Shown here: piece by piece, positions 1 to 64,000 of the stretch
Layout of the letters: every line of letters starts with the position of its first letter
Numbering within the stretch: the first letter of the stretch is position 1
Source: Candidatus Omnitrophota bacterium
Lineage (GTDB): Bacteria; Omnitrophota; Gorgyraeia; Ghiorseimicrobiales; Ghiorseimicrobiaceae
Direction: 5' to 3'
NCBI GenBank assembly: GCA_030681595.1
Contig: JAUXSB010000037.1
Coordinates: forward strand, 64,319-128,318
Length of the DNA stretch: 64,000 bases
Position numbers and translations under genes: made by a program
The notes under the pieces: model-generated
What the model saw: the letters and a program-made list of their open reading frames with translations, nothing else
What the model was told of the DNA's origin: nothing
The model's database searches: none

Positions 1-793
1 AATATCGCGCGAGGCGCGCCTCATGGATGCTCTTTCTGAGCTTGATTCTGATTATGACTTTTGTTTTATAGATTGCCCTCCGAATTTAGGCCTTTTGACG
101 ATTAATGCCATCCGCGCGGCAAGTGAGGTAATTGTCCCGGTTGAGGCAAGCCGTTTCGCGGTTGAGGGCGTAAAGAAGATAATAGAAATTATTGATTTAA
201 TCAAGGAAAGGCTGGCGCACCCGGTAAAATATAAAGTTTTAGTGACTATGTTTGATTCGCGCTTGAGGCATTCTTTTGGGGTTTTGGATTCAATCAATGA
301 CGTTTTTAAGAATAAGCTTTTTGAAACTATGATTCATCTTAATGTAAAGCTTAAGGAGGCGCAATCAAAAGGCCTGCCTGTAATCAGCCATGATAAATAC
401 TCAAGGGGCGCAAAAGATTACCTCAATCTTGCCCGCGAAGTAACCAAAGATGACAAGCAAAAACCAACAGTTATTAAAGAAGGTGCATTAGAGGCAGTCA
501 TGAGAGCGGAACTGCCTAAATTTAAGGAGGTAGCTTTTGGCTTTTTAGCGCCTTACGCAAAAGATGTTTATATTGTCGGAGATTTTAATAGTTGGACAAA
601 GTCCAATGAGAGCCGGATGGATAGAGATAACAATGGAAGGGGTATGTGGTCTATAAACCTTCCTTTGCTGACCGGCTCATACCGTTATAAATTTATTGTG
701 GATGACGCCTGGGTTGAGGATCCAGCTAATCCGACAAAAGAAAAGAATCCCTTTGGCGGCATAGATTCCTTAATTAATGTAGAGATTGGGTAA
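1..793 (+). CDS. Partial CDS (5' end outside window). C-terminal two-thirds of a ParA/MinD-family ATPase fused to a C-terminal CBM48 / AMPK-beta glycogen-binding-like domain.
   Basis: Translation shows the ParA/Soj deviant-Walker region 'DFCFIDCPPNLGLLTINAIRAASEVIVPVEAS'. The C-terminus reads 'VYIVGDFNSWTKS...GMWSINLPLLTGSYRYKFIVDDAWVEDPANP', which matches the CBM48 / E-set glycogen-binding signature. The ParA N-terminal Walker A lies upstream of the window. Confidence 0.75.
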   Translation, partial: ISREARLMDALSELDSDYDFCFIDCPPNLGLLTINAIRAASEVIVPVEASRFAVEGVKKIIEIIDLIKERLAHPVKYKVLVTMFDSRLRHSFGVLDSINDVFKNKLFETMIHLNVKLKEAQSKGLPVISHDKYSRGAKDYLNLAREVTKDDKQKPTVIKEGALEAVMRAELPKFKEVAFGFLAPYAKDVYIVGDFNSWTKSNESRMDRDNNGRGMWSINLPLLTGSYRYKFIVDDAWVEDPANPTKEKNPFGGIDSLINVEIG

Positions 794-809
794 AAATTTG
801 TAAAAAACA

Positions 810-843
810 TTACCCCCATACCAGACGGCGTGGGGGTATTTCT
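810..843 (+). terminator. Rho-independent terminator candidate downstream of the ParA-like gene.
   Basis: Inverted repeat TACCCCCA-12 nt-TGGGGGTA followed by TTTCTTTAT. Confidence 0.5.
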
Positions 844-848
844 TTATA

Positions 849-1847
849 ATGAAAACCGCGCTTTTATTTGAAAAGGCAGGGGATTCCAAAGTGCGCTGTT
901 TCTTGTGCGCGCACAAGTGCCTGATATCTGATGGGCATTTTGGCATTTGTGGAGTACGCAAGAATATAGAAGGCACACTTTATACTTTTTCATACGGGCG
1001 TTTAATCGCAGCGAATATTGACCCGGTTGAAAAAAAGCCGCTATACCACTTCTTGCCCGGGACAAACTCATATTCCATAGCCACATTGGGTTGTAATTTC
1101 ATGTGCGGCTTTTGCCAAAATTGGCAGATATCGCAAGAGAAGGGGAAGGAAAACGAGGCCGCGAAATTTATTAAACCCTCAGAAATTGTCGCTTCCGCCA
1201 TAAAAAGTGATTGCCGCAGCATTTCCTATACCTATACTGAACCGACCATATTTTTTGAATACGCCTTAGATATCGCGAAAATTGCCAAAGAAAGCGGGCT
1301 GTGCAATATTTTTGTTACTAACGGTTATATGACTAAAGAAGCCCTGCTTATGCTTAAGCCTTATTTAGATGCCGCAAACATTGATTTAAAGTCATTTAGC
1401 GATGGTTTCTATACGAAGGTATGCGGAGGAAGGCTTTCCCCGGTTTTGGATTCCATAAGGCTTATGCATGATTTAGGCGTATGGGTTGAGATAACCACGC
1501 TTATTATCCCTCATCTAAATGATTCCAAAGAGGAACTGGAAGGGATTGCCGCCTTTATCGCTGGTATCGATAAGAATATCCCCTGGCACGTTTCGCGGTT
1601 TCACCCTGATTATGAAATGCTGGATAATATTCCTACGCCTATTGAAACTTTGAAACTCGCTAAAGCAATAGGGGAGGAGAAGGGGCTTTGTTATGTTTAT
1701 ATCGGAAATGTCGGCGAAGAAGAGAGCACCTATTGCCCGGCTTGCAAGAAGCCGGTAATTAAGAGGTTTATTTTTGATATTTTAGAAAATAATTTGTCTG
1801 TTAATCGATGTAAGTATTGCAATTTTCTGATAGGCGGGGTATATTGA
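849..1847 (+). CDS. Radical SAM enzyme, PFL-activase-like (AmmeMemoRadiSam-system / PflX-type architecture).
   Basis: N-terminal Cys cluster 'CFLCAHKC...GICG' followed by the CxxxCxxC motif 'GCNFMCGFCQNW'. Length is 332 aa. Confidence 0.6.
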   Translation: MKTALLFEKAGDSKVRCFLCAHKCLISDGHFGICGVRKNIEGTLYTFSYGRLIAANIDPVEKKPLYHFLPGTNSYSIATLGCNFMCGFCQNWQISQEKGKENEAAKFIKPSEIVASAIKSDCRSISYTYTEPTIFFEYALDIAKIAKESGLCNIFVTNGYMTKEALLMLKPYLDAANIDLKSFSDGFYTKVCGGRLSPVLDSIRLMHDLGVWVEITTLIIPHLNDSKEELEGIAAFIAGIDKNIPWHVSRFHPDYEMLDNIPTPIETLKLAKAIGEEKGLCYVYIGNVGEEESTYCPACKKPVIKRFIFDILENNLSVNRCKYCNFLIGGVY

Positions 1848-1855
1848 TGCCATTC

Positions 1856-1897
1856 CACACCCCCGCGGTGTGCATTTATGCACACCGCGGGGGTGTG
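1856..1897. repeat. Perfect 17-bp inverted repeat (CACACCCCCGCGGTGTG / CACACCGCGGGGGTGTG) with an 8-nt loop; GC-rich palindromic element.
   Basis: Read directly in the intergenic spacer between the radical SAM gene and uppP. There is no flanking T-tract. Confidence 0.7.
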
Positions 1898-1912
1898 AAG
1901 ACAGTAAGTTAA

Positions 1913-2731
1913 ATGTCTATATTTGAATCTATAATTTTAGGTATAGTGCAGGGGGTAGGGGAGTTTCTTCCTATAAGCAGCTCCGCTCATTTAATTATTG
2001 TCCCTTACCTGTTAAATTTAAAGCCGCACAGCCTAACTTTTGATGTGGCGCTGCACTTGGGTACACTCTGCGCCATAGGGGCCTATTTTTTTAAAGATTG
2101 GCTTAAGCTTTTTAAGGAAGGCTTCTTGAGCTTAAAATTACGTACCCTCCAAGGCGCGCCTGAACGCAGGCTTTTTTGGTTTATTTTTATAGCGACTATT
2201 CCCGGCGCTTTAGCCGGAAAGCTTCTTGAGGAAAAGGTGGAAACTGTTTTCAGAAATCCTCTTTTAGCGGCTTCGGTTTTGGGAGGCTTTGCTTTTATCT
2301 TATATTTGGCACAGAAACTAGGCAAAAATACAAGGTTTTTAGGCGATATGAAACTAAAGCAGGCTTTTTTAATCGGAGTAGTACAGAGTTTTGCTCTTTT
2401 ACCGGGAATTTCCCGCTCCGGAGCCACCATGGCCGCAGGCCTGGCCTTAAATTTTAAAAAGGAAGAGGCGGTGAAATTTTCCTTTTTACTTTCTTTCCCG
2501 ATTATTTTAGGGGCCGGGCTTTTAAAAATTAAAGATATTTTTTCTTGTTTTTTAAACGGCGAAGCAAAAGCCTTTCTCGCGGGTTTTATTGCTTCCGCGT
2601 TTTTCGGGCTATTATCGATACATTTTCTTTTAAAGTTTATCAGAAAGTATTCTTTTAATTTATTCATTTGGTACAGGATTATTGTGTGTGTGTTGGTGGC
2701 GGCGGTTGTTATGCTGCGTAGTAGAGGTTAG
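1913..2731 (+). CDS. uppP: Undecaprenyl-diphosphate phosphatase (UppP/BacA).
   Basis: 'GVGEFLPISSSAHLII' and 'LPGISRSGATMAAGL' are conserved BacA motifs. Polytopic membrane protein of 272 aa. Confidence 0.85.
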   Translation: MSIFESIILGIVQGVGEFLPISSSAHLIIVPYLLNLKPHSLTFDVALHLGTLCAIGAYFFKDWLKLFKEGFLSLKLRTLQGAPERRLFWFIFIATIPGALAGKLLEEKVETVFRNPLLAASVLGGFAFILYLAQKLGKNTRFLGDMKLKQAFLIGVVQSFALLPGISRSGATMAAGLALNFKKEEAVKFSFLLSFPIILGAGLLKIKDIFSCFLNGEAKAFLAGFIASAFFGLLSIHFLLKFIRKYSFNLFIWYRIIVCVLVAAVVMLRSRG

Positions 2732-2732
2732 G

Positions 2733-3080
2733 ATGAATTTTCGTGTACTTTTCATAGTGGCGGCTTTATTTTGTTGTGGTTGTTCTGATGCACGCCTCAT
2801 GGGTAAGGAAGGCAGGCTTTATTTGGGGATTCCGTTTGGCCAGAGTGCCTCCACGATGTCTGCGCGTAAAATGATCCCTTATAAATTCGGCTTGGTTAAG
2901 GTAGGTATGACTAAACAGGATGTCCTTGATAAATTCGGCGAGCCGGCATCTATGAGTATGTCTCGCGATAATTATTGGATATGGTATTATAAGTCAGTTT
3001 ATAGCGGGGATATCTCGCTAGGTACCGTAGAAGAAATATACATTTGGTTTGATGATTATAGGGTAATTAACCCGCCATAA
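2733..3080 (+). CDS. Small lipoprotein with a BamE/SmpA_OmlA-like domain.
   Basis: Internal Met start. Signal peptide plus lipobox 'AALFCCGCS'. Body reads 'VGMTKQDVLDKFGEP...SRDNYWIWYY', typical of BamE-like proteins. Confidence 0.55.
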   Translation: MNFRVLFIVAALFCCGCSDARLMGKEGRLYLGIPFGQSASTMSARKMIPYKFGLVKVGMTKQDVLDKFGEPASMSMSRDNYWIWYYKSVYSGDISLGTVEEIYIWFDDYRVINPP

Positions 3081-3302
3081 TGAAGGCGGAAATCAGAGCC
3101 GAATGGGGCCCGCCGCGATCATTATCCAAACTAAAGTAGAAGGCTTTAGAATTAAATACTTGTATAAGATAAATACCATGTTATAATGAGTATGTACCCA
3201 TAATAAATGGGGGGTTACTTTGAGTAAATACTCTAAATTTGCTTAAAATTTTATTGAAGATTGACAAATTTACCTTGAGCGAATGCGAAGGGGTAAAAAA
3301 CC

Positions 3303-3728
3303 ATGATTAAATCCCGAGGCAGGCCGATAAAACCCAGAAATATCCGCAGGCACCCCCAAATTCATCAATTTAGCCCGCGTGGAAGAGCCGGCAGGCCGGA
3401 CGAAATAGAGCTAAAATTAGAAGAATTTGAAGCCATAAAATTGACGGATTTTATCGGCTTAAATCAGAAAAAAGCATCAAAAATGATGGGTATATCCCAA
3501 CAGACTTTTAGCCGGATTATAAGGCATGCGCGTAAAAACATTGCCAATGGCTTGATTATGGGCAAAATTATTAAGATTCAGGGTGGGCATTATCGTATTT
3601 CGCACCACCCGGAAGTAGCACTTTCGGATAACGTAGATAGTCAAGGCCCAGCTGATTTTGGCAGCTTTCGCGCAGAATTAGACACAAGGCCGGGAAATGC
3701 CCAATCTAAACCATCTTATAAACCTTAA
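3303..3728 (+). CDS. DUF134 (UPF0251) family predicted DNA-binding protein.
   Basis: 'IELKLEEFEAIKLTDFIGLNQKKASKMMGISQQTFSRIIRHARKNIANGL' is a sigma-70 region-4-like HTH typical of DUF134. Confidence 0.55.
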   Translation: MIKSRGRPIKPRNIRRHPQIHQFSPRGRAGRPDEIELKLEEFEAIKLTDFIGLNQKKASKMMGISQQTFSRIIRHARKNIANGLIMGKIIKIQGGHYRISHHPEVALSDNVDSQGPADFGSFRAELDTRPGNAQSKPSYKP

Positions 3729-3937
3729 AAAGAAGGCTTTTTTATTTCATGTTTAACTTCCTATAATGTATCTTATGTTAAGTTGACGATATGAGCTATA
3801 TTGACGTAACCCATTGCATAACAGTTAGTTATTATAATTCGGGGATTTTCTGTGGATAAGCGGCTTTTGGATTACTTAGATTTACTTACTTTTTTATAGT
3901 TTTATGTTTGGCGGGTATTAGCTGTGGTTTTTGAGGG

Positions 3938-4312
3938 TTAAAGCATGGTTATGTTGAGGTTATGGTCTCTAAAGTAATTATAAATTTTATATACGGAAAA
4001 TGGATCTATCTCTATAAACCTGATACCGGCATCAAAGCATAAATTGGGGTGATTTTTGGTTTCGGATTCATAGACCCATGCGACTTCGCCTTTTGCCGGT
4101 AGGGATTCCTTTTCTCCTAATAATCTTATTTCTATGCTTAGCCTTGTGCCCACCTTTAGTTTTTCGGCTAAACACAGCCGTATGCCTCCGCCGCTGATAT
4201 TTTCTACCGAAAGAGCGTCTCTTTTGCCTATGCGCAGGCCACAGCGGTACCTTATACCGATCACATTACTTAGGTTAACTAATCTTTTATGCCTTCTTCT
4301 GTTGCTTGCCAT
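3938..4312 (-). CDS. Stand-alone PilZ-domain protein (c-di-GMP receptor candidate).
   Basis: 'RRRHKR' (RxxxR) and 'ENISGGGIRL' (DxSxxG-type) motifs. Confidence 0.7.
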   Translation of the reverse strand: MASNRRRHKRLVNLSNVIGIRYRCGLRIGKRDALSVENISGGGIRLCLAEKLKVGTRLSIEIRLLGEKESLPAKGEVAWVYESETKNHPNLCFDAGIRFIEIDPFSVYKIYNYFRDHNLNITML

Positions 4313-4329
4313 GTATTATATTAATTATA

Positions 4330-4908
4330 TTAGTAGTAGCCTTCTTGCCAGAGGCCTATTTTTTGAGTACGTGCTTTTTCCTGAAGCTGCCTAAACATAT
4401 CCGCATATTTTACGTTTGGCGGTATAGTCATAATCTTTGCGTATCCGGCTTCAATAATTTTAGCGTTAACAAATGTTCCGTCTTCAAGAAATATATAGGC
4501 TAATAATCGCTTGTATTTATCGCGTTTTTCTACATCAAATTCAAGGCGCGCTTTTTTATTCAAAAGTATTTCTTGGGTAAAGCTTTTGGCCAAAGCGCCC
4601 ATCTTTTTAATGCTTGCTATGTCTTTTTTGGCACGCCTTGCCTGGCGCAGGAGTTTTTCACTCTCATGGTATTCAGGTGTGTCTATCCCTATTAGCCTTA
4701 CCCAGGAGCCGTCTTTTAATTTTACTGTATCGCCGTCAGCTACATAGCTGACCAGTACAACATTATTATAAGCGTATTTTGGGCTAAAGGGAACAGAAAA
4801 TTTTGAAAAAGCGTATACTGCGGCTAAAATAAGAGCTAGGGAAACCGGCAGGATTTTCCAGAGCTTTTTGTGAAATATATTTATTTTACCCACTTTTTTA
4901 TTATACAT
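4330..4908 (-). CDS. Staphylococcal-nuclease (SNase/thermonuclease) homolog with an N-terminal membrane anchor.
   Basis: 'VSYVADGDTVKLKDGSWVRLIGIDTPE' is a classic SNase motif. Confidence 0.75.
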   Translation of the reverse strand: MYNKKVGKINIFHKKLWKILPVSLALILAAVYAFSKFSVPFSPKYAYNNVVLVSYVADGDTVKLKDGSWVRLIGIDTPEYHESEKLLRQARRAKKDIASIKKMGALAKSFTQEILLNKKARLEFDVEKRDKYKRLLAYIFLEDGTFVNAKIIEAGYAKIMTIPPNVKYADMFRQLQEKARTQKIGLWQEGYY

Positions 4909-5860
4909 TAGGTTTAATATTTAGTCCAGCAAATCTCGCAAGGCCTTGCGATTCCTGCACCCATCCGGAAGTTAACCCGAGTTTTTTCATTATGCCTGTG
5001 GCTATTTCGTATTCTTCGCAGGATATGCGCCGGTTAATTAGCGGAAATTCGCATGTCTTGTAGCAAGGAAAATATTGGCTCATTAGTGAGATATGGCATT
5101 GGCCGGATAATTCATTTTTTATAAAATACAAGATTTTCTCTGTACCGGCAATATTATTCGGAAGCACTAAATGCCTGATAATTATGCCTTTTTCTATGAC
5201 TCCATTAGGGTTTATTGCCGCGTTTCCTGCCTGTCTATACATTTCTTTTACCGCCTTTTGGTTAAATGAAGGATAGTCGTAAGCATTCGAGTATTTTTCC
5301 GCTATGAGGGCATCAGCATAGCGCATATCTGGAAGGTAGATATCTATTATGCCGTCAAGCAGCCTTAGAATAGGCACAAGTTCGTATCCGCCGGTATTGT
5401 ATACTAGAGGTATTTTTAGGCCTTTTTCTATGGCAACGCGGAGTGCTTCTAAGATTTGAGGCATAACATGCGTAGGAGTTACCAGATTAATATTATGTGC
5501 CCCTTGATGTTGTAGCTCCAGCATAAATTCGGCGAGTTCTTCTTTTTTTACCTCTCTGCCCTCTCCTTCTTGCGATAATTTATAGTTTTGACAGTATACG
5601 CATTTTAAATTGCAGTGCGTAAAAAAAATGGTGCCGGAACCGCTTGTTCCTGAAATTGGCGGTTCTTCTCCGTGATGGAGGAAATAACTGGTGACAATGG
5701 CGTTTCTACCGGTTTTGCAAACTCCCTTTTCGTCTTTTAGGCGGTTTATGCGGCATTTTCTTGGGCAGATAACGCAGGATTCCAGCAGTTTTTTGGCCGA
5801 TTCAACCCTTTTTATTAATTCTCCTGTTTTGTAGAGGTTAAGGTATGAAGGGTAAAGCAT
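4901..5860 (-). CDS. Radical SAM protein, PflX/COG1313-like (PFL-activase-like paralog).
   Basis: N-terminal 'CVICPRKCRIN...GVCKTG' plus 'THCNLKCVYCQNY'. Confidence 0.6.
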   Translation of the reverse strand: MLYPSYLNLYKTGELIKRVESAKKLLESCVICPRKCRINRLKDEKGVCKTGRNAIVTSYFLHHGEEPPISGTSGSGTIFFTHCNLKCVYCQNYKLSQEGEGREVKKEELAEFMLELQHQGAHNINLVTPTHVMPQILEALRVAIEKGLKIPLVYNTGGYELVPILRLLDGIIDIYLPDMRYADALIAEKYSNAYDYPSFNQKAVKEMYRQAGNAAINPNGVIEKGIIIRHLVLPNNIAGTEKILYFIKNELSGQCHISLMSQYFPCYKTCEFPLINRRISCEEYEIATGIMKKLGLTSGWVQESQGLARFAGLNIKPNV

Positions 5861-5864
5861 AGGG

Positions 5865-6779
5865 TTATTGTGTTAGATTTGCTCCGTCTTTAGTGCAGAA
5901 TTTATATTCGGGAGGGTAATTTTTGCCGCATTTCGGGCATCGTTTTAGTATCTTTGAAGGATTTTTTTCTTCTTTATTGGGCTGTATCTCTTGCCCGGCC
6001 TGGTTAATTTTTTGCAGATCGATCTCTTTTTTGGCATTATTAATCCTTTCATCTATAGCCGGATGGGATTCAAGAAATGCGATATGGTAATTTATCCCTT
6101 TTTTCTTTTCTTCTTCTTTAAGTTTTTCAAAAAACGTGATCATTCCTTCCGGCTTAAAGTCGGATTTTAACGCGTATTTAATCGCCAGCCTGTCGGAAAG
6201 CCGCTCGTCTTCCCGCGAGTAACCCAATGCGATAAGGTTAAATACGGTATTTACGGCGCGGTTTAATTCTACGGAAGTCGCGTTCCTAAGGGCAAGGCCC
6301 ATGATTAGCTGATAGCCTAAGCTGACCTGTAATTTCTTCGCGGCGTGGCGCGCAGCAATATGGCCTATTTCATGCCCTACCACACAGGCAAGTTCGTCAT
6401 CACTGGCTATGTCCATTAACCCGGAGTTAACATATACAAAGCCGCCCGGAAGCGAAAAAGCGTTTAGGCCTTCGTCTTTTACTACCTTAAAATAATATTT
6501 TAAGTCTTTGCGGTCTGAAATTTCCGCTATTTTTTCGCCGATTTTATCAAGCCGCGCAATAGCTCTAGCGTCTTTAGATAAAGGGTATTGCAGCTCAATT
6601 TGTTTTGAGATTACCTTTCCTAAAGAGGCTTCTGACGGGGTATCTATTAAGACGAGCTCTTTTTTTTCTGTCGCGGGATTATAGATTGTCGCGCATCCGC
6701 ACATAAAGAAAGCGCACACGACCCAAGCCGTCGCTTGGGTTCCCCGGCGCACAACGCAAAGCGATAATCGTTTAAACAT
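5865..6779 (-). CDS. M48-family Zn metalloprotease lipoprotein with a C-terminal zinc ribbon.
   Basis: HExxH 'VVGHEIGHIAARH', lipobox 'FFMCGCA', C-terminal 'CPKCGKNYPPEYKFCTKDG'. Confidence 0.75.
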   Translation of the reverse strand: MFKRLSLCVVRRGTQATAWVVCAFFMCGCATIYNPATEKKELVLIDTPSEASLGKVISKQIELQYPLSKDARAIARLDKIGEKIAEISDRKDLKYYFKVVKDEGLNAFSLPGGFVYVNSGLMDIASDDELACVVGHEIGHIAARHAAKKLQVSLGYQLIMGLALRNATSVELNRAVNTVFNLIALGYSREDERLSDRLAIKYALKSDFKPEGMITFFEKLKEEEKKKGINYHIAFLESHPAIDERINNAKKEIDLQKINQAGQEIQPNKEEKNPSKILKRCPKCGKNYPPEYKFCTKDGANLTQ

Positions 6780-7299
6780 TTTTTCTTTGCTGCATAAAGA
6801 TGCTGCGGATTTGGTTGAATATTTCGATGTATTCCTTGCTTTGATAGTCAGGGTATGTCCATGGGTATGGCTTAAAAGCCGTTTTACTAAACACCATGGT
6901 AGTTTCTGCGTATATCCCGTCTTTTAAGTAAATGCGGTGCGAATAATCCTTTATGGTAGCTAAGATTATCTTCGCGTCGTTTAAATAGCCGGGGTCTAAA
7001 TTTAGGCAACGCCTGCCGTCTTTAGAAAAATTTTTTTCTAATCTATTGGTGATAACTTTAATCGCGCTGATTTTATCGCCAGATATAAGATTTCTAAAGC
7101 TAAAGAATTTACGTTTAAGGTTTGCGCCTAATTCCTTTTCGTAGTAATTGGTATAATCAAATTCTAATATATGGCTTTCGAGGTCGATAATGCCGAACTT
7201 GGCGGTAAGGATTTTTTTTATTGCGGCAAGCAGGGGTAAGTCTTTAAAGATAACACCGATAAATAATTTTACTTTCTTAACTTTTACTGCTTTTCCCAT
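6772..7299 (-). CDS. Hypothetical protein, possibly DUF4416-like.
   Basis: ORF with an internal start at 'MGKAVKVKKVKLFIGVIF'. The DUF4416 assignment is from memory and weak. Confidence 0.4.
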   Translation of the reverse strand: MGKAVKVKKVKLFIGVIFKDLPLLAAIKKILTAKFGIIDLESHILEFDYTNYYEKELGANLKRKFFSFRNLISGDKISAIKVITNRLEKNFSKDGRRCLNLDPGYLNDAKIILATIKDYSHRIYLKDGIYAETTMVFSKTAFKPYPWTYPDYQSKEYIEIFNQIRSIFMQQRKNV

Positions 7300-7303
7300 T
7301 CCA

Positions 7304-7672
7304 TTAGGGTAAAGAAAGCAGGCTTTTAATGAATTTGTTAATTTTTTCTTTTTCGGATTCCGAGATATCGTTAAAAAATACGGCAAGATTATACTTATTT
7401 TCGTTTTGTTCAGTGCGTACTACCACGCCGCGGCATTTTACTTTTGTCCCCGTTACGTTTGAACCTTGCGCGTAGCCATGATTCAGGATTAAAGTAATGT
7501 CTAATTTGGTCATAGGAGCTACGTATTTATCTGTCTGGCAATAGGCACCCACAGAAGAAATGTTCCGCGTAGAGGTAACAATATCAAAATCAGGCGTTTT
7601 TAGCCTTAAAGGCAGGATACTTTCAACACGTATAGACCTGCGCCGTTCTTCGTGGCTATTATTTAGATTCAT
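7304..7672 (-). CDS. Stand-alone PilZ-domain protein.
   Basis: 'ERRRSIRV' and 'TRNISSVGAYC' motifs. Confidence 0.65.
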   Translation of the reverse strand: MNLNNSHEERRRSIRVESILPLRLKTPDFDIVTSTRNISSVGAYCQTDKYVAPMTKLDITLILNHGYAQGSNVTGTKVKCRGVVVRTEQNENKYNLAVFFNDISESEKEKINKFIKSLLSLP

Positions 7673-7832
7673 CTTTTTTTGCTTCCTTCGCTAATAGTGT
7701 TTTGTAGCATTTTTTGCTGCAATAGTATTTACCGTTGCGGTAGTATTTCTTTTTTTTCCTTATCGGTTTATTGCAAGTCAGGCAATTCGTTTGTTTTTCC
7801 TGTGTTGGTTGCTTTGTTTCTGTATCAGCCAT
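7659..7832 (-). CDS. Micro-ORF (57 aa), Cys4 zinc-ribbon-like, overlapping the PilZ gene start by 14 nt.
   Basis: Translated by hand as MADTETKQPTQEKQTNCLTCNKPIRKKKKYYRNGKYYCSKKCYKTLLAKEAKKDESK. Contains a CxxC...CxxxC pattern. It is below the ORF-track length cutoff. Confidence 0.35.
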   Translation of the reverse strand: MADTETKQPTQEKQTNCLTCNKPIRKKKKYYRNGKYYCSKKCYKTLLAKEAKKDESK

Positions 7833-8004
7833 CTAGTTGTCTCCTCAATGAATCCTGAAGCTTCGGGATGAATTGATGCCGAAAGCTGCAAGAAAATTTC
7901 TTTGCAATTTTTACAGCGTTTTGCTTTCGGTGTATCGTTATAGGCATAAAATAACCCTGCCGTTTTTTGTGTTTAGGCAGGCAGGGTAAAATTTGTTTCA
8001 AAAA

Positions 8005-8349
8005 CTACCGCCTCAGGGCATAGCTTACCAAATCTGTGATGTTTCCTTTACTTGTCTCGTTAAGCTCGGTAAATCTTATGCCGGAAAGGTATTCTTCGGA
8101 ATGATTTATTCTGCTTGACCAGACAACAGTAGCTGAAGTGTTCACTAAATCCAAATGAGGTAATTCAACTTCAATCTGTATTTCTGTGCCGCGGGGAATA
8201 AAATTATTAGTCAGCAGCTTTAATCCGCCAACGCTTATGTCCCGGGTAACTGTATAAGTAGGCGTATTTTGGTTATCTTGGCGATATTTTAGGGGGATGC
8301 TATAACCAAATCTGGGAAACCTGCGTTGTTCTGAATAATCAGCCTGCAT
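8005..8349 (-). CDS. Stand-alone PilZ-domain protein.
   Basis: 'QRRFPRF' and 'TRDISVGGLKL' motifs. Confidence 0.65.
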   Translation of the reverse strand: MQADYSEQRRFPRFGYSIPLKYRQDNQNTPTYTVTRDISVGGLKLLTNNFIPRGTEIQIEVELPHLDLVNTSATVVWSSRINHSEEYLSGIRFTELNETSKGNITDLVSYALRR

Positions 8350-8456
8350 CTTATTTCTTCCCTTTCCCGTGGCTACTTAAAAATATAACATATTTTTAAT
8401 CAAAAGTCAAGCGAATAGTCGGTATTTATGAAGGGAATTAAGGGTATTTAAGCGGG

Positions 8457-9842
8457 CTATCTCGGGGGGGATTTAATGTTATATTTTTTCATTTTATTGT
8501 AAAGCGTGCATCGGTTTATGCCAAGTACTTCTGCGGTTCTTTTCTTGTTCCATGCCGCGTTATTTAAAGCGGTTATAATTGTTTGTTTTTCCGGTTCGCT
8601 GATGATATCTTTAAGGGATTTTGCGCTTCCTTCAACGATGGTTTTTTCGCTGCGAAACAGGTGCGCCGGTATATGCGCGCGTGTAATTTTATCGGACTTT
8701 GCGATAATAACCGCGTGCTCAATAGTGTTTTCTAATTCGCGTATATTACCCGGCCAGTTATAATTAGAAAAGAGGTCTAGGATATCTTTTGATATGCCGG
8801 ATATGTGAGTATTATTTCTGAGGTTAAATTTATCTATAAAATAATTAGTTAAGGCGGGGATGTCTTCTTTTCTTTCCCTTAAAGGCGGGATATGGATAGG
8901 GATTACATTCAGGCGGTAGTATAAATCTTCCCTGAATTTACCGGTTTTTATTAGTGTTTCCAGGTTTTGGTTAGTCGCAGCAATTATTCTTGTGTCCGTT
9001 TTAATGGTTTTTGCGTCTCCCACATTTTCAAATTCGCCTTCTTGGAGCACCCGCAGGAGTTTGACTTGTAAAGGCGTGGTGAAAGTGTCTATTTCGTCCA
9101 GGAATATTGTACCCTTGTCAGCCAGTTCAAAGCGTCCTTTTCTGTCTTTTATCGCTCCGGTAAAAGAGCCTTTGATATGGCCGAACAACTCGCTTTCTAA
9201 AAGGTTTTCCGGTAGGGCTCCGCAGCTGATTTCCACAAAACGATTATTTTTTCTTATTGGGTCATTCTGGTGTACCGCTAAAGCTATCAGCCTTTTGCCT
9301 GTCCCGCTTTCCCCGGTTATTAGTACCGTGGCTTTGGTGCCGGCAATAGTCTCAATCATTGTATAAATTTTCTGCATGGGAAGGCTGCCACCTATCATGC
9401 TGCAATAGCTATTGCGTTTTATCCCCGCCAGCTCTTCCTTTAACAAGATATTTTCTTCGATAAGTTTTCTTTGCTCAGATATCTTCTGAATGATGATTTT
9501 TATTTCGTTGTCTACCAGCGGCTTAGTAACATAATCAAATGCGCCTAATTTCATTGCTTCTACCGCTGTTTCAATATTGCCATGGCCTGTTATCAGGATT
9601 ACTGAAACTTTTGGTTTATCTTTTTTTATTGCTTTAAGTAATTCTATGCCATCCATTCCCGGCATTTTCACATCGGTAATAACAATATTAACGTTATTTT
9701 CTTTTATCTTTTGTAATGCTTCCGTAGCAGAAGACGCGCTAATTACCTTATAGCCTTCCAGGCGCAATATTTCATGCAGAGATTTTCGTATGAGGGGTTC
9801 GTCGTCAACAACTAAGATATGTTCAGGGTTATTGGTGCTCAT
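8457..9842 (-). CDS. Sigma-54-dependent response regulator (NtrC family: REC + AAA+ + Fis-type HTH).
   Basis: 'LVVDDEPLIR' with 'DVKMPGMDG' (REC), 'GESGTGKRLIALAVH' (Walker A), 'GSFTGA' (GAFTGA variant), C-terminal 'KKRTAEVLGINRCTLYNKMKKY'. Confidence 0.9.
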   Translation of the reverse strand: MSTNNPEHILVVDDEPLIRKSLHEILRLEGYKVISASSATEALQKIKENNVNIVITDVKMPGMDGIELLKAIKKDKPKVSVILITGHGNIETAVEAMKLGAFDYVTKPLVDNEIKIIIQKISEQRKLIEENILLKEELAGIKRNSYCSMIGGSLPMQKIYTMIETIAGTKATVLITGESGTGKRLIALAVHQNDPIRKNNRFVEISCGALPENLLESELFGHIKGSFTGAIKDRKGRFELADKGTIFLDEIDTFTTPLQVKLLRVLQEGEFENVGDAKTIKTDTRIIAATNQNLETLIKTGKFREDLYYRLNVIPIHIPPLRERKEDIPALTNYFIDKFNLRNNTHISGISKDILDLFSNYNWPGNIRELENTIEHAVIIAKSDKITRAHIPAHLFRSEKTIVEGSAKSLKDIISEPEKQTIITALNNAAWNKKRTAEVLGINRCTLYNKMKKYNIKSPPR

Positions 9843-11142
9843 TCGGTATGTTTTCTGAGGGTATAGTGATAGTAAAAGTAGATCCTTTGCCTATTCCGCT
9901 TTCTAGGCTTATATTTCCGTGATATCTTTCAATAACATCGTAGCATATTGCAAGGCCTAGGCCAGCTCCTTTTTCTATTGATTTTGTGGTAAAGAATGGT
10001 TCAAATACCTGATTAATACTCTCTTGCGGTATGCCGCAACCCGTGTCACTTATTTTAATTTTGACAGAGGTAGCTTCTTTGTGGGTGGTTATTTTTAGCG
10101 TCCCCCCTTCTTCCATTGCCTCGCAGGCATTTTTTATGAGGTTTGTGAATACATGCTTAATGCCTTTATCGGTAATCTTGGGAAGGTTTTGGCCGTAATT
10201 TTTGATTACCACCGCATTATTTTTTATGGATAAGTTTTTATTCATGAGCGCTAATGATTCATCAAGTGTTTTATTGACATCTATAGGTGATTTTTTCATC
10301 GGGTCATGCCGCGAAAACTCCAGAAGTGAGCGTATGATATCGGCAATACGGTTAAGCCCCCCTTTGATTTCATGTAAATATTCAGCCGTTATATCCTCTT
10401 TAACGCGTTCAAGGCAGAGGTTGGTGTATCGTATTACGCCGTCTAAAGGATTATTTATTTCATGAGCGATGCCGGAAGATATTTTTCCTAAAGAAGCAAA
10501 TTTTTTTGCCAGGTTAAGCTGTTTATCCAATTCGTTTTTTTCAAAGCGCAGCCTTTCTATCTTACCTAATTGTGTATTAATCAGGGCATCTTGAGAGCTG
10601 ATGATTTCTTTTGTTTCATCCAGGAGTTTTATCCGCTCAAATACAATAGAAATAAAGGATGAGAGTATCAAAAGCTGGTTCATGTCTTCTGCCGAGAATG
10701 CTTTCTTTGAAGTTTTATCGGTAATATTTATAACGCCGATTAACGTCTCCCGCATAAACAAGGGGATACTTAAGAATGAATTAGTTTTATAGTGATTAAG
10801 GCGGTTATGGTTATTTTTAAACCGCCTGTCCCTGTTTACATTCCTGACTAAAAGCGGCTTTTTTTCCTGTGCTACCATGCCGGCAATCCCCTCGCCGATT
10901 TTTTGCCTGGTGTTGCCTAAACGGTTAAGGTTTTCTTCCTGCCCCCGGGCAATTTTTAAGGTTAATTCACGGCTTGTTAAGTCAAAAAGTAATATTGAGC
11001 CGCGCTCAGCACCAAGAAACTCCAGGGTTTTGTTTAATGAAGTATGGAATAATTCCTTAATGGTATTGCTTGCGGCAATAGCCTTTAAGGTATCGGTTAA
11101 TTCTTTATTTTTGTTCTTGTGGCTGAGCAGATTTACTAACAC
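9829..11142 (-). CDS. GAF-domain sensor histidine kinase (GAF + HisKA + HATPase_c); partner of the sigma-54 regulator.
   Basis: H-box 'GIAHEINNPL'. G-boxes 'DTGCGIP' and 'GAGLGLAICYDVI'. The N-terminal GAF-like region has no TM segments. Confidence 0.85.
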   Translation of the reverse strand: MLVNLLSHKNKNKELTDTLKAIAASNTIKELFHTSLNKTLEFLGAERGSILLFDLTSRELTLKIARGQEENLNRLGNTRQKIGEGIAGMVAQEKKPLLVRNVNRDRRFKNNHNRLNHYKTNSFLSIPLFMRETLIGVINITDKTSKKAFSAEDMNQLLILSSFISIVFERIKLLDETKEIISSQDALINTQLGKIERLRFEKNELDKQLNLAKKFASLGKISSGIAHEINNPLDGVIRYTNLCLERVKEDITAEYLHEIKGGLNRIADIIRSLLEFSRHDPMKKSPIDVNKTLDESLALMNKNLSIKNNAVVIKNYGQNLPKITDKGIKHVFTNLIKNACEAMEEGGTLKITTHKEATSVKIKISDTGCGIPQESINQVFEPFFTTKSIEKGAGLGLAICYDVIERYHGNISLESGIGKGSTFTITIPSENIPNEHQ

Positions 11143-12019
11143 CCTTAGTTCCCCCTTCTTTTTTATCCATCTGATTTTTTATCGTATTTATTTGTTTCTC
11201 AAGGAGTGTATTCAGCTTATGCTTAGGATGGCGGCTAATAAAATCTTTATATATGTCAACAGCCCGTTGCGGCTGTTTTAGTTTCAAGAAAGATATAATC
11301 CCAATCATTTTAAGGCCGTTGATTACGCTGGGCGTATTGGGGTAGTTATTAACCATTACCTGAAGCGCCTCCAGGGCTGCGTTCCAGTTTCCCATAAGCT
11401 CAAGGCAGGTTATCCGAGAGTTCATCGCTATGTACCCTAACTGGGTATTTGGATACTCTCCCGCTATCTTTTGATAATATTCTATAGCTTTTGAGAAATA
11501 GCTATTTTTATTGGTATCGTCTTTTTTCTGCGCGTAGCGGTTAGCGATATAAATAGGCATATTCATCGCCAGCGGAGTACCGATATAGTTATTCATTATG
11601 TTTTCATAAGTGGAAAGCGCTTGATTCCATTTATCTTCGCTCTCGTAAGAATTGCCGATTGCAAATAGTGCTTGCGCGCAATAATTTTTATCTTCAGGGT
11701 ATTGGTTTAATATTTTATTAAATTCCAGCCTTGCCGCATCAAATTCTTTTCTGGAAATATAAAACCTGCCCAAGAGAAGCCGGGCTCCTTTTGCGCTTAT
11801 TGTTTTTGGGTATTTCGAAATTATGTATTTATATTGTTTTGCGGTTTTTTCATATAGGGCCGACGGAACAGATTCCTGGTTCTTTAATATGTTAGATAGC
11901 GTTTTATTCGCAAAAAATAATTTTCGTTCAGCGAGGTATTCGCCTCTATAGTCAAGGAAAGAAAATATTAAAGCGCAGATAAACAATATTAATATTGAAT
12001 AAGTTATTCTTTTTGGCAT
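11105..12019 (-). CDS. TPR-repeat protein with an N-terminal membrane anchor.
   Basis: Repeated 'A...Y..G..Y....W..A' TPR-like units. N-terminus is hydrophobic. Confidence 0.6.
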   Translation of the reverse strand: MPKRITYSILILFICALIFSFLDYRGEYLAERKLFFANKTLSNILKNQESVPSALYEKTAKQYKYIISKYPKTISAKGARLLLGRFYISRKEFDAARLEFNKILNQYPEDKNYCAQALFAIGNSYESEDKWNQALSTYENIMNNYIGTPLAMNMPIYIANRYAQKKDDTNKNSYFSKAIEYYQKIAGEYPNTQLGYIAMNSRITCLELMGNWNAALEALQVMVNNYPNTPSVINGLKMIGIISFLKLKQPQRAVDIYKDFISRHPKHKLNTLLEKQINTIKNQMDKKEGGTKGVSKSAQPQEQK

Positions 12020-12876
12020 TTTTGCAGGTAATATAATGTGATTAAAGAGATCACGTATCCATTTATAAAGAGAGACAGGATTACCCCTAAGATAATCATC
12101 AGCGGGACGATCTCAGGGCAGATTTTATCCATTAGCGCGGAAGCATTATTGTTCAGATAGATTAAAGGCAGGGCTGAAAGCGACGGTACTAAAACAAATA
12201 AAAAAGTAGCAATAAAATTATTTTTTAGCGCCTTAAAATTATCCTTCAGCGCCGCAAGTATTTTTTTGTTTTTAATGATGATTAGCGGTATGCAATAGGC
12301 AAAAGCCGTATCGGTCAATATGCCTAATATAAAATTGACGTAGTTTGAGGAATGGATTAGCCATTTTTTTAGCGCTATGACAATATGGTTGGCAGCATAT
12401 ATCTGGCTGGAAATTATACTCTTAAGGGTGAAATCGTAACCTTTACGCAAGGTTAGCAGGCATACCGTAATAATCAAGGCAATGCAGAAAATATCTATAT
12501 ATTTTTTTGAGTTTTTGCGAAAAGCGGTTTTTAAATGCGGGGTTTTATCCGAGTTGGTATCATATACTAACGAACAGGTTACCGCGATCAGGAACCCTCC
12601 TATTCCTATATAGATGAGCACCTGCGCGTAGTAAATAAGCCTATACATCAGGATAAAATTAGCCGGGTAGTGTAAAAATTGCTCGCCCCATAAGGTGCGC
12701 ACAATAGGCGCAAAGAGAATGTTTAGCGGCCAGCGCGGTAAAAAATAGATTATTTCCAGGGCTATAAGTTCTAAAAAAGCGGTAATCGCCAATGGGAATA
12801 AGGCAACAGGATGTTTTTTGAGTAATTGAAAAGCGGTATACAAAAGGTGGATTACGATGTTTCGATTTTTCGGCAT
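12004..12876 (-). CDS. Polytopic membrane protein of unknown function.
   Basis: Multiple hydrophobic helices, no recognisable motif. Confidence 0.5.
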   Translation of the reverse strand: MPKNRNIVIHLLYTAFQLLKKHPVALFPLAITAFLELIALEIIYFLPRWPLNILFAPIVRTLWGEQFLHYPANFILMYRLIYYAQVLIYIGIGGFLIAVTCSLVYDTNSDKTPHLKTAFRKNSKKYIDIFCIALIITVCLLTLRKGYDFTLKSIISSQIYAANHIVIALKKWLIHSSNYVNFILGILTDTAFAYCIPLIIIKNKKILAALKDNFKALKNNFIATFLFVLVPSLSALPLIYLNNNASALMDKICPEIVPLMIILGVILSLFINGYVISLITLYYLQKCQKE

Positions 12877-12958
12877 ATTTTTTTACAAAAACAAATCTTC
12901 TTTTCTGACAAGGAGTTAAAGTGTAGCATATTTTCAACACCTTGTCAAGTAAAGACTT

Positions 12959-15661
12959 TTAAAAAGATTTATTTTCTTTGAGTTGAGCGACTTTTTTTCG
13001 CAGGTTACCGGCGATTATTTCGTAGCTCTCTTCTTTTTCCTTTGGGGTTCCCTCTTGAATTAGTTCACCAATTGTGATCATGGGCCCATATTTAATCTTA
13101 ATCCGGCTTAGTTTAGGGAAAGCGCGATAACGCGGCCAGGCGCGGAAGCTGCCTTCAATATAAGCGGGGATAACCGGTATATCCAGTTCTTTGATTAAGA
13201 TACCCACTCCTTTTTTAAAGTCCTTGATTTCGCCGTCAATAGAGCGCTGCCCCTCGGGAAAGTAGCAGACGATTTTTGAATTTCTTAAAACAAAAGCGCA
13301 GGCTTGTAATGCCTCAATTAAATTCAGGCTTAATTCCAGTGGAATAAGCCGGGCGGTTTTTATGAAGCCTCTCAGTAGAAAATGTTCAAAGATAGCGCTA
13401 TAGCCGACAAAGTATGTATTTATCGCGGTCTTAAAAGGCAGCGAGCTTAAAACAACCAACCCGTCAAAATAACTGGTGTGGTTAGGGCAAATTAAATAAG
13501 GGCCTTTTTCTTTTAAGTTTTGCCTGCCTTCTACGCGTAGTAAAAATAACACGCGAAAGATTAGTTTGAACATGCCGATAACCATCAGGCTGAAGAGTAT
13601 GTTAAAAATACCCGGTTTTAAATTTATTTTACTTAATGTGCCTGGAGAAGGATTTTCCCGGATTATTTTTTCCCAGATAAAGGCTTTTTCTTTTTTAGCT
13701 TGCGTTTCGGTATTTACTAAAATATTTTTTAGCTTCAGAAGTAGGTCTTTTACGGTAAGGCTCATGAAAAAACCCGTTGCTTCTTCGTCTGAAATTTCCA
13801 GGTTCAGGGCGCTCTGTAAGTTGAGCAGTAATTCAATCCTGCCTAGCGAATCTAGCCCTAAATCCAATTCTAAATGGTCATTGATGCCTACTTCCTTATC
13901 TAGGGTTTGTTTAAGTAAAGATAGGGCATTTCGCGAAGTTTCGGAATTGAGTATATCTAAGTCGTCTTCTTTAAGGGACTCTTCTTTGGGCTGGTACGAT
14001 TTTGATAATTCAGCGTAGATTTCCGGGATTTTATGGCGCATTATTTTTCCTAAGCGTGTACGCGGGAGAAGCTCTTTAGTGATGACAAGGCCGGTGATGC
14101 GCTTATAAGCCGGTAATTTTACCGAAAGGTTATCTAATTCCCATTTTAATTTGTCGCGGATATTGGTTTCATTTTTTGCTTTGAAGATTTCTTCGTCTAT
14201 TACGATAACCGCGCAGAGGCGCTCAATCCCTTTTAGATAATCAGCGTCTTTAACCGGCAAAACACAGATTTCTTTGATAAATTGGGTTTGGGTATAATGT
14301 TTTTCTATTTCTTCGGGGTTGATATTTTTACCGTTGCTTAAGACAATAATCTCTTTTTTTCTGCCCCTTAGGTAAAGATAGCCTTCATTATCTATATATC
14401 CCAAGTCGCCGCTAGCGAACCAGTCGTCTTTGATTGTTTCTTTAGTCTGCCGCGGAAGATTGTAATAGCCCGCCATTACATTATCGCCCTTTATTAATAC
14501 CTCTCCTATTCCTTCTTTGTTCGGCTCAACTATTTTTATTTCTACATCCGGGATGGCTTTGCCTACGGAGCCTATCTTGGGTTTTTCCGGGGGGTTAAAG
14601 GTTGCCGCCGGAGAAGTTTCGGTTAAGCCGTAACCTTCCAGTATAGTAAAGCCCCACTTAAAAAAATCTCTGGCTACTTCGCTATCGAGCGGCGCGCCTC
14701 CGGAAATCATAAAACGCAGAGTTTCGCCAAATGCCTTGTGTATCCGGGAAAAAATATATTTATTGAAATTGACGCCGCAAGCCATGCGAAAGGCGTAAGA
14801 AGTATCGCGCAAGAGCCCAATTACGGTTTGCTTGACGAATGGAAGATTTTTTATTTTTTCCTTTATTGAGTGGTGTATCAGGGAATATATCTGCGGCACT
14901 CCTACAAGAATCGTTGCTTTTGTTTCTTTGATACAGCTAAGCAGTTCCGCTGAAGAAAGCCCGGTAGGATAGCTTATAGTCGCGCCTGACAATAAGGGCA
15001 GTAGTAACGTAACCGTAAAGGGGTAAGTATGATGCAGCGGCAATATAGAGATAATAATATCTTCTTTGCGGATAATGTGTAATTGTTCTATGGAGTTTAC
15101 GTTGGAGATTAGGTTGCGCTGCGTAAGCATTACGGCCTTAGGCAGGTTGGTAGTACCTGAAGTATAAACTAAAACTGCCAGTTGAGTTTTATTTTGCCTG
15201 TTTTCAAAATTATCTTCTGGTTTGGAGTTTTCAAGTTCTTTATGGAATTGCTCCGAATCTATCAGGATTACCTTTAGGTCTTGCAGGCCGTTTTTCAAAT
15301 TAGAGTAAATTTTTTCCGTAGTGATAAGGATCTGGCATTCGGAGTGAAAAATGAATAGTTGTATCTCATGGGGAGGCAGCTGAATGTCCAGCGGGACAGA
15401 AACCGCGTTAGCATACATTATCGCGAAAAAAGCGATTGGGTATTCCGGGCGGTTATCCAGAAGGACGGCAATAGTATCGTCGGGTTTAATTTCCCTGTTT
15501 TTAAGCAGATTACCGAATTTTACTGATTTTTGATATATTTGATCATAGGTTAAACTGAGGTACGCATCATTTTTTTTAAAGATGGCGGCTGTTTTTTGCG
15601 GGTTAGTTTTGGCGGTTTCGGAAAAAACTTCAAAAATGTGGCTGTTATTAGTCTGAGGCAT
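12959..15661 (-). CDS. Tri-domain fusion: fatty-acyl AMP ligase / acyl-CoA synthetase + acyl-carrier (phosphopantetheine-attachment) domain + PlsC-type lysophospholipid O-acyltransferase.
   Basis: AMP-binding 'LVYTSGTTNLPKAVMLT' and 'GYGLTET'. Carrier-domain serine 'LGLDSLGRIEL'. PlsC motifs 'NHTSYFDG' and 'FPEGQRS'. Confidence 0.85.
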   Translation of the reverse strand: MPQTNNSHIFEVFSETAKTNPQKTAAIFKKNDAYLSLTYDQIYQKSVKFGNLLKNREIKPDDTIAVLLDNRPEYPIAFFAIMYANAVSVPLDIQLPPHEIQLFIFHSECQILITTEKIYSNLKNGLQDLKVILIDSEQFHKELENSKPEDNFENRQNKTQLAVLVYTSGTTNLPKAVMLTQRNLISNVNSIEQLHIIRKEDIIISILPLHHTYPFTVTLLLPLLSGATISYPTGLSSAELLSCIKETKATILVGVPQIYSLIHHSIKEKIKNLPFVKQTVIGLLRDTSYAFRMACGVNFNKYIFSRIHKAFGETLRFMISGGAPLDSEVARDFFKWGFTILEGYGLTETSPAATFNPPEKPKIGSVGKAIPDVEIKIVEPNKEGIGEVLIKGDNVMAGYYNLPRQTKETIKDDWFASGDLGYIDNEGYLYLRGRKKEIIVLSNGKNINPEEIEKHYTQTQFIKEICVLPVKDADYLKGIERLCAVIVIDEEIFKAKNETNIRDKLKWELDNLSVKLPAYKRITGLVITKELLPRTRLGKIMRHKIPEIYAELSKSYQPKEESLKEDDLDILNSETSRNALSLLKQTLDKEVGINDHLELDLGLDSLGRIELLLNLQSALNLEISDEEATGFFMSLTVKDLLLKLKNILVNTETQAKKEKAFIWEKIIRENPSPGTLSKINLKPGIFNILFSLMVIGMFKLIFRVLFLLRVEGRQNLKEKGPYLICPNHTSYFDGLVVLSSLPFKTAINTYFVGYSAIFEHFLLRGFIKTARLIPLELSLNLIEALQACAFVLRNSKIVCYFPEGQRSIDGEIKDFKKGVGILIKELDIPVIPAYIEGSFRAWPRYRAFPKLSRIKIKYGPMITIGELIQEGTPKEKEESYEIIAGNLRKKVAQLKENKSF

Positions 15662-15684
15662 ATTTTATCTGTAGCGTTTATATT

Positions 15685-16416
15685 TTAAGTGGCAGGCTTA
15701 AAGGTGAAATCGTGATAGGTTTCTTGTTTGTTACCGTCGCTAAAATAATCAAAAAATTTAGGGAAGCGGGTTTGTACTTCTTGTTCTATTTTTTTTATGT
15801 CGCCTAAATACGGCTTTACCGGGCCGTAGACGTCTATTTCTTCGCCTATTACGTCAAAAGTAAGGCCGTGAATACGCAATAACAGCCAGAGGCTCTTTTC
15901 CATCAGGGCATACCAGTGGGTAATTCCCCTCTTTTTGCTTTCACGGTAGAGTTCTCTGTAGAGCCCGAATGCCATAGGTTTAGCGCGGCGCAGGAAGGCG
16001 TTCCCTTCGCTGTCTGTGCCTTTTTTGTCTTCTGCCTGCGGGCCGTAGTATATACCGTCGTCCCAGCGCCTGCGTAGTTTCTTGCTTATGACAAGGCGGG
16101 AAATTTCAGCGAGGCTGTCCCGGGGAACCCCCTTTTTGGCTATTGTTAGATCTTTACAATGTTTTTCAAGCGGAAGCACTATCGAGTCGGCTAGGATCAT
16201 CCGTATTGTTCCGATGATTTCGCCGTCGGGGTCTATAGCGGCAAAGTGGATCGCGTTGTTGTCGTATTCATCGCTTTCAGTGCTTTTAGGGTAGTCTTCT
16301 TCTTTTATAAAGCCGCACTCTTTGCAATATACCTCAAAGCGCAGGCGGTGTATTTGCTCCATTAGTTGAGCCTCTTGCGGCTCAACTTTTTTAAAGATAA
16401 AGGTTTGCATAATCAT
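15685..16416 (-). CDS. GNAT-fold N-acyl amino acid synthase, PEP-CTERM/exosortase-associated family (TIGR03694-like).
   Basis: 'LRFEVYCKECGFI...DEYDNNAIHFAAID...GTIRMIL' and C-terminal 'ITHWYALMEKSLWLLL'. A paralog is at 21968-22651. Confidence 0.65.
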   Translation of the reverse strand: MIMQTFIFKKVEPQEAQLMEQIHRLRFEVYCKECGFIKEEDYPKSTESDEYDNNAIHFAAIDPDGEIIGTIRMILADSIVLPLEKHCKDLTIAKKGVPRDSLAEISRLVISKKLRRRWDDGIYYGPQAEDKKGTDSEGNAFLRRAKPMAFGLYRELYRESKKRGITHWYALMEKSLWLLLRIHGLTFDVIGEEIDVYGPVKPYLGDIKKIEQEVQTRFPKFFDYFSDGNKQETYHDFTFKPAT

Positions 16417-16505
16417 TAAAATTATGTTAACATAATTTTAACTTATTGTCAACTATGAAGATAAAGAGGGTAGTATACTCAATTGTGTGTAAATTAGCTT
16501 TTAAA

Positions 16506-16541
16506 CACCCCCGAGGTGGCCGAATGGACTCCTCGGGGGTG
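16506..16541. repeat. 11-bp inverted repeat CACCCCCGAGG/CCTCGGGGGTG whose loop contains the ATG of the LolA-like gene, followed by a second hairpin CGCCCGA/TCGGGCG.
   Basis: Read directly. This is a GC-rich island in AT-rich DNA. Confidence 0.65.
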
Positions 16542-17318
16542 GCCCGCCCGAACGACCACTGGTCGGGCGCGGCGAAGCTCGGTTTAATCCTTTTGTTTCT
16601 TCTGCCTGCCCTTGCTTTTTCCCAAGCCTCTTTATCCCCAACCGAGATTGTCAGGCGCGCGGACGACCTTCTGCGTGGTGACACTAATCGCGGCACCTAC
16701 ACCATGGAAGTAGTTACCCCTAATTGGCGCCGCACTTTAGAGCTCTATGTCTATAGTTTAGGCAGGGATAAGATTTTTATCCGTATCCTTTCCCCTGCTA
16801 AAGAAGCAGGCATTGGCACACTGCGCGTAAAAAACGAGATGTGGAATTACCTGCCGAATGTGGAAAAAACCATTAAAATCCCCCCTTCTATGATGGCGCA
16901 GAGCTGGATGGGCAGCGACTTTGCCAATGATGATTTAGTCAAAGAATCAAGCATTGTTAACGACTATACGCATACTATTGCTGCTGAAGAAGATACCGGA
17001 GATTTTTCCGCTTATAAAATAGAGCTTATTCCTAAGCCCGATGCGGCGGTAGTCTGGGGAAAAATTCTTTTCTGGGTGCGAAAAGGCGATTATGTGCCGT
17101 TAAAGGAAGAATATTATGATGAAAAAGGCAGGCTTATAAAAGTATTAGAATATTCGGATATCGGAGCGGTTTCCGATCATATCATCCCCCGCGTTTGGAA
17201 GATGTCTTCGGCGTTAAAGGATAACCACTATACTATTATTAAAGTTGTTGATGTAGAATATAATAAGCCGATAGATGGTAATGTGTTTACGTTGGAGAAT
17301 TTGAAGAAAATACAGTAA
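16524..17318 (+). CDS. LolA-like outer-membrane lipoprotein-sorting-family protein (secreted).
   Basis: Signal peptide 'KLGLILLFLLPALAFSQA'. Body reads 'TLELYVYSLGRDKIFIRILSPAKEAGIGTLRVKNEMWNYLP'. It sits directly upstream of a FtsX-permease/ABC-ATPase pair. The start was chosen at an internal Met (the track ORF begins at 16446). Confidence 0.6.
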   Translation: MDSSGVARPNDHWSGAAKLGLILLFLLPALAFSQASLSPTEIVRRADDLLRGDTNRGTYTMEVVTPNWRRTLELYVYSLGRDKIFIRILSPAKEAGIGTLRVKNEMWNYLPNVEKTIKIPPSMMAQSWMGSDFANDDLVKESSIVNDYTHTIAAEEDTGDFSAYKIELIPKPDAAVVWGKILFWVRKGDYVPLKEEYYDEKGRLIKVLEYSDIGAVSDHIIPRVWKMSSALKDNHYTIIKVVDVEYNKPIDGNVFTLENLKKIQ

Positions 17319-17353
17319 ATCTGTGTAATCTGTTTTTAAAAATTAGTGTAATC

Positions 17354-18577
17354 ATGATATTTGCTTTTCTAAAAATAGCTTTCCGCAATATCTTACGCGC
17401 TAAGCGCAGATCGCTGATTACGGTATCAGCTGTCGGCTTCGGCTTGGGTGCGTTAATTTTTATCTGGGCGTTTGTCGACGGCGCGCACCGTCAGATGGTT
17501 GAGAATTATACTTCTTTAATCGCCGGCCATATCCAGATTCACAAGCAGGGTTTTAGTCAAAAGGAGCAATTGGAGATGAATTTTTCTCGCCCTGAAGAAA
17601 TTATCGCTAAACTGACGCGATTGGCGCAAGTAAAAGCGGTAAGCCCACGTATTAAGGCATTTGGCTTAGTTAGTTCCGCGGAACATTCTTCTATCGTTTC
17701 GATTATGGGGATTGTGCCGCAAAAAGAATTGTCCGTAAGCCGCATGAGCGATAGGGTTAAAGAGGGAAAATTTTTAGAGGACAATAAAAGCATTGTTATC
17801 GGGGAGCGTCTCGCCAAAAACCTGAATGTTTCGTTAGGCGATAAGGTTGTTATTATGTCGCAGGCGCTGGACGGTAGTATTGCCTCGGCAGCCTATCATG
17901 TTAACGGCCTCTTGGATACCGGCGCCGATGAGATTGATAAAGGGGTAGCTCTCATTACTTACACGGCAGCGCAAGAGTTGTTTGTTATGGATAACAAAGC
18001 GTCTGAAATAGCCGTGCGTATTAATTCAGCCGAAGACGCCAGGATTGTATCAAGAATGATCGCGAATGATTTAAATTCGCCGGATTTGGAGGTATTGGCT
18101 TGGCAGGACATCTCCCCCATGCTCTATCAGTGGGTAGAGTTTGATAACGGTTTTATCTGGATTATCGTTTTGGTGGTGATGATTGTGGTGGCTATCGGTA
18201 TATTAAATACGGTGCTTATGGGGGTATTAGAGCGCACGCATGAATTCGGCATACTGCTTGCTTTAGGCACAAAACGCAGGCAGGTTATTTCGATGGTGGC
18301 TTTTGAATCTCTTATTTTGGGCATAGTCGGCAGTATCGCCGGTTTAGGGCTGGGGTGCGTTTCTTCTCTTTATTACGGTAAAGCGGGAATAAATCTCTCT
18401 GCCTTTACCCAAGCCCTGAATAATTTTTATATGGATGCTTTTATTTATCCCAGGCTTTCTTTCGGCCATGTGGCTACTTCTTTGGTTTTAGTATTAATAA
18501 TCAGCGTTGTTGTTTCGCTCTATCCGGCGTATCACGCGGCGAATTTAAAGCCTGTTGACGCCATAAGGAGCATATAG
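17354..18577 (+). CDS. ABC transporter permease, FtsX/MacB/LolE-like.
   Basis: N-terminal TM helix, a large periplasmic domain, and a C-terminal 3-TM FtsX module 'LNTVLMGVLERTHEFGILLALGTKRRQV'. Confidence 0.8.
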   Translation: MIFAFLKIAFRNILRAKRRSLITVSAVGFGLGALIFIWAFVDGAHRQMVENYTSLIAGHIQIHKQGFSQKEQLEMNFSRPEEIIAKLTRLAQVKAVSPRIKAFGLVSSAEHSSIVSIMGIVPQKELSVSRMSDRVKEGKFLEDNKSIVIGERLAKNLNVSLGDKVVIMSQALDGSIASAAYHVNGLLDTGADEIDKGVALITYTAAQELFVMDNKASEIAVRINSAEDARIVSRMIANDLNSPDLEVLAWQDISPMLYQWVEFDNGFIWIIVLVVMIVVAIGILNTVLMGVLERTHEFGILLALGTKRRQVISMVAFESLILGIVGSIAGLGLGCVSSLYYGKAGINLSAFTQALNNFYMDAFIYPRLSFGHVATSLVLVLIISVVVSLYPAYHAANLKPVDAIRSI

Positions 18578-18596
18578 TAATGTTAATGACCAATGA

Positions 18597-18660
18597 CCAA
18601 TTAAAATTGGTAATTGAATAATTGGAAATTTATTGGGATTTGGTTAATTGGCAATTGGGA
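18597..18660. repeat. Intergenic tract rich in CCAATT/AATTGG repeats, including the palindrome ACCAATTAAAATTGGT.
   Basis: Read directly between the permease and ATPase genes. Confidence 0.5.
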
Positions 18661-18682
18661 ATTATATAATAAAATATAAGTT

Positions 18683-19354
18683 ATGCTAATCAAAACAATC
18701 AATCTAACTAAAACCTACACTATCGACGGCGACATCCAGACCCCTGCTTTGCGAGGAGTTGATATCGTAATAGATAAAGGTGAGTTTGTGGCGATTGCCG
18801 GCCCTTCCGGCTCCGGCAAGACCTCCCTCTTAAATCTTCTTGGCGCCTTAGATACCCCTACTTCCGGCTCTATTTTTTACGAAGATATCGATATCACTAA
18901 GATAGCTTTAAACGCGCTTTCCGGTTTTCGGCTAACACAAATCGGGTTTGTATTTCAGGCGTATAATCTTATAAACACGCTGACGGCGTTAGAAAACGTG
19001 GAATACATTATGCTGCTTAAGGGCGTTAGCGCGGATATCCGCAGGAAAAAAGCCGTGGATATTTTGGCCCGTGTCGGCTTAGGCGATTATATTAACCGTT
19101 TTCCGCGCCATATGAGCGGCGGCCAGCAGCAACGGGTGGCAGTCGCGCGTTCAATCGCGGCAGAACCAAAGGTAGTTTTGGCGGATGAGCCGACGGCAAA
19201 TCTTGATTCCAAAACCGCTGAATCCTTAATTGAGCTGATGAAAGAGCTAAATGCCGAAAAAGGCATTACTTTTATTTTCTCCACCCACGATAAAATGGTA
19301 ATGGATAAGGCAAAGCGCCTGATTAATCTTCATGACGGAAAGGTTGTAAGTTGA
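18683..19354 (+). CDS. ABC transporter ATP-binding protein (LolD/MacB-type).
   Basis: Walker A 'GPSGSGKTS', signature 'LSGGQQQRVAVARS', Walker B 'VVLADEPT'. Confidence 0.9.
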   Translation: MLIKTINLTKTYTIDGDIQTPALRGVDIVIDKGEFVAIAGPSGSGKTSLLNLLGALDTPTSGSIFYEDIDITKIALNALSGFRLTQIGFVFQAYNLINTLTALENVEYIMLLKGVSADIRRKKAVDILARVGLGDYINRFPRHMSGGQQQRVAVARSIAAEPKVVLADEPTANLDSKTAESLIELMKELNAEKGITFIFSTHDKMVMDKAKRLINLHDGKVVS

Positions 19355-20490
19355 AAAGAATTTTATTCGCGGTGATTTTTCTTCTCTTCCCTGCTTTATC
19401 TTTTTCTCAAACCGAAAGCAGCCTTGATATCAGCGGTTACTATAAAAACATCCTTATCCTCACCAAATCGCTTTATAGTAAGGAAGATATTTTTGCCGAC
19501 ACCAGCCGACTGCGCCTTGAGTTTAAAAAAGAAATCAAACCTTGGCAATTTTATCTCACCATAGATAACGAAGCAATTGCCAATGATTTTTCCAATACAT
19601 CGGATTTTAAATTCATCCGTTCAAAGCAGCAGGATAATTTGACAGCGATAGATTTAGATAAAGTTTCTGTTGATAACGAACATCTTTATTTAAAACATTC
19701 CGTTTACCGCGCCTACCTCAAATATTACAGCCCTAAGTTTCAGGCGGTAATCGGCAAACAGTCTATTGATTGGGGAAGGATGCGGTTTTATAGCCCGGTG
19801 GATTTGTTTAATTCGCTTGCTGCTACTGAACTTGAACCGGATGAGCGCGTAGGCATAGATGCCTTAAACCTAAATTTTTCTTCGTCAGACTTTTCCGGGC
19901 TGAATGTAGTTTTAGCTCCGGCGAAAAATTCAGGCGAAGCGAGCTTTGGCGCGAAGCTGTCCCGTAAAATCTCAACTTACGACTGCGCGTTTATGTTCGC
20001 CGATATCCGTAAAAACAAAGTATTAGGGTTTTTATTTGACGGATATATCAAAGAAGCGGGTTTCCGCGGCGAGTTTACTTATACCTTGCAAGATGATAAA
20101 CGGAATTTCCCGCGTGTTTCCCTCGGCATTGATTACAATTTTTTCGGCAGGCTCTATTTGCTGATTGAGCAGTTTTTCAACGGTGGCGCGGATGATAACG
20201 ATACAACCGCCCTCTCTTCTTCTTATGGGGAATCACGCAAGATACTTTCTTTAAAAAAGCATTTATCCGGCATAAATATTAATTATGAGTTAACGCCGTT
20301 GGTAAAGTTGGATAGTTTCACTGTTTATGACTGGGAAGGAAAAAGTGTTTTCGTAAGCCCTCAAATTCGCTATAATATCTGCCAGGACTTTGACTTATCT
20401 ATAGGCGTCCAATTGTTCTTTGGGCGGACAAATTCCGAATTTGGTGATTATAACCACCTCTACTTTTTTGAAGCGAAGAAATACTTTTAG
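19351..20490 (+). CDS. Secreted protein, probable outer-membrane beta-barrel.
   Basis: Signal peptide 'AVIFLLFPALSFSQ'. Alternating amphipathic strands. Ends in '...EAKKYF' with an aromatic C-terminus. Start overlaps the ATPase stop (translational coupling). Confidence 0.5.
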   Translation: MKRILFAVIFLLFPALSFSQTESSLDISGYYKNILILTKSLYSKEDIFADTSRLRLEFKKEIKPWQFYLTIDNEAIANDFSNTSDFKFIRSKQQDNLTAIDLDKVSVDNEHLYLKHSVYRAYLKYYSPKFQAVIGKQSIDWGRMRFYSPVDLFNSLAATELEPDERVGIDALNLNFSSSDFSGLNVVLAPAKNSGEASFGAKLSRKISTYDCAFMFADIRKNKVLGFLFDGYIKEAGFRGEFTYTLQDDKRNFPRVSLGIDYNFFGRLYLLIEQFFNGGADDNDTTALSSSYGESRKILSLKKHLSGININYELTPLVKLDSFTVYDWEGKSVFVSPQIRYNICQDFDLSIGVQLFFGRTNSEFGDYNHLYFFEAKKYF

Positions 20491-20507
20491 CATTATCTTG
20501 CAAAGCT

Positions 20508-21878
20508 ATGGAAAAAAAATATTCTATTCTCGCGAAACAAACCGAACAGTTCAAGAAATACTTTAGAACCATTAACCCGGATAAGCTAAAGGCCCAATCC
20601 GAGTATAAAGCGGTTATGGCGTTTAGAGCCGCTGTCAAAAACTCCCCTGCTTATGCCGACTTTATCAAAAAATCAACCGGCATTGATCCTCGCCGCGTAA
20701 ATAAGATACAGCATTTTAAAGAATTTGTGCCGATATTAGATAAGGATAAAGTTTTCGGCGCCTATTCCGGAAAAATTGAAAGCTGGTGCAAAGGCACTAA
20801 TTTAGATAATGTCGGAGAAATCGTTTCCAGTTCCGGGCATTCCGGAAAATTTTCTTTCGGCATAAACAGCCGCAGCAGCCAAAAATATTCCCGCCAGTTA
20901 ACCGATATAATGCTGGATTATACCTTTGGTATTTCCCGCAAGAAGACGTTACTTATTAATACGCTGGCGATGGGGATTAGGATTTCATCTGATTATGTAA
21001 CTGTTGCCGATACCGGCCCGCGAACTGATACAGTTATCGCTTTACTTAAGGAGTTTGCGCCTAAGTTCGAGCAGGTTATTGTTGCCGCGGATAATAATTT
21101 TATCAAAAATACTTTAGAAGAAGCCAGGGAATCACATGTTGATACAAAAGACGTGAAAATTCATTTGATATTGGGTGAAGAAATCCTGGCGGAAAATCTG
21201 CGCAGTTATCTCGCTAGCCTCTTATACGAGGATTTGGATAACCCTGATGGCGCGTTTATCGGTTCTTCGTTTGGCATTGCCGAGCTGGGATTAAATCTTT
21301 TATTTGAAACAAGGCAGTCTATCCGCCTGCGCCGCGTGACGCAGAAGGATAATCAGTTTAGCGCTCCGCCTGCAATATTTCAGTATCTTCCTACGCGGGC
21401 ATACCTTGAAGAATATGAGTCTAAGGAGAGCGGAACAGAATTATTGATGACCAACTTAGACGATAGCGCCTTATTGCCTTTGGTGCGCTATAATACAAAA
21501 GAAAACGCGAAGCTTATCGCGTCCCCCAAAGGAGAGCTGCCGCTTAACCTGCCGTTTATTACGGTTTACGGGCGGGATAAGCTTATCGCTAAGGATGGTT
21601 TGGTTATAAGGCCTGAGTTAATTAAGGAAGCGCTCTTTTTGAATTGCGATGTCGCCTCTTCTGTTACGGGCTATTTTAGGATTAGCCAGACCGACGGCGT
21701 TTTAAACATAGATGTTCAGCTTAAAAAAGGAAAAGATAATCTCTCTCAAATAAGGGATAACATACAAAGTTCTTTCTCTTATTTTCTGAAATTCCCCCAC
21801 ATAGTCAATGTGCACCCCTACTATTCTTTCCCCTTTGGTTTAGAATTGGACTACGAGAGGAAATTCCGTTATATTTAA
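20508..21878 (+). CDS. Adenylate-forming enzyme, PaaK/F390-synthetase/LuxE acyl-protein-synthetase-like.
   Basis: 'VSSSGHSGKFSFG' resembles the SSGTTG phosphate-binding loop of this superfamily. 456 aa. Confidence 0.45.
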   Translation: MEKKYSILAKQTEQFKKYFRTINPDKLKAQSEYKAVMAFRAAVKNSPAYADFIKKSTGIDPRRVNKIQHFKEFVPILDKDKVFGAYSGKIESWCKGTNLDNVGEIVSSSGHSGKFSFGINSRSSQKYSRQLTDIMLDYTFGISRKKTLLINTLAMGIRISSDYVTVADTGPRTDTVIALLKEFAPKFEQVIVAADNNFIKNTLEEARESHVDTKDVKIHLILGEEILAENLRSYLASLLYEDLDNPDGAFIGSSFGIAELGLNLLFETRQSIRLRRVTQKDNQFSAPPAIFQYLPTRAYLEEYESKESGTELLMTNLDDSALLPLVRYNTKENAKLIASPKGELPLNLPFITVYGRDKLIAKDGLVIRPELIKEALFLNCDVASSVTGYFRISQTDGVLNIDVQLKKGKDNLSQIRDNIQSSFSYFLKFPHIVNVHPYYSFPFGLELDYERKFRYI

Positions 21879-21915
21879 TCGTTTCTCCCGCGCAAAATTA
21901 TGGTTAAAAATAAAA

Positions 21916-21940
21916 ATGCGGAAGAATTTTCCTTCCGCAT
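21916..21940. terminator. Bidirectional intrinsic terminator between convergent genes.
   Basis: ATGCGGAAG-7 nt-CTTCCGCAT, flanked by A-rich and T-rich runs on either side. Confidence 0.55.
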
Positions 21941-21967
21941 TAGTTTAACCTATCGTTTGATTTTTTG

Positions 21968-22651
21968 TTATGCTGTTGCCGGTTCCAATAGTTTCTGAAA
22001 GATATTTTGCGAATTAATTTTTAGGCCGCGCAGACTTTTTTCTATCTCTCTAAGCACGCTTAAATACGGCACTACTCTGCCGTAATATTCAATCGGCTCG
22101 CCTAAGGCATTGAAGACAAACCCGTGTGTATCAACTAAATTATATAAAGAATCTTCCATGGCGGCGCACCAGTGGGTAATATTCCGGCGTTTGCTTTCTT
22201 GATAGGCTACGCCATATAGGCCGAATAATATAGGGCTTATGGTGCACTTAGATTCTTTTATTGCGCCTTTGGTTTTTCCAATGATAACATGATAAGGGTC
22301 GTTCCACTGGCCGATACGGTATTCTTTTCTAATTACGAGGCGGGATATTTCAGCGATATTCTCACGGTTAGCCTCTTTATATTTAGCAAAAAGCGGGTAA
22401 TGGCAGTATTTTTCCATCGGGAAGCCGTATTCAGAGTCTAACACCAGCCTTACTGCTCCCGCTAAAACACCTTTTTTATCTATAGCGGCGATATGTATAG
22501 AGTAATCATCGAACTTGTCGCTTTCTTTGTTATCCTGGCAGTCTTCGCAAGAGATAAAATCATTTTCTTTTACATAAATCTGAAAGCGCAGGCGATAAAT
22601 TTCTTCCTGCAATTCTCGGGAACTAACTAATTTAAAGGTAAAATTAAGCAT
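21968..22651 (-). CDS. GNAT-fold N-acyl amino acid synthase, PEP-CTERM/exosortase-associated family (paralog of 15685-16416).
   Basis: 'LRFQIYVKENDFI...DDYSIHIAAID...GAVRLVL' and 'ITHWCAAMEDSLYNLV' align with the other paralog. Confidence 0.65.
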   Translation of the reverse strand: MLNFTFKLVSSRELQEEIYRLRFQIYVKENDFISCEDCQDNKESDKFDDYSIHIAAIDKKGVLAGAVRLVLDSEYGFPMEKYCHYPLFAKYKEANRENIAEISRLVIRKEYRIGQWNDPYHVIIGKTKGAIKESKCTISPILFGLYGVAYQESKRRNITHWCAAMEDSLYNLVDTHGFVFNALGEPIEYYGRVVPYLSVLREIEKSLRGLKINSQNIFQKLLEPATA

Positions 22652-22742
22652 TCTAAATAATTTAATATGTATATTAGACTAAAAGCAGGAGTTATTCGCT
22701 CCTGCTTTTATTGTATCACCTTTTATATGTTCCGTTAATCTT

Positions 22743-23645
22743 TTATATTTTTTTCTTCTTTCTAAAAAAGCCTAATCCCGCTAAGCCGCTTAGAAAAAGT
22801 GCTGTTGTTGCGGGTTCGGGTATTACGTTATCTCCCGGAGTAAATGTTCCGGAGAGGAAAACTTCTTCAAAGCCATTATCAATTTCGTCAAATCTTAGGT
22901 CAACAACGAATAAATAGTTTGAACTGTCATATGGCGCAAGGTCCATAGTAGGGGCGAATACCGCGTAATCAAGCCGGGCATTGCCGCTTCTATTATTATC
23001 GATCGTATAGGTTGCGCTTGAATCACCGGTTAAAATAAGCTCATTTGGTACTGTTGCCCAAGCACTGGGGTCAAATATACCGTCATTGACATTATCTAAA
23101 GACCATGATGCTACGACGGCGTTGCTGTTATTGGTATCGAGGATTCTTACTTGGCCGACAACGTTTAGAAACTCGCCTGCGCTGTTTGGCTCGTGAGAGT
23201 CAAAATTAAATACCGGAGTAGTAACTCCCGGGCCAAACTGTGCTTCAAGATAGTCAAGGACTTTATCCACACCTACCGGGCCGTTGGCTTGAATACCGTT
23301 TCCCCATATCCCAGAGAAAGTACTGGTACCGGCTCCCGGCGCATCAATCGCGCTTTCAAAGGTGAATGCGCCTGCTCCTACACCTACATTTGCGCTCCCC
23401 GGTCCATTATAAATAATTACATCAAGCCCTCCTGTTCCGGCGTTTACATCCCAATCCGAAGCAGGTAAACCAAATTCCAGCATCAGCGAAGCCGGAAATG
23501 TATAGAATTCATCAATTTGGCTTGCGTATTGTATGCCGTCAAATGTAGAGGTAGGATCAGGTAGTGTTACAACAGCCGATGCCCTTGCGGTAAGACAAAA
23601 GCTAAAAATTAGTATCGCCATTGCCGCTAATATCTTTTTTGTCAT
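22743..23645 (-). CDS. PEP-CTERM sorting-domain protein (exosortase substrate).
   Basis: N-terminal signal peptide. C-terminus is 'PEPATTALFLSGLAGLGFFRKKKKI', i.e. PEP + TM + basic tail. Confidence 0.85.
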   Translation of the reverse strand: MTKKILAAMAILIFSFCLTARASAVVTLPDPTSTFDGIQYASQIDEFYTFPASLMLEFGLPASDWDVNAGTGGLDVIIYNGPGSANVGVGAGAFTFESAIDAPGAGTSTFSGIWGNGIQANGPVGVDKVLDYLEAQFGPGVTTPVFNFDSHEPNSAGEFLNVVGQVRILDTNNSNAVVASWSLDNVNDGIFDPSAWATVPNELILTGDSSATYTIDNNRSGNARLDYAVFAPTMDLAPYDSSNYLFVVDLRFDEIDNGFEEVFLSGTFTPGDNVIPEPATTALFLSGLAGLGFFRKKKKI

Positions 23646-23827
23646 CTTTTCCTCACTTTTTTGGGGCTGGCTTAAATTAATTAGAGTTAAGTTTTTTCCT
23701 TAGAAAATATATTTTAAAGATTCAGAGTTTTTTATTTAATAAAAGAAAAATAATAAAAAATAAGGCCGAATTATACTTCTTATTTATTTTAAAAGGTTTT
23801 TAAAAATATTGCTAAATAAATTTAAAT

Positions 23828-23860
23828 AAGGCGCCTTAACTTTGTGAGCTAAGGCGCCTT
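23828..23860. terminator. Hairpin formed by two copies of the self-complementary decamer AAGGCGCCTT (13-nt spacer), with a third degenerate copy at 23890. Probable terminator of the upstream PEP-CTERM gene and/or operator.
   Basis: Read directly. T/A-rich flanks on both sides. Confidence 0.45.
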
Positions 23861-23922
23861 TTCGTCGACTAAGAGCTCTTAACCTAAAAAAGGCGCTTAA
23901 CTTTACACCTTACGGTATAAAT

Positions 23923-24771
23923 TTAAGCAATCTTTTTTCTTTTTTTCGTTACTGCTAAACCAGCCATGCCAATACCGAATAAAAGCATTGATGTTGGTTC
24001 AGGAATCACATTAGCTTCACCACCTGCATCGCCTCTGACTACCCAATTACCTACTGGAGTATTTGAATTGTCCCTGACAGTAAAGGTAAAAGATAGATCA
24101 GAACCATATAGCTGTGTATTGGTATCATAGACTGAATCCCACGCACCAAGGCCTGTTGTGGCTAAGTACATAGCACCATTACCCGAACTCGTTAAAAAAT
24201 CAAAACCAGAGGTTAAGGTATGGCCTGAGCCAGAGAGATCAACTGGCGCTAAATCAAGCACCAATAAGCCATCTGTAACTCCGCTATAAGCAGACACGCC
24301 GGTTCTACCACCTGTTCCTAAGGTACCGTTGAAATCGGGAGTTACATCTAGATAAGCAGAGATGTGGCCCAACTTTGAAAGAATCGTTGTGTCACCCACG
24401 AAATCCGGCGATGATAAAGCGTCGTCATCAAAACCGTAAAACATAAAGGTTAACTCTTGAGTGCCGCTCCTTTGAAATATAGGATTGCCTGTCAGAATCT
24501 CCTCTATGCGTGACACGGTTCCAATGCCCCACGTATCTTCCGCCCCGTCAACATTTCCAAAAGTGTTTTCGGGGATAGTGTATCCACCCGCTGGGTTTGT
24601 GCCGAAAGGTGCCGGATTAACGTTGGTAGGTGTATATACGCCTGCGCTATACGAATACAATCTCCCCCAATCATATAATTTGTCAACATCGAGCGTGACC
24701 GGTATAGCGTAAGCATTGCTTAAGCCGAGAACTAATAACAACGTTGCAACTAATAATAATAATTTCTTCAT
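23923..24771 (-). CDS. PEP-CTERM sorting-domain protein.
   Basis: Signal peptide 'MKKLLLLVATLLLVLGLSNAYA' (internal start; the track ORF extends to 24855). C-terminus 'VIPEPTSMLLFGIGMAGLAVTKKRKKIA'. Confidence 0.85.
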   Translation of the reverse strand: MKKLLLLVATLLLVLGLSNAYAIPVTLDVDKLYDWGRLYSYSAGVYTPTNVNPAPFGTNPAGGYTIPENTFGNVDGAEDTWGIGTVSRIEEILTGNPIFQRSGTQELTFMFYGFDDDALSSPDFVGDTTILSKLGHISAYLDVTPDFNGTLGTGGRTGVSAYSGVTDGLLVLDLAPVDLSGSGHTLTSGFDFLTSSGNGAMYLATTGLGAWDSVYDTNTQLYGSDLSFTFTVRDNSNTPVGNWVVRGDAGGEANVIPEPTSMLLFGIGMAGLAVTKKRKKIA

Positions 24772-24904
24772 TAATTTTTTCACCCCCCTTCTTTTATACG
24801 TTATATATTTTATCCTTAAGTCCGTGGCTCTTGCCCCGTTAGAAAACTTTAACAAAGTTAAAGGTGTTTTTCTAATGGGGTTTTACTTATGGATATCAAT
24901 ATTC

Positions 24905-25192
24905 TTATTTTTTATATCCTTTTTTACGCCTTGCTATTGCCATACCCAAAAGCCCGCTGCCGAAAAGTATCAATGTTGCCGGCTCTGGGTTATGGGTTGT
25001 CTTTCCGATATCGCCGCCCCCACCGTCTCCGGTATCACCGCTGCCGCCAGTACCTCCGCTGCCGCTGGAAGAATCAGATGCGGCAAATAAGCTGTCGGAG
25101 TCAACGGATGAGCTGGAGCCGCCACCGCCGAAACATCCGGAAAGCGATATTGTTAAAAGCATTACCATAAATATTACACTGACAATTTTCAT
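24905..25192 (-). CDS. Small (95 aa) lipoprotein-type PEP-CTERM protein with a Gly/Ser-rich linker.
   Basis: Lipobox 'LSGCF', a low-complexity G/S/D region, and C-terminal 'NPEPATLILFGSGLLGMAIARRKKGYKK'. Confidence 0.75.
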   Translation of the reverse strand: MKIVSVIFMVMLLTISLSGCFGGGGSSSSVDSDSLFAASDSSSGSGGTGGSGDTGDGGGGDIGKTTHNPEPATLILFGSGLLGMAIARRKKGYKK

Positions 25193-25206
25193 GTTACTCC
25201 TTTTTC

Positions 25207-26064
25207 TTATCGGGCGCCCTGCCCTGTTAAAACCACAAACATAGTTTTAAATAAAATCCGTATATCTACCATTAAACACATTTTGCGGATATACAGAAGG
25301 TCATATTTTATTTTTTTCTTGACATCTTCAATTGTTTCGTCATATTTATGCCAGACTTGGGCTAAGCCGGTAATGCCGGGATTAACCGCCAGGCGTTTTT
25401 CATAATCAGGAATAACCTCTTTTAGTTTGACAACAAATTCCGGCCTTTCCGGGCGGGGGCCGACAATGCTCATCTCGCCATGTAAGACATTTATTAACTG
25501 GGGAAGTTCGTCTATATGGCCTTTTCTGAATAATTTTCCGATAAAAGGTATAAGCCGCGGGTCATTTTCCTTTGCCCAGACAGCGCCGGTTGCTTTTTCG
25601 GCATCCGGCCTCATTGTGCGCAATTTAAATATATAAAAAATTGCGCCGTTTTTACCCACTCTTTCCTGACGGAAAAACACCGTGCCTTTCGGAGAAATAA
25701 TTTTTGTTAGGATTGCCGCTGATAAAATAAGCGGTGAAGTTATGATTAGCCCGATAACCGAAACGACAACATCAAAGCCGCGTTTAAACTCCTGAAATCT
25801 CCTGCGGGCAAAACGGATAAGGTAACCCATAATTCCTGTGCTAAAGAGTATAAAACTGCTTGCTTCTGGGGCGTGCGAGCGCGGATTTCGTGAGGTTTGG
25901 CTTGTATCTATTGATTCCGGCCTTGTTATGGTGGATTCCGATAGCGAAGATACCGAAGAGATCGGCGTGGCATAAACACGGCTATTTATAAGCAAAAATA
26001 TGCCTGCAGCAATCAGGCAGAGCATGCAGAAGTTAAATACGGATTTTTTAATTTTTTGTGCCAT
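25207..26064 (-). CDS. Bacterial sugar transferase (undecaprenyl-phosphate hexose-1-phosphate transferase, WbaP/EpsB-C-terminal type). Initiating enzyme of the exopolysaccharide pathway.
   Basis: 'GFDVVVSVIGLIITSPLIL...SPKGTVFFRQERVGKNGAIFYIFKLRTM...IDELPQLINVLHGEMSIVGPRPE' is the PF02397 signature. The N-terminal extension carries a PEP-CTERM-like segment. Confidence 0.85.
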   Translation of the reverse strand: MAQKIKKSVFNFCMLCLIAAGIFLLINSRVYATPISSVSSLSESTITRPESIDTSQTSRNPRSHAPEASSFILFSTGIMGYLIRFARRRFQEFKRGFDVVVSVIGLIITSPLILSAAILTKIISPKGTVFFRQERVGKNGAIFYIFKLRTMRPDAEKATGAVWAKENDPRLIPFIGKLFRKGHIDELPQLINVLHGEMSIVGPRPERPEFVVKLKEVIPDYEKRLAVNPGITGLAQVWHKYDETIEDVKKKIKYDLLYIRKMCLMVDIRILFKTMFVVLTGQGAR

Positions 26065-26410
26065 TACTTCTTATGGATTATACTTTCAAAAAGTTTTATG
26101 AAAGCGCTTTCATTTCGCTCTAGTATTATTATATAGAGCACTTTCCGTGCCAACTTTGTTAAACGAGAGAAAAATTTACTATTTTTTTTAACTCTTTTAT
26201 TTTCAATGAGTTAAAAATGAGCATTTGGACGGGAATAAGCCGTTATGTCTTAGACATAGTATGACATTAACGGAATTACTATAATCTTATGCTGTATATT
26301 TTTTAGACACTGTCAAAATTTTTGGACACTCTTAAGGGTAAGGTAAGATTTATGGGGTCATTTTAGGAAAGAAATCTCGAGGCTTATAGCTCGGGGAGGT
26401 TAATTTTTGT

Positions 26411-27028
26411 TTATGGTATGATTTTAACTATTGTGGGCATGATTTCGCGGATAAAGCCAGCTAATCTCTCTTCTGTTTCTTTTTCATCTTTAGTTATTGT
26501 TGTGGAAATTCTAATCATCGCCCCACCTGAAGATTTACCTTGCAGCTGATTAAGCATAATACGAAGTTGCTGGTTTAGATAATTAGGCGTGAATGTCTTA
26601 CCGCTTTTAAACCAATAAAACATTAGTTCGCGAGCCCCCCCTTTTTCTGCTATGAGATAGTTTGTTTTTAGCGGCGAACCAGTAAGGGTAATTTCTTCTG
26701 TTGTCTTTTTAATGATTGATACTCCGCTTCCGGTAAGGCAGACTTCCGGCGGATGTGATGCCTTGCGGTTCTTATCGGAATATATGATATATAAAACTAT
26801 CGCCGGCTCCCCGCTTTTTTTGTATTCCCTGAGTAATAAATTTCTTGTTTCTAATATTTCATAGACTTTTTCTTCCAAGACTATATCTTCCCCCTGCCAA
26901 TCTGCGATCTGTTTCGGGAAATTAGCTACGTTAAAGGCATCCTCCGGTTTTATCTGCTGGTAATATAAAAATAAGCTTAATGCCGCTGTCAGTGAAAATA
27001 TTATTATGATTAGAATATGACGCTTCAT
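26411..27028 (-). CDS. epsI: EpsI-family exosortase-associated protein.
   Basis: Single N-terminal TM. 'PKQIADWQGEDIVLEEKVYEILETRNLLLREY' and 'FYWFKSGKTFTPNYLNQ' are typical of EpsI (TIGR02914-like). Sits directly downstream of the exosortase. Confidence 0.7.
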   Translation of the reverse strand: MKRHILIIIIFSLTAALSLFLYYQQIKPEDAFNVANFPKQIADWQGEDIVLEEKVYEILETRNLLLREYKKSGEPAIVLYIIYSDKNRKASHPPEVCLTGSGVSIIKKTTEEITLTGSPLKTNYLIAEKGGARELMFYWFKSGKTFTPNYLNQQLRIMLNQLQGKSSGGAMIRISTTITKDEKETEERLAGFIREIMPTIVKIIP

Positions 27029-27042
27029 TTTATGGTCTCCTT

Positions 27043-27852
27043 TTACTCTAGTATCCTGCTCACTATCACCATCCCTATAAACGCCACTACAAATACCATC
27101 ATGCCTGCCGCGTCATGGATGAAGCCTTTAGCATATTGGGGGCCGTAAACCTCGCTCACAAAACATAAGAATACGATACGCGTGATATTGGAGGCAAGTG
27201 CCAGCGGTACCGAGGCAATGAGCATTATTCCCTTTTTTATTTTAGAGCCTTTTAGGTAATAGGCAAACAGGCTTCCCAGCGCTAAAAGCGCGATTAGCGA
27301 GCGCAGGCCTGAGCAGGGGTCTTCTACCATGAGGTTGGCATGGCGCATATGGATTAGGCTGCCTGTTCTTACCGCGGGAATCCCCATTTTATTCACTATG
27401 AATGTGGACATATGCGCGGCAAATATTTTCATTTTAAAACTGATGTTGGCGATAGCCACCAAAGGAAGCGGTACCATAAAAAGAAGAAACGATATGGGAA
27501 ACGCCAGTGGTTTTAACGTAGTTTTTCCGCCGAAATAGAGCGCAATACCGGCTAATGTGATAAGCATTGAGAGCCCTGAGCTAAAATAGACCCGCATCCA
27601 TGCGCTTAACAAGTGTATAACCAGTCCAACGCCGATTAATATCAATCCCAGATTAGACGGTTTATATTGCAATTTTAGTTTTTTTAGGCTTTGCCAGACG
27701 ATAAATCCCGATATCAGCGGCACAAGTATCCCGTGGCCATAATAAGAATCTTTCGCCTCCCATCTGTCCCACATCCAGATTAATGTCGGAAAATACGTGG
27801 CGATAAATAATACTGAAATTATTAATGGCTTAACTATTTTTTTATTGTCCAT
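27043..27852 (-). CDS. Exosortase (EpsH/Xrt family).
   Basis: Polytopic membrane protein with the catalytic-Cys motif 'DPCSGLRSL' and 'FIGMVIVSR'. Internal Met start at 'MDNKKIV'. Confidence 0.85.
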   Translation of the reverse strand: MDNKKIVKPLIISVLFIATYFPTLIWMWDRWEAKDSYYGHGILVPLISGFIVWQSLKKLKLQYKPSNLGLILIGVGLVIHLLSAWMRVYFSSGLSMLITLAGIALYFGGKTTLKPLAFPISFLLFMVPLPLVAIANISFKMKIFAAHMSTFIVNKMGIPAVRTGSLIHMRHANLMVEDPCSGLRSLIALLALGSLFAYYLKGSKIKKGIMLIASVPLALASNITRIVFLCFVSEVYGPQYAKGFIHDAAGMMVFVVAFIGMVIVSRILE

Positions 27853-27868
27853 AATAGAGTTCTCCTTC

Positions 27869-29053
27869 TTAATATTTTTGCAACAAATTTTCGATTTTAG
27901 ATATTGAATCTTCCCAGCGATAGTTATTTTCGATAAACCTCCTGGCATTTAGCGAAATCTCATTTCTTAATTGTCCGTCGTTAATTAAATCAATAATTCT
28001 TTCTGCGAATGCGCGAGGTTCATCGACAACTACAATCTCGCGGTCTTTTAAGGCGCCTATGCCGCTATAGCCGATGCTTGTGGTTACAACAGGTAGTCCC
28101 ATTGACATTGCTTCCAATATTTTATTTTGCGCGCCGGAACCGATCCTCAATGGGCATACAAACAACAGTGACTGATTTAAAAACGGCCTTGTATCTTTAA
28201 CATCACAGAATAATTCTACCGCATTATCTTCCCGGGCTATTTTTTTTAATTCTGCCGGGCAATTTGCTCCGATAATAGAAAATTTTATTTGCGGGACCCT
28301 TTCTTTTATCAACGGAAAGATTTCCCGATAAAAATAACGCACAGCGTCTAAATTATAGAATGCGCTTAAGTATCCTAAAAAAGCAACCCGCGGGATTTTA
28401 TGGTTATCTATAGGGCTTGGCTTGAAGTATTCGTAGTCAACGCCGTTGGGAACAATGTGTATATTTGATGGCCCAGATGTTCCTCCCAAAATTTCTTTTT
28501 TATCATTTTCTGAAATTAAAATAACCTCGTTAAACTTTTTTATGATTTTCCGCTCGTATCTTTTAATCCTGAAGTATTCCAGTAAATATACCGGCCATAA
28601 GATTCCTCTATTAAACTTTATCGTTCGTTTCATATGCAGCGATACCGCATCACATAAATCTAATATTCGGCTGACCCCTTGTATTTTTTCTGCAAACTGC
28701 GCCATACGGAATAAATGGATGTAGATACCATCAAACTTTTCGCTGGCGATTATCTTTTTTACTTTGTCCCGCATTTTTTTTGAATTATAGTAGGAAACCT
28801 GCAGCGGGCGGATTGAAAAAATATTCAGCAAGCAGTTTAAGTATGACTGCCAGCATGATAGCTTTACCACTTCTACCTTGTCACAATATTTTTTTAATTC
28901 TTCTACATAAGGAAGCTGTTTATCTGACTCTATAAACGACAGGAGAGTTACAGAATGCTTTTTACTAAGGCGCGATAAGAAATTAAACGACCTTAATTTA
29001 TCGCCTCTATTCATCGGATAAGGCAGCCGCGAGGTTAAAAATAATATTTTCAT
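27869..29053 (-). CDS. GT4 glycosyltransferase, PEP-CTERM/EpsH1-system-associated type.
   Basis: N-terminus 'MKILFLTSRLPYPMNRGDKLRSFNFL'. GT-B C-terminal 'EAMSMGLPVVTT'. Confidence 0.8.
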   Translation of the reverse strand: MKILFLTSRLPYPMNRGDKLRSFNFLSRLSKKHSVTLLSFIESDKQLPYVEELKKYCDKVEVVKLSCWQSYLNCLLNIFSIRPLQVSYYNSKKMRDKVKKIIASEKFDGIYIHLFRMAQFAEKIQGVSRILDLCDAVSLHMKRTIKFNRGILWPVYLLEYFRIKRYERKIIKKFNEVILISENDKKEILGGTSGPSNIHIVPNGVDYEYFKPSPIDNHKIPRVAFLGYLSAFYNLDAVRYFYREIFPLIKERVPQIKFSIIGANCPAELKKIAREDNAVELFCDVKDTRPFLNQSLLFVCPLRIGSGAQNKILEAMSMGLPVVTTSIGYSGIGALKDREIVVVDEPRAFAERIIDLINDGQLRNEISLNARRFIENNYRWEDSISKIENLLQKY

Positions 29054-32000
29054 TTTTTGTCTTCCGTCTCGGTTAAGATACTAAGCGCAAAGGGCGTCTT
29101 ATACAAAAACTCGTTTGGCCTTTGATAATATAGCTTTTCATAAATCATTCCGTCTTCTATTGGGTCAGCGCTTTTTCTTTGATGTTTAATTGTCTCGTTA
29201 AGCCTGCTTTTTGTTTCTTCAATGAAGCGCCTATCCCCTGTTAAATAATAAGAATAGGCAAGCGCATCAAAGAAAGCGGCATATTTTTCATTTTGAATTA
29301 GATAGTCAGTTCCTTTTACGATGCAATCAGCGATTGCCTTATTTTTTGTAAGTTTATGGTATTCTATCAATGCCGGAAGCGTATATCCTAACATATATGC
29401 GGCATGAGGCCTGCCTTCCCATTTCTTTAGGACTGGGTTATAGTTTTCGGTCCAGGCGCCGCTAGAGCTCTGCCCTTGATAGAAAAAATCCGCCCATTTA
29501 TCAGCTTTTTGTTTATATTTTTCCTTGCCTGTTAGTTCATATAAAAGCACGTCTCCCCATAAGACATTGGCAATGGAGCGTTGGGGAGCAATATCCGGAT
29601 GGCCTGTGTATGTAATAGGGTCTTTTAAGAAAAAGCTGCCGATCTCATTTACCACATCAAAGGCGCGCATATCGCCTGTCATGTAATAATAAAGCAAAAT
29701 GCCCAATGCGTTGGTATGCGCTGCTTCTTCGTTTCTGCCGCCCCAGTGGTCGCCGTTATGCCTATGCATCGAGCCGACTTGGCTGAATTCGTCCGAGATT
29801 TTACCTTTTAGCCTTTTATCTTCCGCAACGGTATTATAATGGCAGGTATCTATATCCATAATATGCCGGGCTAAATTTTCGCCAAAACTAAAGTATTTGG
29901 ATTTTCCTGTGCGTAAATATTGGATTAATGCGCCTGTGTGCGTACCGGCTGCCTCACAGTTAAACCATCCGTGCCTTCCTTCTGGATGCCATCCCCAATC
30001 GCCATATGATTTATCGTATGCCTCTTTTCTATACCAGCTTAATGTGTCTCCGAAATCTATCATTCCATACCAGCGGAATGCGTCTATTTGGCGTTGTGCC
30101 CAGTCGAATATTTTCTCAAGCATGTTTTCTACAGCGGCAAAGCGCTGCGGATCGTAAGGTTGTAATGCGCCGATGACCCTTGTGTCTGAAATCCAGCCGC
30201 TGGATGCCGTAAGCAACGGCGGCTTCCCAAAAAGTTCAGCAAGATCTTCAACTTGAGCTGTTTTATAAGCGCCATTATGAAAATAAAGTAGTAGCTCGTG
30301 TGTTTTAGCTAAGCCGAAAGCGCTGCCTCGCGCCGCAGCTTCCGGCCCTTCTGCTTTTTCTGTTGTGCGTAGGTTAAGCTCGCCCGCCTCTTGCGGCCAG
30401 AGATAGACGGCTAACAATCCTTTTTCGTCAACCTGAATTTTTTTTGGGTATTGTTGCCATAAATTTTTCACAATTACCGCTATGCCATTTTTGTCATTAG
30501 ATAAATCCAGCCAGCCGGACAGTTTTTCCCCTTGGCCGATAATCTTGTTTTCAGCATCTATCCGATAATGGTTGTAGTTATCCTGTAAAAGTTTTATTTG
30601 GCTTTCGGCCTTGCCGCTAAAAATTTTGTGGTTATCTGTGCCGAAAGTAAACATTTTGTTGTTTTCAGCTTCATACGGTATTTCGACGAAAATACTTTCA
30701 ATAGTTTCATTCTTCGGCAGGGATATTCCTTTATAAGCATAGTGGAATTTATTTTCGGGATAGCCCGTATAAATAAACGTGTGTTCAACTTTTACAATGC
30801 TTTGGTTAGCATATGCCTCTATCCTTACTACATATTTACAGAATTTTTGTTTTTTGTCATTCTCAAACCATCCTTCGGCTCTTATAATGCTGGATAATGG
30901 CCCTTTTTTTTCCACGCTAACCCGGCAGTCTTTATTATTTGAACTGCGGTAAATATCTCCCCTAAATTTAAGCGCAAGGTCCTGATTTTTGCTGATAAGC
31001 TCATCGTTGTCAAACTCGCCATTATTATCCGTATCCAGCCATACTGCGTCAAAAAGGCGGAAAGCTTTTTTATTAATGATGAATTTAAGCGGCCCTGTTA
31101 TTACGCAAATTTCATCATCGCTATCGTCAATTTTTAAATTATCCAGATTTTCGTTTGGAGAATTATTTTTAAAGAAATCAGCATAAGCCAAGAAATAATT
31201 CTGTATACCTTTTGCAGCGATGTCAGCCTTAAAGCTTAATAGCAGCCATTTAATGCTAGAGTCGTCCCACCGGCTTAAGACTTGAGCTTGATGGGGTATC
31301 TGGCGCCCTGTATTATCGATAAGCCTTAAATTCTCTATGGATTTTAGTTCTGACTTCGGAAAAGGAATGCCTCCTGATACAACCAAACCTTTAAAACTTG
31401 CGGAGGCCTCAATAGTTATATCTATCGGTATTTCTATGTAATTTTTTCCAGTATCCGAGTCAACCTTTAACCATTTATTTTTGAGATGCGCAAAATCAAA
31501 GTAGTCACCAGTTACATATGGGTGAGCATCCATAGCAAGATTGATAATTGATTCTAATTCTTTTTTGGCAAGAGGCTCCAAGCGCACATTATCAAGATAA
31601 AATATATTATTTTTTGCAGGTTCCCAGAGAAATATATTTAATTGGCCGATGTTTGATATGTCTAAACTGCGCCTTAATTCAGAGGTTTCAATCTCGATTT
31701 TTGAGCTCGACAGCGCATTTAGGGAAATATTTTTCTTAAAGCGTTTCCCGTTTTTGTCTTTGATTTGCAGGATTATTTTTGTTTTACGCTCTTGCGGGTT
31801 AAAAATATCCAAACTCAGGCTGTTGTAGGGCGTCCAGTTTGAAGCGAGGCGGTTATTTTGAAAATATTTTTCTACTTTTATTGCGGATGTTTTTCCCGGA
31901 AGGAAATCAATTTTTGCAGAGAAGCTATCGCTTGATGGATGCCGGTCTGATTGTATTAACGTTGCGTTTATTGTTTGCCATTTGTCAAAGTCGCCTTTAT

Positions 32001-32190
32001 CCTCAAAATCAGAAATAATAAGTTTCCCTTTGGCCTTTATCCGGTTATCGAACTTTCTTTCCTCTGTTCTCTCCCTTGCTTTTATTAAAGCATTTTTTAC
32101 CTTTTGCATAAAGGGTGTTTTAATGCAGGCAAAACCTACCGCTGCCATAAAGATCATTCCCGCCAAAAATATTAAGATATTTTTTTTCAT
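29050..32190 (-). CDS. Large (1046 aa) exported protein of unknown function; possibly a polysaccharide lyase/hydrolase (alpha/alpha-toroid, heparinase II/III-like?).
   Basis: N-terminal signal/anchor 'ILIFLAGMIFMAAVGFACI'. W/Y/H-rich C-terminal half ('WHPEGRHGWFNCEAAGTHTG'). No confident family assignment from sequence alone. Confidence 0.35.
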   Translation of the reverse strand: MKKNILIFLAGMIFMAAVGFACIKTPFMQKVKNALIKARERTEERKFDNRIKAKGKLIISDFEDKGDFDKWQTINATLIQSDRHPSSDSFSAKIDFLPGKTSAIKVEKYFQNNRLASNWTPYNSLSLDIFNPQERKTKIILQIKDKNGKRFKKNISLNALSSSKIEIETSELRRSLDISNIGQLNIFLWEPAKNNIFYLDNVRLEPLAKKELESIINLAMDAHPYVTGDYFDFAHLKNKWLKVDSDTGKNYIEIPIDITIEASASFKGLVVSGGIPFPKSELKSIENLRLIDNTGRQIPHQAQVLSRWDDSSIKWLLLSFKADIAAKGIQNYFLAYADFFKNNSPNENLDNLKIDDSDDEICVITGPLKFIINKKAFRLFDAVWLDTDNNGEFDNDELISKNQDLALKFRGDIYRSSNNKDCRVSVEKKGPLSSIIRAEGWFENDKKQKFCKYVVRIEAYANQSIVKVEHTFIYTGYPENKFHYAYKGISLPKNETIESIFVEIPYEAENNKMFTFGTDNHKIFSGKAESQIKLLQDNYNHYRIDAENKIIGQGEKLSGWLDLSNDKNGIAVIVKNLWQQYPKKIQVDEKGLLAVYLWPQEAGELNLRTTEKAEGPEAAARGSAFGLAKTHELLLYFHNGAYKTAQVEDLAELFGKPPLLTASSGWISDTRVIGALQPYDPQRFAAVENMLEKIFDWAQRQIDAFRWYGMIDFGDTLSWYRKEAYDKSYGDWGWHPEGRHGWFNCEAAGTHTGALIQYLRTGKSKYFSFGENLARHIMDIDTCHYNTVAEDKRLKGKISDEFSQVGSMHRHNGDHWGGRNEEAAHTNALGILLYYYMTGDMRAFDVVNEIGSFFLKDPITYTGHPDIAPQRSIANVLWGDVLLYELTGKEKYKQKADKWADFFYQGQSSSGAWTENYNPVLKKWEGRPHAAYMLGYTLPALIEYHKLTKNKAIADCIVKGTDYLIQNEKYAAFFDALAYSYYLTGDRRFIEETKSRLNETIKHQRKSADPIEDGMIYEKLYYQRPNEFLYKTPFALSILTETEDKK

Positions 32191-35100
32191 TTATTGAATA
32201 ATTCCGTATAAAGGCCTTCAGATGCTTTGAGCATCTGGCTGTTGCTGAAAGATTCTCTTATCCGCTTTCTGCCTGCATCGGCAAAAGAATTAGCTAATGC
32301 TCTATCTTCAATAAGTATTTTGATTTTTTCTGCTAATAGAGCGTCATCCTCAGGAGGGACAATATATCCGGTGACGCCATCTGTTATCACTTCTCTGTTC
32401 CCTCCGACATCCGTGGCGACTACAGGTATGCCGCAAGCCATGGCCTCAAGTGCGGCTATCGGCATCCCTTCTCTTAGCGAGGGCAATGCCAGAATATCAA
32501 CTATTGGCAATATCGTATCTACGTCTTTTCTTAATCCCATAAATAATACTTTTCCATTTAGCCCGAGGCTGGCGCTGTATTCTTTTAACTCCGCTTCCAA
32601 TTCTCCGCTGCCGATTATTAAACCTTTTACGTTAAGTCCGCAAGCAGTAAGTTTTTTTAGCGCGCGAAGAAAATATCTGTGCCCCTTTTGCGGGACCAGG
32701 CGGCCTATAATCGCAATAACCTTCTCATCATTGCTTATCCCGAGGCTTTCTCGTTTTTGCCCGCTATTAATATCCCTATTAAATCTGCCTATGTCTATGC
32801 CGTTATAGATAACCCTAATTTTGTTTTTAGCGATATGTGCTTTTTGGGCGTAAAATTCTCCTACTTTATTTGATACTACGATTATCTTGTCTGTGATAAA
32901 AGATAGCAGTTTATCAAGAAATAGATGTAAGCTTGTCTTCCAGACGTCAATATTGTGTTCAGTCGCAATAATAACTTTGACCCCGGATAGTTTTGCGGCA
33001 ATTCTGCCCCAGAAGTTAGCTCCCCAGAGGTGAGTATGGACTATGTCTATTTTGTATTGCTTGATTATATTGATTAAGCTTTTGATAACCGAGATATCGA
33101 ACTTATGTTTTTTAGCTAGCGGGATAACTTCTATTCCTTCTTTTTCTAATTCTTCGGCAAACACACCTTTATCATTCAGGCAGCAGACTATGGGGTTGAA
33201 TTTTTGCTTATCTAAATTTTTAGCTAAATTAATCACTACTTGTTCTGCCCCGCCTAAGCCGAGCGACCAGATGACATAGAGGATATTTATTCGGTTCTTA
33301 GTGCTTAGTGCTTGGTTCGCTTGTGGTGAGCGAAGCCGAACCATGGTTCTTAGTTGTGCTAATTTATGTAAAAGGTCATATGCGCCGGCAAGTTTCTTCC
33401 TAAAATCAAATATACTGTCAAAGCCGCTTATTTCCGTGCGTTTTAGTTCCATCAAATCTTGTCTTCCGGGAAAATTTGTTCCCGGTTTTATGCTGCAGGC
33501 GGCTTTAAAACCCGCCTCTCGGACTATGTCCTTGATTGTTTGGTTAAAGTCGCCTTTAGGATAGCAGAAAAAATTACATTTTAGGCTTTTGGCTTCTATG
33601 TTTTCCTTAGAGCCGATAATCTCGCCTTTAGCGCTATCCAAAGGGATTTTTGTTAATTCCGGATGGCTAACCGTATGCGCGCCAAAGGTAATGCTGCTTT
33701 GAGACATTTCTTTTATTTGTTCCCAGCTCAGAAAGCCCCTTTTATCTATTGAATTAACAGTCAAAAATATCGTTGCCGAAAAACCATACTCTTTTAAAAT
33801 CGGATAAGCATTTGTATAATTATCTTCAAACCCGTCATCAAAAGTTATCACTATTTTTGGCTTATCGGGTTTTGGGCATTGGTGACCAGCAGAAGGCAGT
33901 TGATTATAGGCATCAGCCAAGGCCATAACTTCATAACCGTTTTTGTGCAAGAATTCCATCTGTTTTCTAAATTCATTAGTTTTTACGCACAGGCGGTTGC
34001 TGGGATAATCGGCATTTACGCGGTGATACATTAGTATCCTTATGCCGTTATTCTCTGTTAGCTTGCTTAATATATAGCAAGGCAGGCTCAGTAGGTTGCG
34101 TATAGCCATGTTAGGCATCTTAACATATCTGCGTTGATTAATAGTGTTCAGCATAATTTTTTCATTTGTTTCAAGCCATCTATTTTTATCAAATAGATTC
34201 TTTATGCGCAGCCTATTTAATTGAGCCATCCCCTGGAGTTTATTTTTATCGCGTATCAAGCTAATGATGGCATCGGCTAATTTCTTTATGTCTTTTCGCG
34301 GCACTAAAACGCCGTTTGCTTCATCGGTAATGATTTCAGCCGCTCCTCCCACATTTGTTGCAATTACAGGTTTACCCATAGCCATTGCCTCGCGTAGAGA
34401 TTGGGAGAATGATTCTCTTATCGAGGGCAATACGAAAAGATCAACTAATCCTAAATATCTTTCAACATCCCGCTGTTCGCCTAAAAATTTAATATCATTA
34501 TTTAATCCTAATCGTTCTGACTGGTTCATTAACGTTTCTTTGAGCGGGCCATCCCCCACTATCATTAATTTGGCCTGAGGTGCCAATAGCTTTACTTGTT
34601 TCATCGCTTCAATTAAATATTTTTGCCCTTTTTCAGCAGAAAGCCTAGCCAGTGTTCCAATTATAAAATTGTCAGGATGAAGGCCTATTTTTTCGAGCAA
34701 AACGTTATCTTTAGGCTGCGGCTTAAACCTTTCTAAGTCGATCCCGCTATGGACGACAACGGTTTTGTGCCTATTTAATCCTGAACAAATAAGCCTTCTT
34801 TGTTCATATTCGGATTCAAAAATTATTAAGTCACTTGTGATGGTTAATATTACTCCAGATACAAATGCATAGAGCGATAATCCGACATTATGTATGGTAG
34901 TAATAATTGGTTTCTTATTTTTTCTGTTGGCTAAAAATGCCGCAATAGATGTGCGTATAGATTGAGGCGCGATAATATCAATTTTCTCATCATGAATAAT
35001 TTTGGATATATTTTTTACAGTATTTAATAGCGAAAGAAACGAGCGAAAATGACAATCAACGTTATGATATTTAGCGCCTAAATTAACTATATCTTTTTCT

Positions 35101-35231
35101 AATATGCCGCCGCCACGGCAGGCCACGACTATCTTATGGCCTTTTTTGGTAAATTCAGAGGCAAACGCCACTATATCTTTTTGTGCGCCGCCAATATTAA
35201 GGTCGGCAGTTATTAAATACAGTATATTCAT
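32187..35231 (-). CDS. Tri-domain fusion: GT4 glycosyltransferase + NodB-type polysaccharide deacetylase (CE4, PEP-CTERM-locus subfamily) + second GT4.
   Basis: GT4-1 'LREAMAMGKPVIATNVGG'. CE4 'ITFDDGFEDNYTNAYPILKEYGFSATIFL'. GT4-2 'EGMPIAALEAMACGIPVVATDVGG'. Confidence 0.85.
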   Translation of the reverse strand: MNILYLITADLNIGGAQKDIVAFASEFTKKGHKIVVACRGGGILEKDIVNLGAKYHNVDCHFRSFLSLLNTVKNISKIIHDEKIDIIAPQSIRTSIAAFLANRKNKKPIITTIHNVGLSLYAFVSGVILTITSDLIIFESEYEQRRLICSGLNRHKTVVVHSGIDLERFKPQPKDNVLLEKIGLHPDNFIIGTLARLSAEKGQKYLIEAMKQVKLLAPQAKLMIVGDGPLKETLMNQSERLGLNNDIKFLGEQRDVERYLGLVDLFVLPSIRESFSQSLREAMAMGKPVIATNVGGAAEIITDEANGVLVPRKDIKKLADAIISLIRDKNKLQGMAQLNRLRIKNLFDKNRWLETNEKIMLNTINQRRYVKMPNMAIRNLLSLPCYILSKLTENNGIRILMYHRVNADYPSNRLCVKTNEFRKQMEFLHKNGYEVMALADAYNQLPSAGHQCPKPDKPKIVITFDDGFEDNYTNAYPILKEYGFSATIFLTVNSIDKRGFLSWEQIKEMSQSSITFGAHTVSHPELTKIPLDSAKGEIIGSKENIEAKSLKCNFFCYPKGDFNQTIKDIVREAGFKAACSIKPGTNFPGRQDLMELKRTEISGFDSIFDFRKKLAGAYDLLHKLAQLRTMVRLRSPQANQALSTKNRINILYVIWSLGLGGAEQVVINLAKNLDKQKFNPIVCCLNDKGVFAEELEKEGIEVIPLAKKHKFDISVIKSLINIIKQYKIDIVHTHLWGANFWGRIAAKLSGVKVIIATEHNIDVWKTSLHLFLDKLLSFITDKIIVVSNKVGEFYAQKAHIAKNKIRVIYNGIDIGRFNRDINSGQKRESLGISNDEKVIAIIGRLVPQKGHRYFLRALKKLTACGLNVKGLIIGSGELEAELKEYSASLGLNGKVLFMGLRKDVDTILPIVDILALPSLREGMPIAALEAMACGIPVVATDVGGNREVITDGVTGYIVPPEDDALLAEKIKILIEDRALANSFADAGRKRIRESFSNSQMLKASEGLYTELFNK

Positions 35232-35246
35232 TTATAAATTTTCCCC

Positions 35247-36407
35247 TTAGATGCATGGTAGATGCGACCATAATTTGTTATTTAACTTACAGCACTTGGC
35301 ACAGGCAGGCAGTAATTTATATCTTTTTAAACGCATTCTGAAATTGGAGTATTTTTTGCCATTCCAGATTGATTTAAGCGAATTTACCCTTATGTTACCC
35401 ATCGGAATATCAATTGAGCAGGGATAGATGTTTCCGAAGGGGTCAAGCCGTGTTTCAAACCAGGGATAGAAACACCTCTGGCAATAAGCAAAATTCGGGT
35501 CAAAAAACCTCTTTTCTATTTCATCTCCTTTTAACGGCGGCCTAAAGTTTAAGGAGACGTTGTATTTTTTGGCCTTCTCTTCTGTTTTTCTAATAGATTC
35601 TTTAAGTATATTAATATCTATCTGTTTGATCTCATCATTAATATTTTGATTTTCAGGTTTAAGAGTTCCCATTTTGAGTATTTCTGATGTTTGGCTGAGG
35701 TTGCTTTCTGAGGTATAGAATAAATAGAGGAAGTTTATCATATTTATTTTTAAATCGTGCGCTACATCCACAATTTCATCTAAATTGTCTTGGTTGAGTG
35801 CGGAAATCGTAAAATTAAAGTTTACTTTAGGATTAGCTCTGCCGTTTTTAAATCTCTGTATGGTTTCAACTGTATTGTAAATTTTTGAAAATGAATCTCC
35901 TCTTCCGCGTATTCGGTTGTGGGTGTCTTTTGTCCCATCCAATGAGAAGCTAATTATTTCGTTGCCAATATTAACAAGGTCTTTGGCGGTATCGTTGTTA
36001 ATTAAGGTGCCGTTACTTATGATGCTGCAATAGATGCCCTTGTTTTTGATGTAGTCTAAAATCTCGAGCATGTCCTGCCTTAAAAAAGGCTCTCCGCCGG
36101 TAATCATTATCGCTCTTGTTTTTAGCGACTTCAGTTCATCAATAAAAGTTTTTATTTCGGCTGTATCCAGCTCCTTATTTATATCTGCGTCCGGAGCCTT
36201 TGTTTCTGTTTTCTCTTTTTTCCAGTTTGCTAAAGGGCACATTTGGCAGTATAAATTACACCTGTATGTAATTTCAAATACTACCCTAAGCGGCGTAAAT
36301 GCGTAGCCGTTTAAAAAATTATACGGAATAAGGTAGTATGGTATAAGTAAAGCATCCGTGCTTATACCCAATTTATTTGCCAGTTTTTTAATCAGAGTAA
36401 CGTCCAT
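35247..36407 (-). CDS. Radical SAM / SPASM-domain protein.
   Basis: 'YRCNLYCQMCP' (CxxxCxxC) and a C-terminal Cys-rich SPASM-like region 'CQRCFYPW...CSIDIPMG...CAKCCK'. Confidence 0.75.
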   Translation of the reverse strand: MDVTLIKKLANKLGISTDALLIPYYLIPYNFLNGYAFTPLRVVFEITYRCNLYCQMCPLANWKKEKTETKAPDADINKELDTAEIKTFIDELKSLKTRAIMITGGEPFLRQDMLEILDYIKNKGIYCSIISNGTLINNDTAKDLVNIGNEIISFSLDGTKDTHNRIRGRGDSFSKIYNTVETIQRFKNGRANPKVNFNFTISALNQDNLDEIVDVAHDLKINMINFLYLFYTSESNLSQTSEILKMGTLKPENQNINDEIKQIDINILKESIRKTEEKAKKYNVSLNFRPPLKGDEIEKRFFDPNFAYCQRCFYPWFETRLDPFGNIYPCSIDIPMGNIRVNSLKSIWNGKKYSNFRMRLKRYKLLPACAKCCKLNNKLWSHLPCI

Positions 36408-37539
36408 CGTATTTTTCTTTTAATAAATTGATGTATTCGCTTTCCATCTGGTAAATCATCCTGGATAAATTAAATTTTTCCTTAATTGTTTTTTGTGCAT
36501 TCTGCTTGATTTTATCTGCTATCTCTGGTTGTCTCAGTAAGAATATTATTTTTTCCTTCATAGACTGAATATCGCCCGCAGGCGTCAACAAACCAGTCGT
36601 ATTATTTATAATTATTTCTTTATTCCCGTCTACATCGGTGGCAATAACTGGTATGCCAGCTGCCATTGATTCCAGTATAGTGTTAGACATTCCTTCGGAA
36701 TAAGAGGCATTGACCGATATATCCATTATTTTTAAAAGTTCCGGGACATCCGGCCTTTTGCCTAAAAATAGAATATTTTCTCCTAAGCTTAGGTTATTGG
36801 TCAAGGTTTTTAGATTGTTTTTTAACGGGCCGTCGCCGATAATTAAGAACCTAACGTTCGGTATTTCCTCCAATATTAGTTTCGCCGCCTCCAAGAAATA
36901 CTTATGCCCCTTAACCCAGCTTAAATTTGCAATTATACCGACAATTCTATCTTCTGGATTTATTCCTAATTCTTTCTTTTTCCGGGCAATATCTACGGCG
37001 ATATCATAACAAGACACATCAATACCGTTGTAAATTGTAACTATTTTATCTAAGCTTACGCCTTCAAGTTTGCGCACGGTGTCGCGTACGGAATTACTTA
37101 CCGTAAAGACCTTGTCGGCAAGCCGATGAGCGAATTTATAGGCTTGGCGGTGCCGCCATTTTCCTTCGCGGTGTATCCCTGTGTCGCGCCTGCCGGATAT
37201 AATAACCGGAGCGCCGGCAAGTTTTGCCGCGAGATTACCAGCGATGTTTGCGCTAAATAAATATGTATGCACAATATCAAATTTTTCTTTTTTGATGTAT
37301 TGAGCTAAAGCAAGGGTATCCCTTATTCCGCTATAGCCGTAAATTCTCTTAATCCCAAAAACTTTCGGTATTATGCCTATCTTGTTAAGCTCTTCTTCTA
37401 ATTCTCCTATACGCACCAGACAGCATAAATGCGGCTCAAAAACATCCCTGTTAATCAGGCGTAAAACTTCTAGCAAGTGTTTTTGTGTCCCTGCCCTGTC
37501 CATCTTGTCTATAATATAGAGAATTTTTATTTTACTCAT
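36388..37539 (-). CDS. GT4 glycosyltransferase.
   Basis: 'EGMSNTILESMAAGIPVIATDVDGNKE' is the EX7E-type GT-B motif. Confidence 0.85.
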   Translation of the reverse strand: MSKIKILYIIDKMDRAGTQKHLLEVLRLINRDVFEPHLCCLVRIGELEEELNKIGIIPKVFGIKRIYGYSGIRDTLALAQYIKKEKFDIVHTYLFSANIAGNLAAKLAGAPVIISGRRDTGIHREGKWRHRQAYKFAHRLADKVFTVSNSVRDTVRKLEGVSLDKIVTIYNGIDVSCYDIAVDIARKKKELGINPEDRIVGIIANLSWVKGHKYFLEAAKLILEEIPNVRFLIIGDGPLKNNLKTLTNNLSLGENILFLGKRPDVPELLKIMDISVNASYSEGMSNTILESMAAGIPVIATDVDGNKEIIINNTTGLLTPAGDIQSMKEKIIFLLRQPEIADKIKQNAQKTIKEKFNLSRMIYQMESEYINLLKEKYDGRYSD

Positions 37540-37541
37540 AA

Positions 37542-38972
37542 TTAATCTAACTGGCCTTTTATTTTTAAATACCGCGCCTTAACCATAGCGGCGGTCAAAA
37601 TCCAGAATATGCCGCTTAAGGACTGCGTTTCAAATCGGGAACCGAATAAATTACATACCAGAAACCCGATAAATCCCCCTAAAAAGCCCAAGGCGACAGC
37701 TTTTACTGTTTTATCATTTACCCGCTTATATACCCAGAGGGTATTTCTAAAAATTATAAGCAGGATAACTAAAAATACCGCAAGCGTAATCAGCCCCATT
37801 TCCGCGGCAATGATGATATAAGCGTTATGCGCGTCCATCCTCCCGACTTCCGCGTAGGATGATATCATATGAGGGAATACGCCGTAACCTACGCCAAAAA
37901 GCGGGTAGGCCTTAATCATTTCCCAGGCGCCTTTCCAGATTTTTATTCTGGAACTTGCGCTGGTTTCCAGTGTAGTTTCTAGCGCGGGCTGATAAAGCTC
38001 TGTTGGCTCTATGAATGTTTCTTGGAACCTTTGCTTTACTGTTTCCGGCATTATCCCGGGGATAAATAAAGCGGCTAAAAAGGCAAAAATTAGCAGAACA
38101 AAAATCAGTTTATTTTTTATGAAAGCAACAAATAGCGAGCCGGCTATAAATGCCAACATTGCCCCGCGGGAATATGTATCGGTCAAGGCGCGAACAGCCA
38201 GTAAGAGAGGCGCGGAAAGAAGCCAGTATCGCAGCCGCTTAAGATTAAATAAGATAAACCCCATAAATAAAAATGAATAATACACAAAAAATGACCCGGC
38301 AATATTCGGCTGTTCAAAAATGCTTCCCGCGCGCATCTTGTCTATATCCGAAGAAAACCCTAAATTTATGGACTCCCTGATTGTAATCAGTCCGACTATG
38401 GTGATTACGCACATCGTTACTATCGCGATGTCTTTAATGTCGTTCTTATTTTTGATTAGCGGCAGAACAATAAAGAAAGTAAGTATCGGCGTAAGCCATT
38501 CTTTAAACGAGCTGATGAATCTTTCAAAATAAAAAGCCCCGAAATACAACGTTCCTTTAATAAAAGACGCCGCAATTAAGATAATAAATATAAAAAGCCA
38601 GAGAGAAAGGCTGGATCTCGGAAATAACTTTATATTGTATTTTGCTTTTTGGGAGAAGGCCCCCATAAGCATAGCCAGGATAAATACATTGGTCGCATTG
38701 ATTGCCCAGGTTTGTATGCCGAAACCCCCGGGGAAAACATAGCTAAAAGGCAGGTATGCTATAAAAAGTAAAAGTAGTTGAGTAGGGTTTAAGAACGCCA
38801 GGATAATAATGGTTATTGAGCTAAGTATCGCTATTGCCACTAAGGTAAAAGGCGAGACGGTTATCTTTTCAGTTGCCAAGAGAGTAAAAAATATGAGCGC
38901 AACGGCTAATATAGCGACAAAAAAGGGAGTTATGTTATTCTTTAATATTATATTATTAGTTGCGGTTTTCAT
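37542..38972 (-). CDS. Wzy-type polymerase / O-antigen-ligase-family membrane protein.
   Basis: About 12 TM helices and a periplasmic loop 'DTYSRGAMLAFIAGSLFV', typical of the O-antigen ligase/Wzy_C fold. Confidence 0.7.
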   Translation of the reverse strand: MKTATNNIILKNNITPFFVAILAVALIFFTLLATEKITVSPFTLVAIAILSSITIIILAFLNPTQLLLLFIAYLPFSYVFPGGFGIQTWAINATNVFILAMLMGAFSQKAKYNIKLFPRSSLSLWLFIFIILIAASFIKGTLYFGAFYFERFISSFKEWLTPILTFFIVLPLIKNKNDIKDIAIVTMCVITIVGLITIRESINLGFSSDIDKMRAGSIFEQPNIAGSFFVYYSFLFMGFILFNLKRLRYWLLSAPLLLAVRALTDTYSRGAMLAFIAGSLFVAFIKNKLIFVLLIFAFLAALFIPGIMPETVKQRFQETFIEPTELYQPALETTLETSASSRIKIWKGAWEMIKAYPLFGVGYGVFPHMISSYAEVGRMDAHNAYIIIAAEMGLITLAVFLVILLIIFRNTLWVYKRVNDKTVKAVALGFLGGFIGFLVCNLFGSRFETQSLSGIFWILTAAMVKARYLKIKGQLD

Positions 38973-38978
38973 AATGTA

Positions 38979-40139
38979 TTAACTATATAGCTTTTTCTCA
39001 ATATAATTACGCAGCCCTGCGGGAATAATATGTTTTAGTAATAGGATAAGCCCGTATTTTAATTTAAGAAGAGAAATATATAGATTGCCTCGGTAACTGC
39101 CCGACGATATTATAACTCTTATTTTCTTGCGCAGGCCATTTGCCCAGCGCATTTTATACCATTCTTCTCCTCTGAGCAGGTCGCATTCGGTTATCCCGTT
39201 TTCATGCGCTTCCTTTACGATATAACCAATTAAGTTCTGGCTTACATTAAGTTTTGCGTAGTTATTATCAGCGCCATTTTGATAAAAATAGAGCTTATCT
39301 TTATACCTAAAGCAGTATTGCGCGGCTACCATTACGTTATTAAGAGAAAGAAAACATAGGTAGAGCCACTTTTTCTCCGAAAGCGACTTCATTGTATTTT
39401 CCTGAAAATTTTTATAGCTTTCTGATATATATTTATTCTTTTCATTTTTTTGATTCCTTCTGTCAGCATAGAGGCGCTGGAAATGTTCAAAGGCTCCGTT
39501 AGCATTGCGGATATCATCGAATTTGGCAACTTCCACTTTAAAGCTTTGTTCTAATTTACGCACTGATGAGCGCAGGTTACGGCGCATGAATTTGGGTAGG
39601 CCTTGCACATACGCTTCCCAATTTGACGACGGCTTTATGGTTGGACAAAAGGGCCGTTCTTCTTTTATCAAGTAGCTAAACCCGTTTTTATTTATATAAC
39701 CCAAGATATGATTTTTAGATTGGGAATCTTCCAACATATCGGAAAGGAAAAGTATATGTGCCGTTGCCAACCCATTCGAAGATAGCTTTAATAAAGCGAT
39801 TAGCACGTCTTCTTCATTCCCCTTATAACAAATAAAATCCAAATATTCAGAAGTTGTTTCATTCCCGGTTCCGATAAATTTCAATTCATTATAAGGAATT
39901 AGATTAATAATTTTTTTTCGGGCAATATACAAAGGGGCAATGCCCATAAGTTCCCCGGTTTCATTACGTGCCAAAATGATATGTAATTTTTTTCCTCCGG
40001 AAAACGCCTTCCACCAGTTAAACTGCCATTCCCAAGTCAGGAATATGTTATCGGCGCTGCTGTTATCTAAGAGATTATCCCATTCTTCCCTTAAGTGGCT
40101 GAATTTTTCTAAACAATCTATTATTTCAAGTTTAAACAT
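38979..40139 (-). CDS. FemAB/BioF2-like (Acetyltransf_6, CelD-like) GNAT protein, PEP-CTERM-locus type.
   Basis: 'LREEWDNLLDNSSADNIFLTWEWQFNWWKAF' and the C-terminal GNAT fold. Confidence 0.65.
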   Translation of the reverse strand: MFKLEIIDCLEKFSHLREEWDNLLDNSSADNIFLTWEWQFNWWKAFSGGKKLHIILARNETGELMGIAPLYIARKKIINLIPYNELKFIGTGNETTSEYLDFICYKGNEEDVLIALLKLSSNGLATAHILFLSDMLEDSQSKNHILGYINKNGFSYLIKEERPFCPTIKPSSNWEAYVQGLPKFMRRNLRSSVRKLEQSFKVEVAKFDDIRNANGAFEHFQRLYADRRNQKNEKNKYISESYKNFQENTMKSLSEKKWLYLCFLSLNNVMVAAQYCFRYKDKLYFYQNGADNNYAKLNVSQNLIGYIVKEAHENGITECDLLRGEEWYKMRWANGLRKKIRVIISSGSYRGNLYISLLKLKYGLILLLKHIIPAGLRNYIEKKLYS

Positions 40140-41067
40140 TTTTTAATACTTCCTTTATAATTTTAAGGACGACTAAATGCGGTGGTCTTTCTCCCAATGA
40201 TATTCTTTTTAAGGCGAAGTTATTATCGTCTTTTTTTATCTTTCCTTCTATTGTCGTAACCGCGCAGGTAAAGCCATTTTCTCTTAAAATTTCTATGACT
40301 GCTTCATTAAAATCGCCTGCTTGTCCATTGGGGTAACAAAAAGCAGTAATTTTCCTGCTTAACTCTGTTTCTATTTTCTGTTTTGAATCAATTATCTCCT
40401 TTTCCGCCTCTTCCTTATTTACTTTTGTCAGGATAAGATGATTTACCGTATGCGCGCCAAATTCTATATTCGGCTCTTTGGCCATAATCTTTACTTCATC
40501 CCAAGAAAGCATTTTTTCTGCTTCAGGTATTGATTTGTAATCTATACCAGGACAGGATTCCCATTGCTTAATCCTATTTTCCTTGTCTGAATTAGGCACA
40601 TTTTTAAGCTCTGTTTTTAATTTTTCTAAAGATGCCGCGTCTGTTCTTTTAAGCATACTTAATTTATCCGTCCAGATAATATCATCGTTGTCAATTACCC
40701 CGGTAGTTAAAAAAACAGTTGCCGGAAGGTTATTCTTTTTAAGTATGGGAAAGGCGTTGGTAAAGGTATTTTTATATCCGTCGTCAAAGGTTATAACTGT
40801 CAGCGGTTTATCCGAGTTATTAATTAAGCCAACGAATTCAGATAATGTAACAAATTTAAAATACCGTTTAAGCGCCTTAATTTGTTTCTCAAGAATCCCG
40901 ATATCTAACCCGGAAAATATATTGTGATTGCCGTCATTTACCCTATGATACATAAATATAAAATGCGCCGGCTTAATTTTAAGCATTATCTTTAATGCGG
41001 CCCTTGACGCTCCGCTATAATAAAGGATGGTACTCAAAAATAATTTTAGCAGATGTAAAATATACAT
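40132..41067 (-). CDS. Polysaccharide deacetylase (CE4/NodB), PEP-CTERM-locus subfamily.
   Basis: 'ITFDDGYKNTFTNAFPILKKNNLPATVFLTTG'. Confidence 0.85.
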   Translation of the reverse strand: MYILHLLKLFLSTILYYSGASRAALKIMLKIKPAHFIFMYHRVNDGNHNIFSGLDIGILEKQIKALKRYFKFVTLSEFVGLINNSDKPLTVITFDDGYKNTFTNAFPILKKNNLPATVFLTTGVIDNDDIIWTDKLSMLKRTDAASLEKLKTELKNVPNSDKENRIKQWESCPGIDYKSIPEAEKMLSWDEVKIMAKEPNIEFGAHTVNHLILTKVNKEEAEKEIIDSKQKIETELSRKITAFCYPNGQAGDFNEAVIEILRENGFTCAVTTIEGKIKKDDNNFALKRISLGERPPHLVVLKIIKEVLKNV

Positions 41068-41068
41068 A

Positions 41069-42520
41069 TTATCGCTGCAATACAGCTTCTTTAAATTCTT
41101 TAAGAATTAGTTTATCTAACATAATCAAAGATAGCACGTAAGCGGAACCCGAGATAAATATAGTCATAATTAATGAGAATATATTAAATGCGCCGTTATG
41201 TGTTAATGCCGCCCCAAGCGTTATAATTATTAAAGACATAAGCAATGCGCTTAAAACCGCCGGTTTAAAAGAATCTAATAACTTTGGGAATGTATAATCC
41301 AATACTCTTCTGATGCGCCATAGGCTCACTATATAGGTAATTATGGCGGAAAGCATCACGGCATAGCCCGCGCCTAAGATTCTAAAATAACGCACGCCGG
41401 GAATAAGCAGGATAAGAAATAATGCCGCTTGCAGGGCATTTAAATAGAAATCTAATTTTGATTTTCCGCCGGCTAAAATTGCCGGGCCTACGGCTGAGTT
41501 CAGCGCTTTAAAGATTGCCGCTATGGCAAGAATTTTTAAGATGTCTATCGCCGCAAGCCACTTATCGCCATACATAACTTTTAAAAATACAGGCCCCAGT
41601 AAAAATAGGCCTACCCCGAAAGGGACAGCGATAATCGCGATATATTTTGAAACTCGCAGGAAAACTTCTCCGAAGTATTCTTTGTCATGCTGCATCTTGG
41701 AAAATGCCGGAAACAATACTCGCGAGAATTTACTGATTAAATAATCACTGCTAAAATTTGCTAAACTAAAAGCCATCGCGTAGAAACCAAGTTGAGCAAC
41801 CCCGAGTAATTTACCTACTATAAGGTTATCTAAGTTGCTGCGGATAAATCCGATTAGTGAGCCGGCAATAATATATTTTCCGTAATGGAGCATTTCCATG
41901 GCTATTTTTTTATCAAATTCAAATTTAGGCCGCCACTTTGCAAAATACCAGTAACTGCCGATTTGGATAAACACCTGAAGCACATAGCCGACAACTAAAC
42001 TCCATATGCCAAAGCCGAAAAATGCCAAAATAACTGCGCAGAGAGAATAGGTTAATCCGCCGATAATTTCAGCAATAGACTTTTCTCTAAACCGCATATT
42101 CCTGTTGAGAATAGCGTCAGGAACCCTACCGAAGCATCCGATAATAAAAATCAGGCCTAAGATTCTTACTACGGCTGTAAGAGAATTATTGCCGAGGAAC
42201 TTCGCTCCCCACGGAGCAATAATATATAAAATGAGAAAAAGAAATGTGCCGAAAATAGGGATAAGGATGAAAGCGGTATTAGCGGCCCTATCAAAGCCGG
42301 CATCTTCTTTTCTGCGGATTAGCGCGTAATCAACGCCTAAGCTTTTAAAAAGGCCTAATGCGTCTATCAAGACAAACGCTAAGGCAAATAATCCAAAATC
42401 CGCCGGCTGCAGGATTCTGGCTAAAATAATTGTAGTGCCAAAAGAGACCGCCTTTTGGGCAATATTTAACGCAAAAATCCATTTAATTCCTGAAAATGCC
42501 TGCTTTTTTAGAATTCCCAT
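41069..42520 (-). CDS. wzx: Wzx-type polysaccharide flippase (MOP superfamily).
   Basis: 14-TM profile. N-terminus 'IFALNIAQKAVSFGTTIILARIL' is typical of Polysacc_synt. Confidence 0.8.
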   Translation of the reverse strand: MGILKKQAFSGIKWIFALNIAQKAVSFGTTIILARILQPADFGLFALAFVLIDALGLFKSLGVDYALIRRKEDAGFDRAANTAFILIPIFGTFLFLILYIIAPWGAKFLGNNSLTAVVRILGLIFIIGCFGRVPDAILNRNMRFREKSIAEIIGGLTYSLCAVILAFFGFGIWSLVVGYVLQVFIQIGSYWYFAKWRPKFEFDKKIAMEMLHYGKYIIAGSLIGFIRSNLDNLIVGKLLGVAQLGFYAMAFSLANFSSDYLISKFSRVLFPAFSKMQHDKEYFGEVFLRVSKYIAIIAVPFGVGLFLLGPVFLKVMYGDKWLAAIDILKILAIAAIFKALNSAVGPAILAGGKSKLDFYLNALQAALFLILLIPGVRYFRILGAGYAVMLSAIITYIVSLWRIRRVLDYTFPKLLDSFKPAVLSALLMSLIIITLGAALTHNGAFNIFSLIMTIFISGSAYVLSLIMLDKLILKEFKEAVLQR

Positions 42521-42532
42521 TATTAGAACCGG

Positions 42533-43867
42533 TTATTTAACATTGCTGCGAAAATATCCTAATTTTCCGCTTGGGTCTTTAGGTATAGGAGAAATAAAAC
42601 TGTATTCAACGTTTGTATCATTGCCGATATATTCACTAAGCACGTTATCAAAATGATTTTTTAAATGCGGCTTGGCATTATCGCTTGCATCTATTAAAAT
42701 CTTAAAATCGGTTAATGTATTTTGTATTACCTTGAATGCCTTTACTTCATCATAATATGGCATTTTATGCGGTATGGAAAAAATATCAGGGTGAAAATTT
42801 ATATTATTTTCAATTTTAACCATATCAGCGTCTCTGCCTATTTTTATATCCATAATTGCCAAGTTTCTTCCGCAGGGGCAGGTAGTATTTTTAAAGCTTC
42901 CCCTGTCTCCTAACTTATAGCGTATTAGCGGCATCTCATAGTTAGTTAAGTCGGTAATTACGATATCGGCTATTTCTCCTTCGCCTGCAGGCAAACCGTT
43001 ATTTAAAAATTCTACTATTAAGTTTTCTTGCGCGATATGCATATTACCGTAGGTACATTCAAAAGCGATGAGGTGAAATTCTTTGCAGCCGTATTCATTT
43101 TTTACTTTTACTCCAAATACTTGTTCGATGAGATTTTTTTGGTGTTCCCATAGGACCTCCGAGGTACAGATGATTACTTTTGGCTGATGTTTAACCATGA
43201 GTTTGCCCTGCTTTATTAAATAAGCAAATTCATATATTGAGTGGGCATAGCCATAGATTAAATCAGGTTTAATGCGATGGTAGAGGCCTAAATATTTCTT
43301 TATTGTTTCTTTAGTTATCTCTTGAGCAACAAAAAAAGTTTTATTATCTACTAATCTATCCTCTATCGCATCAAGATAAGTTCTATCTTTATCTTCTCCG
43401 CATAATTGCAGGATTCTATCTCCGATATCGATTCCATTCCAGCGTCTCCCCCGCCATTTTGCCGCCATCTGCCACGCTAGAGCGTTTTCATCTTTATAAA
43501 CTGTTATCGGCATGCCGCTTGAGCCACTGCTTCTATAATAATTTTTTTTGCTAGCTTTTTTAGAGATTAACTTATTTAAATTGGCTCTTGCTATTTCTTT
43601 TGGCAAAATAGGTATGCGTTCTAAATCAGGCCAATCCTTGATACTTTCTATGTTAATAGAATCATTATCTAATAGATTATGGTAATATTCGGTATTTTCA
43701 TAAGCGTAAGTGATAAGTTTTTTAAATTTATTCCATTGCAGATTTTTTAATTCTTCCTGGCTTTGCCACTGGCTTTTCTCAAGTTCTCGCAGTGCTCTTA
43801 ATAAAGGGATCTTTCTCTGGCTGTAGTAAAGCGGAAAAGTAATATATTTGACAATATAATTAAACAT
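42533..43867 (-). CDS. CapK / coenzyme-F390-synthetase / phenylacetate-CoA-ligase-family adenylating enzyme.
   Basis: 'RSSGSSGMPITVY' P-loop. Internal Met start chosen to avoid overlap with the next gene. Confidence 0.7.
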   Translation of the reverse strand: MFNYIVKYITFPLYYSQRKIPLLRALRELEKSQWQSQEELKNLQWNKFKKLITYAYENTEYYHNLLDNDSINIESIKDWPDLERIPILPKEIARANLNKLISKKASKKNYYRSSGSSGMPITVYKDENALAWQMAAKWRGRRWNGIDIGDRILQLCGEDKDRTYLDAIEDRLVDNKTFFVAQEITKETIKKYLGLYHRIKPDLIYGYAHSIYEFAYLIKQGKLMVKHQPKVIICTSEVLWEHQKNLIEQVFGVKVKNEYGCKEFHLIAFECTYGNMHIAQENLIVEFLNNGLPAGEGEIADIVITDLTNYEMPLIRYKLGDRGSFKNTTCPCGRNLAIMDIKIGRDADMVKIENNINFHPDIFSIPHKMPYYDEVKAFKVIQNTLTDFKILIDASDNAKPHLKNHFDNVLSEYIGNDTNVEYSFISPIPKDPSGKLGYFRSNVK

Positions 43868-43872
43868 CGTTT

Positions 43873-44583
43873 TTATAAGGAAGACGTTTTTAAAAAGTAA
43901 CGCTTGCCAGCGCCGATTAATCTTAATAAGAGATAGGCGACATTGTAGATTAGGCATAGCATAAGTGCCAACATCAGTTTATTTGTCAGCCCGCCAAGAA
44001 TAATGATGAATCCATTTATATCGGTGCCTATAGTAAATTCGCGTAAAATTGTCTTTAATATGCCGATTTTATTCTGCGCAGTTCCCATATTTATTTTAGT
44101 ATCAGTATAATTCTTTTTAGATTTTATCGCCAATATCGCTTCTTTTGTCATAAGCGAAACAATAATGTGCTGCAACATAATTACAAAAAAACCCAATGTC
44201 CATACTGTCTCTGGGTTATAATTGCGAGCTAATCCCCAGCAGACCCCGAAATAAATCACCATTTCTAAAATTCTTCCTGATACGCTGTCCAGCCATTCCC
44301 CGCGCTCGGAAACCCTGTTGGTTATTCTTGCCAAGTCTCCATCGACAAAATCTAAAAACCACGCCAGCATATATAATATTGAGCCAAACACCGCTGTCGG
44401 GTATGCTCCGAAAGAATATGAAAATGCCGAGATCATTCCGATTAATAATCCGGCTAACACAATTTGCTCGGGCATAATTTTAGAATTTTTTAGCTTATAT
44501 GCTATAAACCCTGAACCAATACGGATAAATCTATTGATATTGTAATTTGTCTCTTTGAATATATATTTATCAAATCTACCCAT
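43873..44583 (-). CDS. CDP-alcohol phosphatidyltransferase-family membrane protein.
   Basis: 'DFVDGDLARITNRVSERGEWLDSVSG' matches DG-x2-AR-x8-G-x3-D. Confidence 0.7.
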   Translation of the reverse strand: MGRFDKYIFKETNYNINRFIRIGSGFIAYKLKNSKIMPEQIVLAGLLIGMISAFSYSFGAYPTAVFGSILYMLAWFLDFVDGDLARITNRVSERGEWLDSVSGRILEMVIYFGVCWGLARNYNPETVWTLGFFVIMLQHIIVSLMTKEAILAIKSKKNYTDTKINMGTAQNKIGILKTILREFTIGTDINGFIIILGGLTNKLMLALMLCLIYNVAYLLLRLIGAGKRYFLKTSSL

Positions 44584-45331
44584 TTTCTACCTCTAATAAA
44601 GTTACCTCTATCCTGAAAAAACTATCTATAAAGTAAGAGATTATGTTATGGCAATATAAGGACAATAGGCAGCAATACCTCGAAGGCCATGAAATTTTCG
44701 CTTCACCAAACCCTGCCTGTTTTAATAGCTTAATCCAAACTTTGGGCGGCTGGTGTTTACGCCAATTGATATTTGGGCAAAATGGCGAGCGTTTCTTGAA
44801 AATGCCGAAGAAATTCTTATTAGAGTTATCGAGGATGATAAATTTCCCTCTTGGTTTCATTGTGGATTTTACTTTATTAAAAATTCCTAAATACTTACGT
44901 TGTGCGTCTAAATTAGAGTTTAATTTTATACAGGCATTTTCATCAAAATGATTTATGGACATATTCGATAGGACAATATCGAATTTTATTCCGTTAGGGT
45001 TAAAATTTTCTATGGTTTGAGGCAGGCAGTCGATATTATCTAAGTTAAGATTATTGATTAATTCGGTAAATATTTTAGCACTACCAGAGGTACTGCCATC
45101 TACTTCCGGCTCAAGGCCTATTACTCTTTTTGCCCCATTTATTTTTGCCCAGATGCTATAAACTCCATCTCCACAGCCGAGTTCCAGCATTGATTTATCT
45201 TTTAGGTCAATATCTCCAAATACCTGCTTAGCCCGGAATAATAGCTTATTCTTGGATTTATACAGCATATTATCTACTGCTAAAGCCGTGAATTTATTTA
45301 TCAAATCATTATTATTTTCTATCATTTTCAA
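44576..45331 (-). CDS. Class I SAM-dependent methyltransferase.
   Basis: Motif I 'LELGCGDGVYS'. Confidence 0.75.
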   Translation of the reverse strand: MKMIENNNDLINKFTALAVDNMLYKSKNKLLFRAKQVFGDIDLKDKSMLELGCGDGVYSIWAKINGAKRVIGLEPEVDGSTSGSAKIFTELINNLNLDNIDCLPQTIENFNPNGIKFDIVLSNMSINHFDENACIKLNSNLDAQRKYLGIFNKVKSTMKPRGKFIILDNSNKNFFGIFKKRSPFCPNINWRKHQPPKVWIKLLKQAGFGEAKISWPSRYCCLLSLYCHNIISYFIDSFFRIEVTLLEVENG

Positions 45332-47045
45332 GATCCATATTCTTATTACCGTTTAAGTGGATAATCTTAAGCCCGGATATGCCGTTTAGTTGATATTTCT
45401 TGATGATTTCTTCTTCGTTAAGCACATTCTGTGAGTCAAGGTAAATATTACCGATTAAGCTGTTATTTTCAATTGAAATAAACGGATTATTCATAAGAAA
45501 ACGTTTGATGGGTTCTGTTAATTGAGAGATTCGAAAAGCGAAGACATTGCTGACTTTTTTATCAAGTTCTACTTTTGTTTTCCATTTCGCCTTATATCTA
45601 AGCACACCGTCATTCAATAATGCCCGGCTTAGGCCTAAATCTATAGTTTTAAATCCTTTTTCGCTGGCAAATTTAAAATAAAAATAGTATAGCGCGCTAA
45701 AGGCGTCTTTTTTTAACAAGTTGATATCGCCGTTTAATAAGCCAATAAACTTGGGACGGAAGGCGCTGTTGCTTAACTCTATTACCGACCCCGATAGATA
45801 CCTATTTCCATCTTTGGCGAGCAAGAGGCCGCCCTTTTTAAAGCTTCTTTTGACTAAATTAAACGGGCTGATAATTTCTTCGCCATTATAGCGTTTGCGT
45901 ATATACGGCAGGTACATATTTTCATAAAAGAAAACCAATAGTTTTTCATCATTTTTTATAAATTCATAGGTATAGTTGCGAATTTTGGCTGTTCTAATGT
46001 CTTCATAAGCGCTGCGGTCGCGTTTTTTTCTGAAGTCTTTAAGTGAAGCGGGCGTATTAGCCCTTTGTCTAATAAATACCGGCATAAATTTTATATTTTG
46101 CCAAACACCCAGGTTTTTATTAAGATAATCAAATTTTTCTTCGGCTACTGTTAAATCCGTATTTTTCGAGATTTTTTTAAACTCAAGGTTTAATTTCTGC
46201 CTGAGGAATGTTTTAACGCGCTTTGTCACGTAGCCGTCAGGGAAAAGTAAATTGAGCAGTATTCTATTCGGCTTATTTTTGCAGATAAAAGCGGCTTTTA
46301 GGGTGTCTTTGCTTGAAGAATTCTGAATAAGGTATAGCCGTAAAAAAAACCTATAGGCAAGATCTTCAATTTTATCTCTAAGAAGATTAAGGAGGTAAAA
46401 AGGCGTTTTTACCGCTACCATAAAAAGTCTAATTAACGCTCTAGCAATGAGATAAATAGCGTTCCCGATTTTATTGTTTAGGTTACAGGAGAATTTTAAA
46501 CCAAAAAATTTTATTAAAGCCAATTTTTTTATTGGTTCAAACCCTAATTCTTGCGCCATTTTATTGGGAATTAATTCTTGTGTGTCAACTAAGATATGGG
46601 CGTTGTTAAATCTACCTTTAAGTATTTTAAATGCTTCTTGATAAAGCATGTTAGCGATGCCGTTTCCCCTAAATTCCGGTTTTATATACACTCCGTGAAT
46701 ATACGATGAGCTTTCTCTTAGTTTATATTCATATTTAAAAGGCCGAAGCACCTTGGCTATTCCGTCTGGATTTAAGATTGCCCAGCCTATCGGTTCAGAA
46801 TTATTCATTGCAATTAAGGTTTCTGAAGTATCTGTAATCATCGGCATAATTTCTGGATTTAATCTCTCTATTAGATTTATGGGTATTTTTTGGTAATAAT
46901 TTATCTCTAAATTCGGTAAACTATTCTGAGTGATAGGATTTAGCTTGTCAGGGCCAATAGTTGTCAGGTCCTTTCTGTAATGCGCCAATTCTCTTAAGCT
47001 TATTTTGGAAGCGATGATATTTTTAATTATATTGGAAATTTTCAT
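45312..47045 (-). CDS. Two-domain acyltransferase: N-terminal GNAT + C-terminal FemAB-like (Acetyltransf_6).
   Basis: GNAT motif 'HGVYIKPEFRGNGIANMLYQEA'. C-terminal FemAB-like region. Confidence 0.55.
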   Translation of the reverse strand: MKISNIIKNIIASKISLRELAHYRKDLTTIGPDKLNPITQNSLPNLEINYYQKIPINLIERLNPEIMPMITDTSETLIAMNNSEPIGWAILNPDGIAKVLRPFKYEYKLRESSSYIHGVYIKPEFRGNGIANMLYQEAFKILKGRFNNAHILVDTQELIPNKMAQELGFEPIKKLALIKFFGLKFSCNLNNKIGNAIYLIARALIRLFMVAVKTPFYLLNLLRDKIEDLAYRFFLRLYLIQNSSSKDTLKAAFICKNKPNRILLNLLFPDGYVTKRVKTFLRQKLNLEFKKISKNTDLTVAEEKFDYLNKNLGVWQNIKFMPVFIRQRANTPASLKDFRKKRDRSAYEDIRTAKIRNYTYEFIKNDEKLLVFFYENMYLPYIRKRYNGEEIISPFNLVKRSFKKGGLLLAKDGNRYLSGSVIELSNSAFRPKFIGLLNGDINLLKKDAFSALYYFYFKFASEKGFKTIDLGLSRALLNDGVLRYKAKWKTKVELDKKVSNVFAFRISQLTEPIKRFLMNNPFISIENNSLIGNIYLDSQNVLNEEEIIKKYQLNGISGLKIIHLNGNKNMDLENDRK

Positions 47046-47966
47046 TTATTTGCCTTCCAACAATGCTTTAAGGCTATATACACATAATGCCGCGAAAGGA
47101 TTAAGCAGCTTTTTAACTTTCATGATAAATTTATCTTCTTTATAAATAAAATTATTAAATAAGAATATGTCGGCATTTAATGCCTGAAGTAATGAATGCA
47201 AGGCATCCTTATATTTACCTTTTTCATATTGTGCTCTTGCTAACAAATAATATTCAGAAGCTAATCGGTTTTTTATAAGCCGCTTATGCACTTTCATATC
47301 TTTGTCTTTACGTAATTTCTCAAAGGTTTTTACATGGCCGGTATATATTTTTTCGCAATCATTGCAAGTATTATCTGAATGAACCCTGTACTTTATCAAC
47401 GGATCATCAATAAATTTAATCTTGGCAATTTTGGCTATCCTAATCCATAAGTCTTTATCCTCTGAGCCGGATATGGTTTCATCAAACATCCCCGCTTTTT
47501 TTACCAGGTCTTTTTTTACCAAGACAGACATGCAGATATGATAGTTATTTAATAAATCATCAAGGTTTTTAGCCGGATAGCGCGGCCTGACATCACCGGT
47601 AAGCTTACCTTTTGCATCTATCATATATTTAGCAGTATGGATTAAGCCGATACTGTCTTCATTTATCGCCCCCATCTGTTTTTCTAACTTTTCCGGAAGC
47701 CACATATCATCCGAATCTAAAAAAGCCAGGTATTCGCCTTTAGATAAATTTATGCCCAAATTTCTTGCCGCCGATACACCACTGTTTGTTTTATAAACAT
47801 ACTGGATTTTTCCATTATATTTAGCCAAAAGCTCTTTGGTATTATCGGTCGAACCGTCGTCAACCACGATTATTTCGTAGTCTTTGTAGGTTTGCGCTAA
47901 TACGCTGTCTATTGTTTCGCAGATATACTGCGCGCGGTTATAAGTAGGAATAATTACGCTAATCAT
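47046..47966 (-). CDS. GT2 glycosyltransferase.
   Basis: 'ISVIIPTYNRAQYICETIDSVLAQTY...EIIVVDDGSTDNT'. Confidence 0.9.
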   Translation of the reverse strand: MISVIIPTYNRAQYICETIDSVLAQTYKDYEIIVVDDGSTDNTKELLAKYNGKIQYVYKTNSGVSAARNLGINLSKGEYLAFLDSDDMWLPEKLEKQMGAINEDSIGLIHTAKYMIDAKGKLTGDVRPRYPAKNLDDLLNNYHICMSVLVKKDLVKKAGMFDETISGSEDKDLWIRIAKIAKIKFIDDPLIKYRVHSDNTCNDCEKIYTGHVKTFEKLRKDKDMKVHKRLIKNRLASEYYLLARAQYEKGKYKDALHSLLQALNADIFLFNNFIYKEDKFIMKVKKLLNPFAALCVYSLKALLEGK

Positions 47967-47970
47967 TTTC

Positions 47971-49686
47971 TTAAATATACCCTAAGTTTGCAAGACGCTC
48001 CTCAATTTTTTTTGTATCGGTTTTAAAATTAGGGTCACTTTCGCGGTTAAACCTTTCGTTTTCTTCGGTTTTTCCATATTGAATAGTATTTTCTCTAAGA
48101 TAATTATCCGCAATCCCATCCTTTAGGACCTTTCCGTCTAAATTTTTTGGGATAGGTATACCTAAGAGATAAAGGATAGTGGGTACGAGATCGGTTATTT
48201 GCGCGTTTTGTATGGTTTGTGCCTTTTTCAGGTTATTGCCGTAACCGATAACGATGCCGTATTTAGTGTGGGTGCCGGATAATTTTAAGGGTTTCTCAAA
48301 AAATTCCTCTTCATCCTCAATGCTGAAAAACTTATAACTGCCGTCTTCAATTTCAAAAAATAGCTCAGGGGCGCTGTCAATATATGGGCCTGAGTAAATC
48401 TCCTCTTTTTTGTATGTATTTACTTTTAATGGCTGTTTAGTTTCGGGGTCTTTGAGGTTCTTAATTATAGCAATAATCTTATTGGATACTTCAGAGCGTT
48501 TTTCTTCGGTTTTTATAATCCCTTCGGGATTTCTTCCTGCTAAATTAAGGTATACGCTATTATCCGAGATTCCCTTGCTTGCCAGTGTTTTCTTCCAGTT
48601 TATCTTTTGCCAATATCCGTCAGCTATGTTGCTAAGGCGTTTTTCCACTCTTTTTTTTGAAATAATCTTTTTAAGAAGTCTTTTTTGGAATTTCTCCCGC
48701 CCAATTTTTATTAACGACTTTAATTTTCTGTATAAAAATAAATTTTGGTTTAAAAATCCTCTTATTAGATGTAAGGTCTTAGTGGTGCTTCTTTTCAAAG
48801 ACGAGTTATTAGGAACCAAAAGTTTATTACGTTTTAAGATGTTGTCTATGGCAACTTTTTTTTCTAAGTTTCCAAACCCGTGGTCAGACATTATGAATAT
48901 CGAAGTTTGCTCATCAATTTTGTTGATGAATTCCCCTACAATGGAATCAAGTTTTTTATAATAATCAATTATAAACGGGCGTATCTTTTCTGCTTTCTGG
49001 GGGTTGTATCTTGAGTGCGTTTTATCAATATGGTGCCAGTAAAAATGATGAAGCCGGTCTGTGCCCCCAAAAACAATAGTGAGAAAATCCCAGTCAACAT
49101 ATTCCATCAGCTTAAGGCCCACTTCCTTCTTTTGCTCTGTTTCTTTTGTGAGGTCCCTAAAGAAGCCCTCATATTTATCTTCCGCGTAATACCGGGCTTC
49201 AATGTTAAGTATATAGTCGGATTTTTTTATCCCGATTTTATCAAGCAGGTCATTAGGATAGGTAAAATCAAAGTCCGTACTCGGAGTGGTAAGACCGCAA
49301 CCGACCATAACGCCATTTATTTTAAAAGGCGGATAAGTCATGGGAAGATTGACCGAGACGCATATTTTTCCGTATTCAGAAAGTATCTCCATAACAGTTT
49401 TTGCTTTAATATCTGTTGAGGTAACAAGCTCTTTGCCGAACCTTTTATCGTGGTAGGCCTTAAAGAACGCGAAAATCCCATGTTTTCCCGGGTTGACCCC
49501 TGTCATAAACGAGGTCCAGGCAGGAGACGAAAGGCGCGGGATCGTCGATTCAAGCTCACCTGATGCGCCGTTCTCAACAAGGAACTTTAGGTTAGGCAGA
49601 AGCCCTTCTTCCATCCACGGGGTTAAATTTTTAAATGTTGCCCCGTCTAATCCCATTACCATTACTCTCGGTTTGTTTTTAGTCAT
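47971..49686 (-). CDS. Alkaline-phosphatase-superfamily protein, type I phosphodiesterase / nucleotide pyrophosphatase (PF01663)-like; paralog A (571 aa).
   Basis: 'MGLDGATFKNL', 'TIPRLSSPAWTSFMTGVNPGKHGIF' and 'IMSDHGFG' are metal-site motifs. Ends in '...KIEERLANLGYI'. Confidence 0.7.
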   Translation of the reverse strand: MTKNKPRVMVMGLDGATFKNLTPWMEEGLLPNLKFLVENGASGELESTIPRLSSPAWTSFMTGVNPGKHGIFAFFKAYHDKRFGKELVTSTDIKAKTVMEILSEYGKICVSVNLPMTYPPFKINGVMVGCGLTTPSTDFDFTYPNDLLDKIGIKKSDYILNIEARYYAEDKYEGFFRDLTKETEQKKEVGLKLMEYVDWDFLTIVFGGTDRLHHFYWHHIDKTHSRYNPQKAEKIRPFIIDYYKKLDSIVGEFINKIDEQTSIFIMSDHGFGNLEKKVAIDNILKRNKLLVPNNSSLKRSTTKTLHLIRGFLNQNLFLYRKLKSLIKIGREKFQKRLLKKIISKKRVEKRLSNIADGYWQKINWKKTLASKGISDNSVYLNLAGRNPEGIIKTEEKRSEVSNKIIAIIKNLKDPETKQPLKVNTYKKEEIYSGPYIDSAPELFFEIEDGSYKFFSIEDEEEFFEKPLKLSGTHTKYGIVIGYGNNLKKAQTIQNAQITDLVPTILYLLGIPIPKNLDGKVLKDGIADNYLRENTIQYGKTEENERFNRESDPNFKTDTKKIEERLANLGYI

Positions 49687-50923
49687 TTGGCTTAAATTTT
49701 TCTATTGTCTCAATAAGATTATTTTCCAATCTTTCCGTGGCTTTTCCCCATGTCCAGTTTTTATTTATTTCATCCAAGCCTCCTTGGCGTAAAGTCTCAG
49801 CTAATTTTTTATCGGTTAGTAATAATTCAATTGCATTTGCGAGTTCCTTTTTATCCCTATCAACCAGTATACCTGTCTGACCATCTTTTACGCTTTCGCG
49901 AACTCCGGCTTCTCTGACTCCAATAACCGGGGTACCACAGGCCATTGCTTCCAAGGGTATAAAGCCAAATGGCTCCATCAGCGGAACAAATACAACTAGC
50001 GATGCTTGGTTATATAAGCTTACCAATTCTTCATCGCCAACGGACTCTTTAACTTCTAAGTTGACTTTTTTCTTATCCGCGAGTTTTTTTAAATATTCTT
50101 TATTGGTATTGTTAGCGCGCAAACCCGTTAAAATTAGCTTTGGCCTTTTTTCCTTTGTAATAAGCGCTAGCGAATCAATTATAAAATCAAATTGTTTTAT
50201 GTATTGCACGCCGCCTACGGATAAAATAAAATTATCCTTTTGGATGCCTAAATCTCTAAACTTTTCATTATCTACTCCCAGATAGTTAACTTTTGAGTCA
50301 ATACCATAGGCTTTATAGATATATTCGCGCGTATAGTAAGAATTAGTTAATATTCTCATTGCGCTTTTGGCATTTATCCTGTCCATCCTTCCTGTTAACT
50401 TTTTGTCCAATAGATTGATCGTGTCCGATATAAAAACGAATGGATTAAACTTTCGTTTTTTTCCTTCCCCCGTCTTTTTTAGAAACTCTTCTAATGGTTC
50501 ATTGGCGTTTCTTAGGGGCGCATGGCAAAAATAAACATTGGGAATTTTTATATACCTTAAAACATATGGCGCATGTGTAAACCTGCATTGGTCAATAAAG
50601 GCAACATCATAATTTCCGCTGTTTATCTTCTGCGCTAGCTTTTTTGAAACCGCCCGTAACTTATAAAAAAATATTATTTTCTTTAAAAAATTATGAATGC
50701 TTGATAAGACATGATATTTTATCTGAGAGAATTCAAAATTCCTAATTTCAAAAATATGTTTTTTCGCGATGAATCTATCTACGGGCAGGTATCCGTTATC
50801 CCATCCGGAGAATGCGAATAGGTCAAGTTGATGGCCTTTTTTCGACAGCATCCGAGCGAATTCGTAAAATTCCCTTGCTACCCCGCCCTTGCCGGCACAA
50901 TTATTAAAAAGTGCTATCTTCAT
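49679..50923 (-). CDS. GT4 glycosyltransferase.
   Basis: 'MEPFGFIPLEAMACGTPVIG'. Confidence 0.85.
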   Translation of the reverse strand: MKIALFNNCAGKGGVAREFYEFARMLSKKGHQLDLFAFSGWDNGYLPVDRFIAKKHIFEIRNFEFSQIKYHVLSSIHNFLKKIIFFYKLRAVSKKLAQKINSGNYDVAFIDQCRFTHAPYVLRYIKIPNVYFCHAPLRNANEPLEEFLKKTGEGKKRKFNPFVFISDTINLLDKKLTGRMDRINAKSAMRILTNSYYTREYIYKAYGIDSKVNYLGVDNEKFRDLGIQKDNFILSVGGVQYIKQFDFIIDSLALITKEKRPKLILTGLRANNTNKEYLKKLADKKKVNLEVKESVGDEELVSLYNQASLVVFVPLMEPFGFIPLEAMACGTPVIGVREAGVRESVKDGQTGILVDRDKKELANAIELLLTDKKLAETLRQGGLDEINKNWTWGKATERLENNLIETIEKFKPND

Positions 50924-50935
50924 TTATTAGTCCAG

Positions 50936-52621
50936 TTAATCAATATAGCCTAAATCTGCCAGATGTTCCTTAATCTTAACCATTTCTTCCTGGGAATAAA
51001 TTTCATTTATGGGATTATCCTCGCTTTTTGCGGCAGATTCTTTAAAAATAATGGGGTTTTTATTTAAAAAAGATTCCTCGATGCCTTTTTTAAGGACTTT
51101 TCCATCCATATCATTGGGAATTGTCATCCCTAAGAGGCATAGAATGGTAGGGGTAATATCCATGATTGAGGCGTTATTTATCACTATCCCCTTTTTTATG
51201 TTAGGACCTTGCATCATTAAAATTCCTTCGCGGTAATGAAAGTTTGATATTTGTTTTGGTTCATCTATTAAAACTCCGCTATCAGGATCGGTAGAAAATT
51301 TATAACCTGAATTAGGATCTAAAACTAAATCTGGAGCGATATCAAAATAAGGGCCGTGGTATATATCTTGTTTTCTGTATATCTTGAAATTGAGAAGGGT
51401 TTGTGTTTTAGGATCAGATATTCCCTTTAGGGCGTCTATAACTTTATTATAAACATCATCAGCGTTATTTTTAGATTGGTTTATAAATATGGTAGATCCT
51501 GTATCTCCAACAAAGTAAGCTTTAGTTTTTTTCCAATCCACCAAAGAGATAAAATTCATTTGCGAATGGACTCGCTCATCTTTTCCTAAATACTGCGGAT
51601 TTTCATTTCTTTTATTAAGACGGCTTATGTTCTTAATATAATTTTTAAAATTTCGATATAAAGGCGATTTTTGTTGTAGCATGCCTCTTAATTTATCCTG
51701 TAGGCCGATAAGTAGCTTTTTGATTCCGGTTTTTTTTAATTTTAGGAGGTGTAATTTTTTCAGGAGAGTGTTTATATATATATGAGACCTGAATTGCCCA
51801 AAGCCATGATCCGAGATAATAAAAAGATGAGTATCCTTGCCAGCTTTTTCAATAAAATCGCCAACGAACCCGTCTAATTTTGAGAAATAGCCGTTTACGG
51901 CCGATTTTAAGCTATCGTTATAGAGAGGATGACTACGATCGATGTAGTGTAGCATCTTATGTTGGAGCCAGTCAGTTTCGGTAAAGACAACGGTAAATAA
52001 ATCCCAGGTGATTTTTTCCATTAAGCTCAAGGAAAATTTTGCGCGGCTTTCGGTAGATTTTTCCATATCTTTTAAAAACTCTATTTCCATACCCGGTGCA
52101 TAACAACCTAGTCTTTTTACGCTTAATATATAATCTTTTTTATCGAAGCCAAACTTTTGAAATAAATCTGGTGGATAGGTAAACGAACAATCTTTGTTGG
52201 GAGTTAATTGGCAATCGCTGACCATCGCGCCATTAATGGCAAACGGCGGATAAGTGACCGGAATGTTTATGGAAACAACGGTTTTATTTACCGCGCTTAA
52301 TATATGAAATATCGTATCGGATTTTATATCCCTCGAGCTGTTTACCGTAAGCTTTAACTTGCCGCTAAACCCCAGCTTTATAAATCCAAAAATTCCGTGT
52401 TTACCGGGATTTTTACCTGTCATAAACGATGTCCACGCAGGACCGGAATGCGCAGGCAAAGTAGAAAGCAGATCACCGCTTACTCCAGTATCCACCAATT
52501 TTTTTAAGTTTGGCATAATGCCTTCATCTATAAGCGGTTTTAAGACTTTCCATGTGCCACCATCCAAACCGATAACTAAAACTTTCGGTTTATTTTTATT
52601 AATTTTTTCGTTAGTCTGCAT
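50936..52621 (-). CDS. Alkaline-phosphatase-superfamily phosphodiesterase/nucleotide-pyrophosphatase-like protein; paralog B (561 aa).
   Basis: 'IGLDGGTWKVL', 'TLPAHSGPAWTSFMTGKNPGKHGIF', 'IISDHGFG'. Ends in '...IKEHLADLGYID'. Confidence 0.7.
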   Translation of the reverse strand: MQTNEKINKNKPKVLVIGLDGGTWKVLKPLIDEGIMPNLKKLVDTGVSGDLLSTLPAHSGPAWTSFMTGKNPGKHGIFGFIKLGFSGKLKLTVNSSRDIKSDTIFHILSAVNKTVVSINIPVTYPPFAINGAMVSDCQLTPNKDCSFTYPPDLFQKFGFDKKDYILSVKRLGCYAPGMEIEFLKDMEKSTESRAKFSLSLMEKITWDLFTVVFTETDWLQHKMLHYIDRSHPLYNDSLKSAVNGYFSKLDGFVGDFIEKAGKDTHLFIISDHGFGQFRSHIYINTLLKKLHLLKLKKTGIKKLLIGLQDKLRGMLQQKSPLYRNFKNYIKNISRLNKRNENPQYLGKDERVHSQMNFISLVDWKKTKAYFVGDTGSTIFINQSKNNADDVYNKVIDALKGISDPKTQTLLNFKIYRKQDIYHGPYFDIAPDLVLDPNSGYKFSTDPDSGVLIDEPKQISNFHYREGILMMQGPNIKKGIVINNASIMDITPTILCLLGMTIPNDMDGKVLKKGIEESFLNKNPIIFKESAAKSEDNPINEIYSQEEMVKIKEHLADLGYID

Positions 52622-52919
52622 AACCGAGTTCCTTGAGTTTATTGCGTATAGTAGTTAAATCCTGCTGAGTTAATTTAGTTTTGAGCGGTATTTCTGATAA
52701 TGGATGCTTGACGCGGCCCCATGATACTTTTTCCCAGATTCTTTCATGTAGATAAAAAAGTATGATTTTGACAGCTGCCTCTGCAAGCCCCACGCCTATA
52801 GAAAGGGCTATTTTTCTGGTAAAGATAAATACAATAATGGTCGTTGCTACCATTCCGAAAGCCCGCCAGCTGGTTGCCTTTAAGATACTGCGTTTATGTG
52901 TTTCACCCAAGTTTTTCAT
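52611..52919 (-). CDS. DUF2061-like small membrane protein.
   Basis: Two TM helices, 'WRAFGMVATTIIVFIFT' with 'AVKIILFYLHERIW'. Ends in '...IRNKLKELGYAD'. Overlaps both neighbouring genes. Confidence 0.55.
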   Translation of the reverse strand: MKNLGETHKRSILKATSWRAFGMVATTIIVFIFTRKIALSIGVGLAEAAVKIILFYLHERIWEKVSWGRVKHPLSEIPLKTKLTQQDLTTIRNKLKELGYAD

Positions 52920-52920
52920 T

Positions 52921-54198
52921 TTAATTAGTTAAAATCGCCTTTTTGACATCCATTATGCTTTTGATTTTGCTTATATCGCAGTTCTTCGCATATATAAAAG
53001 CATCATCATATGTATGCATACCGTTAAGGTGCGATTTTTCAAAAATATCCGTTTTTTCGGTCCTGCCTTTTAGGTCGTATCCTCGTTTAGGGTGCGCAAT
53101 GATATCAGCGGCGTTATCTAAATACGGCCCCGAATATATCTCTTCCCGGAAGAAAACCCTATCTATTATATTTTCATTCGTTGCAGGATCAGTAAAATTA
53201 AGCAGGCGGTTTTTAATATCTTTTCTTATATTTTGATATTCGCTTTTTTTTACCGTTCCTTTTTCTTCCCTGCCTTCTAAATTTATAAATATCCTTCCCG
53301 GAAGAAGCGAGTAGCAGACTGTGTCTTTATGATATTCGGGTAATTTTGTGCTGCCATTTGTGAATTTTAAGAGTCCTTGTTGTTTAAGCCAGGCATTAAG
53401 TTGAACCTCATAATTTATGCCGCAGAAGCCGTGGTCTGAAAGCATAATAAAGCGGTCTTCGTCGTTGAGTTTGTTTTGAAGCTCATCTATATGCGTATCT
53501 AATTTTGCAAGGAACTTTATGATATCAGGGTAGTATTCGCCTTGCATTTCCAAGTCATTCCAGAAGAAGTGGAATAATCTGTCGGTTTCCATAATATGCA
53601 ACTGGAAATAGTCCCATTCTTTGTTCTTAAACAATTCAAGCGCAATCTCAAAGCGCTTGTCCGTAGCTAGGAAAAGCTCATCCATTAATTTTCTTTTGTT
53701 TTCTTTGGCTAAGCCCGCGTCTACATCAATAATATAGTTTTTTTCTTTAAGGTATCCGGAAAAATCTGCCGGATAGGTAGATTTATTAATATCGGTGCAG
53801 AGAAAACAGGATGTAAGAATTCCGTTAACTTGTTCGGGTGGATAAGTCAATGGCACATTAATTACGATTACTTTTTTACCTTGCGCGGAAAATTCCTGCC
53901 AGATGGTTTTTGCGCGTCTTTCGCGCGCAGTAGGAATAGTTATTTGAAATGGGTTAGGGGTTCTATCCACAAAACCGAAGATATTGTGCTCTGCGGGGTT
54001 TTGCCCTGTGGCAAAGCTTGTCCAGGCAACAGATGAAACAACAGGATAAACCGAATCCATTCTTTTAGTTAAATTTTGTTTGGTGAAACTTGACAATTTA
54101 GGCATATTTTCCTGAATGAACCTATCCTGTAAAAAAGAATATGGAAAGCCGTCTATGCCTAATACAAATGTTCGTTTTTTATTTTTTCCAAATAACAT
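52921..54198 (-). CDS. Alkaline-phosphatase-superfamily phosphodiesterase/nucleotide-pyrophosphatase-like protein; paralog C (425 aa, short form).
   Basis: 'LGIDGFPYSFL', 'VYPVVSSVAWTSFATGQNPAEHNIF', 'MLSDHGFCG'. Confidence 0.7.
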   Translation of the reverse strand: MLFGKNKKRTFVLGIDGFPYSFLQDRFIQENMPKLSSFTKQNLTKRMDSVYPVVSSVAWTSFATGQNPAEHNIFGFVDRTPNPFQITIPTARERRAKTIWQEFSAQGKKVIVINVPLTYPPEQVNGILTSCFLCTDINKSTYPADFSGYLKEKNYIIDVDAGLAKENKRKLMDELFLATDKRFEIALELFKNKEWDYFQLHIMETDRLFHFFWNDLEMQGEYYPDIIKFLAKLDTHIDELQNKLNDEDRFIMLSDHGFCGINYEVQLNAWLKQQGLLKFTNGSTKLPEYHKDTVCYSLLPGRIFINLEGREEKGTVKKSEYQNIRKDIKNRLLNFTDPATNENIIDRVFFREEIYSGPYLDNAADIIAHPKRGYDLKGRTEKTDIFEKSHLNGMHTYDDAFIYAKNCDISKIKSIMDVKKAILTN

Positions 54199-54205
54199 CT
54201 TATTC

Positions 54206-55441
54206 TCACTCTGTATTGGTTATTATGCCGCCGGCGGAGATATTCTCGTTTTTCACTAATACAAAGCGCCCTATTTCGCGGATGTTTTTAAAAGTGTCAA
54301 TTACTATCGGTTTTTTGGTCTTAATGGTTACTTCGCCTATTTCTAAGTTTTCTAAACCTTGCGCGTCCGTTTCTAACAACTCTAAGCTTGAAGAGTTAAT
54401 CCGTTTATGTATCGCTTCAATTTTGCAGCTTACTTCCTGCGTTGCGCAGCGCAAGATAACCTTTTCGTCTTTACTATAGCCCTGTTTAGACATCCAGAAG
54501 ACGCTGGCGTGGAATCTATCGGAAACCTTAGGCGCTTTATCTTTTTCGCACAAGATATTGCCTCTATCTAAAAATACCGCATCCTCTGTGGTTATGCCTG
54601 TGCTTTCTTGCGCAGATGCGCGTTTAGGGCTCTCTAAATATTTTTCAATGGTTTTTACTTTGGTGGTTTGCCCTTCAGGCAATATCTTAACTTCCTGGCC
54701 TTCTCTTATCTCTCCTGTTTCAACTCTGCCTACAATAATGCGCTTATCATCTACTTTGTATATATCTTGAACGGGAAAGATAAGCGGCTGGTTTTCTTCT
54801 GCCACCTTGTTTTTAAGAAGATCAAGGCTTTCTAACATTGTAGGGCCTTTATACCAAGGCATATTAGTTGATTTATTGGCGATATTATCGCCTTTTAAGG
54901 CAGAAATGGGTATATAGAGTTTTGGCGTTATGTTTAAGGTAGTTAAGAATTTTTCTAGCTTAGTTCTTAGTTCTGTGTATTTTTCCTCGCTAAAATCTAT
55001 TAAATCAGCTTTATTTATTAATACTATCACCTGCTCTATTCCCAGCATAGAAAGTATAGTAGCGTGGCGCTTAGTCTGTTCCTGTATGCCTTCTTTTGCA
55101 TCTATTATTAAGATAGCTGCTTCGGCTTGAGAGGCGCCGGTAATCATATTTTTTACGAACTCCACATGCCCCGGCGCATCAATGATTACATATTCTCTTT
55201 TATCGGTTTTAAAGAAAACTTGCGTTGTATCAATAGTAATTCCCTGCCTGCGTTCTTCTTCTAAGTGGTCAAGAAGATAGGCGAATTCTGTATCTCTGCC
55301 TAAATCTTTGGAAGTATTTCTTATTTCTTCCATTTTATCCGGAGGCAAAGAATTAGTGTCGTAAAGCAGGCGGCCGATTAAGGTTGACTTTCCGTGGTCT
55401 ACGTGGCCGACGATGACGAATTTGAGTGTTTGATTATCCAT
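54206..55441 (-). CDS. cysN: Sulfate adenylyltransferase subunit 1 (GTPase CysN). No fused APS-kinase domain.
   Basis: '[15 protein letters not shown]', 'DAPGH', 'NKAD' G-motifs. 411 aa. Confidence 0.85.
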
Positions 55442-55442
55442 A

Positions 55443-56243
55443 TTACATATACCCCAATGATCTCAATTTCTGCATCATATAGGCGGATTCTTTGTCTTGG
55501 GCGCGTCCGCTTCTCTCTGACACTGTAGAAGTTTTTAGCTCTTCTATTATTTTGTCTATCGTGTCTGCATCGGAATCCACAGGGTTACAGCAGGTTTCGC
55601 AGCCGATACTTCTGTAACGTTTGCCGTTTTTTGCAAAATATAGCGATGTAATCGGGATATTTTCCCGCCTGACATATTCCCAGATGTCTATTTCCCGCCA
55701 GCTAAGCAAAGGATGGATTCTTAAGTGTTCTTCGTCTTTCGCCTTTGATTTATACTGATCCCATAATTCAGGCGGCTGGTCTTTATAATTCCACTCAAAG
55801 TCTTCATCGCGGGGTGAGAAAAACCTTTCTTTTGCCCGTATTCCGTGTTCATCACGCCTGATGCCTAAATACAGGGCTTTAAAGCCGTATTTTGCTATTG
55901 CGTCTTTTAAGGCGTTTGTTTTAAGCTCGGTACAGCAGGTTAATTTTTGCTTATCCGGCCCTACGCCATGCCGCATAGCTTCTTCGTTTTTGTGCACAAG
56001 GAGATTAAGGTTCCATTTTTTGGCATATTCATCGCGGAATTGGTAAATTTCCTTAAATTTATATCCTGTATCTATATGAAGCACAGGAAAAGGTAATTTT
56101 CCGTAAAATGCTTTGCGCACCATCCACAAAAGAGCAGTGGAATCCTTGCCGATAGACCAGAGCATGGCGACTTTTTTAAATTGATAATATGCTTCGCGGA
56201 TGATAAAAATACTTTCATTCTCTAATTTTGTAAGGTTATCCAT
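55443..56243 (-). CDS. cysD: Sulfate adenylyltransferase subunit 2 (CysD, PAPS-reductase fold).
   Basis: '[15 protein letters not shown]' PP-loop. C-terminus '...QKLRSLGYM' is like E. coli CysD '...LKKRQGYF'. Confidence 0.85.
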
Positions 56244-56952
56244 TTACGGCCCCTATTTTAATTTGTTTTTTTATCCTATTTTTCAAAACTTGCTCTACAG
56301 CAGGCAAATTTTCGTATGTTGTTATCTTTATATTTTCATATATTGACGGGACTAATGCCACTTTAGAGCCAATTCGCTTCACTAAATCCACGATCGGCCG
56401 ATTGGTTAGCGTGTTTTCTTTGGCGTATTCCAGCGCTTTAACGATTATTTCAAATTTATATGCTTGAGGAGCGCAGGTATAGGCAAGAGAGTCGCGCTCT
56501 AATACAGTTTCAATTTCATTATTAATCATACTCACTACTGTATGCCGCGCCGCAAGATAAGCTGTGCAGGCGCCATATTTTTTAGCGGCATTGATGCAAT
56601 TTTTTATCAATTCAGGGGGCGTGGTAGGGCTGGCCCCGTCTTGTATTACTACTATATCTGCTTTATCTATTGCCATTACCCCGTTTTCTACTGAATCTTG
56701 GCGGGTTAAACCGCCCGGCACAAGTTTTCTTAATTTCTTAAAACTATACCTCTCTAATATCTCGTTATATTTTTGCGCATAATTTTGATTTATTACTAAA
56801 TATATATCGTCTATTTCCTCTATGTTTTCGTAGATTTCTATTGTATGGATAAAAACTGCTTTCCCCAGTAACTCATAGAATTGCTTGGGCGATTCTAATT
56901 CCTTTATTCTACTGCCGCTTCCGCCGGTTAATATTATGGCTGAACAGCTCAT
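56236..56952 (-). CDS. IspD/TarI-family cytidylyltransferase (CDP-alcohol synthase candidate).
   Basis: 'AIILTGGSGSRIKELESPKQF' resembles the nucleotide-binding loop of IspD / TarI. Confidence 0.65.
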   Translation of the reverse strand: MSCSAIILTGGSGSRIKELESPKQFYELLGKAVFIHTIEIYENIEEIDDIYLVINQNYAQKYNEILERYSFKKLRKLVPGGLTRQDSVENGVMAIDKADIVVIQDGASPTTPPELIKNCINAAKKYGACTAYLAARHTVVSMINNEIETVLERDSLAYTCAPQAYKFEIIVKALEYAKENTLTNRPIVDLVKRIGSKVALVPSIYENIKITTYENLPAVEQVLKNRIKKQIKIGAVNG

Positions 56953-56953
56953 T

Positions 56954-57661
56954 TTAACTTTGCCCCCGGTGAATTTTAGAAAAAGCCGCCATTGCTTTTA
57001 TGCTTTCGTAAAAATAGTAAAGCCATACGTATATGCTAGATAGAATAAGCGTATAATATAATTTATTTAAAATACTTCCGATGATGATTAAATAACAAAT
57101 TCCCATATAAACATCGGTTATTTCCCTGATGATTGTCCTTAAAATGCCTATCTTATCCGTCTGCATCTGGTTAGGATTTGGTTTATTCGCTTGAGGGTTA
57201 TTTTTTAGTTCCAAGAGCTGGCGCTTAAATATAAGCGACTGAAAACCAAAAAACCCTGCCATAATAATAAAACCCAAAAGCCAAATAAATCCCACATTAT
57301 ATAGTTTTGCCTGTCCTAAACATATGCCCAGATATGCTAAAATAAAGGCAAGCTTTCCTGCTATGCTGTCAAATAACTCACCGGTAACGGTTTCACGTCC
57401 AAGGCATCGCGCAAGGTCGCCGTCAAGATGATCAAGCACCATAAATAGAATAAAAAATAGCAACGCAAAGAGATTAAAGATATTGGAGGCAAAAGAATAA
57501 AACAACGCTGAAAGAATGCAGCAAGCCAGCGATAGTGTGGTAATCTGATTAGGAGTAAATTTTATTTTTAATGCCGGCTTTAGCAGGAAGCGCTGCGAAA
57601 TAAACCGCGCCGCCTTTCCTAATAGATATTTGCTTTTTCTGGGGGGTTTTTTTACATTCAT
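56954..57661 (-). CDS. CDP-alcohol phosphatidyltransferase-family membrane protein (second copy).
   Basis: 'DHLDGDLARCLGRETVTGELFDSIAG'. Confidence 0.7.
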   Translation of the reverse strand: MNVKKPPRKSKYLLGKAARFISQRFLLKPALKIKFTPNQITTLSLACCILSALFYSFASNIFNLFALLFFILFMVLDHLDGDLARCLGRETVTGELFDSIAGKLAFILAYLGICLGQAKLYNVGFIWLLGFIIMAGFFGFQSLIFKRQLLELKNNPQANKPNPNQMQTDKIGILRTIIREITDVYMGICYLIIIGSILNKLYYTLILSSIYVWLYYFYESIKAMAAFSKIHRGQS

Positions 57662-57663
57662 AA

Positions 57664-58626
57664 TTATTCTGCCATAGCGCTTGCTATTTTGGCAGGCGAT
57701 AGTTGTTGTGTACCCATATACCAGTCAATAGTTTTTGCGAGGCCGTCATAAAGATTAACTTCAGATTTATAATTTAAAATATTATATGCTTTTGAGGTGT
57801 CGCAAAGTGTCTTAGAAATAGTATCTTCAAATAGCGGCAAGAACTTGGGCGCCTGGTTCTTGCCGCATATTTTGTTTACGTAACTAACCATATTATAAAT
57901 AGTGCAATTTGTTCCTGTGCCGGTGTTAAATACATCAAATTTTACTTTTTTAAGCTGCGTGGCTAAGATATTTGCTTCCACCGCATCATCAATATAAGTA
58001 AAATCGCGCAGAAAATGCGGTTGGGTATAGAGTAAAGGTTCTTTGTTGTTTGCGATGCTTTCGATAGCCATGCCGATAAAGCCATCCTTTAAGGACTGCC
58101 GCGGCCCATAGACAGAAAAATGCCTTAGCGATATCGTTTCAATGCCGTATCTATCGCTGAAAAACTTACAGTAGTTTTCCGCGACAAATTTACTTAAGGC
58201 ATAAGGCGTCAGCAGATTTGGTGAATGCGTCTCTGACTGGGGGAAAATCTTAGAGCTTCCATAGATTTTAGCCGAGGATGAAAAAATAAAGCGCCTGACG
58301 CTATTAGTGACAGCGGCTTGCAGCATATTTAGTGTTCCATTGGCATTGATTTGGATTGTTTTAACAGGGTTTTCTACCGATGACCTTATTGAAGCAATGG
58401 CCGCATTATGAAATATTACGTCAATATCCTGGCAAGCCTGCGCGCATATATCCGTATCCAGTATATCGCCGTTGATTATTTCAAGTTGCGAGCTATCAAA
58501 AGACTTAAAATCCGATATTTTGCTGGTAGATAAATTATCCAGTATCCTTACAAAATTACCTTCCTTAAGAAGCCTTTCAGTAATATGCGAACCGATAAAT
58601 CCAAGTCCGCCAGTTACTAGGCAACG
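57664..58626 (-). CDS. NAD-dependent epimerase/dehydratase (extended SDR).
   Basis: 'MRCLVTGGLGFIGSHI' Rossmann motif and YxxxK 'YALSK'. Confidence 0.8.
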   Translation of the reverse strand, partial: RCLVTGGLGFIGSHITERLLKEGNFVRILDNLSTSKISDFKSFDSSQLEIINGDILDTDICAQACQDIDVIFHNAAIASIRSSVENPVKTIQINANGTLNMLQAAVTNSVRRFIFSSSAKIYGSSKIFPQSETHSPNLLTPYALSKFVAENYCKFFSDRYGIETISLRHFSVYGPRQSLKDGFIGMAIESIANNKEPLLYTQPHFLRDFTYIDDAVEANILATQLKKVKFDVFNTGTGTNCTIYNMVSYVNKICGKNQAPKFLPLFEDTISKTLCDTSKAYNILNYKSEVNLYDGLAKTIDWYMGTQQLSPAKIASAMAE

Positions 58627-58643
58627 CATAAAATTAACCTCCT

Positions 58644-59531
58644 TCAAATTCCTGGCCAAACAGGCTGCTGCTCCATCCAGTCAAACAGTTGCTCATAGAC
58701 ATCTTTATGTATCCTGGCCCACTTGATAATTTTTTCGAGCTGCTTCCTGCTTTTTGCAATTGGAATATTCACTCCTGCCCATTTAAATAGGCCTTCTAAT
58801 TTATGAGTATTGACTCTAAATATTGCAAAGGGTATGCGTGCTTTAGACGCCGCATATACGCCGTGGTGTTGGCCTGTAATATAGATATTGGCATTGCGCA
58901 GGCTGCTGACAATGTAGGACCAGTCAGCGATACTGTCTAAACGCTCTGCTTCTCCTCCAAAATTTAATCTGGGCATGCCCGTAAACATAGGGTGCGTATG
59001 GTCAAATGCGTCAAATCTATGCATATTTCTAGGATAAAAGGTACCCACGACATCCTTTCCTGAAAATTGACCTGATTCCTTAGATTCATCAACCTTATAT
59101 GAATAGCTTAAGTCAAGGTACATCTGCGGCTTAACGCCTTGTGTTTTCTCCATTTCTTTTTGACTGCAAATTTCTCTTACCCATAAACCGTCTAATGATT
59201 TTAATACATTTCTCCATCCGGGATTCATTTTCTGCCATACGCAGTTTATTAAATATGCCTTTTTACCTAGTTGCTTGGCTAATTTTAACCCTTCAAGAAG
59301 GCTGCTCGCGCGTCCCTTGTGCCAGCTGGTTCTCTCGTTATTTAACGCCCCTTCGCCATTTACTATAATAGCATCGCATTCGTGGATTGCTTTTAGGTCG
59401 GGTCCGTGTGGCCTGAGCGTAGAACAAGTAATATCATGGCCTTTAGCAATAAGCTTCTCTCTAAGTGAAGCCATTGCAGCCCAGCTGCCAGCGTGATATC
59501 TAGATGTATCATTAGCGATATATACTTTCAT
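58644..59531 (-). CDS. Hypothetical protein (polysaccharide-modification candidate; weak resemblance to pyruvyl-transferase-like proteins).
   Basis: ORF only. No confident motif. Confidence 0.35.
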   Translation of the reverse strand: MKVYIANDTSRYHAGSWAAMASLREKLIAKGHDITCSTLRPHGPDLKAIHECDAIIVNGEGALNNERTSWHKGRASSLLEGLKLAKQLGKKAYLINCVWQKMNPGWRNVLKSLDGLWVREICSQKEMEKTQGVKPQMYLDLSYSYKVDESKESGQFSGKDVVGTFYPRNMHRFDAFDHTHPMFTGMPRLNFGGEAERLDSIADWSYIVSSLRNANIYITGQHHGVYAASKARIPFAIFRVNTHKLEGLFKWAGVNIPIAKSRKQLEKIIKWARIHKDVYEQLFDWMEQQPVWPGI

Positions 59532-59547
59532 CTTTTTATTTAACGGT

Positions 59548-59606
59548 TACCGTGGAAATCATCATCCAGCCGTTCAATATCATCTTCTTCCAAATAGCTT
59601 CCGCTT
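59548..59606. repeat. 59-bp direct repeat (58/59 identical) duplicating the last ~19 codons of manC; copy 1.
   Basis: Identical to 61885-61943 apart from one A/G. The reverse complement translates to 'EVQSGSYLEEDDIERLDDDFHGNR*'. Confidence 0.9.
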
Positions 59607-59612
59607 TGGACT

Positions 59613-60395
59613 TCACTTTGTAATGTCGTGCCCGCTTCCGCTGTTTCTACCCGTTGCGCACCCCCCGGGGTGCGTATGGTTGTATTGTCCAAAGGTATAT
59701 TCCAAGTTTTTGAGGTCGTTTATCATCTGGTTGTGAAATTCAGGTAGATATTCTAATATGATATTGCCGTTCCAGCCGCTTTCTTTCAAATAGCCCACTA
59801 TGTCTTTACAAAAATCGTCAATAGGCAGGTGATGTTTTTCGCTCCCCTTAGAAGAAAGATGGACATTTACAATATTTTCTTTGTAGTTTTTAACTAAATG
59901 CCAGATTTTTTCATTATCTTCTATGTGGGCAGCATCCAGCGTCATTGGTAAGTTAAATTTGACTATTTCATCGGGGTCAAAAACTCTTCTTTTTCCAGTA
60001 AAAGTTTCGATGCTAAAAATAATTTTTCCTTTATATAATTGGTTAAAATACCTTAAATTTTGAAGCGCTTTCTTTTGATTGATTTGGTTTTTGTTTGTAT
60101 TATTTGGATGCAGCGTTATGATCCCCACATTTAGCAGTATTGCGAAGTCGGCTATTTCTTTCCCCCATATCTTAAATTCTTCATTTGTAAGAGGCGCTTG
60201 TACCGCGTGGATAGACAAAATTTCCGTGGAAAAACTTTTTATTTTTTCAGCGATTACTTTTAAATGCGGCCTAATTGGATTATAAATATCCCGATAATAG
60301 GGTAATGCTAATTCAATAGGCGTATTTAAGCCGGATAGCCTTTCTTCTATTTGTTCGATGTTTTCAAATGATTGTCTAATCCCAAATTTTAACAT
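59613..60395 (-). CDS. Hypothetical protein, possibly a xylose-isomerase-like TIM-barrel sugar-phosphate isomerase/epimerase.
   Basis: ORF only. The assignment is weak. Confidence 0.3.
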   Translation of the reverse strand: MLKFGIRQSFENIEQIEERLSGLNTPIELALPYYRDIYNPIRPHLKVIAEKIKSFSTEILSIHAVQAPLTNEEFKIWGKEIADFAILLNVGIITLHPNNTNKNQINQKKALQNLRYFNQLYKGKIIFSIETFTGKRRVFDPDEIVKFNLPMTLDAAHIEDNEKIWHLVKNYKENIVNVHLSSKGSEKHHLPIDDFCKDIVGYLKESGWNGNIILEYLPEFHNQMINDLKNLEYTFGQYNHTHPGGCATGRNSGSGHDITK

Positions 60396-60505
60396 ATGTA
60401 ATTTAAAATTACTTTAATTTTCCTGTCGCGTTTTATTATGCTATGTAGTTTAGTTTTAACTAAATTTCAAGACATAATTGAATTTTTTTTAAAATAACCA
60501 TACTT

Positions 60506-60546
60506 TACCACCTCCGAGGAGACCTTTGGCCACCTCGGAGGTGGTA
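60506..60546. repeat. 14-bp inverted repeat TACCACCTCCGAGG/CCTCGGAGGTGGTA; GC-rich palindromic element related to the one at 16506.
   Basis: Read directly in the spacer between 59613-60395 and 60555-61220. Confidence 0.7.
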
Positions 60547-60554
60547 TTTCGTCT

Positions 60555-61220
60555 TCAAATTATTTTTTGCGCCAGGCGATGAAGTTCTGGATTGGCTAAA
60601 GCTGCTACCTTCTTTTTGACTGTCCGGGAATAATATTCTCTTTCTGTCTTGCTTAGCTTTTCACCTTTGAGTTTTTTAAAAAACAGCTCTTTCTGTTTAG
60701 GAGAAAAAACCTGTGAAAGAGCGTATTCAAGATCAAATCCCTCTTTCATGGTGACAAAATCTTTTAGTTTTGCCTCTTCCTTATGAAAATAGTTACTGAA
60801 TGTGTTTTTTAGCCTCTGCGGCGATAAGCGCATGCCGCAAACTGTAAGTTCATCCTTATTCTTAAATTTACCAAGGTATGAGTTAAAAGCTTTTTGATAT
60901 TGTGCGAGATTTTTAGAAACATCATTAACCCAGAAAAAAACTAAATCAAGGGTTTTATATAAAGCAAGCGACATTATTAGCAATTGATCTAAACATTTTT
61001 TTTCAGCCTGTTTTTTAAGCTGAACTTTTACTTTTTCATATTCAAATAAGCCATCTTTGGCGGCATTTGCCAATAAAAGAGGAAAGCCTTCCCATAGCCG
61101 CAGGTTATGACTTGTAACAGCTTGAGCCAGGGTAGCATTAGCGTCAACGTCTTCGTCTTTTTCTAAAAGAGGATAACCCATTATTCCGACTTTTTTTAAG
61201 AGCGCTTCATTTTTCATTGT
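60555..61220 (-). CDS. Hypothetical protein, putative partner of the upstream nucleotidyltransferase.
   Basis: ORF with an internal Met start at 'MKNEALLKK'. Overlaps the upstream gene by 14 nt. Confidence 0.35.
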   Translation of the reverse strand, partial: TMKNEALLKKVGIMGYPLLEKDEDVDANATLAQAVTSHNLRLWEGFPLLLANAAKDGLFEYEKVKVQLKKQAEKKCLDQLLIMSLALYKTLDLVFFWVNDVSKNLAQYQKAFNSYLGKFKNKDELTVCGMRLSPQRLKNTFSNYFHKEEAKLKDFVTMKEGFDLEYALSQVFSPKQKELFFKKLKGEKLSKTEREYYSRTVKKKVAALANPELHRLAQKII

Positions 61221-61797
61221 ATAATCCTTCTTTATGAAGAATTTTAACAAAATACGATAAATTCTTATTAATTTTTTCTTCCGAAACGTCATATGAGGCA
61301 GTTTCATTAAAACGTTTCAAGAGTATTTTTAAGTCAATTTCGTGTTTTTTGGCTTTTACCAAAAGCAGGCAATCATCTATATCAACACTGCTTGCCCTAA
61401 AAAGCTTACTGATGATAAGATCGTAATGATTAAGTACTCCTAGATAAACAGATTTAAATTCTTTAATCAGTGTGTGATTTCCTTCTTTAAGCGGTGATTC
61501 CAGCAATTCTGTCGTATGGATCCGTTTTCCCCTGAATAAGTCAAAAATAAATCCCCCGTCTTTTGTCCATCCGGAACCGCTAGCGTGCTTGTAGCCTAAA
61601 TCTTGTAAAATACGCAAAAGATAATCATATTCTGTTTCGTTGGGCACTAATAGGTCGATATCCTTAGTGGATTCTTTTATGCCTAAAAGTGTCATAGCTG
61701 TGCCGCCGCAGGCGATCAAATGTACCTCTCGCTTAAGATAGCTGTTCCATGCAGAAAGCGTATCTAGTAAACTGTTTTTATTTATCCTATGTTCCAT
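61207..61797 (-). CDS. Pol-beta-superfamily nucleotidyltransferase-domain protein.
   Basis: 'HLIACGGTAMTLLGIKESTKDIDLLV' fits the hG[GS]-x(9-13)-DhD signature. Confidence 0.5.
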   Translation of the reverse strand: MEHRINKNSLLDTLSAWNSYLKREVHLIACGGTAMTLLGIKESTKDIDLLVPNETEYDYLLRILQDLGYKHASGSGWTKDGGFIFDLFRGKRIHTTELLESPLKEGNHTLIKEFKSVYLGVLNHYDLIISKLFRASSVDIDDCLLLVKAKKHEIDLKILLKRFNETASYDVSEEKINKNLSYFVKILHKEGLYNEK

Positions 61798-61874
61798 ACA
61801 ATTATTTGTATAAATTCATACAACTTCTTGTATATAATTATACAAGATATTTGATGTTTTGTCAAGGGCCTTCA

Positions 61875-63341
61875 TTATCTCTTAAAATCATCATCCAGCC
61901 GTTCAATATCATCTTCTTCCAAGTAGCTTCCGCTTTGGACTTCTACGATTTTAAGCGGTTTGTTTGCCGGGTTTTCCAAACGGTGCAGTTGTTCCGGAGC
62001 GACAAAGATACTTTCGTTGCTATGTACAAGATTTTCTTTACCTTGGCAGGTAACCTTTGCTGTGCCTTCTACTACTACCCAGTGCTCGCTTCTGAATTTA
62101 TGCCGTTGCAAACTTAGGCGTTTGCCTGCCAAAAGCTCAATTACCTTAACTTTATAGCCATTCCCTTTATTTATTACTGTATATGTTCCCCATGGACGTT
62201 TTACGGTATTTGATGAAAAATGTTCGTAGCCGCCGGCTTGTTTTACTTTTTCTACCATCTTCTTTACGTCTTCTGCCTTTTCTTTGTGGCAGATAAGAAG
62301 CGCGTCTTCCGTATCAGCGATAATTAAATCTTTAAGCCCGATAGTTGAGATAAGGCGGTTTTGACCGAGTATTATTACGTTTCGGCTGTCTATGTCTATG
62401 GAATTTGCCTGAACAATATTTTCGTTTTTATCCTTAGAAAGAAGCGTATCCAAGGCGCAAAGAGTGCCCAAATCGCTCCAACCAAGGTTAAATACTGGGA
62501 TAACAACGCTATTTTTTGACTTTTCAAGCACTCCGTAGTCAATGGATATGGAATTAAGATTTTTATATATTTTTTGGATATCTTCGCCATTTGCGATTTT
62601 TGTCAGCTCCTTATGCAATTTGGGCAGGTATTTTTTTGTTTCGTTTAATATAACTTTTGCCTTGACAATAAACATTCCGCTGTTCCAGAAGTAATTTTTA
62701 TCCTTGATGTACTTTTTTGCTTTTTTAAGATCCGGCTTTTCTACGAATTTTTGCACTTTATGCCATTTTGCATTTTTAATTTTTAATTTTTCATTTACCT
62801 TGATATAGCCATATCCGGTCGCGGGGTTTGTGGGTTTGATACCCAAAGTTACGATATGATTATCTTTGGCGACAGTTACAGCCGTTTTAAGCGTAGAGAT
62901 GAATTTCTTGTTATCGGCGATATGATGATCCGCGGGTAGTATGATTAGGGTTGGATCGCTATCTTTCTTAATGATGTTGACAGCGGCAAGTCCTATAGCA
63001 GGGGCTGTGTTTTTGCCTTCCGGCTCAATTATTATATTGCTTTCGGGTATGCCGAATATTGATGCCTGCTGTGTAAGTTCAAATTTATGCAGGTTGTTAG
63101 TTATAATATAAATTAGCGCAGGCGTTACTAACGGGATAATCCGCTTTATGGTTTGCTGAAGCAGTGATTCATCGCCGTAGAATTTCAGTAAATGTTTTGG
63201 CTCTATTTGGCGGCTTAGGGGCCAAAATCTGGTTCCAGAGCCTCCGGCAAGGATAACCGCGTATGTATTGTCTTTCGTTGTGGATATTGAGTTGTGAGTA
63301 TCGCGTTTCATTTTTTGATAAATGGGATAAATATGATACAC
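61875..63341 (-). CDS. manC: Mannose-1-phosphate guanylyltransferase / mannose-6-phosphate isomerase (bifunctional ManC type, cupin C-terminus).
   Basis: 'AVILAGGSGTRFWPLSR', 'GYGYIK' and a C-terminal cupin 'HRSEHWVVVEGTAKV'. Confidence 0.9.
   Translation of the reverse strand: MYHIYPIYQKMKRDTHNSISTTKDNTYAVILAGGSGTRFWPLSRQIEPKHLLKFYGDESLLQQTIKRIIPLVTPALIYIITNNLHKFELTQQASIFGIPESNIIIEPEGKNTAPAIGLAAVNIIKKDSDPTLIILPADHHIADNKKFISTLKTAVTVAKDNHIVTLGIKPTNPATGYGYIKVNEKLKIKNAKWHKVQKFVEKPDLKKAKKYIKDKNYFWNSGMFIVKAKVILNETKKYLPKLHKELTKIANGEDIQKIYKNLNSISIDYGVLEKSKNSVVIPVFNLGWSDLGTLCALDTLLSKDKNENIVQANSIDIDSRNVIILGQNRLISTIGLKDLIIADTEDALLICHKEKAEDVKKMVEKVKQAGGYEHFSSNTVKRPWGTYTVINKGNGYKVKVIELLAGKRLSLQRHKFRSEHWVVVEGTAKVTCQGKENLVHSNESIFVAPEQLHRLENPANKPLKIVEVQSGSYLEEDDIERLDDDFKR
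61885..61943. repeat. 59-bp direct repeat, copy 2 (the authentic 3' end of manC).
   Basis: See copy 1 at 59548-59606. Confidence 0.9.
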
Positions 63342-63667
63342 CCGGTAACTATTGCATTTAGTACGGCAATCAAGACTCCCCCCGCGGCGATATCTTTAAG
63401 CATTTTTACCGTATTGTGGTATCTTTTGCCGTTAGCGTAGTCAAGAAGCAGTTCAAAAGCTGTATTAACTGTTTCAGCAACAAGCACAATGGTTATCGCA
63501 AGGCTTAGGAATAGCCACTCAATACGCGCAATATGTAAATATGCCCCAAATGCTATAGCCAAAACCGCGGCTAAGCAATGTGTGCGCATATTATGTTCGC
63601 TTTTTATGACAAAAGTAAGCCCGGTAATCGCAAACTTAAAACTTTGTAATAAGTTGCGCTTAAACAT
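63308..63667 (-). CDS. dgkA: Diacylglycerol kinase (DgkA family, small prokaryotic type).
   Basis: 119 aa, three TM helices, 'ETVNTAFELLLDY' with 'GKRYHNTVKMLKDIAAGGVL'. Confidence 0.75.
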   Translation of the reverse strand: MFKRNLLQSFKFAITGLTFVIKSEHNMRTHCLAAVLAIAFGAYLHIARIEWLFLSLAITIVLVAETVNTAFELLLDYANGKRYHNTVKMLKDIAAGGVLIAVLNAIVTGCIIFIPFIKK

Positions 63668-64000
63668 TATAGATACCTATAGATATATTCCGGGATGTGG
63701 TAGCGGATACCTGTGAGTATGAAGCCTAATATTTTTGCCTCTGCCTGCAAAAGCAGGCTTTGGGCGTGTGCTAGTGCACCGCGCTGGGTCCTGCCTGCCT
63801 GTACTACCAAAAATACGCCGTCCGACTGTGCGCCTAAGACTTGCGGGTCGGTAAGAGGTATGACCGGCGGCGCGTCAAATAAGATATAGTCGTATTTGGT
63901 TCGAAATGCAGCAATAAGGTTTTTCATCTTGTTAGATGCTAAAAGCTCTGCCGGATTATGCGGTATTTTACCCGCGGCGATAACGTCTAAATTGCTTACA
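63667..64000 (-). CDS. Partial CDS (N-terminus outside window): C-terminal catalytic end of a BY-kinase (Wzc/EpsB-type tyrosine autokinase) with a Tyr-rich tail.
   Basis: 'YDYILFDAPPV' (Walker B-like), 'GFILT', and C-terminal 'RYHIPEYIYRYL'. Confidence 0.75.
   Translation of the reverse strand, partial: VSNLDVIAAGKIPHNPAELLASNKMKNLIAAFRTKYDYILFDAPPVIPLTDPQVLGAQSDGVFLVVQAGRTQRGALAHAQSLLLQAEAKILGFILTGIRYHIPEYIYRYL

Follow-up and report, generated by a model that had tools for sequence, protein, structure and literature searches.

The window analyzed here is a stretch of 64,000 nucleotides from a Candidatus Omnitrophota contig, and its first gene encodes a ParA/Soj-type ATPase that carries a CBM48/AMPK-beta-type module at its C-terminus. 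Taken together with the membrane protein gene directly upstream, we read it as part of a 2-gene positioning module of the ParA/MinD type for cytoplasmic alpha-glucan (glycogen) particles, in which the ATPase would bind the particles directly, and we give this reading a probability of roughly 0.45. Glycogen binding, granule positioning, and nucleoid binding by the fusion are what we infer from the evidence below. The cytoplasmic peptide of the partner probably controls the ATPase cycle, the candidate for that activating peptide having been picked by conservation alone.

The fusion gene and its 2 domains

One open frame on the + strand enters from the left edge of the window and occupies positions 2 to 793, ending in TAA at 791-793. 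It supplies codons 101 to 363 plus the stop, the 3' two-thirds of the gene and the last 263 residues of the 363-residue protein MDP1853733.1 from Ca. Omnitrophota, to which the full-length protein P0001 is 100% identical. The strings quoted in the first-pass annotation, VYIVGDFNSWTKS and YRYKFIVDDAWVEDPANP, are both present in this frame. The 5' 300 nt of the fusion gene, and the partner gene before it, fall outside the window on its upstream side and are seen in L001:7263-7856 and L001:7967-9058. That annotation had called the first gene a ParA/Soj ATPase with a C-terminal CBM48 and had proposed recovering the complete gene, searching it with the CBM48 and AMPK1_CBM models, and surveying public genomes for similar fusions; the call is borne out by both domains scoring above their Pfam cut-offs, and each of the 3 checks gave a positive result, as detailed below.

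The ATPase domain has its C-terminal part (residues 101-248) at positions 2-445 of the + strand, an assignment supported by Pfam, phmmer, and Foldseek. Pfam scores the 263 residues against the ParA-type family AAA_31 at E = 1.9 × 10−20, 74 bits with a cut-off of 27. The deviant Walker A motif KGGCGKT, with its signature lysine present, is found at residues 10-16 of P0001, upstream of the window. Across 118 homologues the residues Q9, K10, G11, G12, G14, K15, T16, and T17 are invariant, as are D37 and D39 of Walker A' (D39 aligning with D60 of MxParA) and D124 of Walker B, which is encoded at nt 71-73 of the window. By its sequence, then, the fusion ATPase is a complete Soj-like deviant-Walker-A ParA. 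Phmmer matches it to Soj/ParA 8RAY with E = 1 × 10−53, and Foldseek superimposes it on chromosomal Soj/ParA with a TM score of 0.91 and an rmsd of 1.8 Å, the range of TM scores being 0.86 to 0.93. No NCBIfam equivalog cut-off is reached by the fusion protein, hence we treat its ATPase as an unnamed subfamily. The fusion ATPases group together in a single clade, with 3 canonical Soj proteins outside it. Identities are 45-53% between the main clades of the fusion (A, B1, and B2) and 34-40% to Soj, while the 3 canonical Soj share 51% across phyla.

The residues by which such an ATPase might hold on to DNA are kept unevenly. R187, which we take to be the equivalent of R189 in B. subtilis Soj, is invariant among the fusion homologues, and K216, conserved in at least 90% of them, aligns with R238 of the M. 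xanthus ParA and K230 of HpSoj. Mutation R238E in the M. xanthus protein abolishes nsDNA binding. Only 1 of the 4 DNA-contacting lysines of HpSoj is strictly kept, with K227 replaced by L/V213, K247 by Y233, and K199 by F192. Because of these 3 replacements, nucleoid binding by the fusion ParA is uncertain, and the alignments support it only partly.

Following the ATPase, positions 446-523 (+ strand) encode a linker in which residues ~249-261 are disordered, with pLDDT below 50 in AlphaFold2 model m782ef953a67f, and residues 262-270 form a short conserved helix with an LPK motif. The CBM48/AMPK-beta-type beta-sandwich comes next, residues 275-363 at positions 524-790 (+ strand), an assignment that rests on Pfam, the best structural match, residue conservation, and the model. 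On the 263 residues, AMPK1_CBM (PF16561) scores 46.1 bits against a cut-off of 26.8 and CBM_48 (PF02922) scores 35.9 against 22.4; the C-terminal 107 residues alone score 48.5 and 38.6, respectively. Among solved structures, the C-terminal domain is closest in sequence to the glycogen-binding module of rat AMPK beta1, 1Z0N/1Z0M, with E = 6 × 10−8, and the AlphaFold2 model has 6 beta strands over residues 275-360 at a block-mean pLDDT of 82-90. Across ~190 sequences, the positions that correspond to W100, W133, and G147 of AMPK beta1 are invariant, 188 of 190 have K or R at that of K126, the L146 position is F or Y, and the N150 position is D or N, mostly D. The key codons of the module, all on the + strand, are W298 (nt 593-595), K330, W337 (nt 710-712), and G352. 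In AMPK, mutations at W100, K126, W133, L146, G147, and N150 cause glycogen binding to be lost or reduced (PMC6274970).

The same type of CBM is fused to a GH57 enzyme in locus L081, and in L077 and L084 it is a stand-alone gene beside weak GH57-like ORFs. A word-indexed protein search using the CBM domain alone as the query returned no candidate. An exhaustive search of representatives with the same domain returned 7,684 matches, mostly proteins with 3 to 18 tandem CBM copies, so the module is very widespread and that search is uninformative on how the fusion is distributed.

The fusion protein has no signal peptide and is therefore placed in the cytoplasm. Its gene is followed at 811-846 on the + strand by a likely intrinsic terminator, recognized by RNA folding as a hairpin (811-838) and then a U-rich tail. 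The hairpin folds with −20.4 kcal/mol and z = −4.2, and 0 of 200 shuffles were equally stable. This terminator would make the fusion gene the last in its transcription unit. Consensus promoter and terminator scans gave background levels, and the simple terminator scan missed the 811-838 hairpin.

The survey of public genomes drew homologues and loci from NCBI, JGI, ENA, and Logan assemblies, with loci of up to 20 kb (at most 10 kb per side). It found at least 118 full-length homologues, counted as protein clusters, of 350-385 residues with an identical 2-domain architecture and a conserved linker, and a single ORF matching both domain HMMs in 72 of the 84 fetched loci, which come from 72 species genomes. 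Omnitrophota and a small number of other phyla preserve the fusion, the copies outside Omnitrophota including those from Thermodesulfobacteriota, Syntrophorhabdales, and Pirellulales. The possibility that a frameshift or assembly error had joined 2 separate genes could point to a single locus, L038, where the ATPase and the CBM are in separate ORFs. The recurrence of the fusion as one ORF in 72 independent loci and at least 118 clusters from 4 sources, with its linker conserved and a length of 354-381 residues throughout, leads us to reject an artefact as vanishingly improbable.

The membrane partner and the gene neighborhood

The first-pass annotation had suggested a system of one protein, and this part of its reading is not supported, since a conserved partner gene is directly upstream of the fusion in every Omnitrophota-type locus that includes upstream DNA. 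In clade A the partner is at position −1 in 44 of 44 loci with a median gap of ~24 bp, and 9 clade B1 loci have a divergent homologue (hhalign 95%, E = 3 × 10−8). It is missing beside the Thermodesulfobacteriota, Syntrophorhabdales, and Pirellulales copies. From its N-terminus onward the partner has a helix of very high conservation, MDKKEIYEHLAKIYLD, then a stretch rich in Lys, a single transmembrane helix, and a jelly-roll resembling CBM11. The N-terminal helix is amphipathic, of ~20 residues, and predicted to be cytoplasmic; the most conserved segment of the whole protein is the N-terminal peptide MDKKEIYEHLAKIYLDASSKKK, which is unlike the LGRGL-type motif of ParB. The transmembrane helix has a mean KD of 2.35, with K+R flanks of 6.6 on the N-side versus 2.4 on the C-side, and the partner is accordingly predicted to be an N-in single-pass inner-membrane protein whose C-terminal domain faces the periplasm. 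The nearest fold to that domain is CBM11 1V0A. Neither Pfam nor NCBIfam gives a significant family for the partner, the matches to CIA30, CBM_11, and CBM_17_28 being sub-threshold. A Lys-rich EF-Tu-D2-like protein encoded downstream of most clade A copies was considered as an McdB-like partner and rejected, because it is absent from the window and so is not core.

Alpha-glucan genes are found in the same neighborhood. Upstream of the fusion in this genome, at a distance of 2 to 5 genes, are GlgA (570 bits, cut-off 328) and two GH57 enzymes, one of them a 4-alpha-glucanotransferase. A cytoplasmic GH57 stands 2 genes upstream in 35 of the 44 clade A loci, being nearest to the Aquifex amylopullulanase 8ZYI (E = 1 × 10−80), and GlgC is near one clade B1 copy. 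These neighboring alpha-glucan enzymes are cytoplasmic, without signal peptides. An Alginate_exp-family (AlgE-like) outer-membrane barrel that does have a signal peptide is encoded 2 to 4 genes upstream in 29 of 44 loci. Gene order is broadly conserved across the Omnitrophota clade, downstream genes included, and for that reason the adjacency of GH57 and porin is weaker evidence than it first appears. Glycogen neighbors were not found beside the copies from the 3 other groups, and the cluster has no conserved membrane-embedded glycan synthase or translocase. Neither phmmer with B. subtilis Spo0J nor the GERRxRA motif turned up a ParB-like ORF, whether in the 84 loci (up to 10 kb from the fusion) or anywhere in the 64-kb window.

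A possible positioning cycle and its alternatives

As we picture the cycle, ATP-bound dimers of the ParA, each with 2 CBM48 modules, would bind glycogen particles multivalently, the cargo being recognized in cis and without an adaptor. Through the retained basic residues R187 and K216 the dimers would attach to a matrix as well, the nucleoid being the likeliest one. The N-terminal peptide of the partner would dock at the dimer interface in the manner of the ParB, McdB, and MinE peptides, and the docking would trigger ATP hydrolysis and release at the inner membrane. By passing repeatedly from a bound to a free state and back, the dimers could then spread the glycogen particles, prevent their coalescence, and aid their inheritance by both daughters, and the CBM11-like periplasmic domain of the partner could link the cycle to an envelope site or glycan. 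It counts against this cycle that the putative activator is on the membrane, a departure from canonical ParA systems, where the activator travels with the cargo, and no direction of transport follows from such an arrangement.

A different arrangement, which we think unlikely, though it has several observations in its favor, is a membrane scaffold or tether resembling BcsQ or MinD. The N-terminal peptide of the partner would recruit the ATP dimer to the inner membrane. There the dimer would anchor glycogen, or alpha-glucan that is nascent or has been imported, at a place in the envelope marked out by the adjoining AlgE-like barrel and the CBM11-like domain in the periplasm, with the nucleoid uninvolved. 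The predicted N-in single-pass topology with an extracytoplasmic CBM-like domain would suit such a tether, as would the partial retention of the Soj DNA-binding lysines, the presence of BcsQ-type ParA/MinD ATPases among the structural neighbors, and the Alginate_exp-family barrel kept 2 to 4 genes upstream, although that last adjacency may just reflect lineage-wide synteny. Against it, the cluster does not conserve a membrane-embedded glycan synthase or translocase, the adjoining alpha-glucan enzymes are cytoplasmic, R187 and K216 are conserved, and the identity of the ATPase is 40-43% to Soj versus 18-26% to BcsQ/MinD.

That same likeness to Soj raises the question of whether the fusion is simply the chromosome-segregation Soj/ParA of this lineage with an acquired glycogen-sensing domain, CBM48 occupancy tuning dimerization or DNA binding and thereby coupling segregation or division to carbon reserves, by analogy with glycogen sensing by AMPK beta. 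The 40-43% identity to chromosomal ParA/Soj spans the entire ATPase domain, no other structures match better, and the JGI annotation is "chromosome partitioning protein". We nevertheless hold this to be improbable, given that parB is adjacent in 0 of 84 loci, that the fusion has its own conserved partner with a peptide unlike that of ParB, and that the fusion ATPases are a separate clade, farther from Soj than the Soj of different phyla are from each other. Thermodesulfobacteriota, Syntrophorhabdales, and Pirellulales moreover have canonical parAB, which also counts against it. Still less probable, in our estimate, is that the C-terminal E-set domain is a module for protein-protein interaction or dimerization without carbohydrate binding, the cargo being something else such as the membrane partner. 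E-set/CBM48-like folds do serve non-glycan roles elsewhere, an example being a weak sub-threshold match to the T9SS plug family, and the other-phylum fusion copies do not have glycogen-gene neighbors. What speaks for a glycan ligand is that 190 sequences preserve the stacking tryptophans, K/R, G, and D/N of the AMPK beta site, either unchanged or with conservative substitutions, that the same CBM subtype is joined to a GH57 enzyme elsewhere, and that glycogen genes adjoin the fusion in 2 distinct gene arrangements.

Relation to known systems and meaning

ParA/MinD ATPases position DNA, carboxysomes, chemoreceptor arrays, flagella, and division sites, and to our knowledge they always do so by way of a separate adaptor protein on the cargo. 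The closest ATPase domains are those of ParABS systems (M. xanthus ParA 8RAY, H. pylori Soj 6IUB, and T. thermophilus Soj 2BEK; E = 1 × 10−53 to 1 × 10−38), with 36-43% identity, an rmsd of 1.8-2.0 Å, all catalytic motifs, and the basic residue equivalent to MxParA R238/HpSoj K230. The fusion differs from them in having no parB/parS context, an extra C-terminal CBM48, another partner whose N-terminal motif is not that of ParB, and replacements at 3 of the 4 HpSoj DNA-binding lysines, and in forming its own clade. McdA/McdB resembles it in that an orphan ATPase of the ParA type has its gene next to those of its mesoscale cytoplasmic cargo, with a small dedicated partner that has a charged N-terminal region, and 6NON/6NOP is a structural neighbor at TM 0.81-0.85. 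The identity to McdA is, however, ~24%, the fusion retains the signature lysine in its Walker A (KGGCGKT), its cargo module is fused to the ATPase, and its presumed activator is in the inner membrane instead of being a cargo-bound adaptor.

The AMPK beta CBM (CAZy CBM48; 1Z0N/1Z0M/2F15) is the top sequence match of the C-terminal module and shares the conserved W100, K126, W133, and G147 equivalents, but here a P-loop ATPase of bacteria, not the scaffold subunit of a kinase, carries the module, which has F/Y for L146, mostly D for N150, and a longer inter-strand loop RMDRDNNGRGMW. BcsQ-BcsR offers the likeness of a ParA/MinD ATPase in polysaccharide biology with a small partner directly upstream, and BcsQ is both a structural neighbor and a sub-threshold NCBIfam match at 76.5 bits against a cut-off of 158; its identity is 18-20%, it has no CBM, and the fusion cluster is without conserved synthase, PilZ, or BcsE-type components. 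PhaM tethers PHB granules to the nucleoid for distribution to daughter cells, and binds DNA and PHB synthase directly without being an ATPase. The likeness to PhaM is one of concept, a carbon-storage granule linked to the nucleoid, whereas here there would be a ParA ATPase cycle and an alpha-glucan polymer.

Literature searches that paired ParA with CBM48, glycogen, or storage granules, or Omnitrophota with glycogen, turned up no account of such a system. Tentatively, and with the odds against it, this may be the first dedicated machine for positioning and inheritance of bacterial glycogen, in which a cis-fused CBM48 binds a cargo that is neither protein nor DNA and the cytoplasmic peptide of a transmembrane partner governs the ATPase. 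As a small synthetic part, the fusion could also be put to use in fastening alpha-glucan particles to DNA or to a membrane. The parts are small enough that heterologous expression should be feasible, an advantage given that Omnitrophota, the phylum of the host, has not been cultivated. How bacterial glycogen is distributed between daughter cells is, as far as we know, essentially unstudied, and the gene pair gives a concrete, testable handle on its inheritance. A ParA with a polysaccharide-binding module of its own would add to the family both a class of cargo, storage polysaccharide, and a logic, that of cargo recognized in cis with an activator on the membrane. If the tentative claim above is true, the organization of the cell's carbon store would be coupled to a signal or a site at the envelope.

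The ParA-CBM48 fusion and its two domains

The window opens inside a single reading frame, 2-793 on the forward strand, which runs from the left edge to a TAA stop at 791-793 and whose translation includes both strings quoted in the first-pass annotation. That annotation called it a ParA ATPase with a CBM48/AMPK-beta-type C-terminus, and Pfam bears this out over the 263 residues in the window, with AAA_31 (ParA-type) at 74 bits (E = 1.9 × 10−20, cut-off 27), AMPK1_CBM at 46.1 bits (cut-off 26.8), and CBM_48 at 35.9 bits (cut-off 22.4). In NCBIfam all matches are sub-threshold; they are to families of ParA, RepA, MinD, and BcsQ and to GlgB branching enzymes in their N-terminal CBM48 region. When the final 98 residues are searched against PDB sequences, the AMPK beta1 and beta2 glycogen-binding modules come out on top (PDB ID: 1Z0N, E = 6 × 10−8), followed by GlgB and a neopullulanase. 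With Pfam scores above the cut-offs and AMPK modules best in the PDB, the observation is correct far beyond chance; the gene belongs to the ParA/MinD family and its C-terminal domain to CBM48/AMPK1_CBM.

A protein search recovers the full gene, which starts upstream of the window, as the 363-residue MDP1853733.1, 100% identical across the window part and recorded as an "AAA family ATPase" on a 300,102-bp contig of a Candidatus Omnitrophota MAG. The same search adds 119 clusters, of which 118 are full length at 350-385 residues, and all 118 carry both the ParA-type and the AMPK1_CBM/CBM_48 Pfam domains. In public records such proteins are named "AAA family ATPase," "ParA family protein," or "hypothetical protein." A survey of public genomes, scanning one genome per GTDB species with a CBM-only alignment as the query, produced 80 loci, and home-built HMMs for the ATPase and the CBM, run on 84 loci, find a single ORF matching both in 72. 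The suspicion that a frameshift in assembly had joined two genes did not hold, as independent NCBI, JGI, ENA, and Logan assemblies agree, excluding a frameshift or chimera and leaving that reading practically no credence. Only one locus (L038) has split ORFs, the ATPase at 9157-9852 (232 residues) and the CBM at 9950-10306 (119 residues), explained either by a frameshift in sequencing or by decay of the gene.

The AlphaFold2 model, made from the 118-sequence alignment with a mean pLDDT of 85.5, gives residues 1-248 a ParA fold and residues 275-360 a six-stranded beta-sandwich; in between come a linker, disordered at 252-261 with pLDDT under 50, and a short helix (262-270). The PDB has no entry spanning ATPase and CBM together. 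The deviant Walker A KGGCGKT with its signature K10 and K15, the Walker A' D37 and D39, and the Walker B D124 are invariant columns across the family. The nearest solved sequence to the ATPase is Myxococcus xanthus chromosomal ParA (PDB ID: 8RAY, E = 1 × 10−53), followed by the Soj proteins of Helicobacter pylori and Thermus thermophilus, and the model superimposes on ParA/Soj structures with rmsd 1.8-2.0 Å, TM 0.86-0.93, and 36-43% identity; McdA, MinD, FleN, and BcsQ are more distant, at 18-26% identity.

As to DNA binding, R187, the Arg of the DxR motif and presumably the equivalent of B. subtilis Soj R189, is invariant, and K216, aligned to M. xanthus ParA R238 and H. pylori Soj K230, is kept in 90% or more of family members. 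The M. xanthus R238E variant is without non-specific DNA binding (PMC12462528), and the DNA-binding lysines of H. pylori Soj are K230, K227, K247, and K199 (PMC6393308). The last three are replaced in the fusion, K227 by L/V, K247 by Y with an adjoining invariant K232, and K199 by F. Because K216 and R187 are kept but three of the lysines are replaced, nucleoid binding by the fusion is rated as plausible but uncertain.

For the CBM, 118 database homologues and 72 genome copies (n = 190) were aligned with rat AMPK beta1. The positions of W100 and W133 are invariant, that of G147 is G in 189 of 190 (the exception is one gapped sequence), and that of K126 is K/R in 188; L146 corresponds to F or Y, and N150 to D or N. 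Mutants of AMPK at W100, K126, W133, G147, and L146 lose or weaken glycogen binding or the effect of glycogen on AMPK (PMC6274970). Exactly the glycan surface of AMPK is thus kept across clades with 36-53% ATPase identity, which argues that the fusion CBM still binds an alpha-glucan. The AMPK-beta-type CBM is widespread in prokaryotes (7,684 representative proteins at E ≤ 1 × 10−3), often repeated 3-18 times in tandem; proteins with four copies and about 480 residues are common. A CBM of the fusion's subtype is joined to a GH57 enzyme in one MAG (L081:12579-15146, 856 residues), and two Sedimentisphaerales MAGs have a CBM of this subtype as a stand-alone 124-residue gene (L077; L084:9854-10225) just after an ORF that matches the GH57 profile weakly, at 24-27 bits.

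The upstream partner and the gene neighborhood

A one-protein partitioning system, as had been proposed, is not supported by the loci: in 44 of them a small co-oriented hypothetical gene stands immediately 5' of the fusion, the gap having a median of about 24 bp. These are all the copies with upstream DNA in clade A, the Omnitrophota type, defined by an ATPase HMM score above 400. The most conserved segment of this partner is its N-terminus, MDKK[DE]IYEHLAKIYLDASSKKKK. A hydrophobic 19-mer from about residue 34 (mean Kyte-Doolittle 2.35) is flanked by 6.6 K+R on the N-side versus 2.4 on the C-side, which predicts an N-in, C-out topology. No Pfam family matches the partner above threshold; CIA30, CBM_11, and CBM_17_28 are sub-threshold. 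The C-terminal domain, about 125 residues long, folds in the model as a beta jelly-roll (pLDDT 72 overall, 70-93 in the domain), best matched in the PDB by CBM11 (PDB ID: 1V0A, E = 1.7 × 10−4, rmsd 3.0 Å over 122 columns), then by CBM4 and CBM16. In clade B1 (9 loci) the upstream gene is longer but built on the same plan, combining an LAxxY[FL] motif with a transmembrane helix and with a beta domain that profile-profile comparison shows to be homologous to the partner's (95% probability, E = 2.8 × 10−8); L071, L078, and L082 have upstream genes of partner-like architecture as judged by eye. ParA partners usually bind the dimer interface and stimulate hydrolysis by short N-terminal amphipathic peptides with adjoining basic residues (PMC12462528), and by that analogy we infer that the partner may be the activator of the ATPase.

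A Logan contig reaching upstream past the window edge (L001) has the order GH57 (428 residues), GlgA (TIGR02095, 570 bits, cut-off 328), GH57 (690 residues, a 4-alpha-glucanotransferase), an Alginate_exp-type outer-membrane barrel, the 197-residue partner, and the fusion. Three other long Omnitrophota contigs have Alginate_exp, a GH57 of about 510 residues, a hypothetical of 186-188 residues, and the fusion. Of the 44 loci, 35 have the GH57 and 29 the porin; contig ends account for most of the missing cases. The clade-A GH57 has no signal peptide, and its closest match among solved structures is the GH57 amylopullulanase of Aquifex aeolicus (PDB IDs: 8ZYI and 9IHT, E = 1 × 10−80), whose substrate bonds are alpha-1,4 and alpha-1,6. 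Glycogen-gene adjacency is seen in two different arrangements, that of L001 and that of the three other contigs, and a divergent clade-B1 copy (L074) has a GlgC gene (NTP_transferase and LbH_GLGC) at +4 on the minus strand. Synteny is broad across the lineage, and downstream DUF4870, a Lys-rich small protein, and DUF134 likewise recur; because of this conserved gene order, the module that can be relied on is the closely spaced pair of partner and ParA, and the nearness of glycogen genes counts as support but does not settle the matter.

Two of these downstream genes are absent from the window. A DUF4870/MamF_MmsF-family small membrane protein of about 108 residues is at +1 in 24 clade-A loci (e.g., L002:11085-11402), and a Lys-rich protein of about 134 residues lies 1-3 genes 3' of the fusion in 37 of 43 (e.g., L002:11923-12330, L003:11117-11587, and L004). 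The latter has a histone-H1-like tail of about 60 residues with KKK repeats and a C-terminus like EF-Tu domain 2 (sub-threshold Pfam); a nucleoid-associated or McdB-like role is possible.

In the window itself, directly after the fusion stop, a forward-strand hairpin at 811-838 with a U-rich tail (811-846 in all, −20.4 kcal/mol, z = −4.2) is probably an intrinsic terminator ending the transcription unit, and a consensus terminator scan did not flag it. The genes that follow, a radical-SAM protein (849-1847), UppP/BacA (1913-2731), a BamE-like lipoprotein (2733-3080), DUF134 (3303-3728), and on the minus strand PilZ (3938-4312), SNase (4330-4908), a second radical-SAM protein (4901-5860), and an M48 peptidase with a zinc ribbon (5865-6779), are unrelated to the fusion, and their order is partly repeated in L003. 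Farther on, a long co-oriented minus-strand ORF run at about 27800-60400, two ORFs being about 1,000 residues, looks like a glycosyltransferase/exopolysaccharide biosynthesis cluster, and a partial minus-strand ORF at 63670-63999 with weak ParA-domain similarity (16 bits) resembles the C-terminal portion of a BY-kinase/Wzc-type polysaccharide co-polymerase ATPase.

Orphan status and competing explanations

The one defining feature of chromosomal ParABS that was tested, adjacency to parB, is lacking: neither phmmer with B. subtilis Spo0J as the query nor the GERRxRA motif finds a ParB-like ORF in the 84 loci or in the window. Among clades A, B1, and B2, the main ones of the fusion, ATPase domains are on average 45-53% identical; their mean identity to the Soj proteins of M. 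xanthus, B. subtilis, and H. pylori is 34-40%, while those three share 51%. A neighbor-joining tree puts 68 of 68 fusion ATPases in one clade with the three Soj proteins outside, which, with just three outgroups, is indicative of a separate clade. The fusion also occurs in MAGs recorded as Thermodesulfobacteriota, "delta proteobacterium," Syntrophorhabdales, Pirellulales, and Planctomycetia, in loci with no partner and with neighbors unrelated to glycogen. Six deltaproteobacterial-type loci (L043, L047, L053, L067, L068, and L070; Thermodesulfobacteriota, Syntrophorhabdales, and "delta proteobacterium") lack the upstream membrane partner, have fusions of 377-440 residues, and encode at +1 a conserved 145-residue FN3-like protein with the N-terminus MPFIRKRRIWWEP.

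Literature searches, covering open-access papers and bioRxiv, turned up no ParA-glycogen or ParA-CBM system. Like McdAB, the fusion is an orphan ParA beside the genes of its presumptive cargo with a small partner, but unlike McdAB its cargo-binding domain is joined in cis and its presumed activator is predicted to be membrane-anchored. That predicted topology, the porin nearby, and the eroded DNA-binding surface would suit a tether or scaffold in which the partner brings the ATPase and its alpha-glucan to an envelope site; we consider this unlikely, as the neighboring enzymes are cytoplasmic, no membrane-embedded glycan synthase or translocase is conserved in the cluster, and the ATPase is Soj-like. 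Less probable again is a chromosomal Soj that acquired glycogen sensing, judged at the level of the loci, against which stand the absence of parB, a partner private to the fusion, and the separate ATPase clade. A CBM that has lost glycan binding is more doubtful still, given its conserved binding residues.

The best explanation, to which we give a probability of about 0.45, is a two-gene ParA-type system for glycogen particles. The ATPase would attach straight to the particles via CBM48, its ATP-dimer state would bind a matrix, probably the nucleoid, and release would come from the peptide of the membrane-anchored partner, by which glycogen particles would be distributed and inherited.

What the first reader, a model, noticed from the sequence alone, without database searches (positions are those of the whole stretch)
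12959..22651. Aminolipid-like biosynthesis and export module next to the PEP-CTERM genes
Two paralogous PEP-CTERM/exosortase-associated N-acyl amino acid synthases (15685-16416 and 21968-22651) bracket four further genes. One is a single 900-aa protein joining a fatty-acyl-AMP ligase, a carrier domain and a PlsC-type O-acyltransferase. The others are a LolA-like protein with an FtsX/ABC exporter, an outer-membrane beta-barrel candidate and a LuxE/PaaK-like adenylating enzyme.

The pairing of an N-acyltransferase with a PlsC-family O-acyltransferase mirrors the two-step OlsB/OlsA (ornithine lipid) and GlsB/GlsA (glycine lipid) logic. Here, however, the acyl-activation and carrier functions are fused in cis, and a dedicated Lol-like exporter is attached. 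Its position directly upstream of three PEP-CTERM substrates and the exosortase suggests a lipoamino-acid product linked to exosortase function, possibly as an anchor or acyl donor.
Basis: partly seen in the sequence, partly recalled or inferred. Interest (0 to 1): 0.8.

Follow-up and report, generated by a model that had tools for sequence, protein, structure and literature searches.

The report
Exosortase-linked N-acyl amino acid lipid module
Next to the exosortase and its three PEP-CTERM substrates, this Omnitrophota genome carries a conserved gene set that most likely makes fatty-acylated amino acids and ships a greasy product to the outer membrane; the link between such synthases and exosortase was already known, but several conserved partner genes found here were not.

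Summary
Minor corrections: five genes, not four, lie between the two synthases; the 900-aa protein lies outside them; its activating domain resembles acyl-CoA synthetases more than FAALs.

The window is a Candidatus Omnitrophota MAG carrying a large PEP-CTERM/exosortase EPS locus. Both N-acyl amino acid synthases (NAS) pass TIGR03694 and keep all family-invariant residues. The 900-aa A-PCP-PlsC protein keeps all three catalytic centres.

The cassette is syntenic: in the window and all five relatives looked up, the order is NAS, fusion, 7-TM protein, TPR, GAF kinase, sigma-54 regulator.

New points:
- Two genomes encode one NAS-A-PCP protein without PlsC, so the A-PCP half probably feeds NAS and PlsC is an add-on.
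- The PlsC domain resembles Aas far more than OlsA.
- The 456-aa protein belongs to an uncurated PaaK-fold family (236 species). It sits within 1 kb of a NAS in 36 of 57 loci and is once fused to one.
- A LolA-like/type VII ABC exporter recurs with the pair in Proteobacteria.

The NAS-exosortase link was published in 2011. The OlsB/OlsA analogy is weak, and the anchor idea remains open and untested.

The parts
8457..9842 (-). Sigma-54-dependent response regulator. It is PrsR-like but below the family cutoff, and is the last gene of the NAS1 operon.
   Evidence: TIGR02915 scores 413.9 bits against a cutoff of 502.6. It is conserved after the GAF kinase in all five cassettes looked up.
9829..11142 (-). 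Cytoplasmic GAF-domain histidine kinase.
   Evidence: Pfam hits GAF, HisKA and HATPase_c. No hydrophobic segment was found. It is syntenic in relatives.
11105..12019 (-). TPR protein with an N-terminal signal or anchor segment, a PrsT-like position in the locus.
   Evidence: TPR Pfam families hit. A hydrophobic N-terminus was found. It is syntenic in relatives.
12004..12876 (-). Polytopic inner-membrane protein with 6-7 TM segments and no family assignment. It is a candidate flippase or partner.
   Evidence: Hydropathy analysis. Only a weak BPSS1780-like hit at 25.8 bits against a cutoff of 90. Detected in 13 related loci.
12959..15661 (-). 900-aa tri-domain enzyme: an acyl-activating (ANL) domain, a phosphopantetheine carrier and a membrane-anchored PlsC-type acyltransferase.
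   Evidence: Pfam domains. At least 97% conservation across 103 homologues of YTSGTT166-171, K175, GYGLTE343-348, K539, D604-S605-L606, N727-H728..D733 and FPEG801-804; a TM segment lies at 683-711. More than 120 homologues share the architecture.
15685..16416 (-). NAS1, a PEP-CTERM/exosortase-associated N-acyl amino acid synthase and the first gene of the operon.
   Evidence: TIGR03694 scores 181.4 bits against a cutoff of 111.95. Invariant residues R26, E47, D49, R72, E104, S106 and R107 are present. It is always adjacent to the fusion.
16416..16441 (.). Perfect 26-bp palindrome TTAAAATTATGTTAACATAATTTTAA in the divergent promoter region. It overlaps a sigma-70-like -10 element for NAS1 and may be an operator.
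   Evidence: It is not conserved in 14 related intergenic regions.
16524..17318 (+). Periplasmic LolA-like (TP_0789-like) carrier protein with a signal peptide.
   Evidence: PF17131 E=6e-58. PDB hits 9tp6 (E 5e-25) and 3buu NE2245 (E 5e-19). Signal peptide seen.
17354..18577 (+). Type VII ABC permease (MacB/LolC-like) with 4 TM segments and a large periplasmic domain.
   Evidence: MacB_PCD+FtsX. LolCE TIGR02212 scores 170 bits against a cutoff of 362. TM pattern.
18683..19354 (+). ABC ATPase, LolD/MacB-like.
   Evidence: ABC_tran. LolD TIGR02211 scores 216.6 bits against a cutoff of 307.75.
19351..20490 (+). Outer-membrane beta-barrel, porin/AlgE/Occ-like. The family is essentially confined to Omnitrophota-type cassettes.
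   Evidence: No Pfam or NCBIfam hit. 67 homologues found. AF2 pLDDT 88. Foldseek hits at E about 1e-10 to OccD2, MOMP and AlgE.
20508..21878 (+). PaaK-fold adenylate-forming enzyme from an uncurated family. It is the most widely conserved NAS partner.
   Evidence: The family profile hits PaaK at E 6e-13. AF2 and Foldseek results. No curated family matches any of 43 members. Found in 236 species. 748 clusters at E<=1e-30.
21968..22651 (-). NAS2, the second N-acyl amino acid synthase paralogue. It is convergent with the PaaK-like gene and lies downstream of the PEP-CTERM genes.
   Evidence: TIGR03694 scores 152.5 bits. Invariant residues are present. It represents a separate conserved paralogue lineage.
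22743..23645 (-). PEP-CTERM protein 1.
   Evidence: PF07589 and TIGR02595 hits. C-terminus ...VIPEPATTALFLSGLAGLGFFRKKKKI.
23923..24855 (-). PEP-CTERM protein 2, PepA-like.
24905..25192 (-). Small Gly/Ser-rich PEP-CTERM protein 3 with a lipobox-like signal (LSGC).
26411..27028 (-). EpsI, the exosortase-associated protein.
   Evidence: TIGR02914 scores 106.5 bits against a cutoff of 42.8.
27043..27948 (-). Exosortase. It is a general family member that reaches no named subtype.
   Evidence: TIGR02602 scores 160.7 bits against a cutoff of 105.55. XrtA scores 164.9 (below 208) and XrtD 169.7 (below 400).

Best explanation
This is the Omnitrophota version of the exosortase-associated N-acyl amino acid module, extended with its own acyl-supply and envelope-export machinery.

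Proposed mechanism:
1. The A domain of the 900-aa protein adenylates a fatty acid and loads it on its own phosphopantetheine arm at Ser605.
2. NAS1 is encoded 23 nt upstream and is fused to the A-PCP unit in some relatives. It takes the acyl group from that carrier and N-acylates an amino acid.
3. The membrane-anchored PlsC domain is present only in a subclade. It uses the same acyl-carrier to O-acylate a second acceptor, either a lysolipid (Aas-like) or a hydroxyl on the N-acyl amino acid.
4. The PaaK-fold enzyme partners the second synthase, NAS2. Most likely it activates the carboxylic acid that NAS2 transfers. Alternatively it activates the carboxylate of the N-acyl amino acid for a further ligation.
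5. The lipidic product reaches the outer leaflet of the inner membrane; the 7-TM protein is a candidate for this step. It is extracted by the MacB/LolC-type ABC transporter, carried by the LolA-like protein and received by the dedicated outer-membrane barrel.
6. The whole unit is co-regulated with the PEP-CTERM/EPS genes through the co-transcribed TPR, GAF-kinase and sigma-54 regulator.

Shown here: gene content, catalytic-motif integrity, protein folds, synteny and domain fusions.

Inferred: substrates, the order of steps, transport direction, and the role in exosortase-dependent matrix assembly.
For: - Family membership and intact residues of both NAS.
- All three catalytic centres of the fusion are at least 97% conserved in 103 homologues.
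- Synteny: NAS, fusion, 7-TM protein, TPR, GAF-HK and sigma-54 RR occur in that order in the window and all five relatives looked up, at 44-59% identity. The full cassette with exporter occurs in about 17-20 loci.
- Rosetta-stone fusions: NAS+A+PCP occurs as a single ORF in L050 and L023. The two are 47% identical across the whole length, including the junction. NAS+PaaK-like occurs as P0365.
- PaaK-like enzyme: PaaK fold with the ATP-binding motifs retained. A NAS lies within 1 kb in 36 of 57 GTDB loci with flanks. A NAS or a PEP-CTERM gene is nearby in 48 of 57.
- Exporter: a LolA-like + FtsX + ABC set recurs beside the NAS/PaaK-like pair in Betaproteobacteria and another Pseudomonadota MAG at only 26-29% identity and in a different gene order (L055, L061, L070). 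In L023, L040 and L073 the PaaK-like gene heads the exporter operon.
- Topology fits the model. The synthases and ligases lack signal peptides. LolA-like, TPR and barrel proteins have them. The permease has the type VII 4-TM layout.
- Literature: TIGR03694-type NAS genes are linked to exosortase loci (Craig 2011, as cited in PMC7293339). Knocking out such a NAS in Methylomonas LW13 abolishes the polysaccharide band (PMC11072679). A similar LolA-like + type VII ABC + OM barrel set in Borrelia was predicted to move a non-polar ligand from IM to OM (PMC13078400).
Against: - There is no chemical or genetic evidence for this organism, which is an uncultured MAG. The amino acid, the acyl chain and the acceptor of the PlsC domain are all unknown.
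- The PaaK-like gene also occurs in Planctomycetota and Verrucomicrobiota loci with no detectable NAS. There it sits next to an amidohydrolase-like gene and PEP-CTERM genes (L018, L060, L065). Its substrate therefore need not be NAS-related.
- Many NAS/PaaK-like loci lack any LolA-like exporter: it was found in 14 of 57.
- Some Omnitrophota cassettes lack the barrel or the exporter within 9 kb (L087, L089).
- In L001 no exosortase lies within 10 kb.
- The single NAS-PaaK fusion (P0365) could be a gene-calling or read-through artefact.
- Type VII ABC/LolA systems classically move lipoproteins, so the cargo could be a protein rather than a small lipid.
Confidence: 0.6

Rival explanations
1. Anchor or acceptor model. 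The NAS-derived lipid, possibly after PaaK-like ligation to an amine-bearing head group, is the nucleophile to which exosortase transfers cleaved PEP-CTERM proteins. The Lol-like ABC, LolA-like carrier and barrel then carry the C-terminally lipidated proteins, not a free lipid, to the outer membrane or surface.
For: - NAS2 sits directly after the three PEP-CTERM genes, and the exosortase is 4.4 kb away.
- PEP-CTERM genes lie within 3 kb of the PaaK-like gene in 28 of 57 loci, including loci without NAS.
- Type VII ABC plus LolA-type carriers are known for moving lipid-anchored proteins (family knowledge; PMC13078400).
- The nucleophile used by exosortase is explicitly unknown (Haft 2006).
- From my own knowledge, the related archaeosortase and rhombosortase systems attach lipid moieties to protein C-termini.
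Against: - No evidence exists for any covalent product.
- An N-acyl amino acid has no free amine unless the amino acid is dibasic or a further ligation occurs.
- Most exosortase systems lack this module, so it cannot be the general acceptor.
- In L001 no exosortase lies within 10 kb of the cassette.
Confidence: 0.15
2. Signal model. The NAS enzymes have the LuxI fold and make long-chain acyl-amide autoinducer-like signals. These are exported by the ABC/LolA-like system and sensed through the co-transcribed cytoplasmic GAF kinase and sigma-54 regulator to switch on PEP-CTERM/EPS genes.
For: - The best PDB sequence matches of NAS1 are acyl-HSL synthases (6wn0, E 1e-4), and the LuxI-type invariant residues are kept.
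- NAS1 is co-operonic with a GAF-HK and a sigma-54 RR in the window and all five relatives looked up.
- A perfect 26-bp palindrome overlaps the NAS1 promoter, positioned like a lux box.
- Sigma-54 control of PEP-CTERM genes is established in Proteobacteria.
Against: - TPR, kinase and sigma-54 regulators accompany PEP-CTERM loci whether or not a NAS is present.
- Two synthases, two activating enzymes, a PlsC domain and a three-part envelope exporter with an OM barrel are heavy machinery for a signal.
- The palindrome is not conserved in relatives.
- Only one sigma-54-like site was found in the window, which is not above chance.
Confidence: 0.12
3. NAS1 N-acylates an amino acid with a 3-hydroxy fatty acid and the PlsC domain esterifies that hydroxyl, giving an acyloxyacyl aminolipid that is the module's product.
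For: - An N-acyltransferase of the PF13444 clan and a PlsC-family O-acyltransferase sit in one operon, 23 nt apart.
- HX4D and FPEG motifs are intact.
- An exporter suited to a two-tailed lipid is present.
Against: - PlsC is missing from the orthologous protein in L023, L040 and L050, and no separate PlsC gene lies within 10 kb.
- The PlsC domain scores 18.7 bits on OlsA (cutoff 300) against 94.7 bits on an Aas-type model.
- The proteobacterial NAS/PaaK-like loci have no PlsC partner at all.
- No hydroxylase or 3-hydroxyacyl source is encoded.
Confidence: 0.2
4. Aas-like repair model for the fusion. The 900-aa protein is a rearranged Aas with a built-in carrier. It re-acylates lysophospholipids generated when the module or the exosortase pathway consumes phospholipid acyl chains, and it does not feed NAS.
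For: The best curated equivalog hits for both halves are Aas-type models. The whole protein scores 269 bits on PRK08633 and the PlsC domain alone scores 94.7 bits.
Against: - All scores are far below the cutoff of 1221.
- The domain order is reversed and a cis carrier domain is present.
- The gene is never found away from a NAS gene in the window or the five look-ups.
- The A-PCP part is fused to NAS in two genomes, with PlsC absent.
Confidence: 0.12

Closest known systems
PEP-CTERM/exosortase-associated N-acyl amino acid synthases (TIGR03694; Craig, Cherry & Brady 2011, J Bacteriol 193:5707)
   Same: Both window NAS proteins pass the family threshold and sit in an exosortase/PEP-CTERM/EPS locus. 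This is exactly the published association.
   Different: The published link, as far as the citing papers describe it, concerns the synthase gene alone. I could not read the original paper. Here the synthases come as two conserved paralogues with a dedicated A-PCP(-PlsC) enzyme, a PaaK-fold ligase and a Lol-like exporter.
FeeM/FeeL (N-acyltyrosine synthase with its dedicated acyl carrier protein; Van Wagoner & Clardy 2006)
   Same: Both pair a FeeM-fold synthase (PF21926 hit) with a dedicated carrier protein that presents the acyl donor.
   Different: Here the carrier is fused to its own loading enzyme. Depending on lineage it is also fused to a PlsC domain or to the synthase itself. FeeM was not retrieved by sequence from the PDB.
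OlsB/OlsA (ornithine lipid) and GlsB/GlsA (glycine lipid) pathways
   Same: Both combine an N-acyltransferase of the Acetyltransf_5 clan with a PlsC-family O-acyltransferase in one operon.
   Different: The PlsC domain is not OlsA-like (18.7 bits against a cutoff of 300). It is dispensable in related cassettes. The NAS proteins belong to TIGR03694, and no OlsB-type family appeared in the scan.
Aas (acyl-ACP synthetase/2-acyl-GPE acyltransferase) and, from my own knowledge, ElbD of Myxococcus (ligase-ACP-reductase-AGPAT)
   Same: One polypeptide joins fatty-acid activation to a PlsC-type acyl transfer. Aas models are the best curated hits for both halves.
   Different: The domain order is reversed relative to Aas and a cis carrier domain is present. 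Scores are far below the Aas cutoffs. There is no reductase, unlike ElbD. The gene is always linked to NAS genes.
LolCDE-LolA-LolB lipoprotein pathway, and the predicted Borrelia BBJ23-29 export cluster (PMC13078400)
   Same: Both have a type VII ABC permease and ATPase, a LolA-fold periplasmic carrier and an outer-membrane component. [quoted passage not shown]
   Different: The LolCE and LolD equivalog cutoffs are not reached. The carrier belongs to the TP_0789-like family PF17131, not canonical LolA. The OM partner is a porin/AlgE-like barrel rather than LolB or an Omp85 protein.
PaaK family adenylate-forming enzymes (PaaK1, BT_0428, NatL2, AjiA1)
   Same: The 456-aa protein shares the fold (TM about 0.7). 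It retains the P-loop-like SSG motif, the Y-x-T-x-D motif, the GR hinge and a C-terminal Lys.
   Different: Identity is only 14-18%. TIGR02155 scores 18.6 bits against a cutoff of 646. The P-loop is SSGxSGxFSFG rather than SSGTTGKP. The family has no Pfam or NCBIfam model and has a distinctive NAS/PEP-CTERM gene neighbourhood.

Membership tests
TIGR03694 PEP-CTERM/exosortase system-associated acyltransferase (NAS) | Score above the curated NCBIfam cutoff of 111.95 bits. | tested here: met
   NAS1 scores 181.4 bits and NAS2 scores 152.5 bits.
TIGR03694 PEP-CTERM/exosortase system-associated acyltransferase (NAS) | Family-invariant (LuxI-like) residues are present. | tested here: met
   R26, E47, D49, R72, P82, E104, S106, R107 and G198 are invariant in 78 of 78 sequences, and D52 in 77 of 78. 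All are present in both paralogues.
TIGR03694 PEP-CTERM/exosortase system-associated acyltransferase (NAS) | Encoded in a genome or locus with exosortase and PEP-CTERM proteins. | tested here: met
   An exosortase, EpsI and three PEP-CTERM ORFs lie within 6 kb.
TIGR03694 PEP-CTERM/exosortase system-associated acyltransferase (NAS) | [quoted passage not shown] | not testable with these tools
   This needs heterologous expression and LC-MS.
OlsB/OlsA-type acyloxyacyl aminolipid pathway | The O-acyltransferase belongs to the OlsA family. | tested here: not met
   NF052553 lyso-ornithine lipid O-acyltransferase scores 18.7 bits against a cutoff of 300 for the isolated PlsC domain.
OlsB/OlsA-type acyloxyacyl aminolipid pathway | The O-acyltransferase is an obligatory partner of the N-acyltransferase. 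| tested here: not met
   The PlsC domain is absent in L023, L040 and L050 and in all proteobacterial NAS/PaaK-like loci.
OlsB/OlsA-type acyloxyacyl aminolipid pathway | A 3-hydroxyacyl group is amide-linked and then esterified. | not testable with these tools
   This needs lipid analysis.
Aas (acyl-[ACP]--phospholipid O-acyltransferase / acyl-ACP synthetase) | Score above the equivalog cutoffs, with PlsC N-terminal to the AMP-binding domain. | tested here: not met
   PRK08633 scores 269 of 1221, PRK06814 scores 219 of 1349, and PRK08043 (PlsC domain only) scores 52.5 of 886. The domain order is reversed and a cis PP-binding domain is present.
Fatty acyl-AMP ligase (FAAL) | Closer to FAALs than to acyl-CoA synthetases. 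| tested here: not met
   Acyl-CoA synthetases are the best PDB hits (E 4e-45). The FAAL 3pbk scores E 4e-25. CoA independence cannot be judged from sequence.
LolCDE/LolA lipoprotein-release system | LolCE and LolD equivalog cutoffs are reached and the carrier is canonical LolA. | tested here: not met
   TIGR02212 scores 170 of 362 and TIGR02211 scores 216.6 of 307.75. The carrier hits PF17131 LolA_like (196 bits against a cutoff of 30) and not canonical LolA.
LolA_like / TP_0789-like (PF17131) | Pfam gathering threshold is reached and a secretion signal is present. | tested here: met
   196 bits against a cutoff of 30. Signal peptide confirmed. PDB relatives are 9tp6 and 3buu.
PaaK (phenylacetate-CoA ligase) | Equivalog score is reached. 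| tested here: not met
   TIGR02155 scores 18.6 bits against a cutoff of 646. Only the fold and core motifs are shared.
Exosortase (TIGR02602) | Score above the cutoff. | tested here: met
   160.7 bits against a cutoff of 105.55. No named subtype cutoff is reached.

The most novel reading that the evidence does not exclude
The module builds the long-sought acceptor of the exosortase reaction. An N-acyl amino acid-derived lipid, made by the NAS with its A-PCP and PaaK-like enzymes, becomes covalently joined to the new C-terminus of cleaved PEP-CTERM proteins. The dedicated LolA-like/type VII ABC/barrel machine is then a second, C-terminal-anchor 'Lol' pathway that carries these lipidated proteins to the cell surface.
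Probability: 0.12. Interest if true: 0.9.

Novelty: new variant of a known kind. Interest (0 to 1): 0.6.

Why it matters
The chemistry of exosortase sorting is unsolved nearly twenty years after the system was defined. Neither the molecule that receives the cleaved PEP-CTERM protein nor the role of the linked N-acyl amino acid synthases is known.

This locus and its relatives show that the synthases are not lone genes. They belong to a recurrent unit with three features:
- its own acyl-loading enzyme, proved by natural NAS-A-PCP fusions;
- an uncurated PaaK-fold ligase family found in at least 236 species;
- in several phyla, a Lol-like exporter.

That gives concrete, cheap experiments: co-expression with LC-MS, ATP-PPi exchange assays, and knock-outs. 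Knock-outs are feasible in culturable carriers such as Undibacterium pigrum DSM 19792, Thiocapsa roseopersicina DSM 217 or Methylomonas LW13. These would decide whether the product is a surfactant, a signal or a protein anchor. The PaaK-like family also deserves a curated model and a name.

Tried and rejected
- The key prior paper (Craig et al. 2011, PMC3187218) is not held. Its content is taken only from citing papers. I therefore cannot say whether it already noted the PaaK-like or ligase neighbours.
- A sigma-54 promoter scan (TGGCAC-N5-TTGCW, 1 mismatch) found one site at 26137-26152(-), upstream of the sugar transferase gene. This is not above chance (expected 1.3). None was found upstream of the NAS or PEP-CTERM genes.
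- The 26-bp palindrome at the NAS1 promoter was checked in 14 related divergent intergenic regions and is not conserved.
- Sigma-70 promoter and terminator scans gave counts no higher than shuffled sequence. Only individual well-placed sites are mentioned.
- The FAAL assignment was rejected.
- The 7-TM protein showed no similarity to the HisKA_7TM extension of the PaaK-like fusion P0312.
- A literature search for TP0789 plus LolA returned nothing. A search for PEP-CTERM plus phenylacetate-CoA ligase returned no paper containing both.
- The afdb50 fold library was unavailable.
- A neighbour-joining tree did not place the proteobacterial PaaK-adjacent NAS with the Omnitrophota NAS2 lineage. NAS2-to-PaaK-like orthology across phyla is therefore not claimed.
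- Chance clustering was rejected because of the recurrent synteny and the domain fusions.

Full report
**What is there**

The window has about 40% G+C. Its proteins are 100% identical to entries from a Candidatus Omnitrophota MAG on a 300-kb contig. Most of the window from about 8.4 kb onward is a PEP-CTERM/exosortase exopolysaccharide locus.

On the minus strand the locus contains:
- an exosortase (27043-27948; TIGR02602 160.7 bits against a cutoff of 105.55, with no named subtype reached);
- EpsI;
- a priming sugar transferase;
- many glycosyltransferases;
- a Wzx-like flippase and an O-antigen-ligase-like protein;
- deacetylase and GNAT genes.

Three ORFs end in a PEP-CTERM signal: 22743-23645, 23923-24855, and a small Gly/Ser-rich one at 24905-25192 with a lipobox-like LSGC.

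**Checking the observation**

- NAS1 (15685-16416) and NAS2 (21968-22651) pass TIGR03694 at 181.4 and 152.5 bits (cutoff 111.95). Both hit PF13444 and PF21926 FeeM.
- The 900-aa ORF (12959-15661) contains AMP-binding, AMP-binding_C, PP-binding and PlsC acyltransferase domains.
- On the plus strand between the NAS genes lie five genes:
  - a LolA_like/TP_0789-like protein (PF17131, E 6e-58);
  - a MacB_PCD+FtsX permease;
  - an ABC ATPase;
  - a 379-aa protein;
  - a 456-aa protein.
- The 379-aa protein has no family hit. With a 37-sequence alignment, AlphaFold gives pLDDT 88, and Foldseek places it among outer-membrane barrels (OccD2, MOMP, AlgE, chitoporin; E about 1e-10). It has a signal peptide and a C-terminal Phe.
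- The 456-aa protein has no family hit either. A 43-sequence profile finds PaaK structures (E 6e-13). The AlphaFold model (pLDDT 91.9) superposes on PaaK1, BT_0428, NatL2 and AjiA1 (E down to 2.5e-21, TM about 0.7).

Two corrections apply. Five genes, not four, lie between the NAS genes, and the 900-aa protein lies outside them, 23 nt downstream of NAS1. Its adenylation domain is nearer to acyl-CoA synthetases (4fuq, E 4e-45) than to a FAAL (3pbk, E 4e-25).

**Integrity of the enzymes**

In an alignment of 78 NAS sequences from the window and related loci, nine residues are invariant: R26, E47, D49, R72, P82, E104, S106, R107 and G198 (NAS1 numbering). D52 is present in 77 of 78. Both paralogues carry all of them. 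From my own knowledge this matches the conserved set of LuxI-type synthases. The best PDB sequence hits are indeed acyl-HSL synthases.

In 103 full-length homologues of the fusion, the following are at least 97% conserved:
- the ANL motifs YTSGTT166-171/K175, GYGLTE343-348, D419, G433-R434 and K539;
- the phosphopantetheine site D604-S605-L606;
- the PlsC motifs N727-H728..D733 and FPEG801-804.

A single hydrophobic segment (683-711) precedes the PlsC domain. The PaaK-like family keeps an SSGxSG P-loop variant, R327-Y328..D332, G355-R356 and a near-C-terminal Lys452. These align with the ATP-binding motifs of PaaK.

**Operon layout**

On the minus strand, six genes follow each other with overlaps or gaps of 82 nt or less:
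- NAS1;
- the fusion;
- a 6-7-TM protein (12004-12876);
- a TPR protein;
- a cytoplasmic GAF histidine kinase;
- a sigma-54 response regulator (PrsR-like, 413.9 bits, below the 502.6 cutoff).

The exporter genes and the PaaK-like gene run divergently from NAS1. NAS2 follows the PEP-CTERM genes and converges on the PaaK-like gene, with a 12-bp-stem hairpin between them.

**Synteny**

Five homologues of the fusion were looked up, at 44-59% identity: P0024, P0006, P0083, P0039 and P0066. All sit directly after a NAS gene. All are followed by the same 290-aa membrane protein, TPR protein, GAF kinase and sigma-54 regulator. The fusion is therefore not a housekeeping Aas next to unrelated genes. The exporter, barrel and PaaK-like genes are present in most cassettes but not all.

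**Domain fusions that assign partners**

In L040 the orthologue is a 641-aa A-PCP protein with no PlsC domain. In L050 and L023 a single ORF of 915 or 921 aa reads NAS + AMP-binding + PP-binding, again without PlsC. These two proteins are only 47% identical yet align in frame through the junction, so the fusion is real.

This is the strongest evidence here on mechanism. The A-PCP unit works with the NAS, most simply by presenting the acyl donor, as the dedicated ACP FeeL does for FeeM (my own knowledge). The PlsC domain is a lineage-specific addition. Scanned alone, the PlsC domain scores 94.7 bits on an Aas-type acyl-[ACP]--phospholipid O-acyltransferase model, 49 bits on AGPAT, and only 18.7 bits on OlsA, whose cutoff is 300.

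**The PaaK-like family is the widespread partner**

- None of its 43 aligned members reaches any curated NCBIfam or Pfam family.
- A scan of one genome per species found relatives in 236 species. These include Omnitrophota, Planctomycetota, Verrucomicrobiota, Desulfobacterota, Alpha-, Beta- and Gammaproteobacteria, and cultured strains such as Undibacterium pigrum DSM 19792 and Thiocapsa roseopersicina DSM 217.
- An exhaustive profile search found 748 clusters (50% identity) at E<=1e-30 among 1.84 billion representatives.
- Of 57 loci with at least 1 kb on both sides, 36 have a NAS within 1 kb, 44 have a NAS in the locus, and 48 have a NAS or a PEP-CTERM gene nearby.
- One representative (P0365, 740 aa) is a NAS-PaaK-like fusion.
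- Another (P0312) carries a 7-TM N-terminal extension, which suggests the enzyme works at the membrane.
- In some Planctomycetota and Verrucomicrobiota loci there is no NAS. There the gene sits beside an amidohydrolase-like gene and PEP-CTERM genes.

**The exporter recurs independently**

In two betaproteobacterial MAGs and one other Pseudomonadota MAG (L055, L061, L070), the NAS-X-NAS-PaaK-like block is flanked by an ABC ATPase, a LolA-like protein (28-29% identical) and two FtsX permease genes (26-29%). The gene order differs from the window. In L023, L040 and L073 the PaaK-like gene is the first gene of the exporter operon.

The permease has the 4-TM type VII layout with a large periplasmic domain. 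There is no MacA-type adaptor. The logic is therefore Lol-like: extract from the inner membrane and hand to a soluble carrier. All Lol equivalog cutoffs are missed. A comparable predicted system (type VII ABC + LolA-like + OM barrel, for a non-polar ligand) was recently described in Borrelia (PMC13078400).

**Interpretation**

The best-supported reading is a self-contained unit that makes N-acyl amino acid-type lipids and moves a hydrophobic product to the outer membrane. It is co-regulated with, and functionally tied to, the PEP-CTERM/exosortase matrix system.

Shown here: gene content, motif integrity, protein folds, synteny and domain fusions. Inferred: the substrates, the acceptor of the PlsC domain, whether the PaaK-like enzyme supplies a donor to NAS2 or activates the NAS product, the cargo of the exporter, and the physiological role.

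Within Omnitrophota the two NAS paralogues form separate conserved lineages. One is always next to the fusion. The other is next to the PaaK-like gene or next to NAS1. This fits 'one activating enzyme per synthase' but does not prove it.

**Relation to prior knowledge**

The association of these synthases with exosortase loci is published (Craig et al. 2011, quoted) and is built into TIGR03694. A knock-out of such a gene in Methylomonas LW13 abolishes a polysaccharide band. In the Stieleria stieleriacine cluster, four NAS genes sit with a PEP-CTERM gene and transporters.

I found no description of the following in the searchable literature, though the 2011 paper itself could not be read:
- the A-PCP(-PlsC) partner and its fusion to NAS;
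- the uncurated PaaK-fold family as the common partner;
- the recurrent Lol-like exporter.

**Verdict**

This is a real, conserved, multi-gene module and a new variant of a known kind. Interest is moderate to high because it turns the unanswered question 'what do the exosortase-linked synthases do, and what is the exosortase acceptor?' into specific experiments.

Noticed in passing
window 16416-16441: A perfect 26-bp palindrome, TTAAAATTATGTTAACATAATTTTAA, abuts the NAS1 start codon and overlaps a sigma-70-like promoter (TTGACA-17-TAACAT, 16452->16424, minus strand). It is absent from the equivalent region of 14 related loci.
   Followed up: partly
window 24905-25192 (-): A 95-aa Gly/Ser-rich protein carries both a lipoprotein-like signal (LSGC) and a PEP-CTERM tail. 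It would therefore be predicted to be lipid-anchored at the N-terminus and processed by exosortase at the C-terminus.
   Followed up: no
window 26137-26152 (-): This is the only sigma-54-like -24/-12 match in the window (TGGCACGGAAAGTGCT). It lies about 73 nt upstream of the sugar transferase gene 25207-26064. The count is not above chance.
   Followed up: partly
L001 680-1483; L088 2694-3521; L089 5159-6097: A ThiF-family (E1-like) gene recurs beside the cassette in three Omnitrophota loci. A ThiF-family (TcdA-like) gene is also assigned to the stieleriacine pathway in Stieleria (PMC7293339). None was seen in the parts of this window that were scanned against family libraries.
   Followed up: no
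L001 7157-8310: An IS element (HTH_Tnp_1 + rve transposase genes) is inserted between the LolA-like gene and the NAS pair in a 3.36-Mb Omnitrophota contig.
   Followed up: no
L089 6094-7557: In this cassette there is no LolA-like/ABC/379-aa set. Instead a DUF1302 outer-membrane-barrel family gene and a PilZ gene sit directly upstream of NAS, which may be an alternative outer-membrane partner.
   Followed up: no
L018 9038-9967; L060 9064-9996: In Planctomycetota and Verrucomicrobiota loci without NAS, the PaaK-like gene is immediately preceded by a roughly 310-aa amidohydrolase-like gene (N-terminal INAHxH motif) and followed by a PEP-CTERM gene. L001 also has an Amidohydro_2 gene near its PaaK-like gene.
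   Followed up: partly
L087 16258-17334; L088 16454-17440; L089 16878-17915; L001 17929-18972: A PocR+GAF protein follows the sigma-54 regulator in four related cassettes. It is missing at that position in the window, where PilZ-like and DUF4416 genes follow instead.
   Followed up: no
window 29050-32190 (-): A 1046-aa protein with PcRGLX-like (rhamnogalacturonan-lyase-like) domains and a CBM-like N-terminus lies inside the EPS/exosortase operon.
   Followed up: no
window 47971-49686, 50936-52621, 52921-54198 (-): Three paralogous type I phosphodiesterase/nucleotide pyrophosphatase-family genes lie in the EPS locus together with a CDP-alcohol phosphatidyltransferase-like gene (43873-44583). 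This hints at a phospho-substituted polysaccharide.
   Followed up: no
P0312: This PaaK-like family member carries an N-terminal HisKA_7TM-type seven-helix membrane domain, which suggests the family acts at the membrane.
   Followed up: partly

Follow-up and report, generated by a model that had tools for sequence, protein, structure and literature searches.

Radical SAM enzymes that tailor sugars are well documented for the antibiotics, as in the cases of aminoglycosides, avilamycin and blasticidin. Some of the described enzymes carry a twitch domain, a truncated form of the SPASM domain that is known from enzymes of quite different chemistry, for example MoaA and SkfB. The founding twitch enzyme is BtrN (PDB entry: 4M7T), the 2-deoxy-scyllo-inosamine dehydrogenase of the butirosin pathway, in which a CX3CX2C core is combined with a truncated SPASM domain, and which is encoded among carbohydrate-assembling genes (for the definition of the twitch domain and the chemistry of BtrN, see PMC9012708). 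Passages of PMC10991966 describe HygY and NeoN as radical SAM carbohydrate epimerases, and cite work in which HygY, a twitch enzyme, becomes a dehydrogenase on mutation of one cysteine. HygY, NeoN and AviX12, all of them epimerases of antibiotic pathways, have as their targets the sugar residues of oligosaccharides that are already assembled; they are likened to the protein studied here by their description, not by their sequence. For polysaccharides exported by Wzx/Wzy-dependent assembly (exopolysaccharide or O-antigen), no characterised case of radical SAM sugar tailoring is found in the searchable literature or in the curated family libraries.

The gene considered here is located in a stretch of 64,000 nucleotides, referred to as the window, from a metagenome-assembled genome of Candidatus Omnitrophota (Table 1). 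As judged from its gene content, the locus is an exosortase/PEP-CTERM exopolysaccharide locus. When compared with the loci of the XrtA/EpsH type, it shares the exosortase, EpsI, the stp1- and stp2-like GT4 glycosyltransferases, the FemAB-like protein, the deacetylases, Wzx, Wzy, a priming sugar transferase, the PEP-CTERM proteins and the trio of GAF-kinase, sigma-54 regulator and TPR protein. The exosortase is matched by TIGR02602 with 160.7 bits (cutoff 105.55) and stays below the cutoff of the XrtA-specific model (164.9 versus 208), and the stp1 model matches a GT4 of the locus just under its cutoff (307 versus 316.65). To our knowledge, the described core of XrtA/EpsH-type loci has no radical SAM gene; in this comparison the radical SAM gene is an accessory gene, and its family also occurs in glycan loci that have no exosortase in the visible flank. 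As proposed in the earlier note, the gene lies between glycosyltransferase genes, overlapping a GT4 gene by 20 nt on its upstream side and being separated by 15 nt from the gene of a GT4-deacetylase-GT4 fusion on its downstream side. A scan for promoters and terminators over 30-45 kb stays at the level of shuffled (background) sequence.

Table 1. Features of the exopolysaccharide locus and of the radical SAM gene, in coordinates of the window.
Feature	Coordinates	Strand	Remarks
Two PEP-CTERM proteins	22743-24855		
Exosortase EpsH (27043-27948) and EpsI (26411-27028)	26411..27948	-	TIGR02602; EpsI/DUF3485
GT4-polysaccharide deacetylase-GT4 fusion, 1014 aa, downstream	32187..35231	-	Starts 15 nt past radical SAM stop
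Radical SAM/twitch-domain gene (subject)	35247..36407	-	ATG-start ORF, 386 aa; Pfam, identical database protein, AF2
Twitch domain core	35289..35474	-	C312-x12-G325-x4-C330 ... C369-x2-C372-C373; five Cys invariant
CX3CX2C motif codons (C50, C54, C57)	36237..36260	-	Predicted SAM-cleaving [4Fe-4S] site; invariant in 31/31 members
GT4 glycosyltransferase, stp2-like, upstream	36388..37539	-	Stop overlaps radical SAM start by 20 nt
Wzy-type polymerase	37542..38972	-	Wzy_C
FemAB-like protein	38979..40139	-	Acetyltransf_6; recurs beside family members in L007, L009, L128
Polysaccharide deacetylase	40132..41067	-	Recurs beside family members in L009, L128
Wzx-type flippase	41069..42520	-	
CapK/PaaK-like adenylate-forming enzyme	42533..43957	-	Recurs in L006, L009
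Three Phosphodiest paralogues (PF01663, alkaline-phosphatase superfamily)	47971-49686, 50936-52621, 52921-54198	-	
L numbers denote loci of homologues of the radical SAM gene.

The earlier assignment of the gene at 35247-36407 to the SPASM-type radical SAM enzymes agrees with its ORF and with two Pfam matches of the 386-aa protein that are above cutoff, namely to Radical_SAM (PF04055, E 2.6e-21, 76.9 bits versus 29.5) and to SPASM (PF13186, E 1.8e-14, 54.2 bits versus 21.5, residues 312-372). A database entry with 100% identity, encoded on a 300-kb contig, is labelled 'radical SAM protein [Candidatus Omnitrophota bacterium]'. On the grounds of the CX3CX2C motif, the cysteines C50, C54 and C57 are the predicted ligands of the SAM-cleaving [4Fe-4S] cluster. 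The AF2 model (pLDDT 91.5) has the fold of a partial TIM barrel with a C-terminal hairpin and helix.

The label of a SPASM domain stands only for the truncated form of this domain. Although the PF13186 threshold is passed, the full seven-cysteine motif (CX9-15GX4C - gap - CX2CX5CX3C - gap - C) is absent from the protein; the CX2CX5CX3C...C half is missing, and with it the cysteine set of a second cluster, so that the domain is to be regarded as a single-cluster twitch domain. The protein ends 13 residues past the CxxCC of this domain and, since the domain ends right after Cx12Gx4C...CxxCC, there is space for one auxiliary cluster, not for two. As far as can be read from the cysteine pattern, the C-terminal domain is therefore a truncated SPASM domain of the BtrN type, predicted to bind one auxiliary cluster. 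Among 178 family sequences, the full SPASM motif is found in one, and in 148 no more than 2-40 residues come after the pattern Cx9-16Gx4C...CxxCC, longer tails being seen in a few fusion proteins.

The twitch profile, built from the C-terminal 90 residues of the family, finds BtrN with an E-value of 7.7e-10, the runner-up being SkfB (E 0.02). In the profile alignment, C312, C330, C369 and C372 are opposite the four auxiliary-cluster cysteines of BtrN (in SC, PC and CKNC), which we take to be C169, C188, C232 and C235. The family has an additional invariant cysteine, Cys373, at the position where BtrN has an asparagine. Further differences are seen when considering the complete proteins: BtrN has about 250 residues, as compared with 386 here, the similarity of the cores is remote, the longer protein is extended by 40 residues at its N-terminus and has an insert separating its barrel from its twitch domain, and the gene of BtrN is part of an aminoglycoside cluster instead of a Wzx/Wzy exopolysaccharide locus. 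The 386-aa protein is not an orthologue of BtrN.

The gene is one of a large unnamed family, which can be recognised by its sequence signature and is consistently associated with glycosyltransferases, to which some members are fused. At 50% identity the family falls into over 150 clusters (E<1e-79), and among the labels of its members in the databases are 'heme synthase', 'anSME-like' and 'MoaA/NifB/PqqE family'. In full-text searches on radical SAM enzymes in connection with polysaccharides, O-antigen, capsules, exosortases or SPASM, neither a paper on the family nor a characterised homologue was found; radical SAM genes that appear in Geobacter papers are unrelated to the family. None of the NCBIfam models comes near its cutoff, the best ones being NirJ1 (120.5 versus 650) and N_Twi_rSAM (NF033640; 116.1 bits over two stretches versus 170, with about 118 N-terminal model positions unmatched). 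With these cutoffs far off, the protein does not group firmly with a housekeeping family of radical SAM enzymes; such a grouping had been named in the earlier note as the result that would speak against its reading.

By profile search, the catalytic core shows no preference for BtrN over the peptide maturases. Over the core region the best match is SkfB (E 3e-29), SuiB, PqqE and CteB being the other top matches, and peptide maturases are also among the structural neighbours of the AF2 model, together with BlsE, MoaA, viperin and DesII. Peptides are the targets of most characterised SPASM/twitch enzymes, and two PEP-CTERM proteins are encoded in the locus, so that a RiPP-type maturase acting on a small precursor or on the exosortase-sorted PEP-CTERM proteins has to be considered. 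This is an improbable function for several reasons. No RRE/PqqD-like domain is matched in the 386-aa protein by Pfam at E<=0.1, and no N-terminal peptide-recognition domain is present in the AF2 model, where the N-terminus consists of two short helices only. The tight spacing to both neighbouring genes does not accommodate a precursor ORF, and the gaps of the locus have no small Cys- or Gly-rich ORFs; apart from that of a DUF2061 membrane protein, the ORFs in them are trivial. In addition, an exosortase is missing within 10 kb in most of the homologue loci, and the fusions with GT2 glycosyltransferases described below point to glycan chemistry, not to peptide chemistry.

The second suggestion of the earlier note concerned the three alkaline-phosphatase-superfamily genes, which are indeed present as PF01663 paralogues and share both strand and gene array with the radical SAM gene. 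In the role of an anSME-like maturase, the enzyme would turn a Ser or Cys residue in these proteins, or in another hydrolase encoded at the locus, into a modified nucleophile such as formylglycine. This is consistent with anSME being a neighbour of the protein by profile (E 5e-19 over the core) and by structure (TM about 0.57), with the presence in L004 of two sulfatase genes at about 6 kb from the family member, and with the capsule-adjacent cluster of C. jejuni, in which cysDN occur together with an uncharacterised 'anSME-like' radical SAM gene (PMC8743553). However, the motif [CS]x[PA]xR, for which a check had been proposed in the form Cys/Ser-x-Pro-x-Arg, is found in none of the three paralogues, and it is not found in four other large proteins of the locus either. 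The equivalent position of the paralogues has S-x-P/V-x-W...TG, presumably the unmodified Ser/Thr nucleophile site that is typical of NPP-type enzymes.

It is for the missing motif in these seven proteins that the maturase idea is set aside as very improbable, and other observations also disagree with it. The comparison with anSME (PDB entries: 4K36-4K39) is that of a remote match, in which the radical SAM core and the Cx9-15Gx4C hairpin are shared, whereas the SPASM domain of anSME is complete and holds two auxiliary clusters, the targets of this enzyme being C/S-x-P/A-x-R motifs; the CX2CX5CX3C...C half that is missing here is the site of the second auxiliary cluster of anSME. An HMM comparison with anSME, also proposed earlier, does not bring this model among the best 25 of 79 NCBIfam models for the 386-aa protein. 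The sulfatase genes of L004 have, following them, a separate 370-aa radical SAM/SPASM gene of their own. The paralogues, with one GT4 and one DUF2061 ORF between them, are located 11.5-18 kb upstream of the radical SAM gene, with nine genes in between, and homologues of them occur in none of the 16 dereplicated family loci, an absence that weighs less than the motif test because these flanks reach +/-10 kb.

The homologue loci, examined over the same flanks, show a different association. Of the 12 annotated loci (28-72% identity), ten are devoted to glycans or glycolipids and have genes for GT4, GT2, Wzx or Wzy, the visible flank of the other two (L008 and L144) having no glycan genes, and GT4 homologues occur in at least 12 of the 16 dereplicated loci (>=8 kb). 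In L007, the overlap between the start of the radical SAM gene and the stop of the GT4 gene (translational coupling) is repeated, and a 1003-aa counterpart of the 1014-aa GT4-deacetylase-GT4 fusion is present. A GT2 domain is fused to the radical SAM module of the family in four proteins (P0222, P0219, P0231 and P0202), and that of P0222 resembles TuaG, WcaE and EpsD. Some members are also fused to further radical SAM modules (2-4 modules in tandem), and in L142 the family member is interleaved with four glycosyltransferase genes and three genes of B12-radical SAM enzymes. No gene neighbour is common to all homologue loci, so that the context does not point to one particular partner or substrate.

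Because its relatives are almost always found among, or fused to, polysaccharide-building enzymes, a modification of sugar is favoured, and the most likely target, as suggested by these genomic contexts, is to be sought among the sugars of the exported polymer and not among the phosphatase-like proteins. When the context is considered together with the similarity of the auxiliary domain, the protein is, with somewhat better than even probability, a glycan-tailoring twitch radical SAM enzyme of a Wzx/Wzy-dependent, exosortase-linked exopolysaccharide pathway. The unusual sugar modification envisaged in the earlier note is thus retained on account of the glycan loci, the GT2 fusions and the auxiliary domain that is closest to BtrN. 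Of the reactions named there, C-methylation is unlikely, since a Pfam scan of the 386-aa protein finds no B12 or other methyltransferase domain. The best reading is that the chemistry is a sugar oxidation or epimerisation, both substrate and chemistry being presumed from the evidence above. That the fold can take nucleoside- or nucleotide-linked sugar substrates is known from BlsE and DesII. BlsE, the cytosylglucuronate decarboxylase, is the solved structure with the highest TM score (TMq 0.63, TMt 0.73; profile E 2e-18), the sequence identity with these two enzymes being 13-16%, with no common family model and in another pathway context.

It is possible to outline a mechanism for such a reaction. 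As established for the superfamily, and as expected here from the motif and the modelled fold, the [4Fe-4S] cluster bound by CX3CX2C would reductively cleave SAM, generating a 5'-deoxyadenosyl radical. This radical would then take a hydrogen from a sugar carbon, as suggested by the conserved context and the GT2 fusions; the sugar may be that of a nucleotide-sugar donor or of an undecaprenyl-diphosphate-linked repeat unit handled by the flanking GT4s. By analogy with BtrN, HygY and NeoN, the reaction could continue in two ways: in a dehydrogenase route, an electron would be passed to the BtrN-like auxiliary cluster, yielding a keto sugar, or a hydrogen would be regained on the opposite face, yielding the epimer. 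HygY, NeoN and AviX12 provide a functional model for the epimerase branch. The modified residue would subsequently be built into the exported polymer.

It is less probable, and on balance unlikely, that a non-sugar part of the glycoconjugate is modified, either an aminoacyl or acyl substituent introduced by FemAB-like, CapK-like or GNAT proteins, or the polyprenyl or lipid carrier. For instance, an amino acid in amide linkage could be epimerised or cross-linked. The genes that recur near family members are in agreement with such a substrate: in the window and in L007, L009 and L128, family members stand beside FemAB-like and deacetylase genes; genes of CapK-like adenylating enzymes are present in the window as well as in L006 and L009, those of PGA_cap and peptidase M55 in L001 and L006, and those of AsnB-like amidotransferases in L005, L107 and L140. 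Concerning the carrier, L143 is a cluster for the modification of lipid A/LPS, and the lipid-modifying GDGT-MAS is among the remote matches of the protein. Yet none of these partners is present in every locus, L142, L004, L010 and L011 having only glycosyltransferase and other radical SAM genes, and the nearest relative of the auxiliary domain, BtrN, is a carbohydrate-directed enzyme.

Returning to the tailoring of sugars as the preferred function, it can be proposed, tentatively and at a lower level of confidence, that the family is an unrecognised class of polysaccharide-tailoring enzymes, which act on lipid-linked repeat units in Wzx/Wzy assembly, often in cascades with B12-dependent or other radical SAM enzymes, and which yield sugars beyond the reach of NAD- or PLP-dependent pathways. 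The idea of a cascade is suggested by the tandem fusions of 2-4 modules, the GT2 fusions and the interleaved operon of L142. If the proposal is true, epimer, keto, deoxy or C-branched sugars would be formed that are beyond the NAD- or PLP-dependent nucleotide-sugar pathways, and radical chemistry would be a regular contributor to the diversity of cell-surface glycans in anaerobes. If the activity is established, the family would serve to mark unusual sugars in uncultured anaerobes, the Omnitrophota for example, and be a new enzyme type for glycoengineering, and many of its database labels would be corrected. At present, its value is that of a sound refinement of the annotation and of a reasonable target for biochemistry, the mechanism being proposed, not demonstrated.

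Naive ORF calling in the high-GC loci L107, L113 and L121 gives spurious antisense ORFs, and an apparent 808-aa fusion in L121, which is probably an unterminated reading frame, has been left out of the counts. A scan of the GTDB species genomes with the generic pattern GGEPF[LI]RxD found, among the matches listed, only generic radical SAM genes with <=30% identity, which are uninformative for the context. Metagenomes are covered by a scan with a twitch-domain alignment of six closer sequences.

The open reading frame at the centre of this analysis was correctly recognized as a radical SAM gene, far beyond chance: ORF calling gives exact coordinates and an ATG start, which is backed by equal-length homologues with an aligned N-terminus; the 386-residue product matches the Pfam Radical_SAM (E 2.6e-21) and SPASM (E 1.8e-14) models far over their gathering scores; its CX3CX2C motif is formed by C50, C54 and C57; and a 100% identical database entry, encoded on a contig of 300 kb, is named ‘radical SAM protein’ of a Candidatus Omnitrophota MAG. 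It also lies among glycosyltransferases, as first described, since the last 20 nt of the upstream GT4 gene overlap its start and the GT4–deacetylase–GT4 fusion gene begins 15 nt past its end. From about 63341 down to 25207, all genes run along the minus strand, very closely spaced, and this region is an exosortase/PEP-CTERM exopolysaccharide (EPS) locus, in which the radical SAM gene is placed in the assembly part (GT, Wzy, Wzx) and not in the nucleotide-sugar precursor part.

Features of the exopolysaccharide locus, in order of transcription, and of its surroundings
Order	Feature	Coordinates	Strand
1	ManC, SDR epimerase/dehydratase, pyruvyl-transferase-like protein		-
2	IspD-like cytidylyltransferase and two CDP-alcohol phosphatidyltransferase-family proteins	56236-57661; 43873-44583	-
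3	CysD, CysN (411 aa, without fused APS kinase)	54206-56243	-
4	Three Phosphodiest (PF01663) paralogues, with GT4 and DUF2061 ORF between	47971-54198	-
	DUF2061 membrane protein ORF (102 aa, E 7e-17)	52611-52919	-
5	GT2, 577-aa GNAT protein, methyltransferase, CapK/PaaK-like adenylating enzyme		-
6	Wzx, polysaccharide deacetylase, FemAB-like protein, Wzy, GT4	GT4: 36388..37539	-
7	Radical SAM gene	35247..36407	-
	C373 codon of radical SAM gene	35289-35291	-
8	GT4–deacetylase–GT4 fusion (1014 aa)	32187-35231	-
8	PcRGLX-like protein (1046 aa)	29050-32190	-
8	stp1-like GT4		-
9	Exosortase, EpsI, priming sugar transferase, followed by two PEP-CTERM proteins		-
	PEP-CTERM accessory genes	8457-12019; 12959-16416; 21968-24855	-
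	Further radical SAM gene	849-1847	+
	Further radical SAM gene	4901-5860	-

The SPASM designation stands as a Pfam match, but the CX5CX3C...C part of the motif is missing, because the proteins stop 0–40 residues past a CxxCC sequence. In an alignment of 31 relatives (26–83% identity), eight cysteines are invariant, three in CX3CX2C and five at the C terminus (C312-x12-G325-x4-C330 and C369-x2-C372-C373). Of 178 sequences of the family, 148 share this signature, with few exceptions followed by just a short tail, and one has the full SPASM motif. When a profile of the C-terminal 90 residues is compared with the PDB, BtrN is the only clear match (E 7.7e-10), followed by SkfB (E 0.02). In the profile alignment, C312, C330, C369 and C372 coincide with BtrN cysteines, those in SC, PC and CKNC; the auxiliary cluster of BtrN has four Cys ligands, and the enzyme catalyses the two-electron oxidation of a carbohydrate-like alcohol (PMC9012708). 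The family differs from BtrN in its fifth invariant cysteine, C373, directly after the CxxC, which is opposite Asn236 of BtrN. The AF2 model is confident (pLDDT 91.5, pTM 0.89); its two N-terminal helices are followed by a partial barrel with six strands, then by a helical bridge, a β-hairpin and a final helix. Foldseek matches this model to SkfB, SuiB, PqqE, BlsE (best TM, 0.63/0.73), MoaA, viperins, DesII and anSME, all at 13–20% identity, which denotes remote superfamily relationships only.

None of the curated NCBIfam models reaches its cutoff (the best two being NirJ1, 120 bits, cutoff 650, and N_Twi_rSAM, 116, cutoff 170; GDL-motif maturase, 73.5, cutoff 592), and the protein therefore clusters with no housekeeping or named family. 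Firm clustering with a housekeeping radical SAM family, the outcome that would have counted against the proposals of the earlier note, is thus not seen. Judged by its sequence, the protein belongs to the twitch class (a truncated SPASM domain with room for one auxiliary cluster), and not to the anSME, BtrN, RiPP-maturase, AhbD/NirJ or N_Twi_rSAM families as now modelled; it is new at the family level within this known class.

The earlier note had considered that the enzyme either modifies a sugar or, like an anSME, matures one of the phosphodiesterase-like proteins. The Cys/Ser-x-Pro/Ala-x-Arg motif is absent from all three paralogues, and the homologous site reads SSPAW, SGPAW or SSVAW, then TSFxTG, which we equate with the Ser/Thr nucleophile that NPP-type enzymes use unmodified. 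In addition, the second auxiliary cluster is missing in the subject protein, and in the homologue locus L004 two real sulfatase genes have a radical SAM/SPASM gene of their own behind them, coding for 370 aa (17515-21182). On these grounds, an anSME-like role is very improbable, and the maturase hypothesis should be dropped. The 370-aa protein is probably a genuine anSME, and this group of three genes, about 6 kb from the family member on the same contig, provides a useful internal contrast.

CysD and CysN are encoded directly upstream of the paralogues, and a search of the whole window gave no P-loop motif of an APS kinase. This hints that the polymer carries a decoration which is sulfated or depends on APS in another way, and for which the paralogues could be candidate transferases. 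The DUF2061 ORF, left out by the 120-aa minimum of the ORF listing, occupies an apparent 300-nt gap between two of them.

A word-index search pointed to a small family, but this was overturned by an exhaustive profile search, in which at least 150 representatives of 50%-identity clusters have E<1e-79 and 7887 have E<1e-30, the latter set surely taking in neighbouring families as well. Among the best 150 representatives, about 20 are multidomain proteins. Four of these (P0222, P0219, P0231 and P0202) join GT2 and family radical SAM modules; P0222 (651 aa) consists of one family module with the CxxCC ending and a GT2 domain resembling polysaccharide GT2s such as TuaG, WcaE and EpsD. Further multidomain members string together two to four radical SAM/SPASM modules in tandem, in one case with a B12-binding domain. 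Giants of 900–1900 aa with tandem modules (P0128, P0136, P0140, P0143, P0151 and P0194), together with the alternating operon of locus L142 (1-9062), give the impression of production lines in which glycans are tailored by several radical reactions in turn.

Of 12 homologue loci for which precomputed Pfam annotation was available, ten are loci for glycans or glycolipids; the other two, L008 and L144, are uninformative. L007 (72% identity) is syntenic with the window over the stretch that begins with the FemAB-like gene and ends with the priming transferase gene, including the GT4 gene overlap. L001 and L006 have the order Wzy-GT4-MTase-GT4-GT4...PGA_cap-radical SAM, L009 has GT4, FemAB-like, deacetylase, radical SAM, GT4 and CapK-like genes, and L005 has GT4, AsnB, GT4, Wzy and Wzx, with an exosortase nearby. 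In L004, L010 and L011, Wzx or Wzy, glycosyltransferases and B12-radical SAM genes are found, and in L142 three B12-radical SAM genes alternate with four glycosyltransferase genes, followed by the family member; L143 is an ArnT-like/GT2/LAB_N/sulfatase-type transferase/PAP2/LptFG cluster. A family-specific metagenome scan gave 50 further loci; dereplication left 16 loci of at least 8 kb, with GT4 homologues in at least 12, FemAB-like genes in three (as well as in the window) and a sulfatase in one. Homologues of the Phosphodiest paralogues occur in none of the 16, with the caveat that the flanks extend 10 kb, short of the 11.5–18 kb at which the paralogues lie in the window.

The glycan loci, the GT2 fusions and the BtrN-like auxiliary domain make sugar modification the better supported of the two proposals, and it is somewhat more likely than not that the enzyme tailors a carbohydrate in the glycan made by this locus. 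Its sequence has the motifs for one cluster that cleaves SAM and one BtrN-like auxiliary cluster, and the glycosyltransferase association is conserved in genomes, with physical fusion in some members. The 5'-deoxyadenosyl radical would abstract a hydrogen from a sugar carbon of a nucleotide sugar or of a lipid-linked repeat unit, the latter being proposed because of the GT2 fusions and because the gene is flanked by GT4 genes. The substrate radical could then be oxidized, with the twitch cluster as the electron acceptor, to a keto sugar (BtrN-type), or be quenched from the opposite face, giving an epimer (HygY/NeoN-type); radical SAM carbohydrate epimerisation is described for the neomycin, hygromycin and avilamycin pathways in PMC10991966 and its reference list. 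By analogy, this specific dehydrogenase or epimerase chemistry is proposed tentatively.

Neighbours of the FemAB-like, CapK-like, PGA_cap/M55 and AsnB types recur, and L143 has a lipid A setting; this would also agree with an enzyme that acts on a substituent other than a sugar, or on the lipid carrier, the main alternative, which we consider unlikely. Less likely still is a peptide or protein substrate, as no RRE-like domain is present in the AF2 model, there is no precursor gene and the exosortase linkage is inconsistent.

A full-text literature search found no paper that places such a radical SAM enzyme in the building of exopolysaccharide, capsule or O-antigen. What comes closest is an ‘anSME-like’ gene, itself uncharacterised, near the HS:19 capsule locus of C. 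jejuni, adjoining cysDN, cysC, a sulfotransferase and a glycosyltransferase (PMC8743553). The family is large, unnamed and consistently glycan-linked, with suggestive fusions, and its chemistry is predicted from sequence and context.

Two more radical SAM genes of the window, with CX3CX2C and PF04055, are without SPASM or twitch domain and unrelated to the EPS locus. The IspD-like and CDP-alcohol phosphatidyltransferase-family proteins within this locus resemble an enzyme set that would supply a substituent of CDP-activated polyol- or alcohol-phosphate type, a teichoic-acid-like decoration. The three-domain GT4–deacetylase–GT4 fusion is of unusual architecture; it has a 1003-aa counterpart in L007 (10011-13022), which additionally encodes a 720-aa GT4–deacetylase fusion. 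The three-domain, polysaccharide lyase/hydrolase-like PcRGLX-like protein, encoded between the GT genes and the exosortase gene and kept in L007 (13023-16133), may trim or process the polymer. The accessory genes are typical of PEP-CTERM systems and include, at 8.4–12 kb, a PrsR/K/T-like set (sigma-54 response regulator, GAF histidine kinase and TPR protein), as well as a 900-aa AMP-binding/PP-binding/acyltransferase protein, two FeeM-like N-acyl amino acid synthase GNATs and the two PEP-CTERM proteins.
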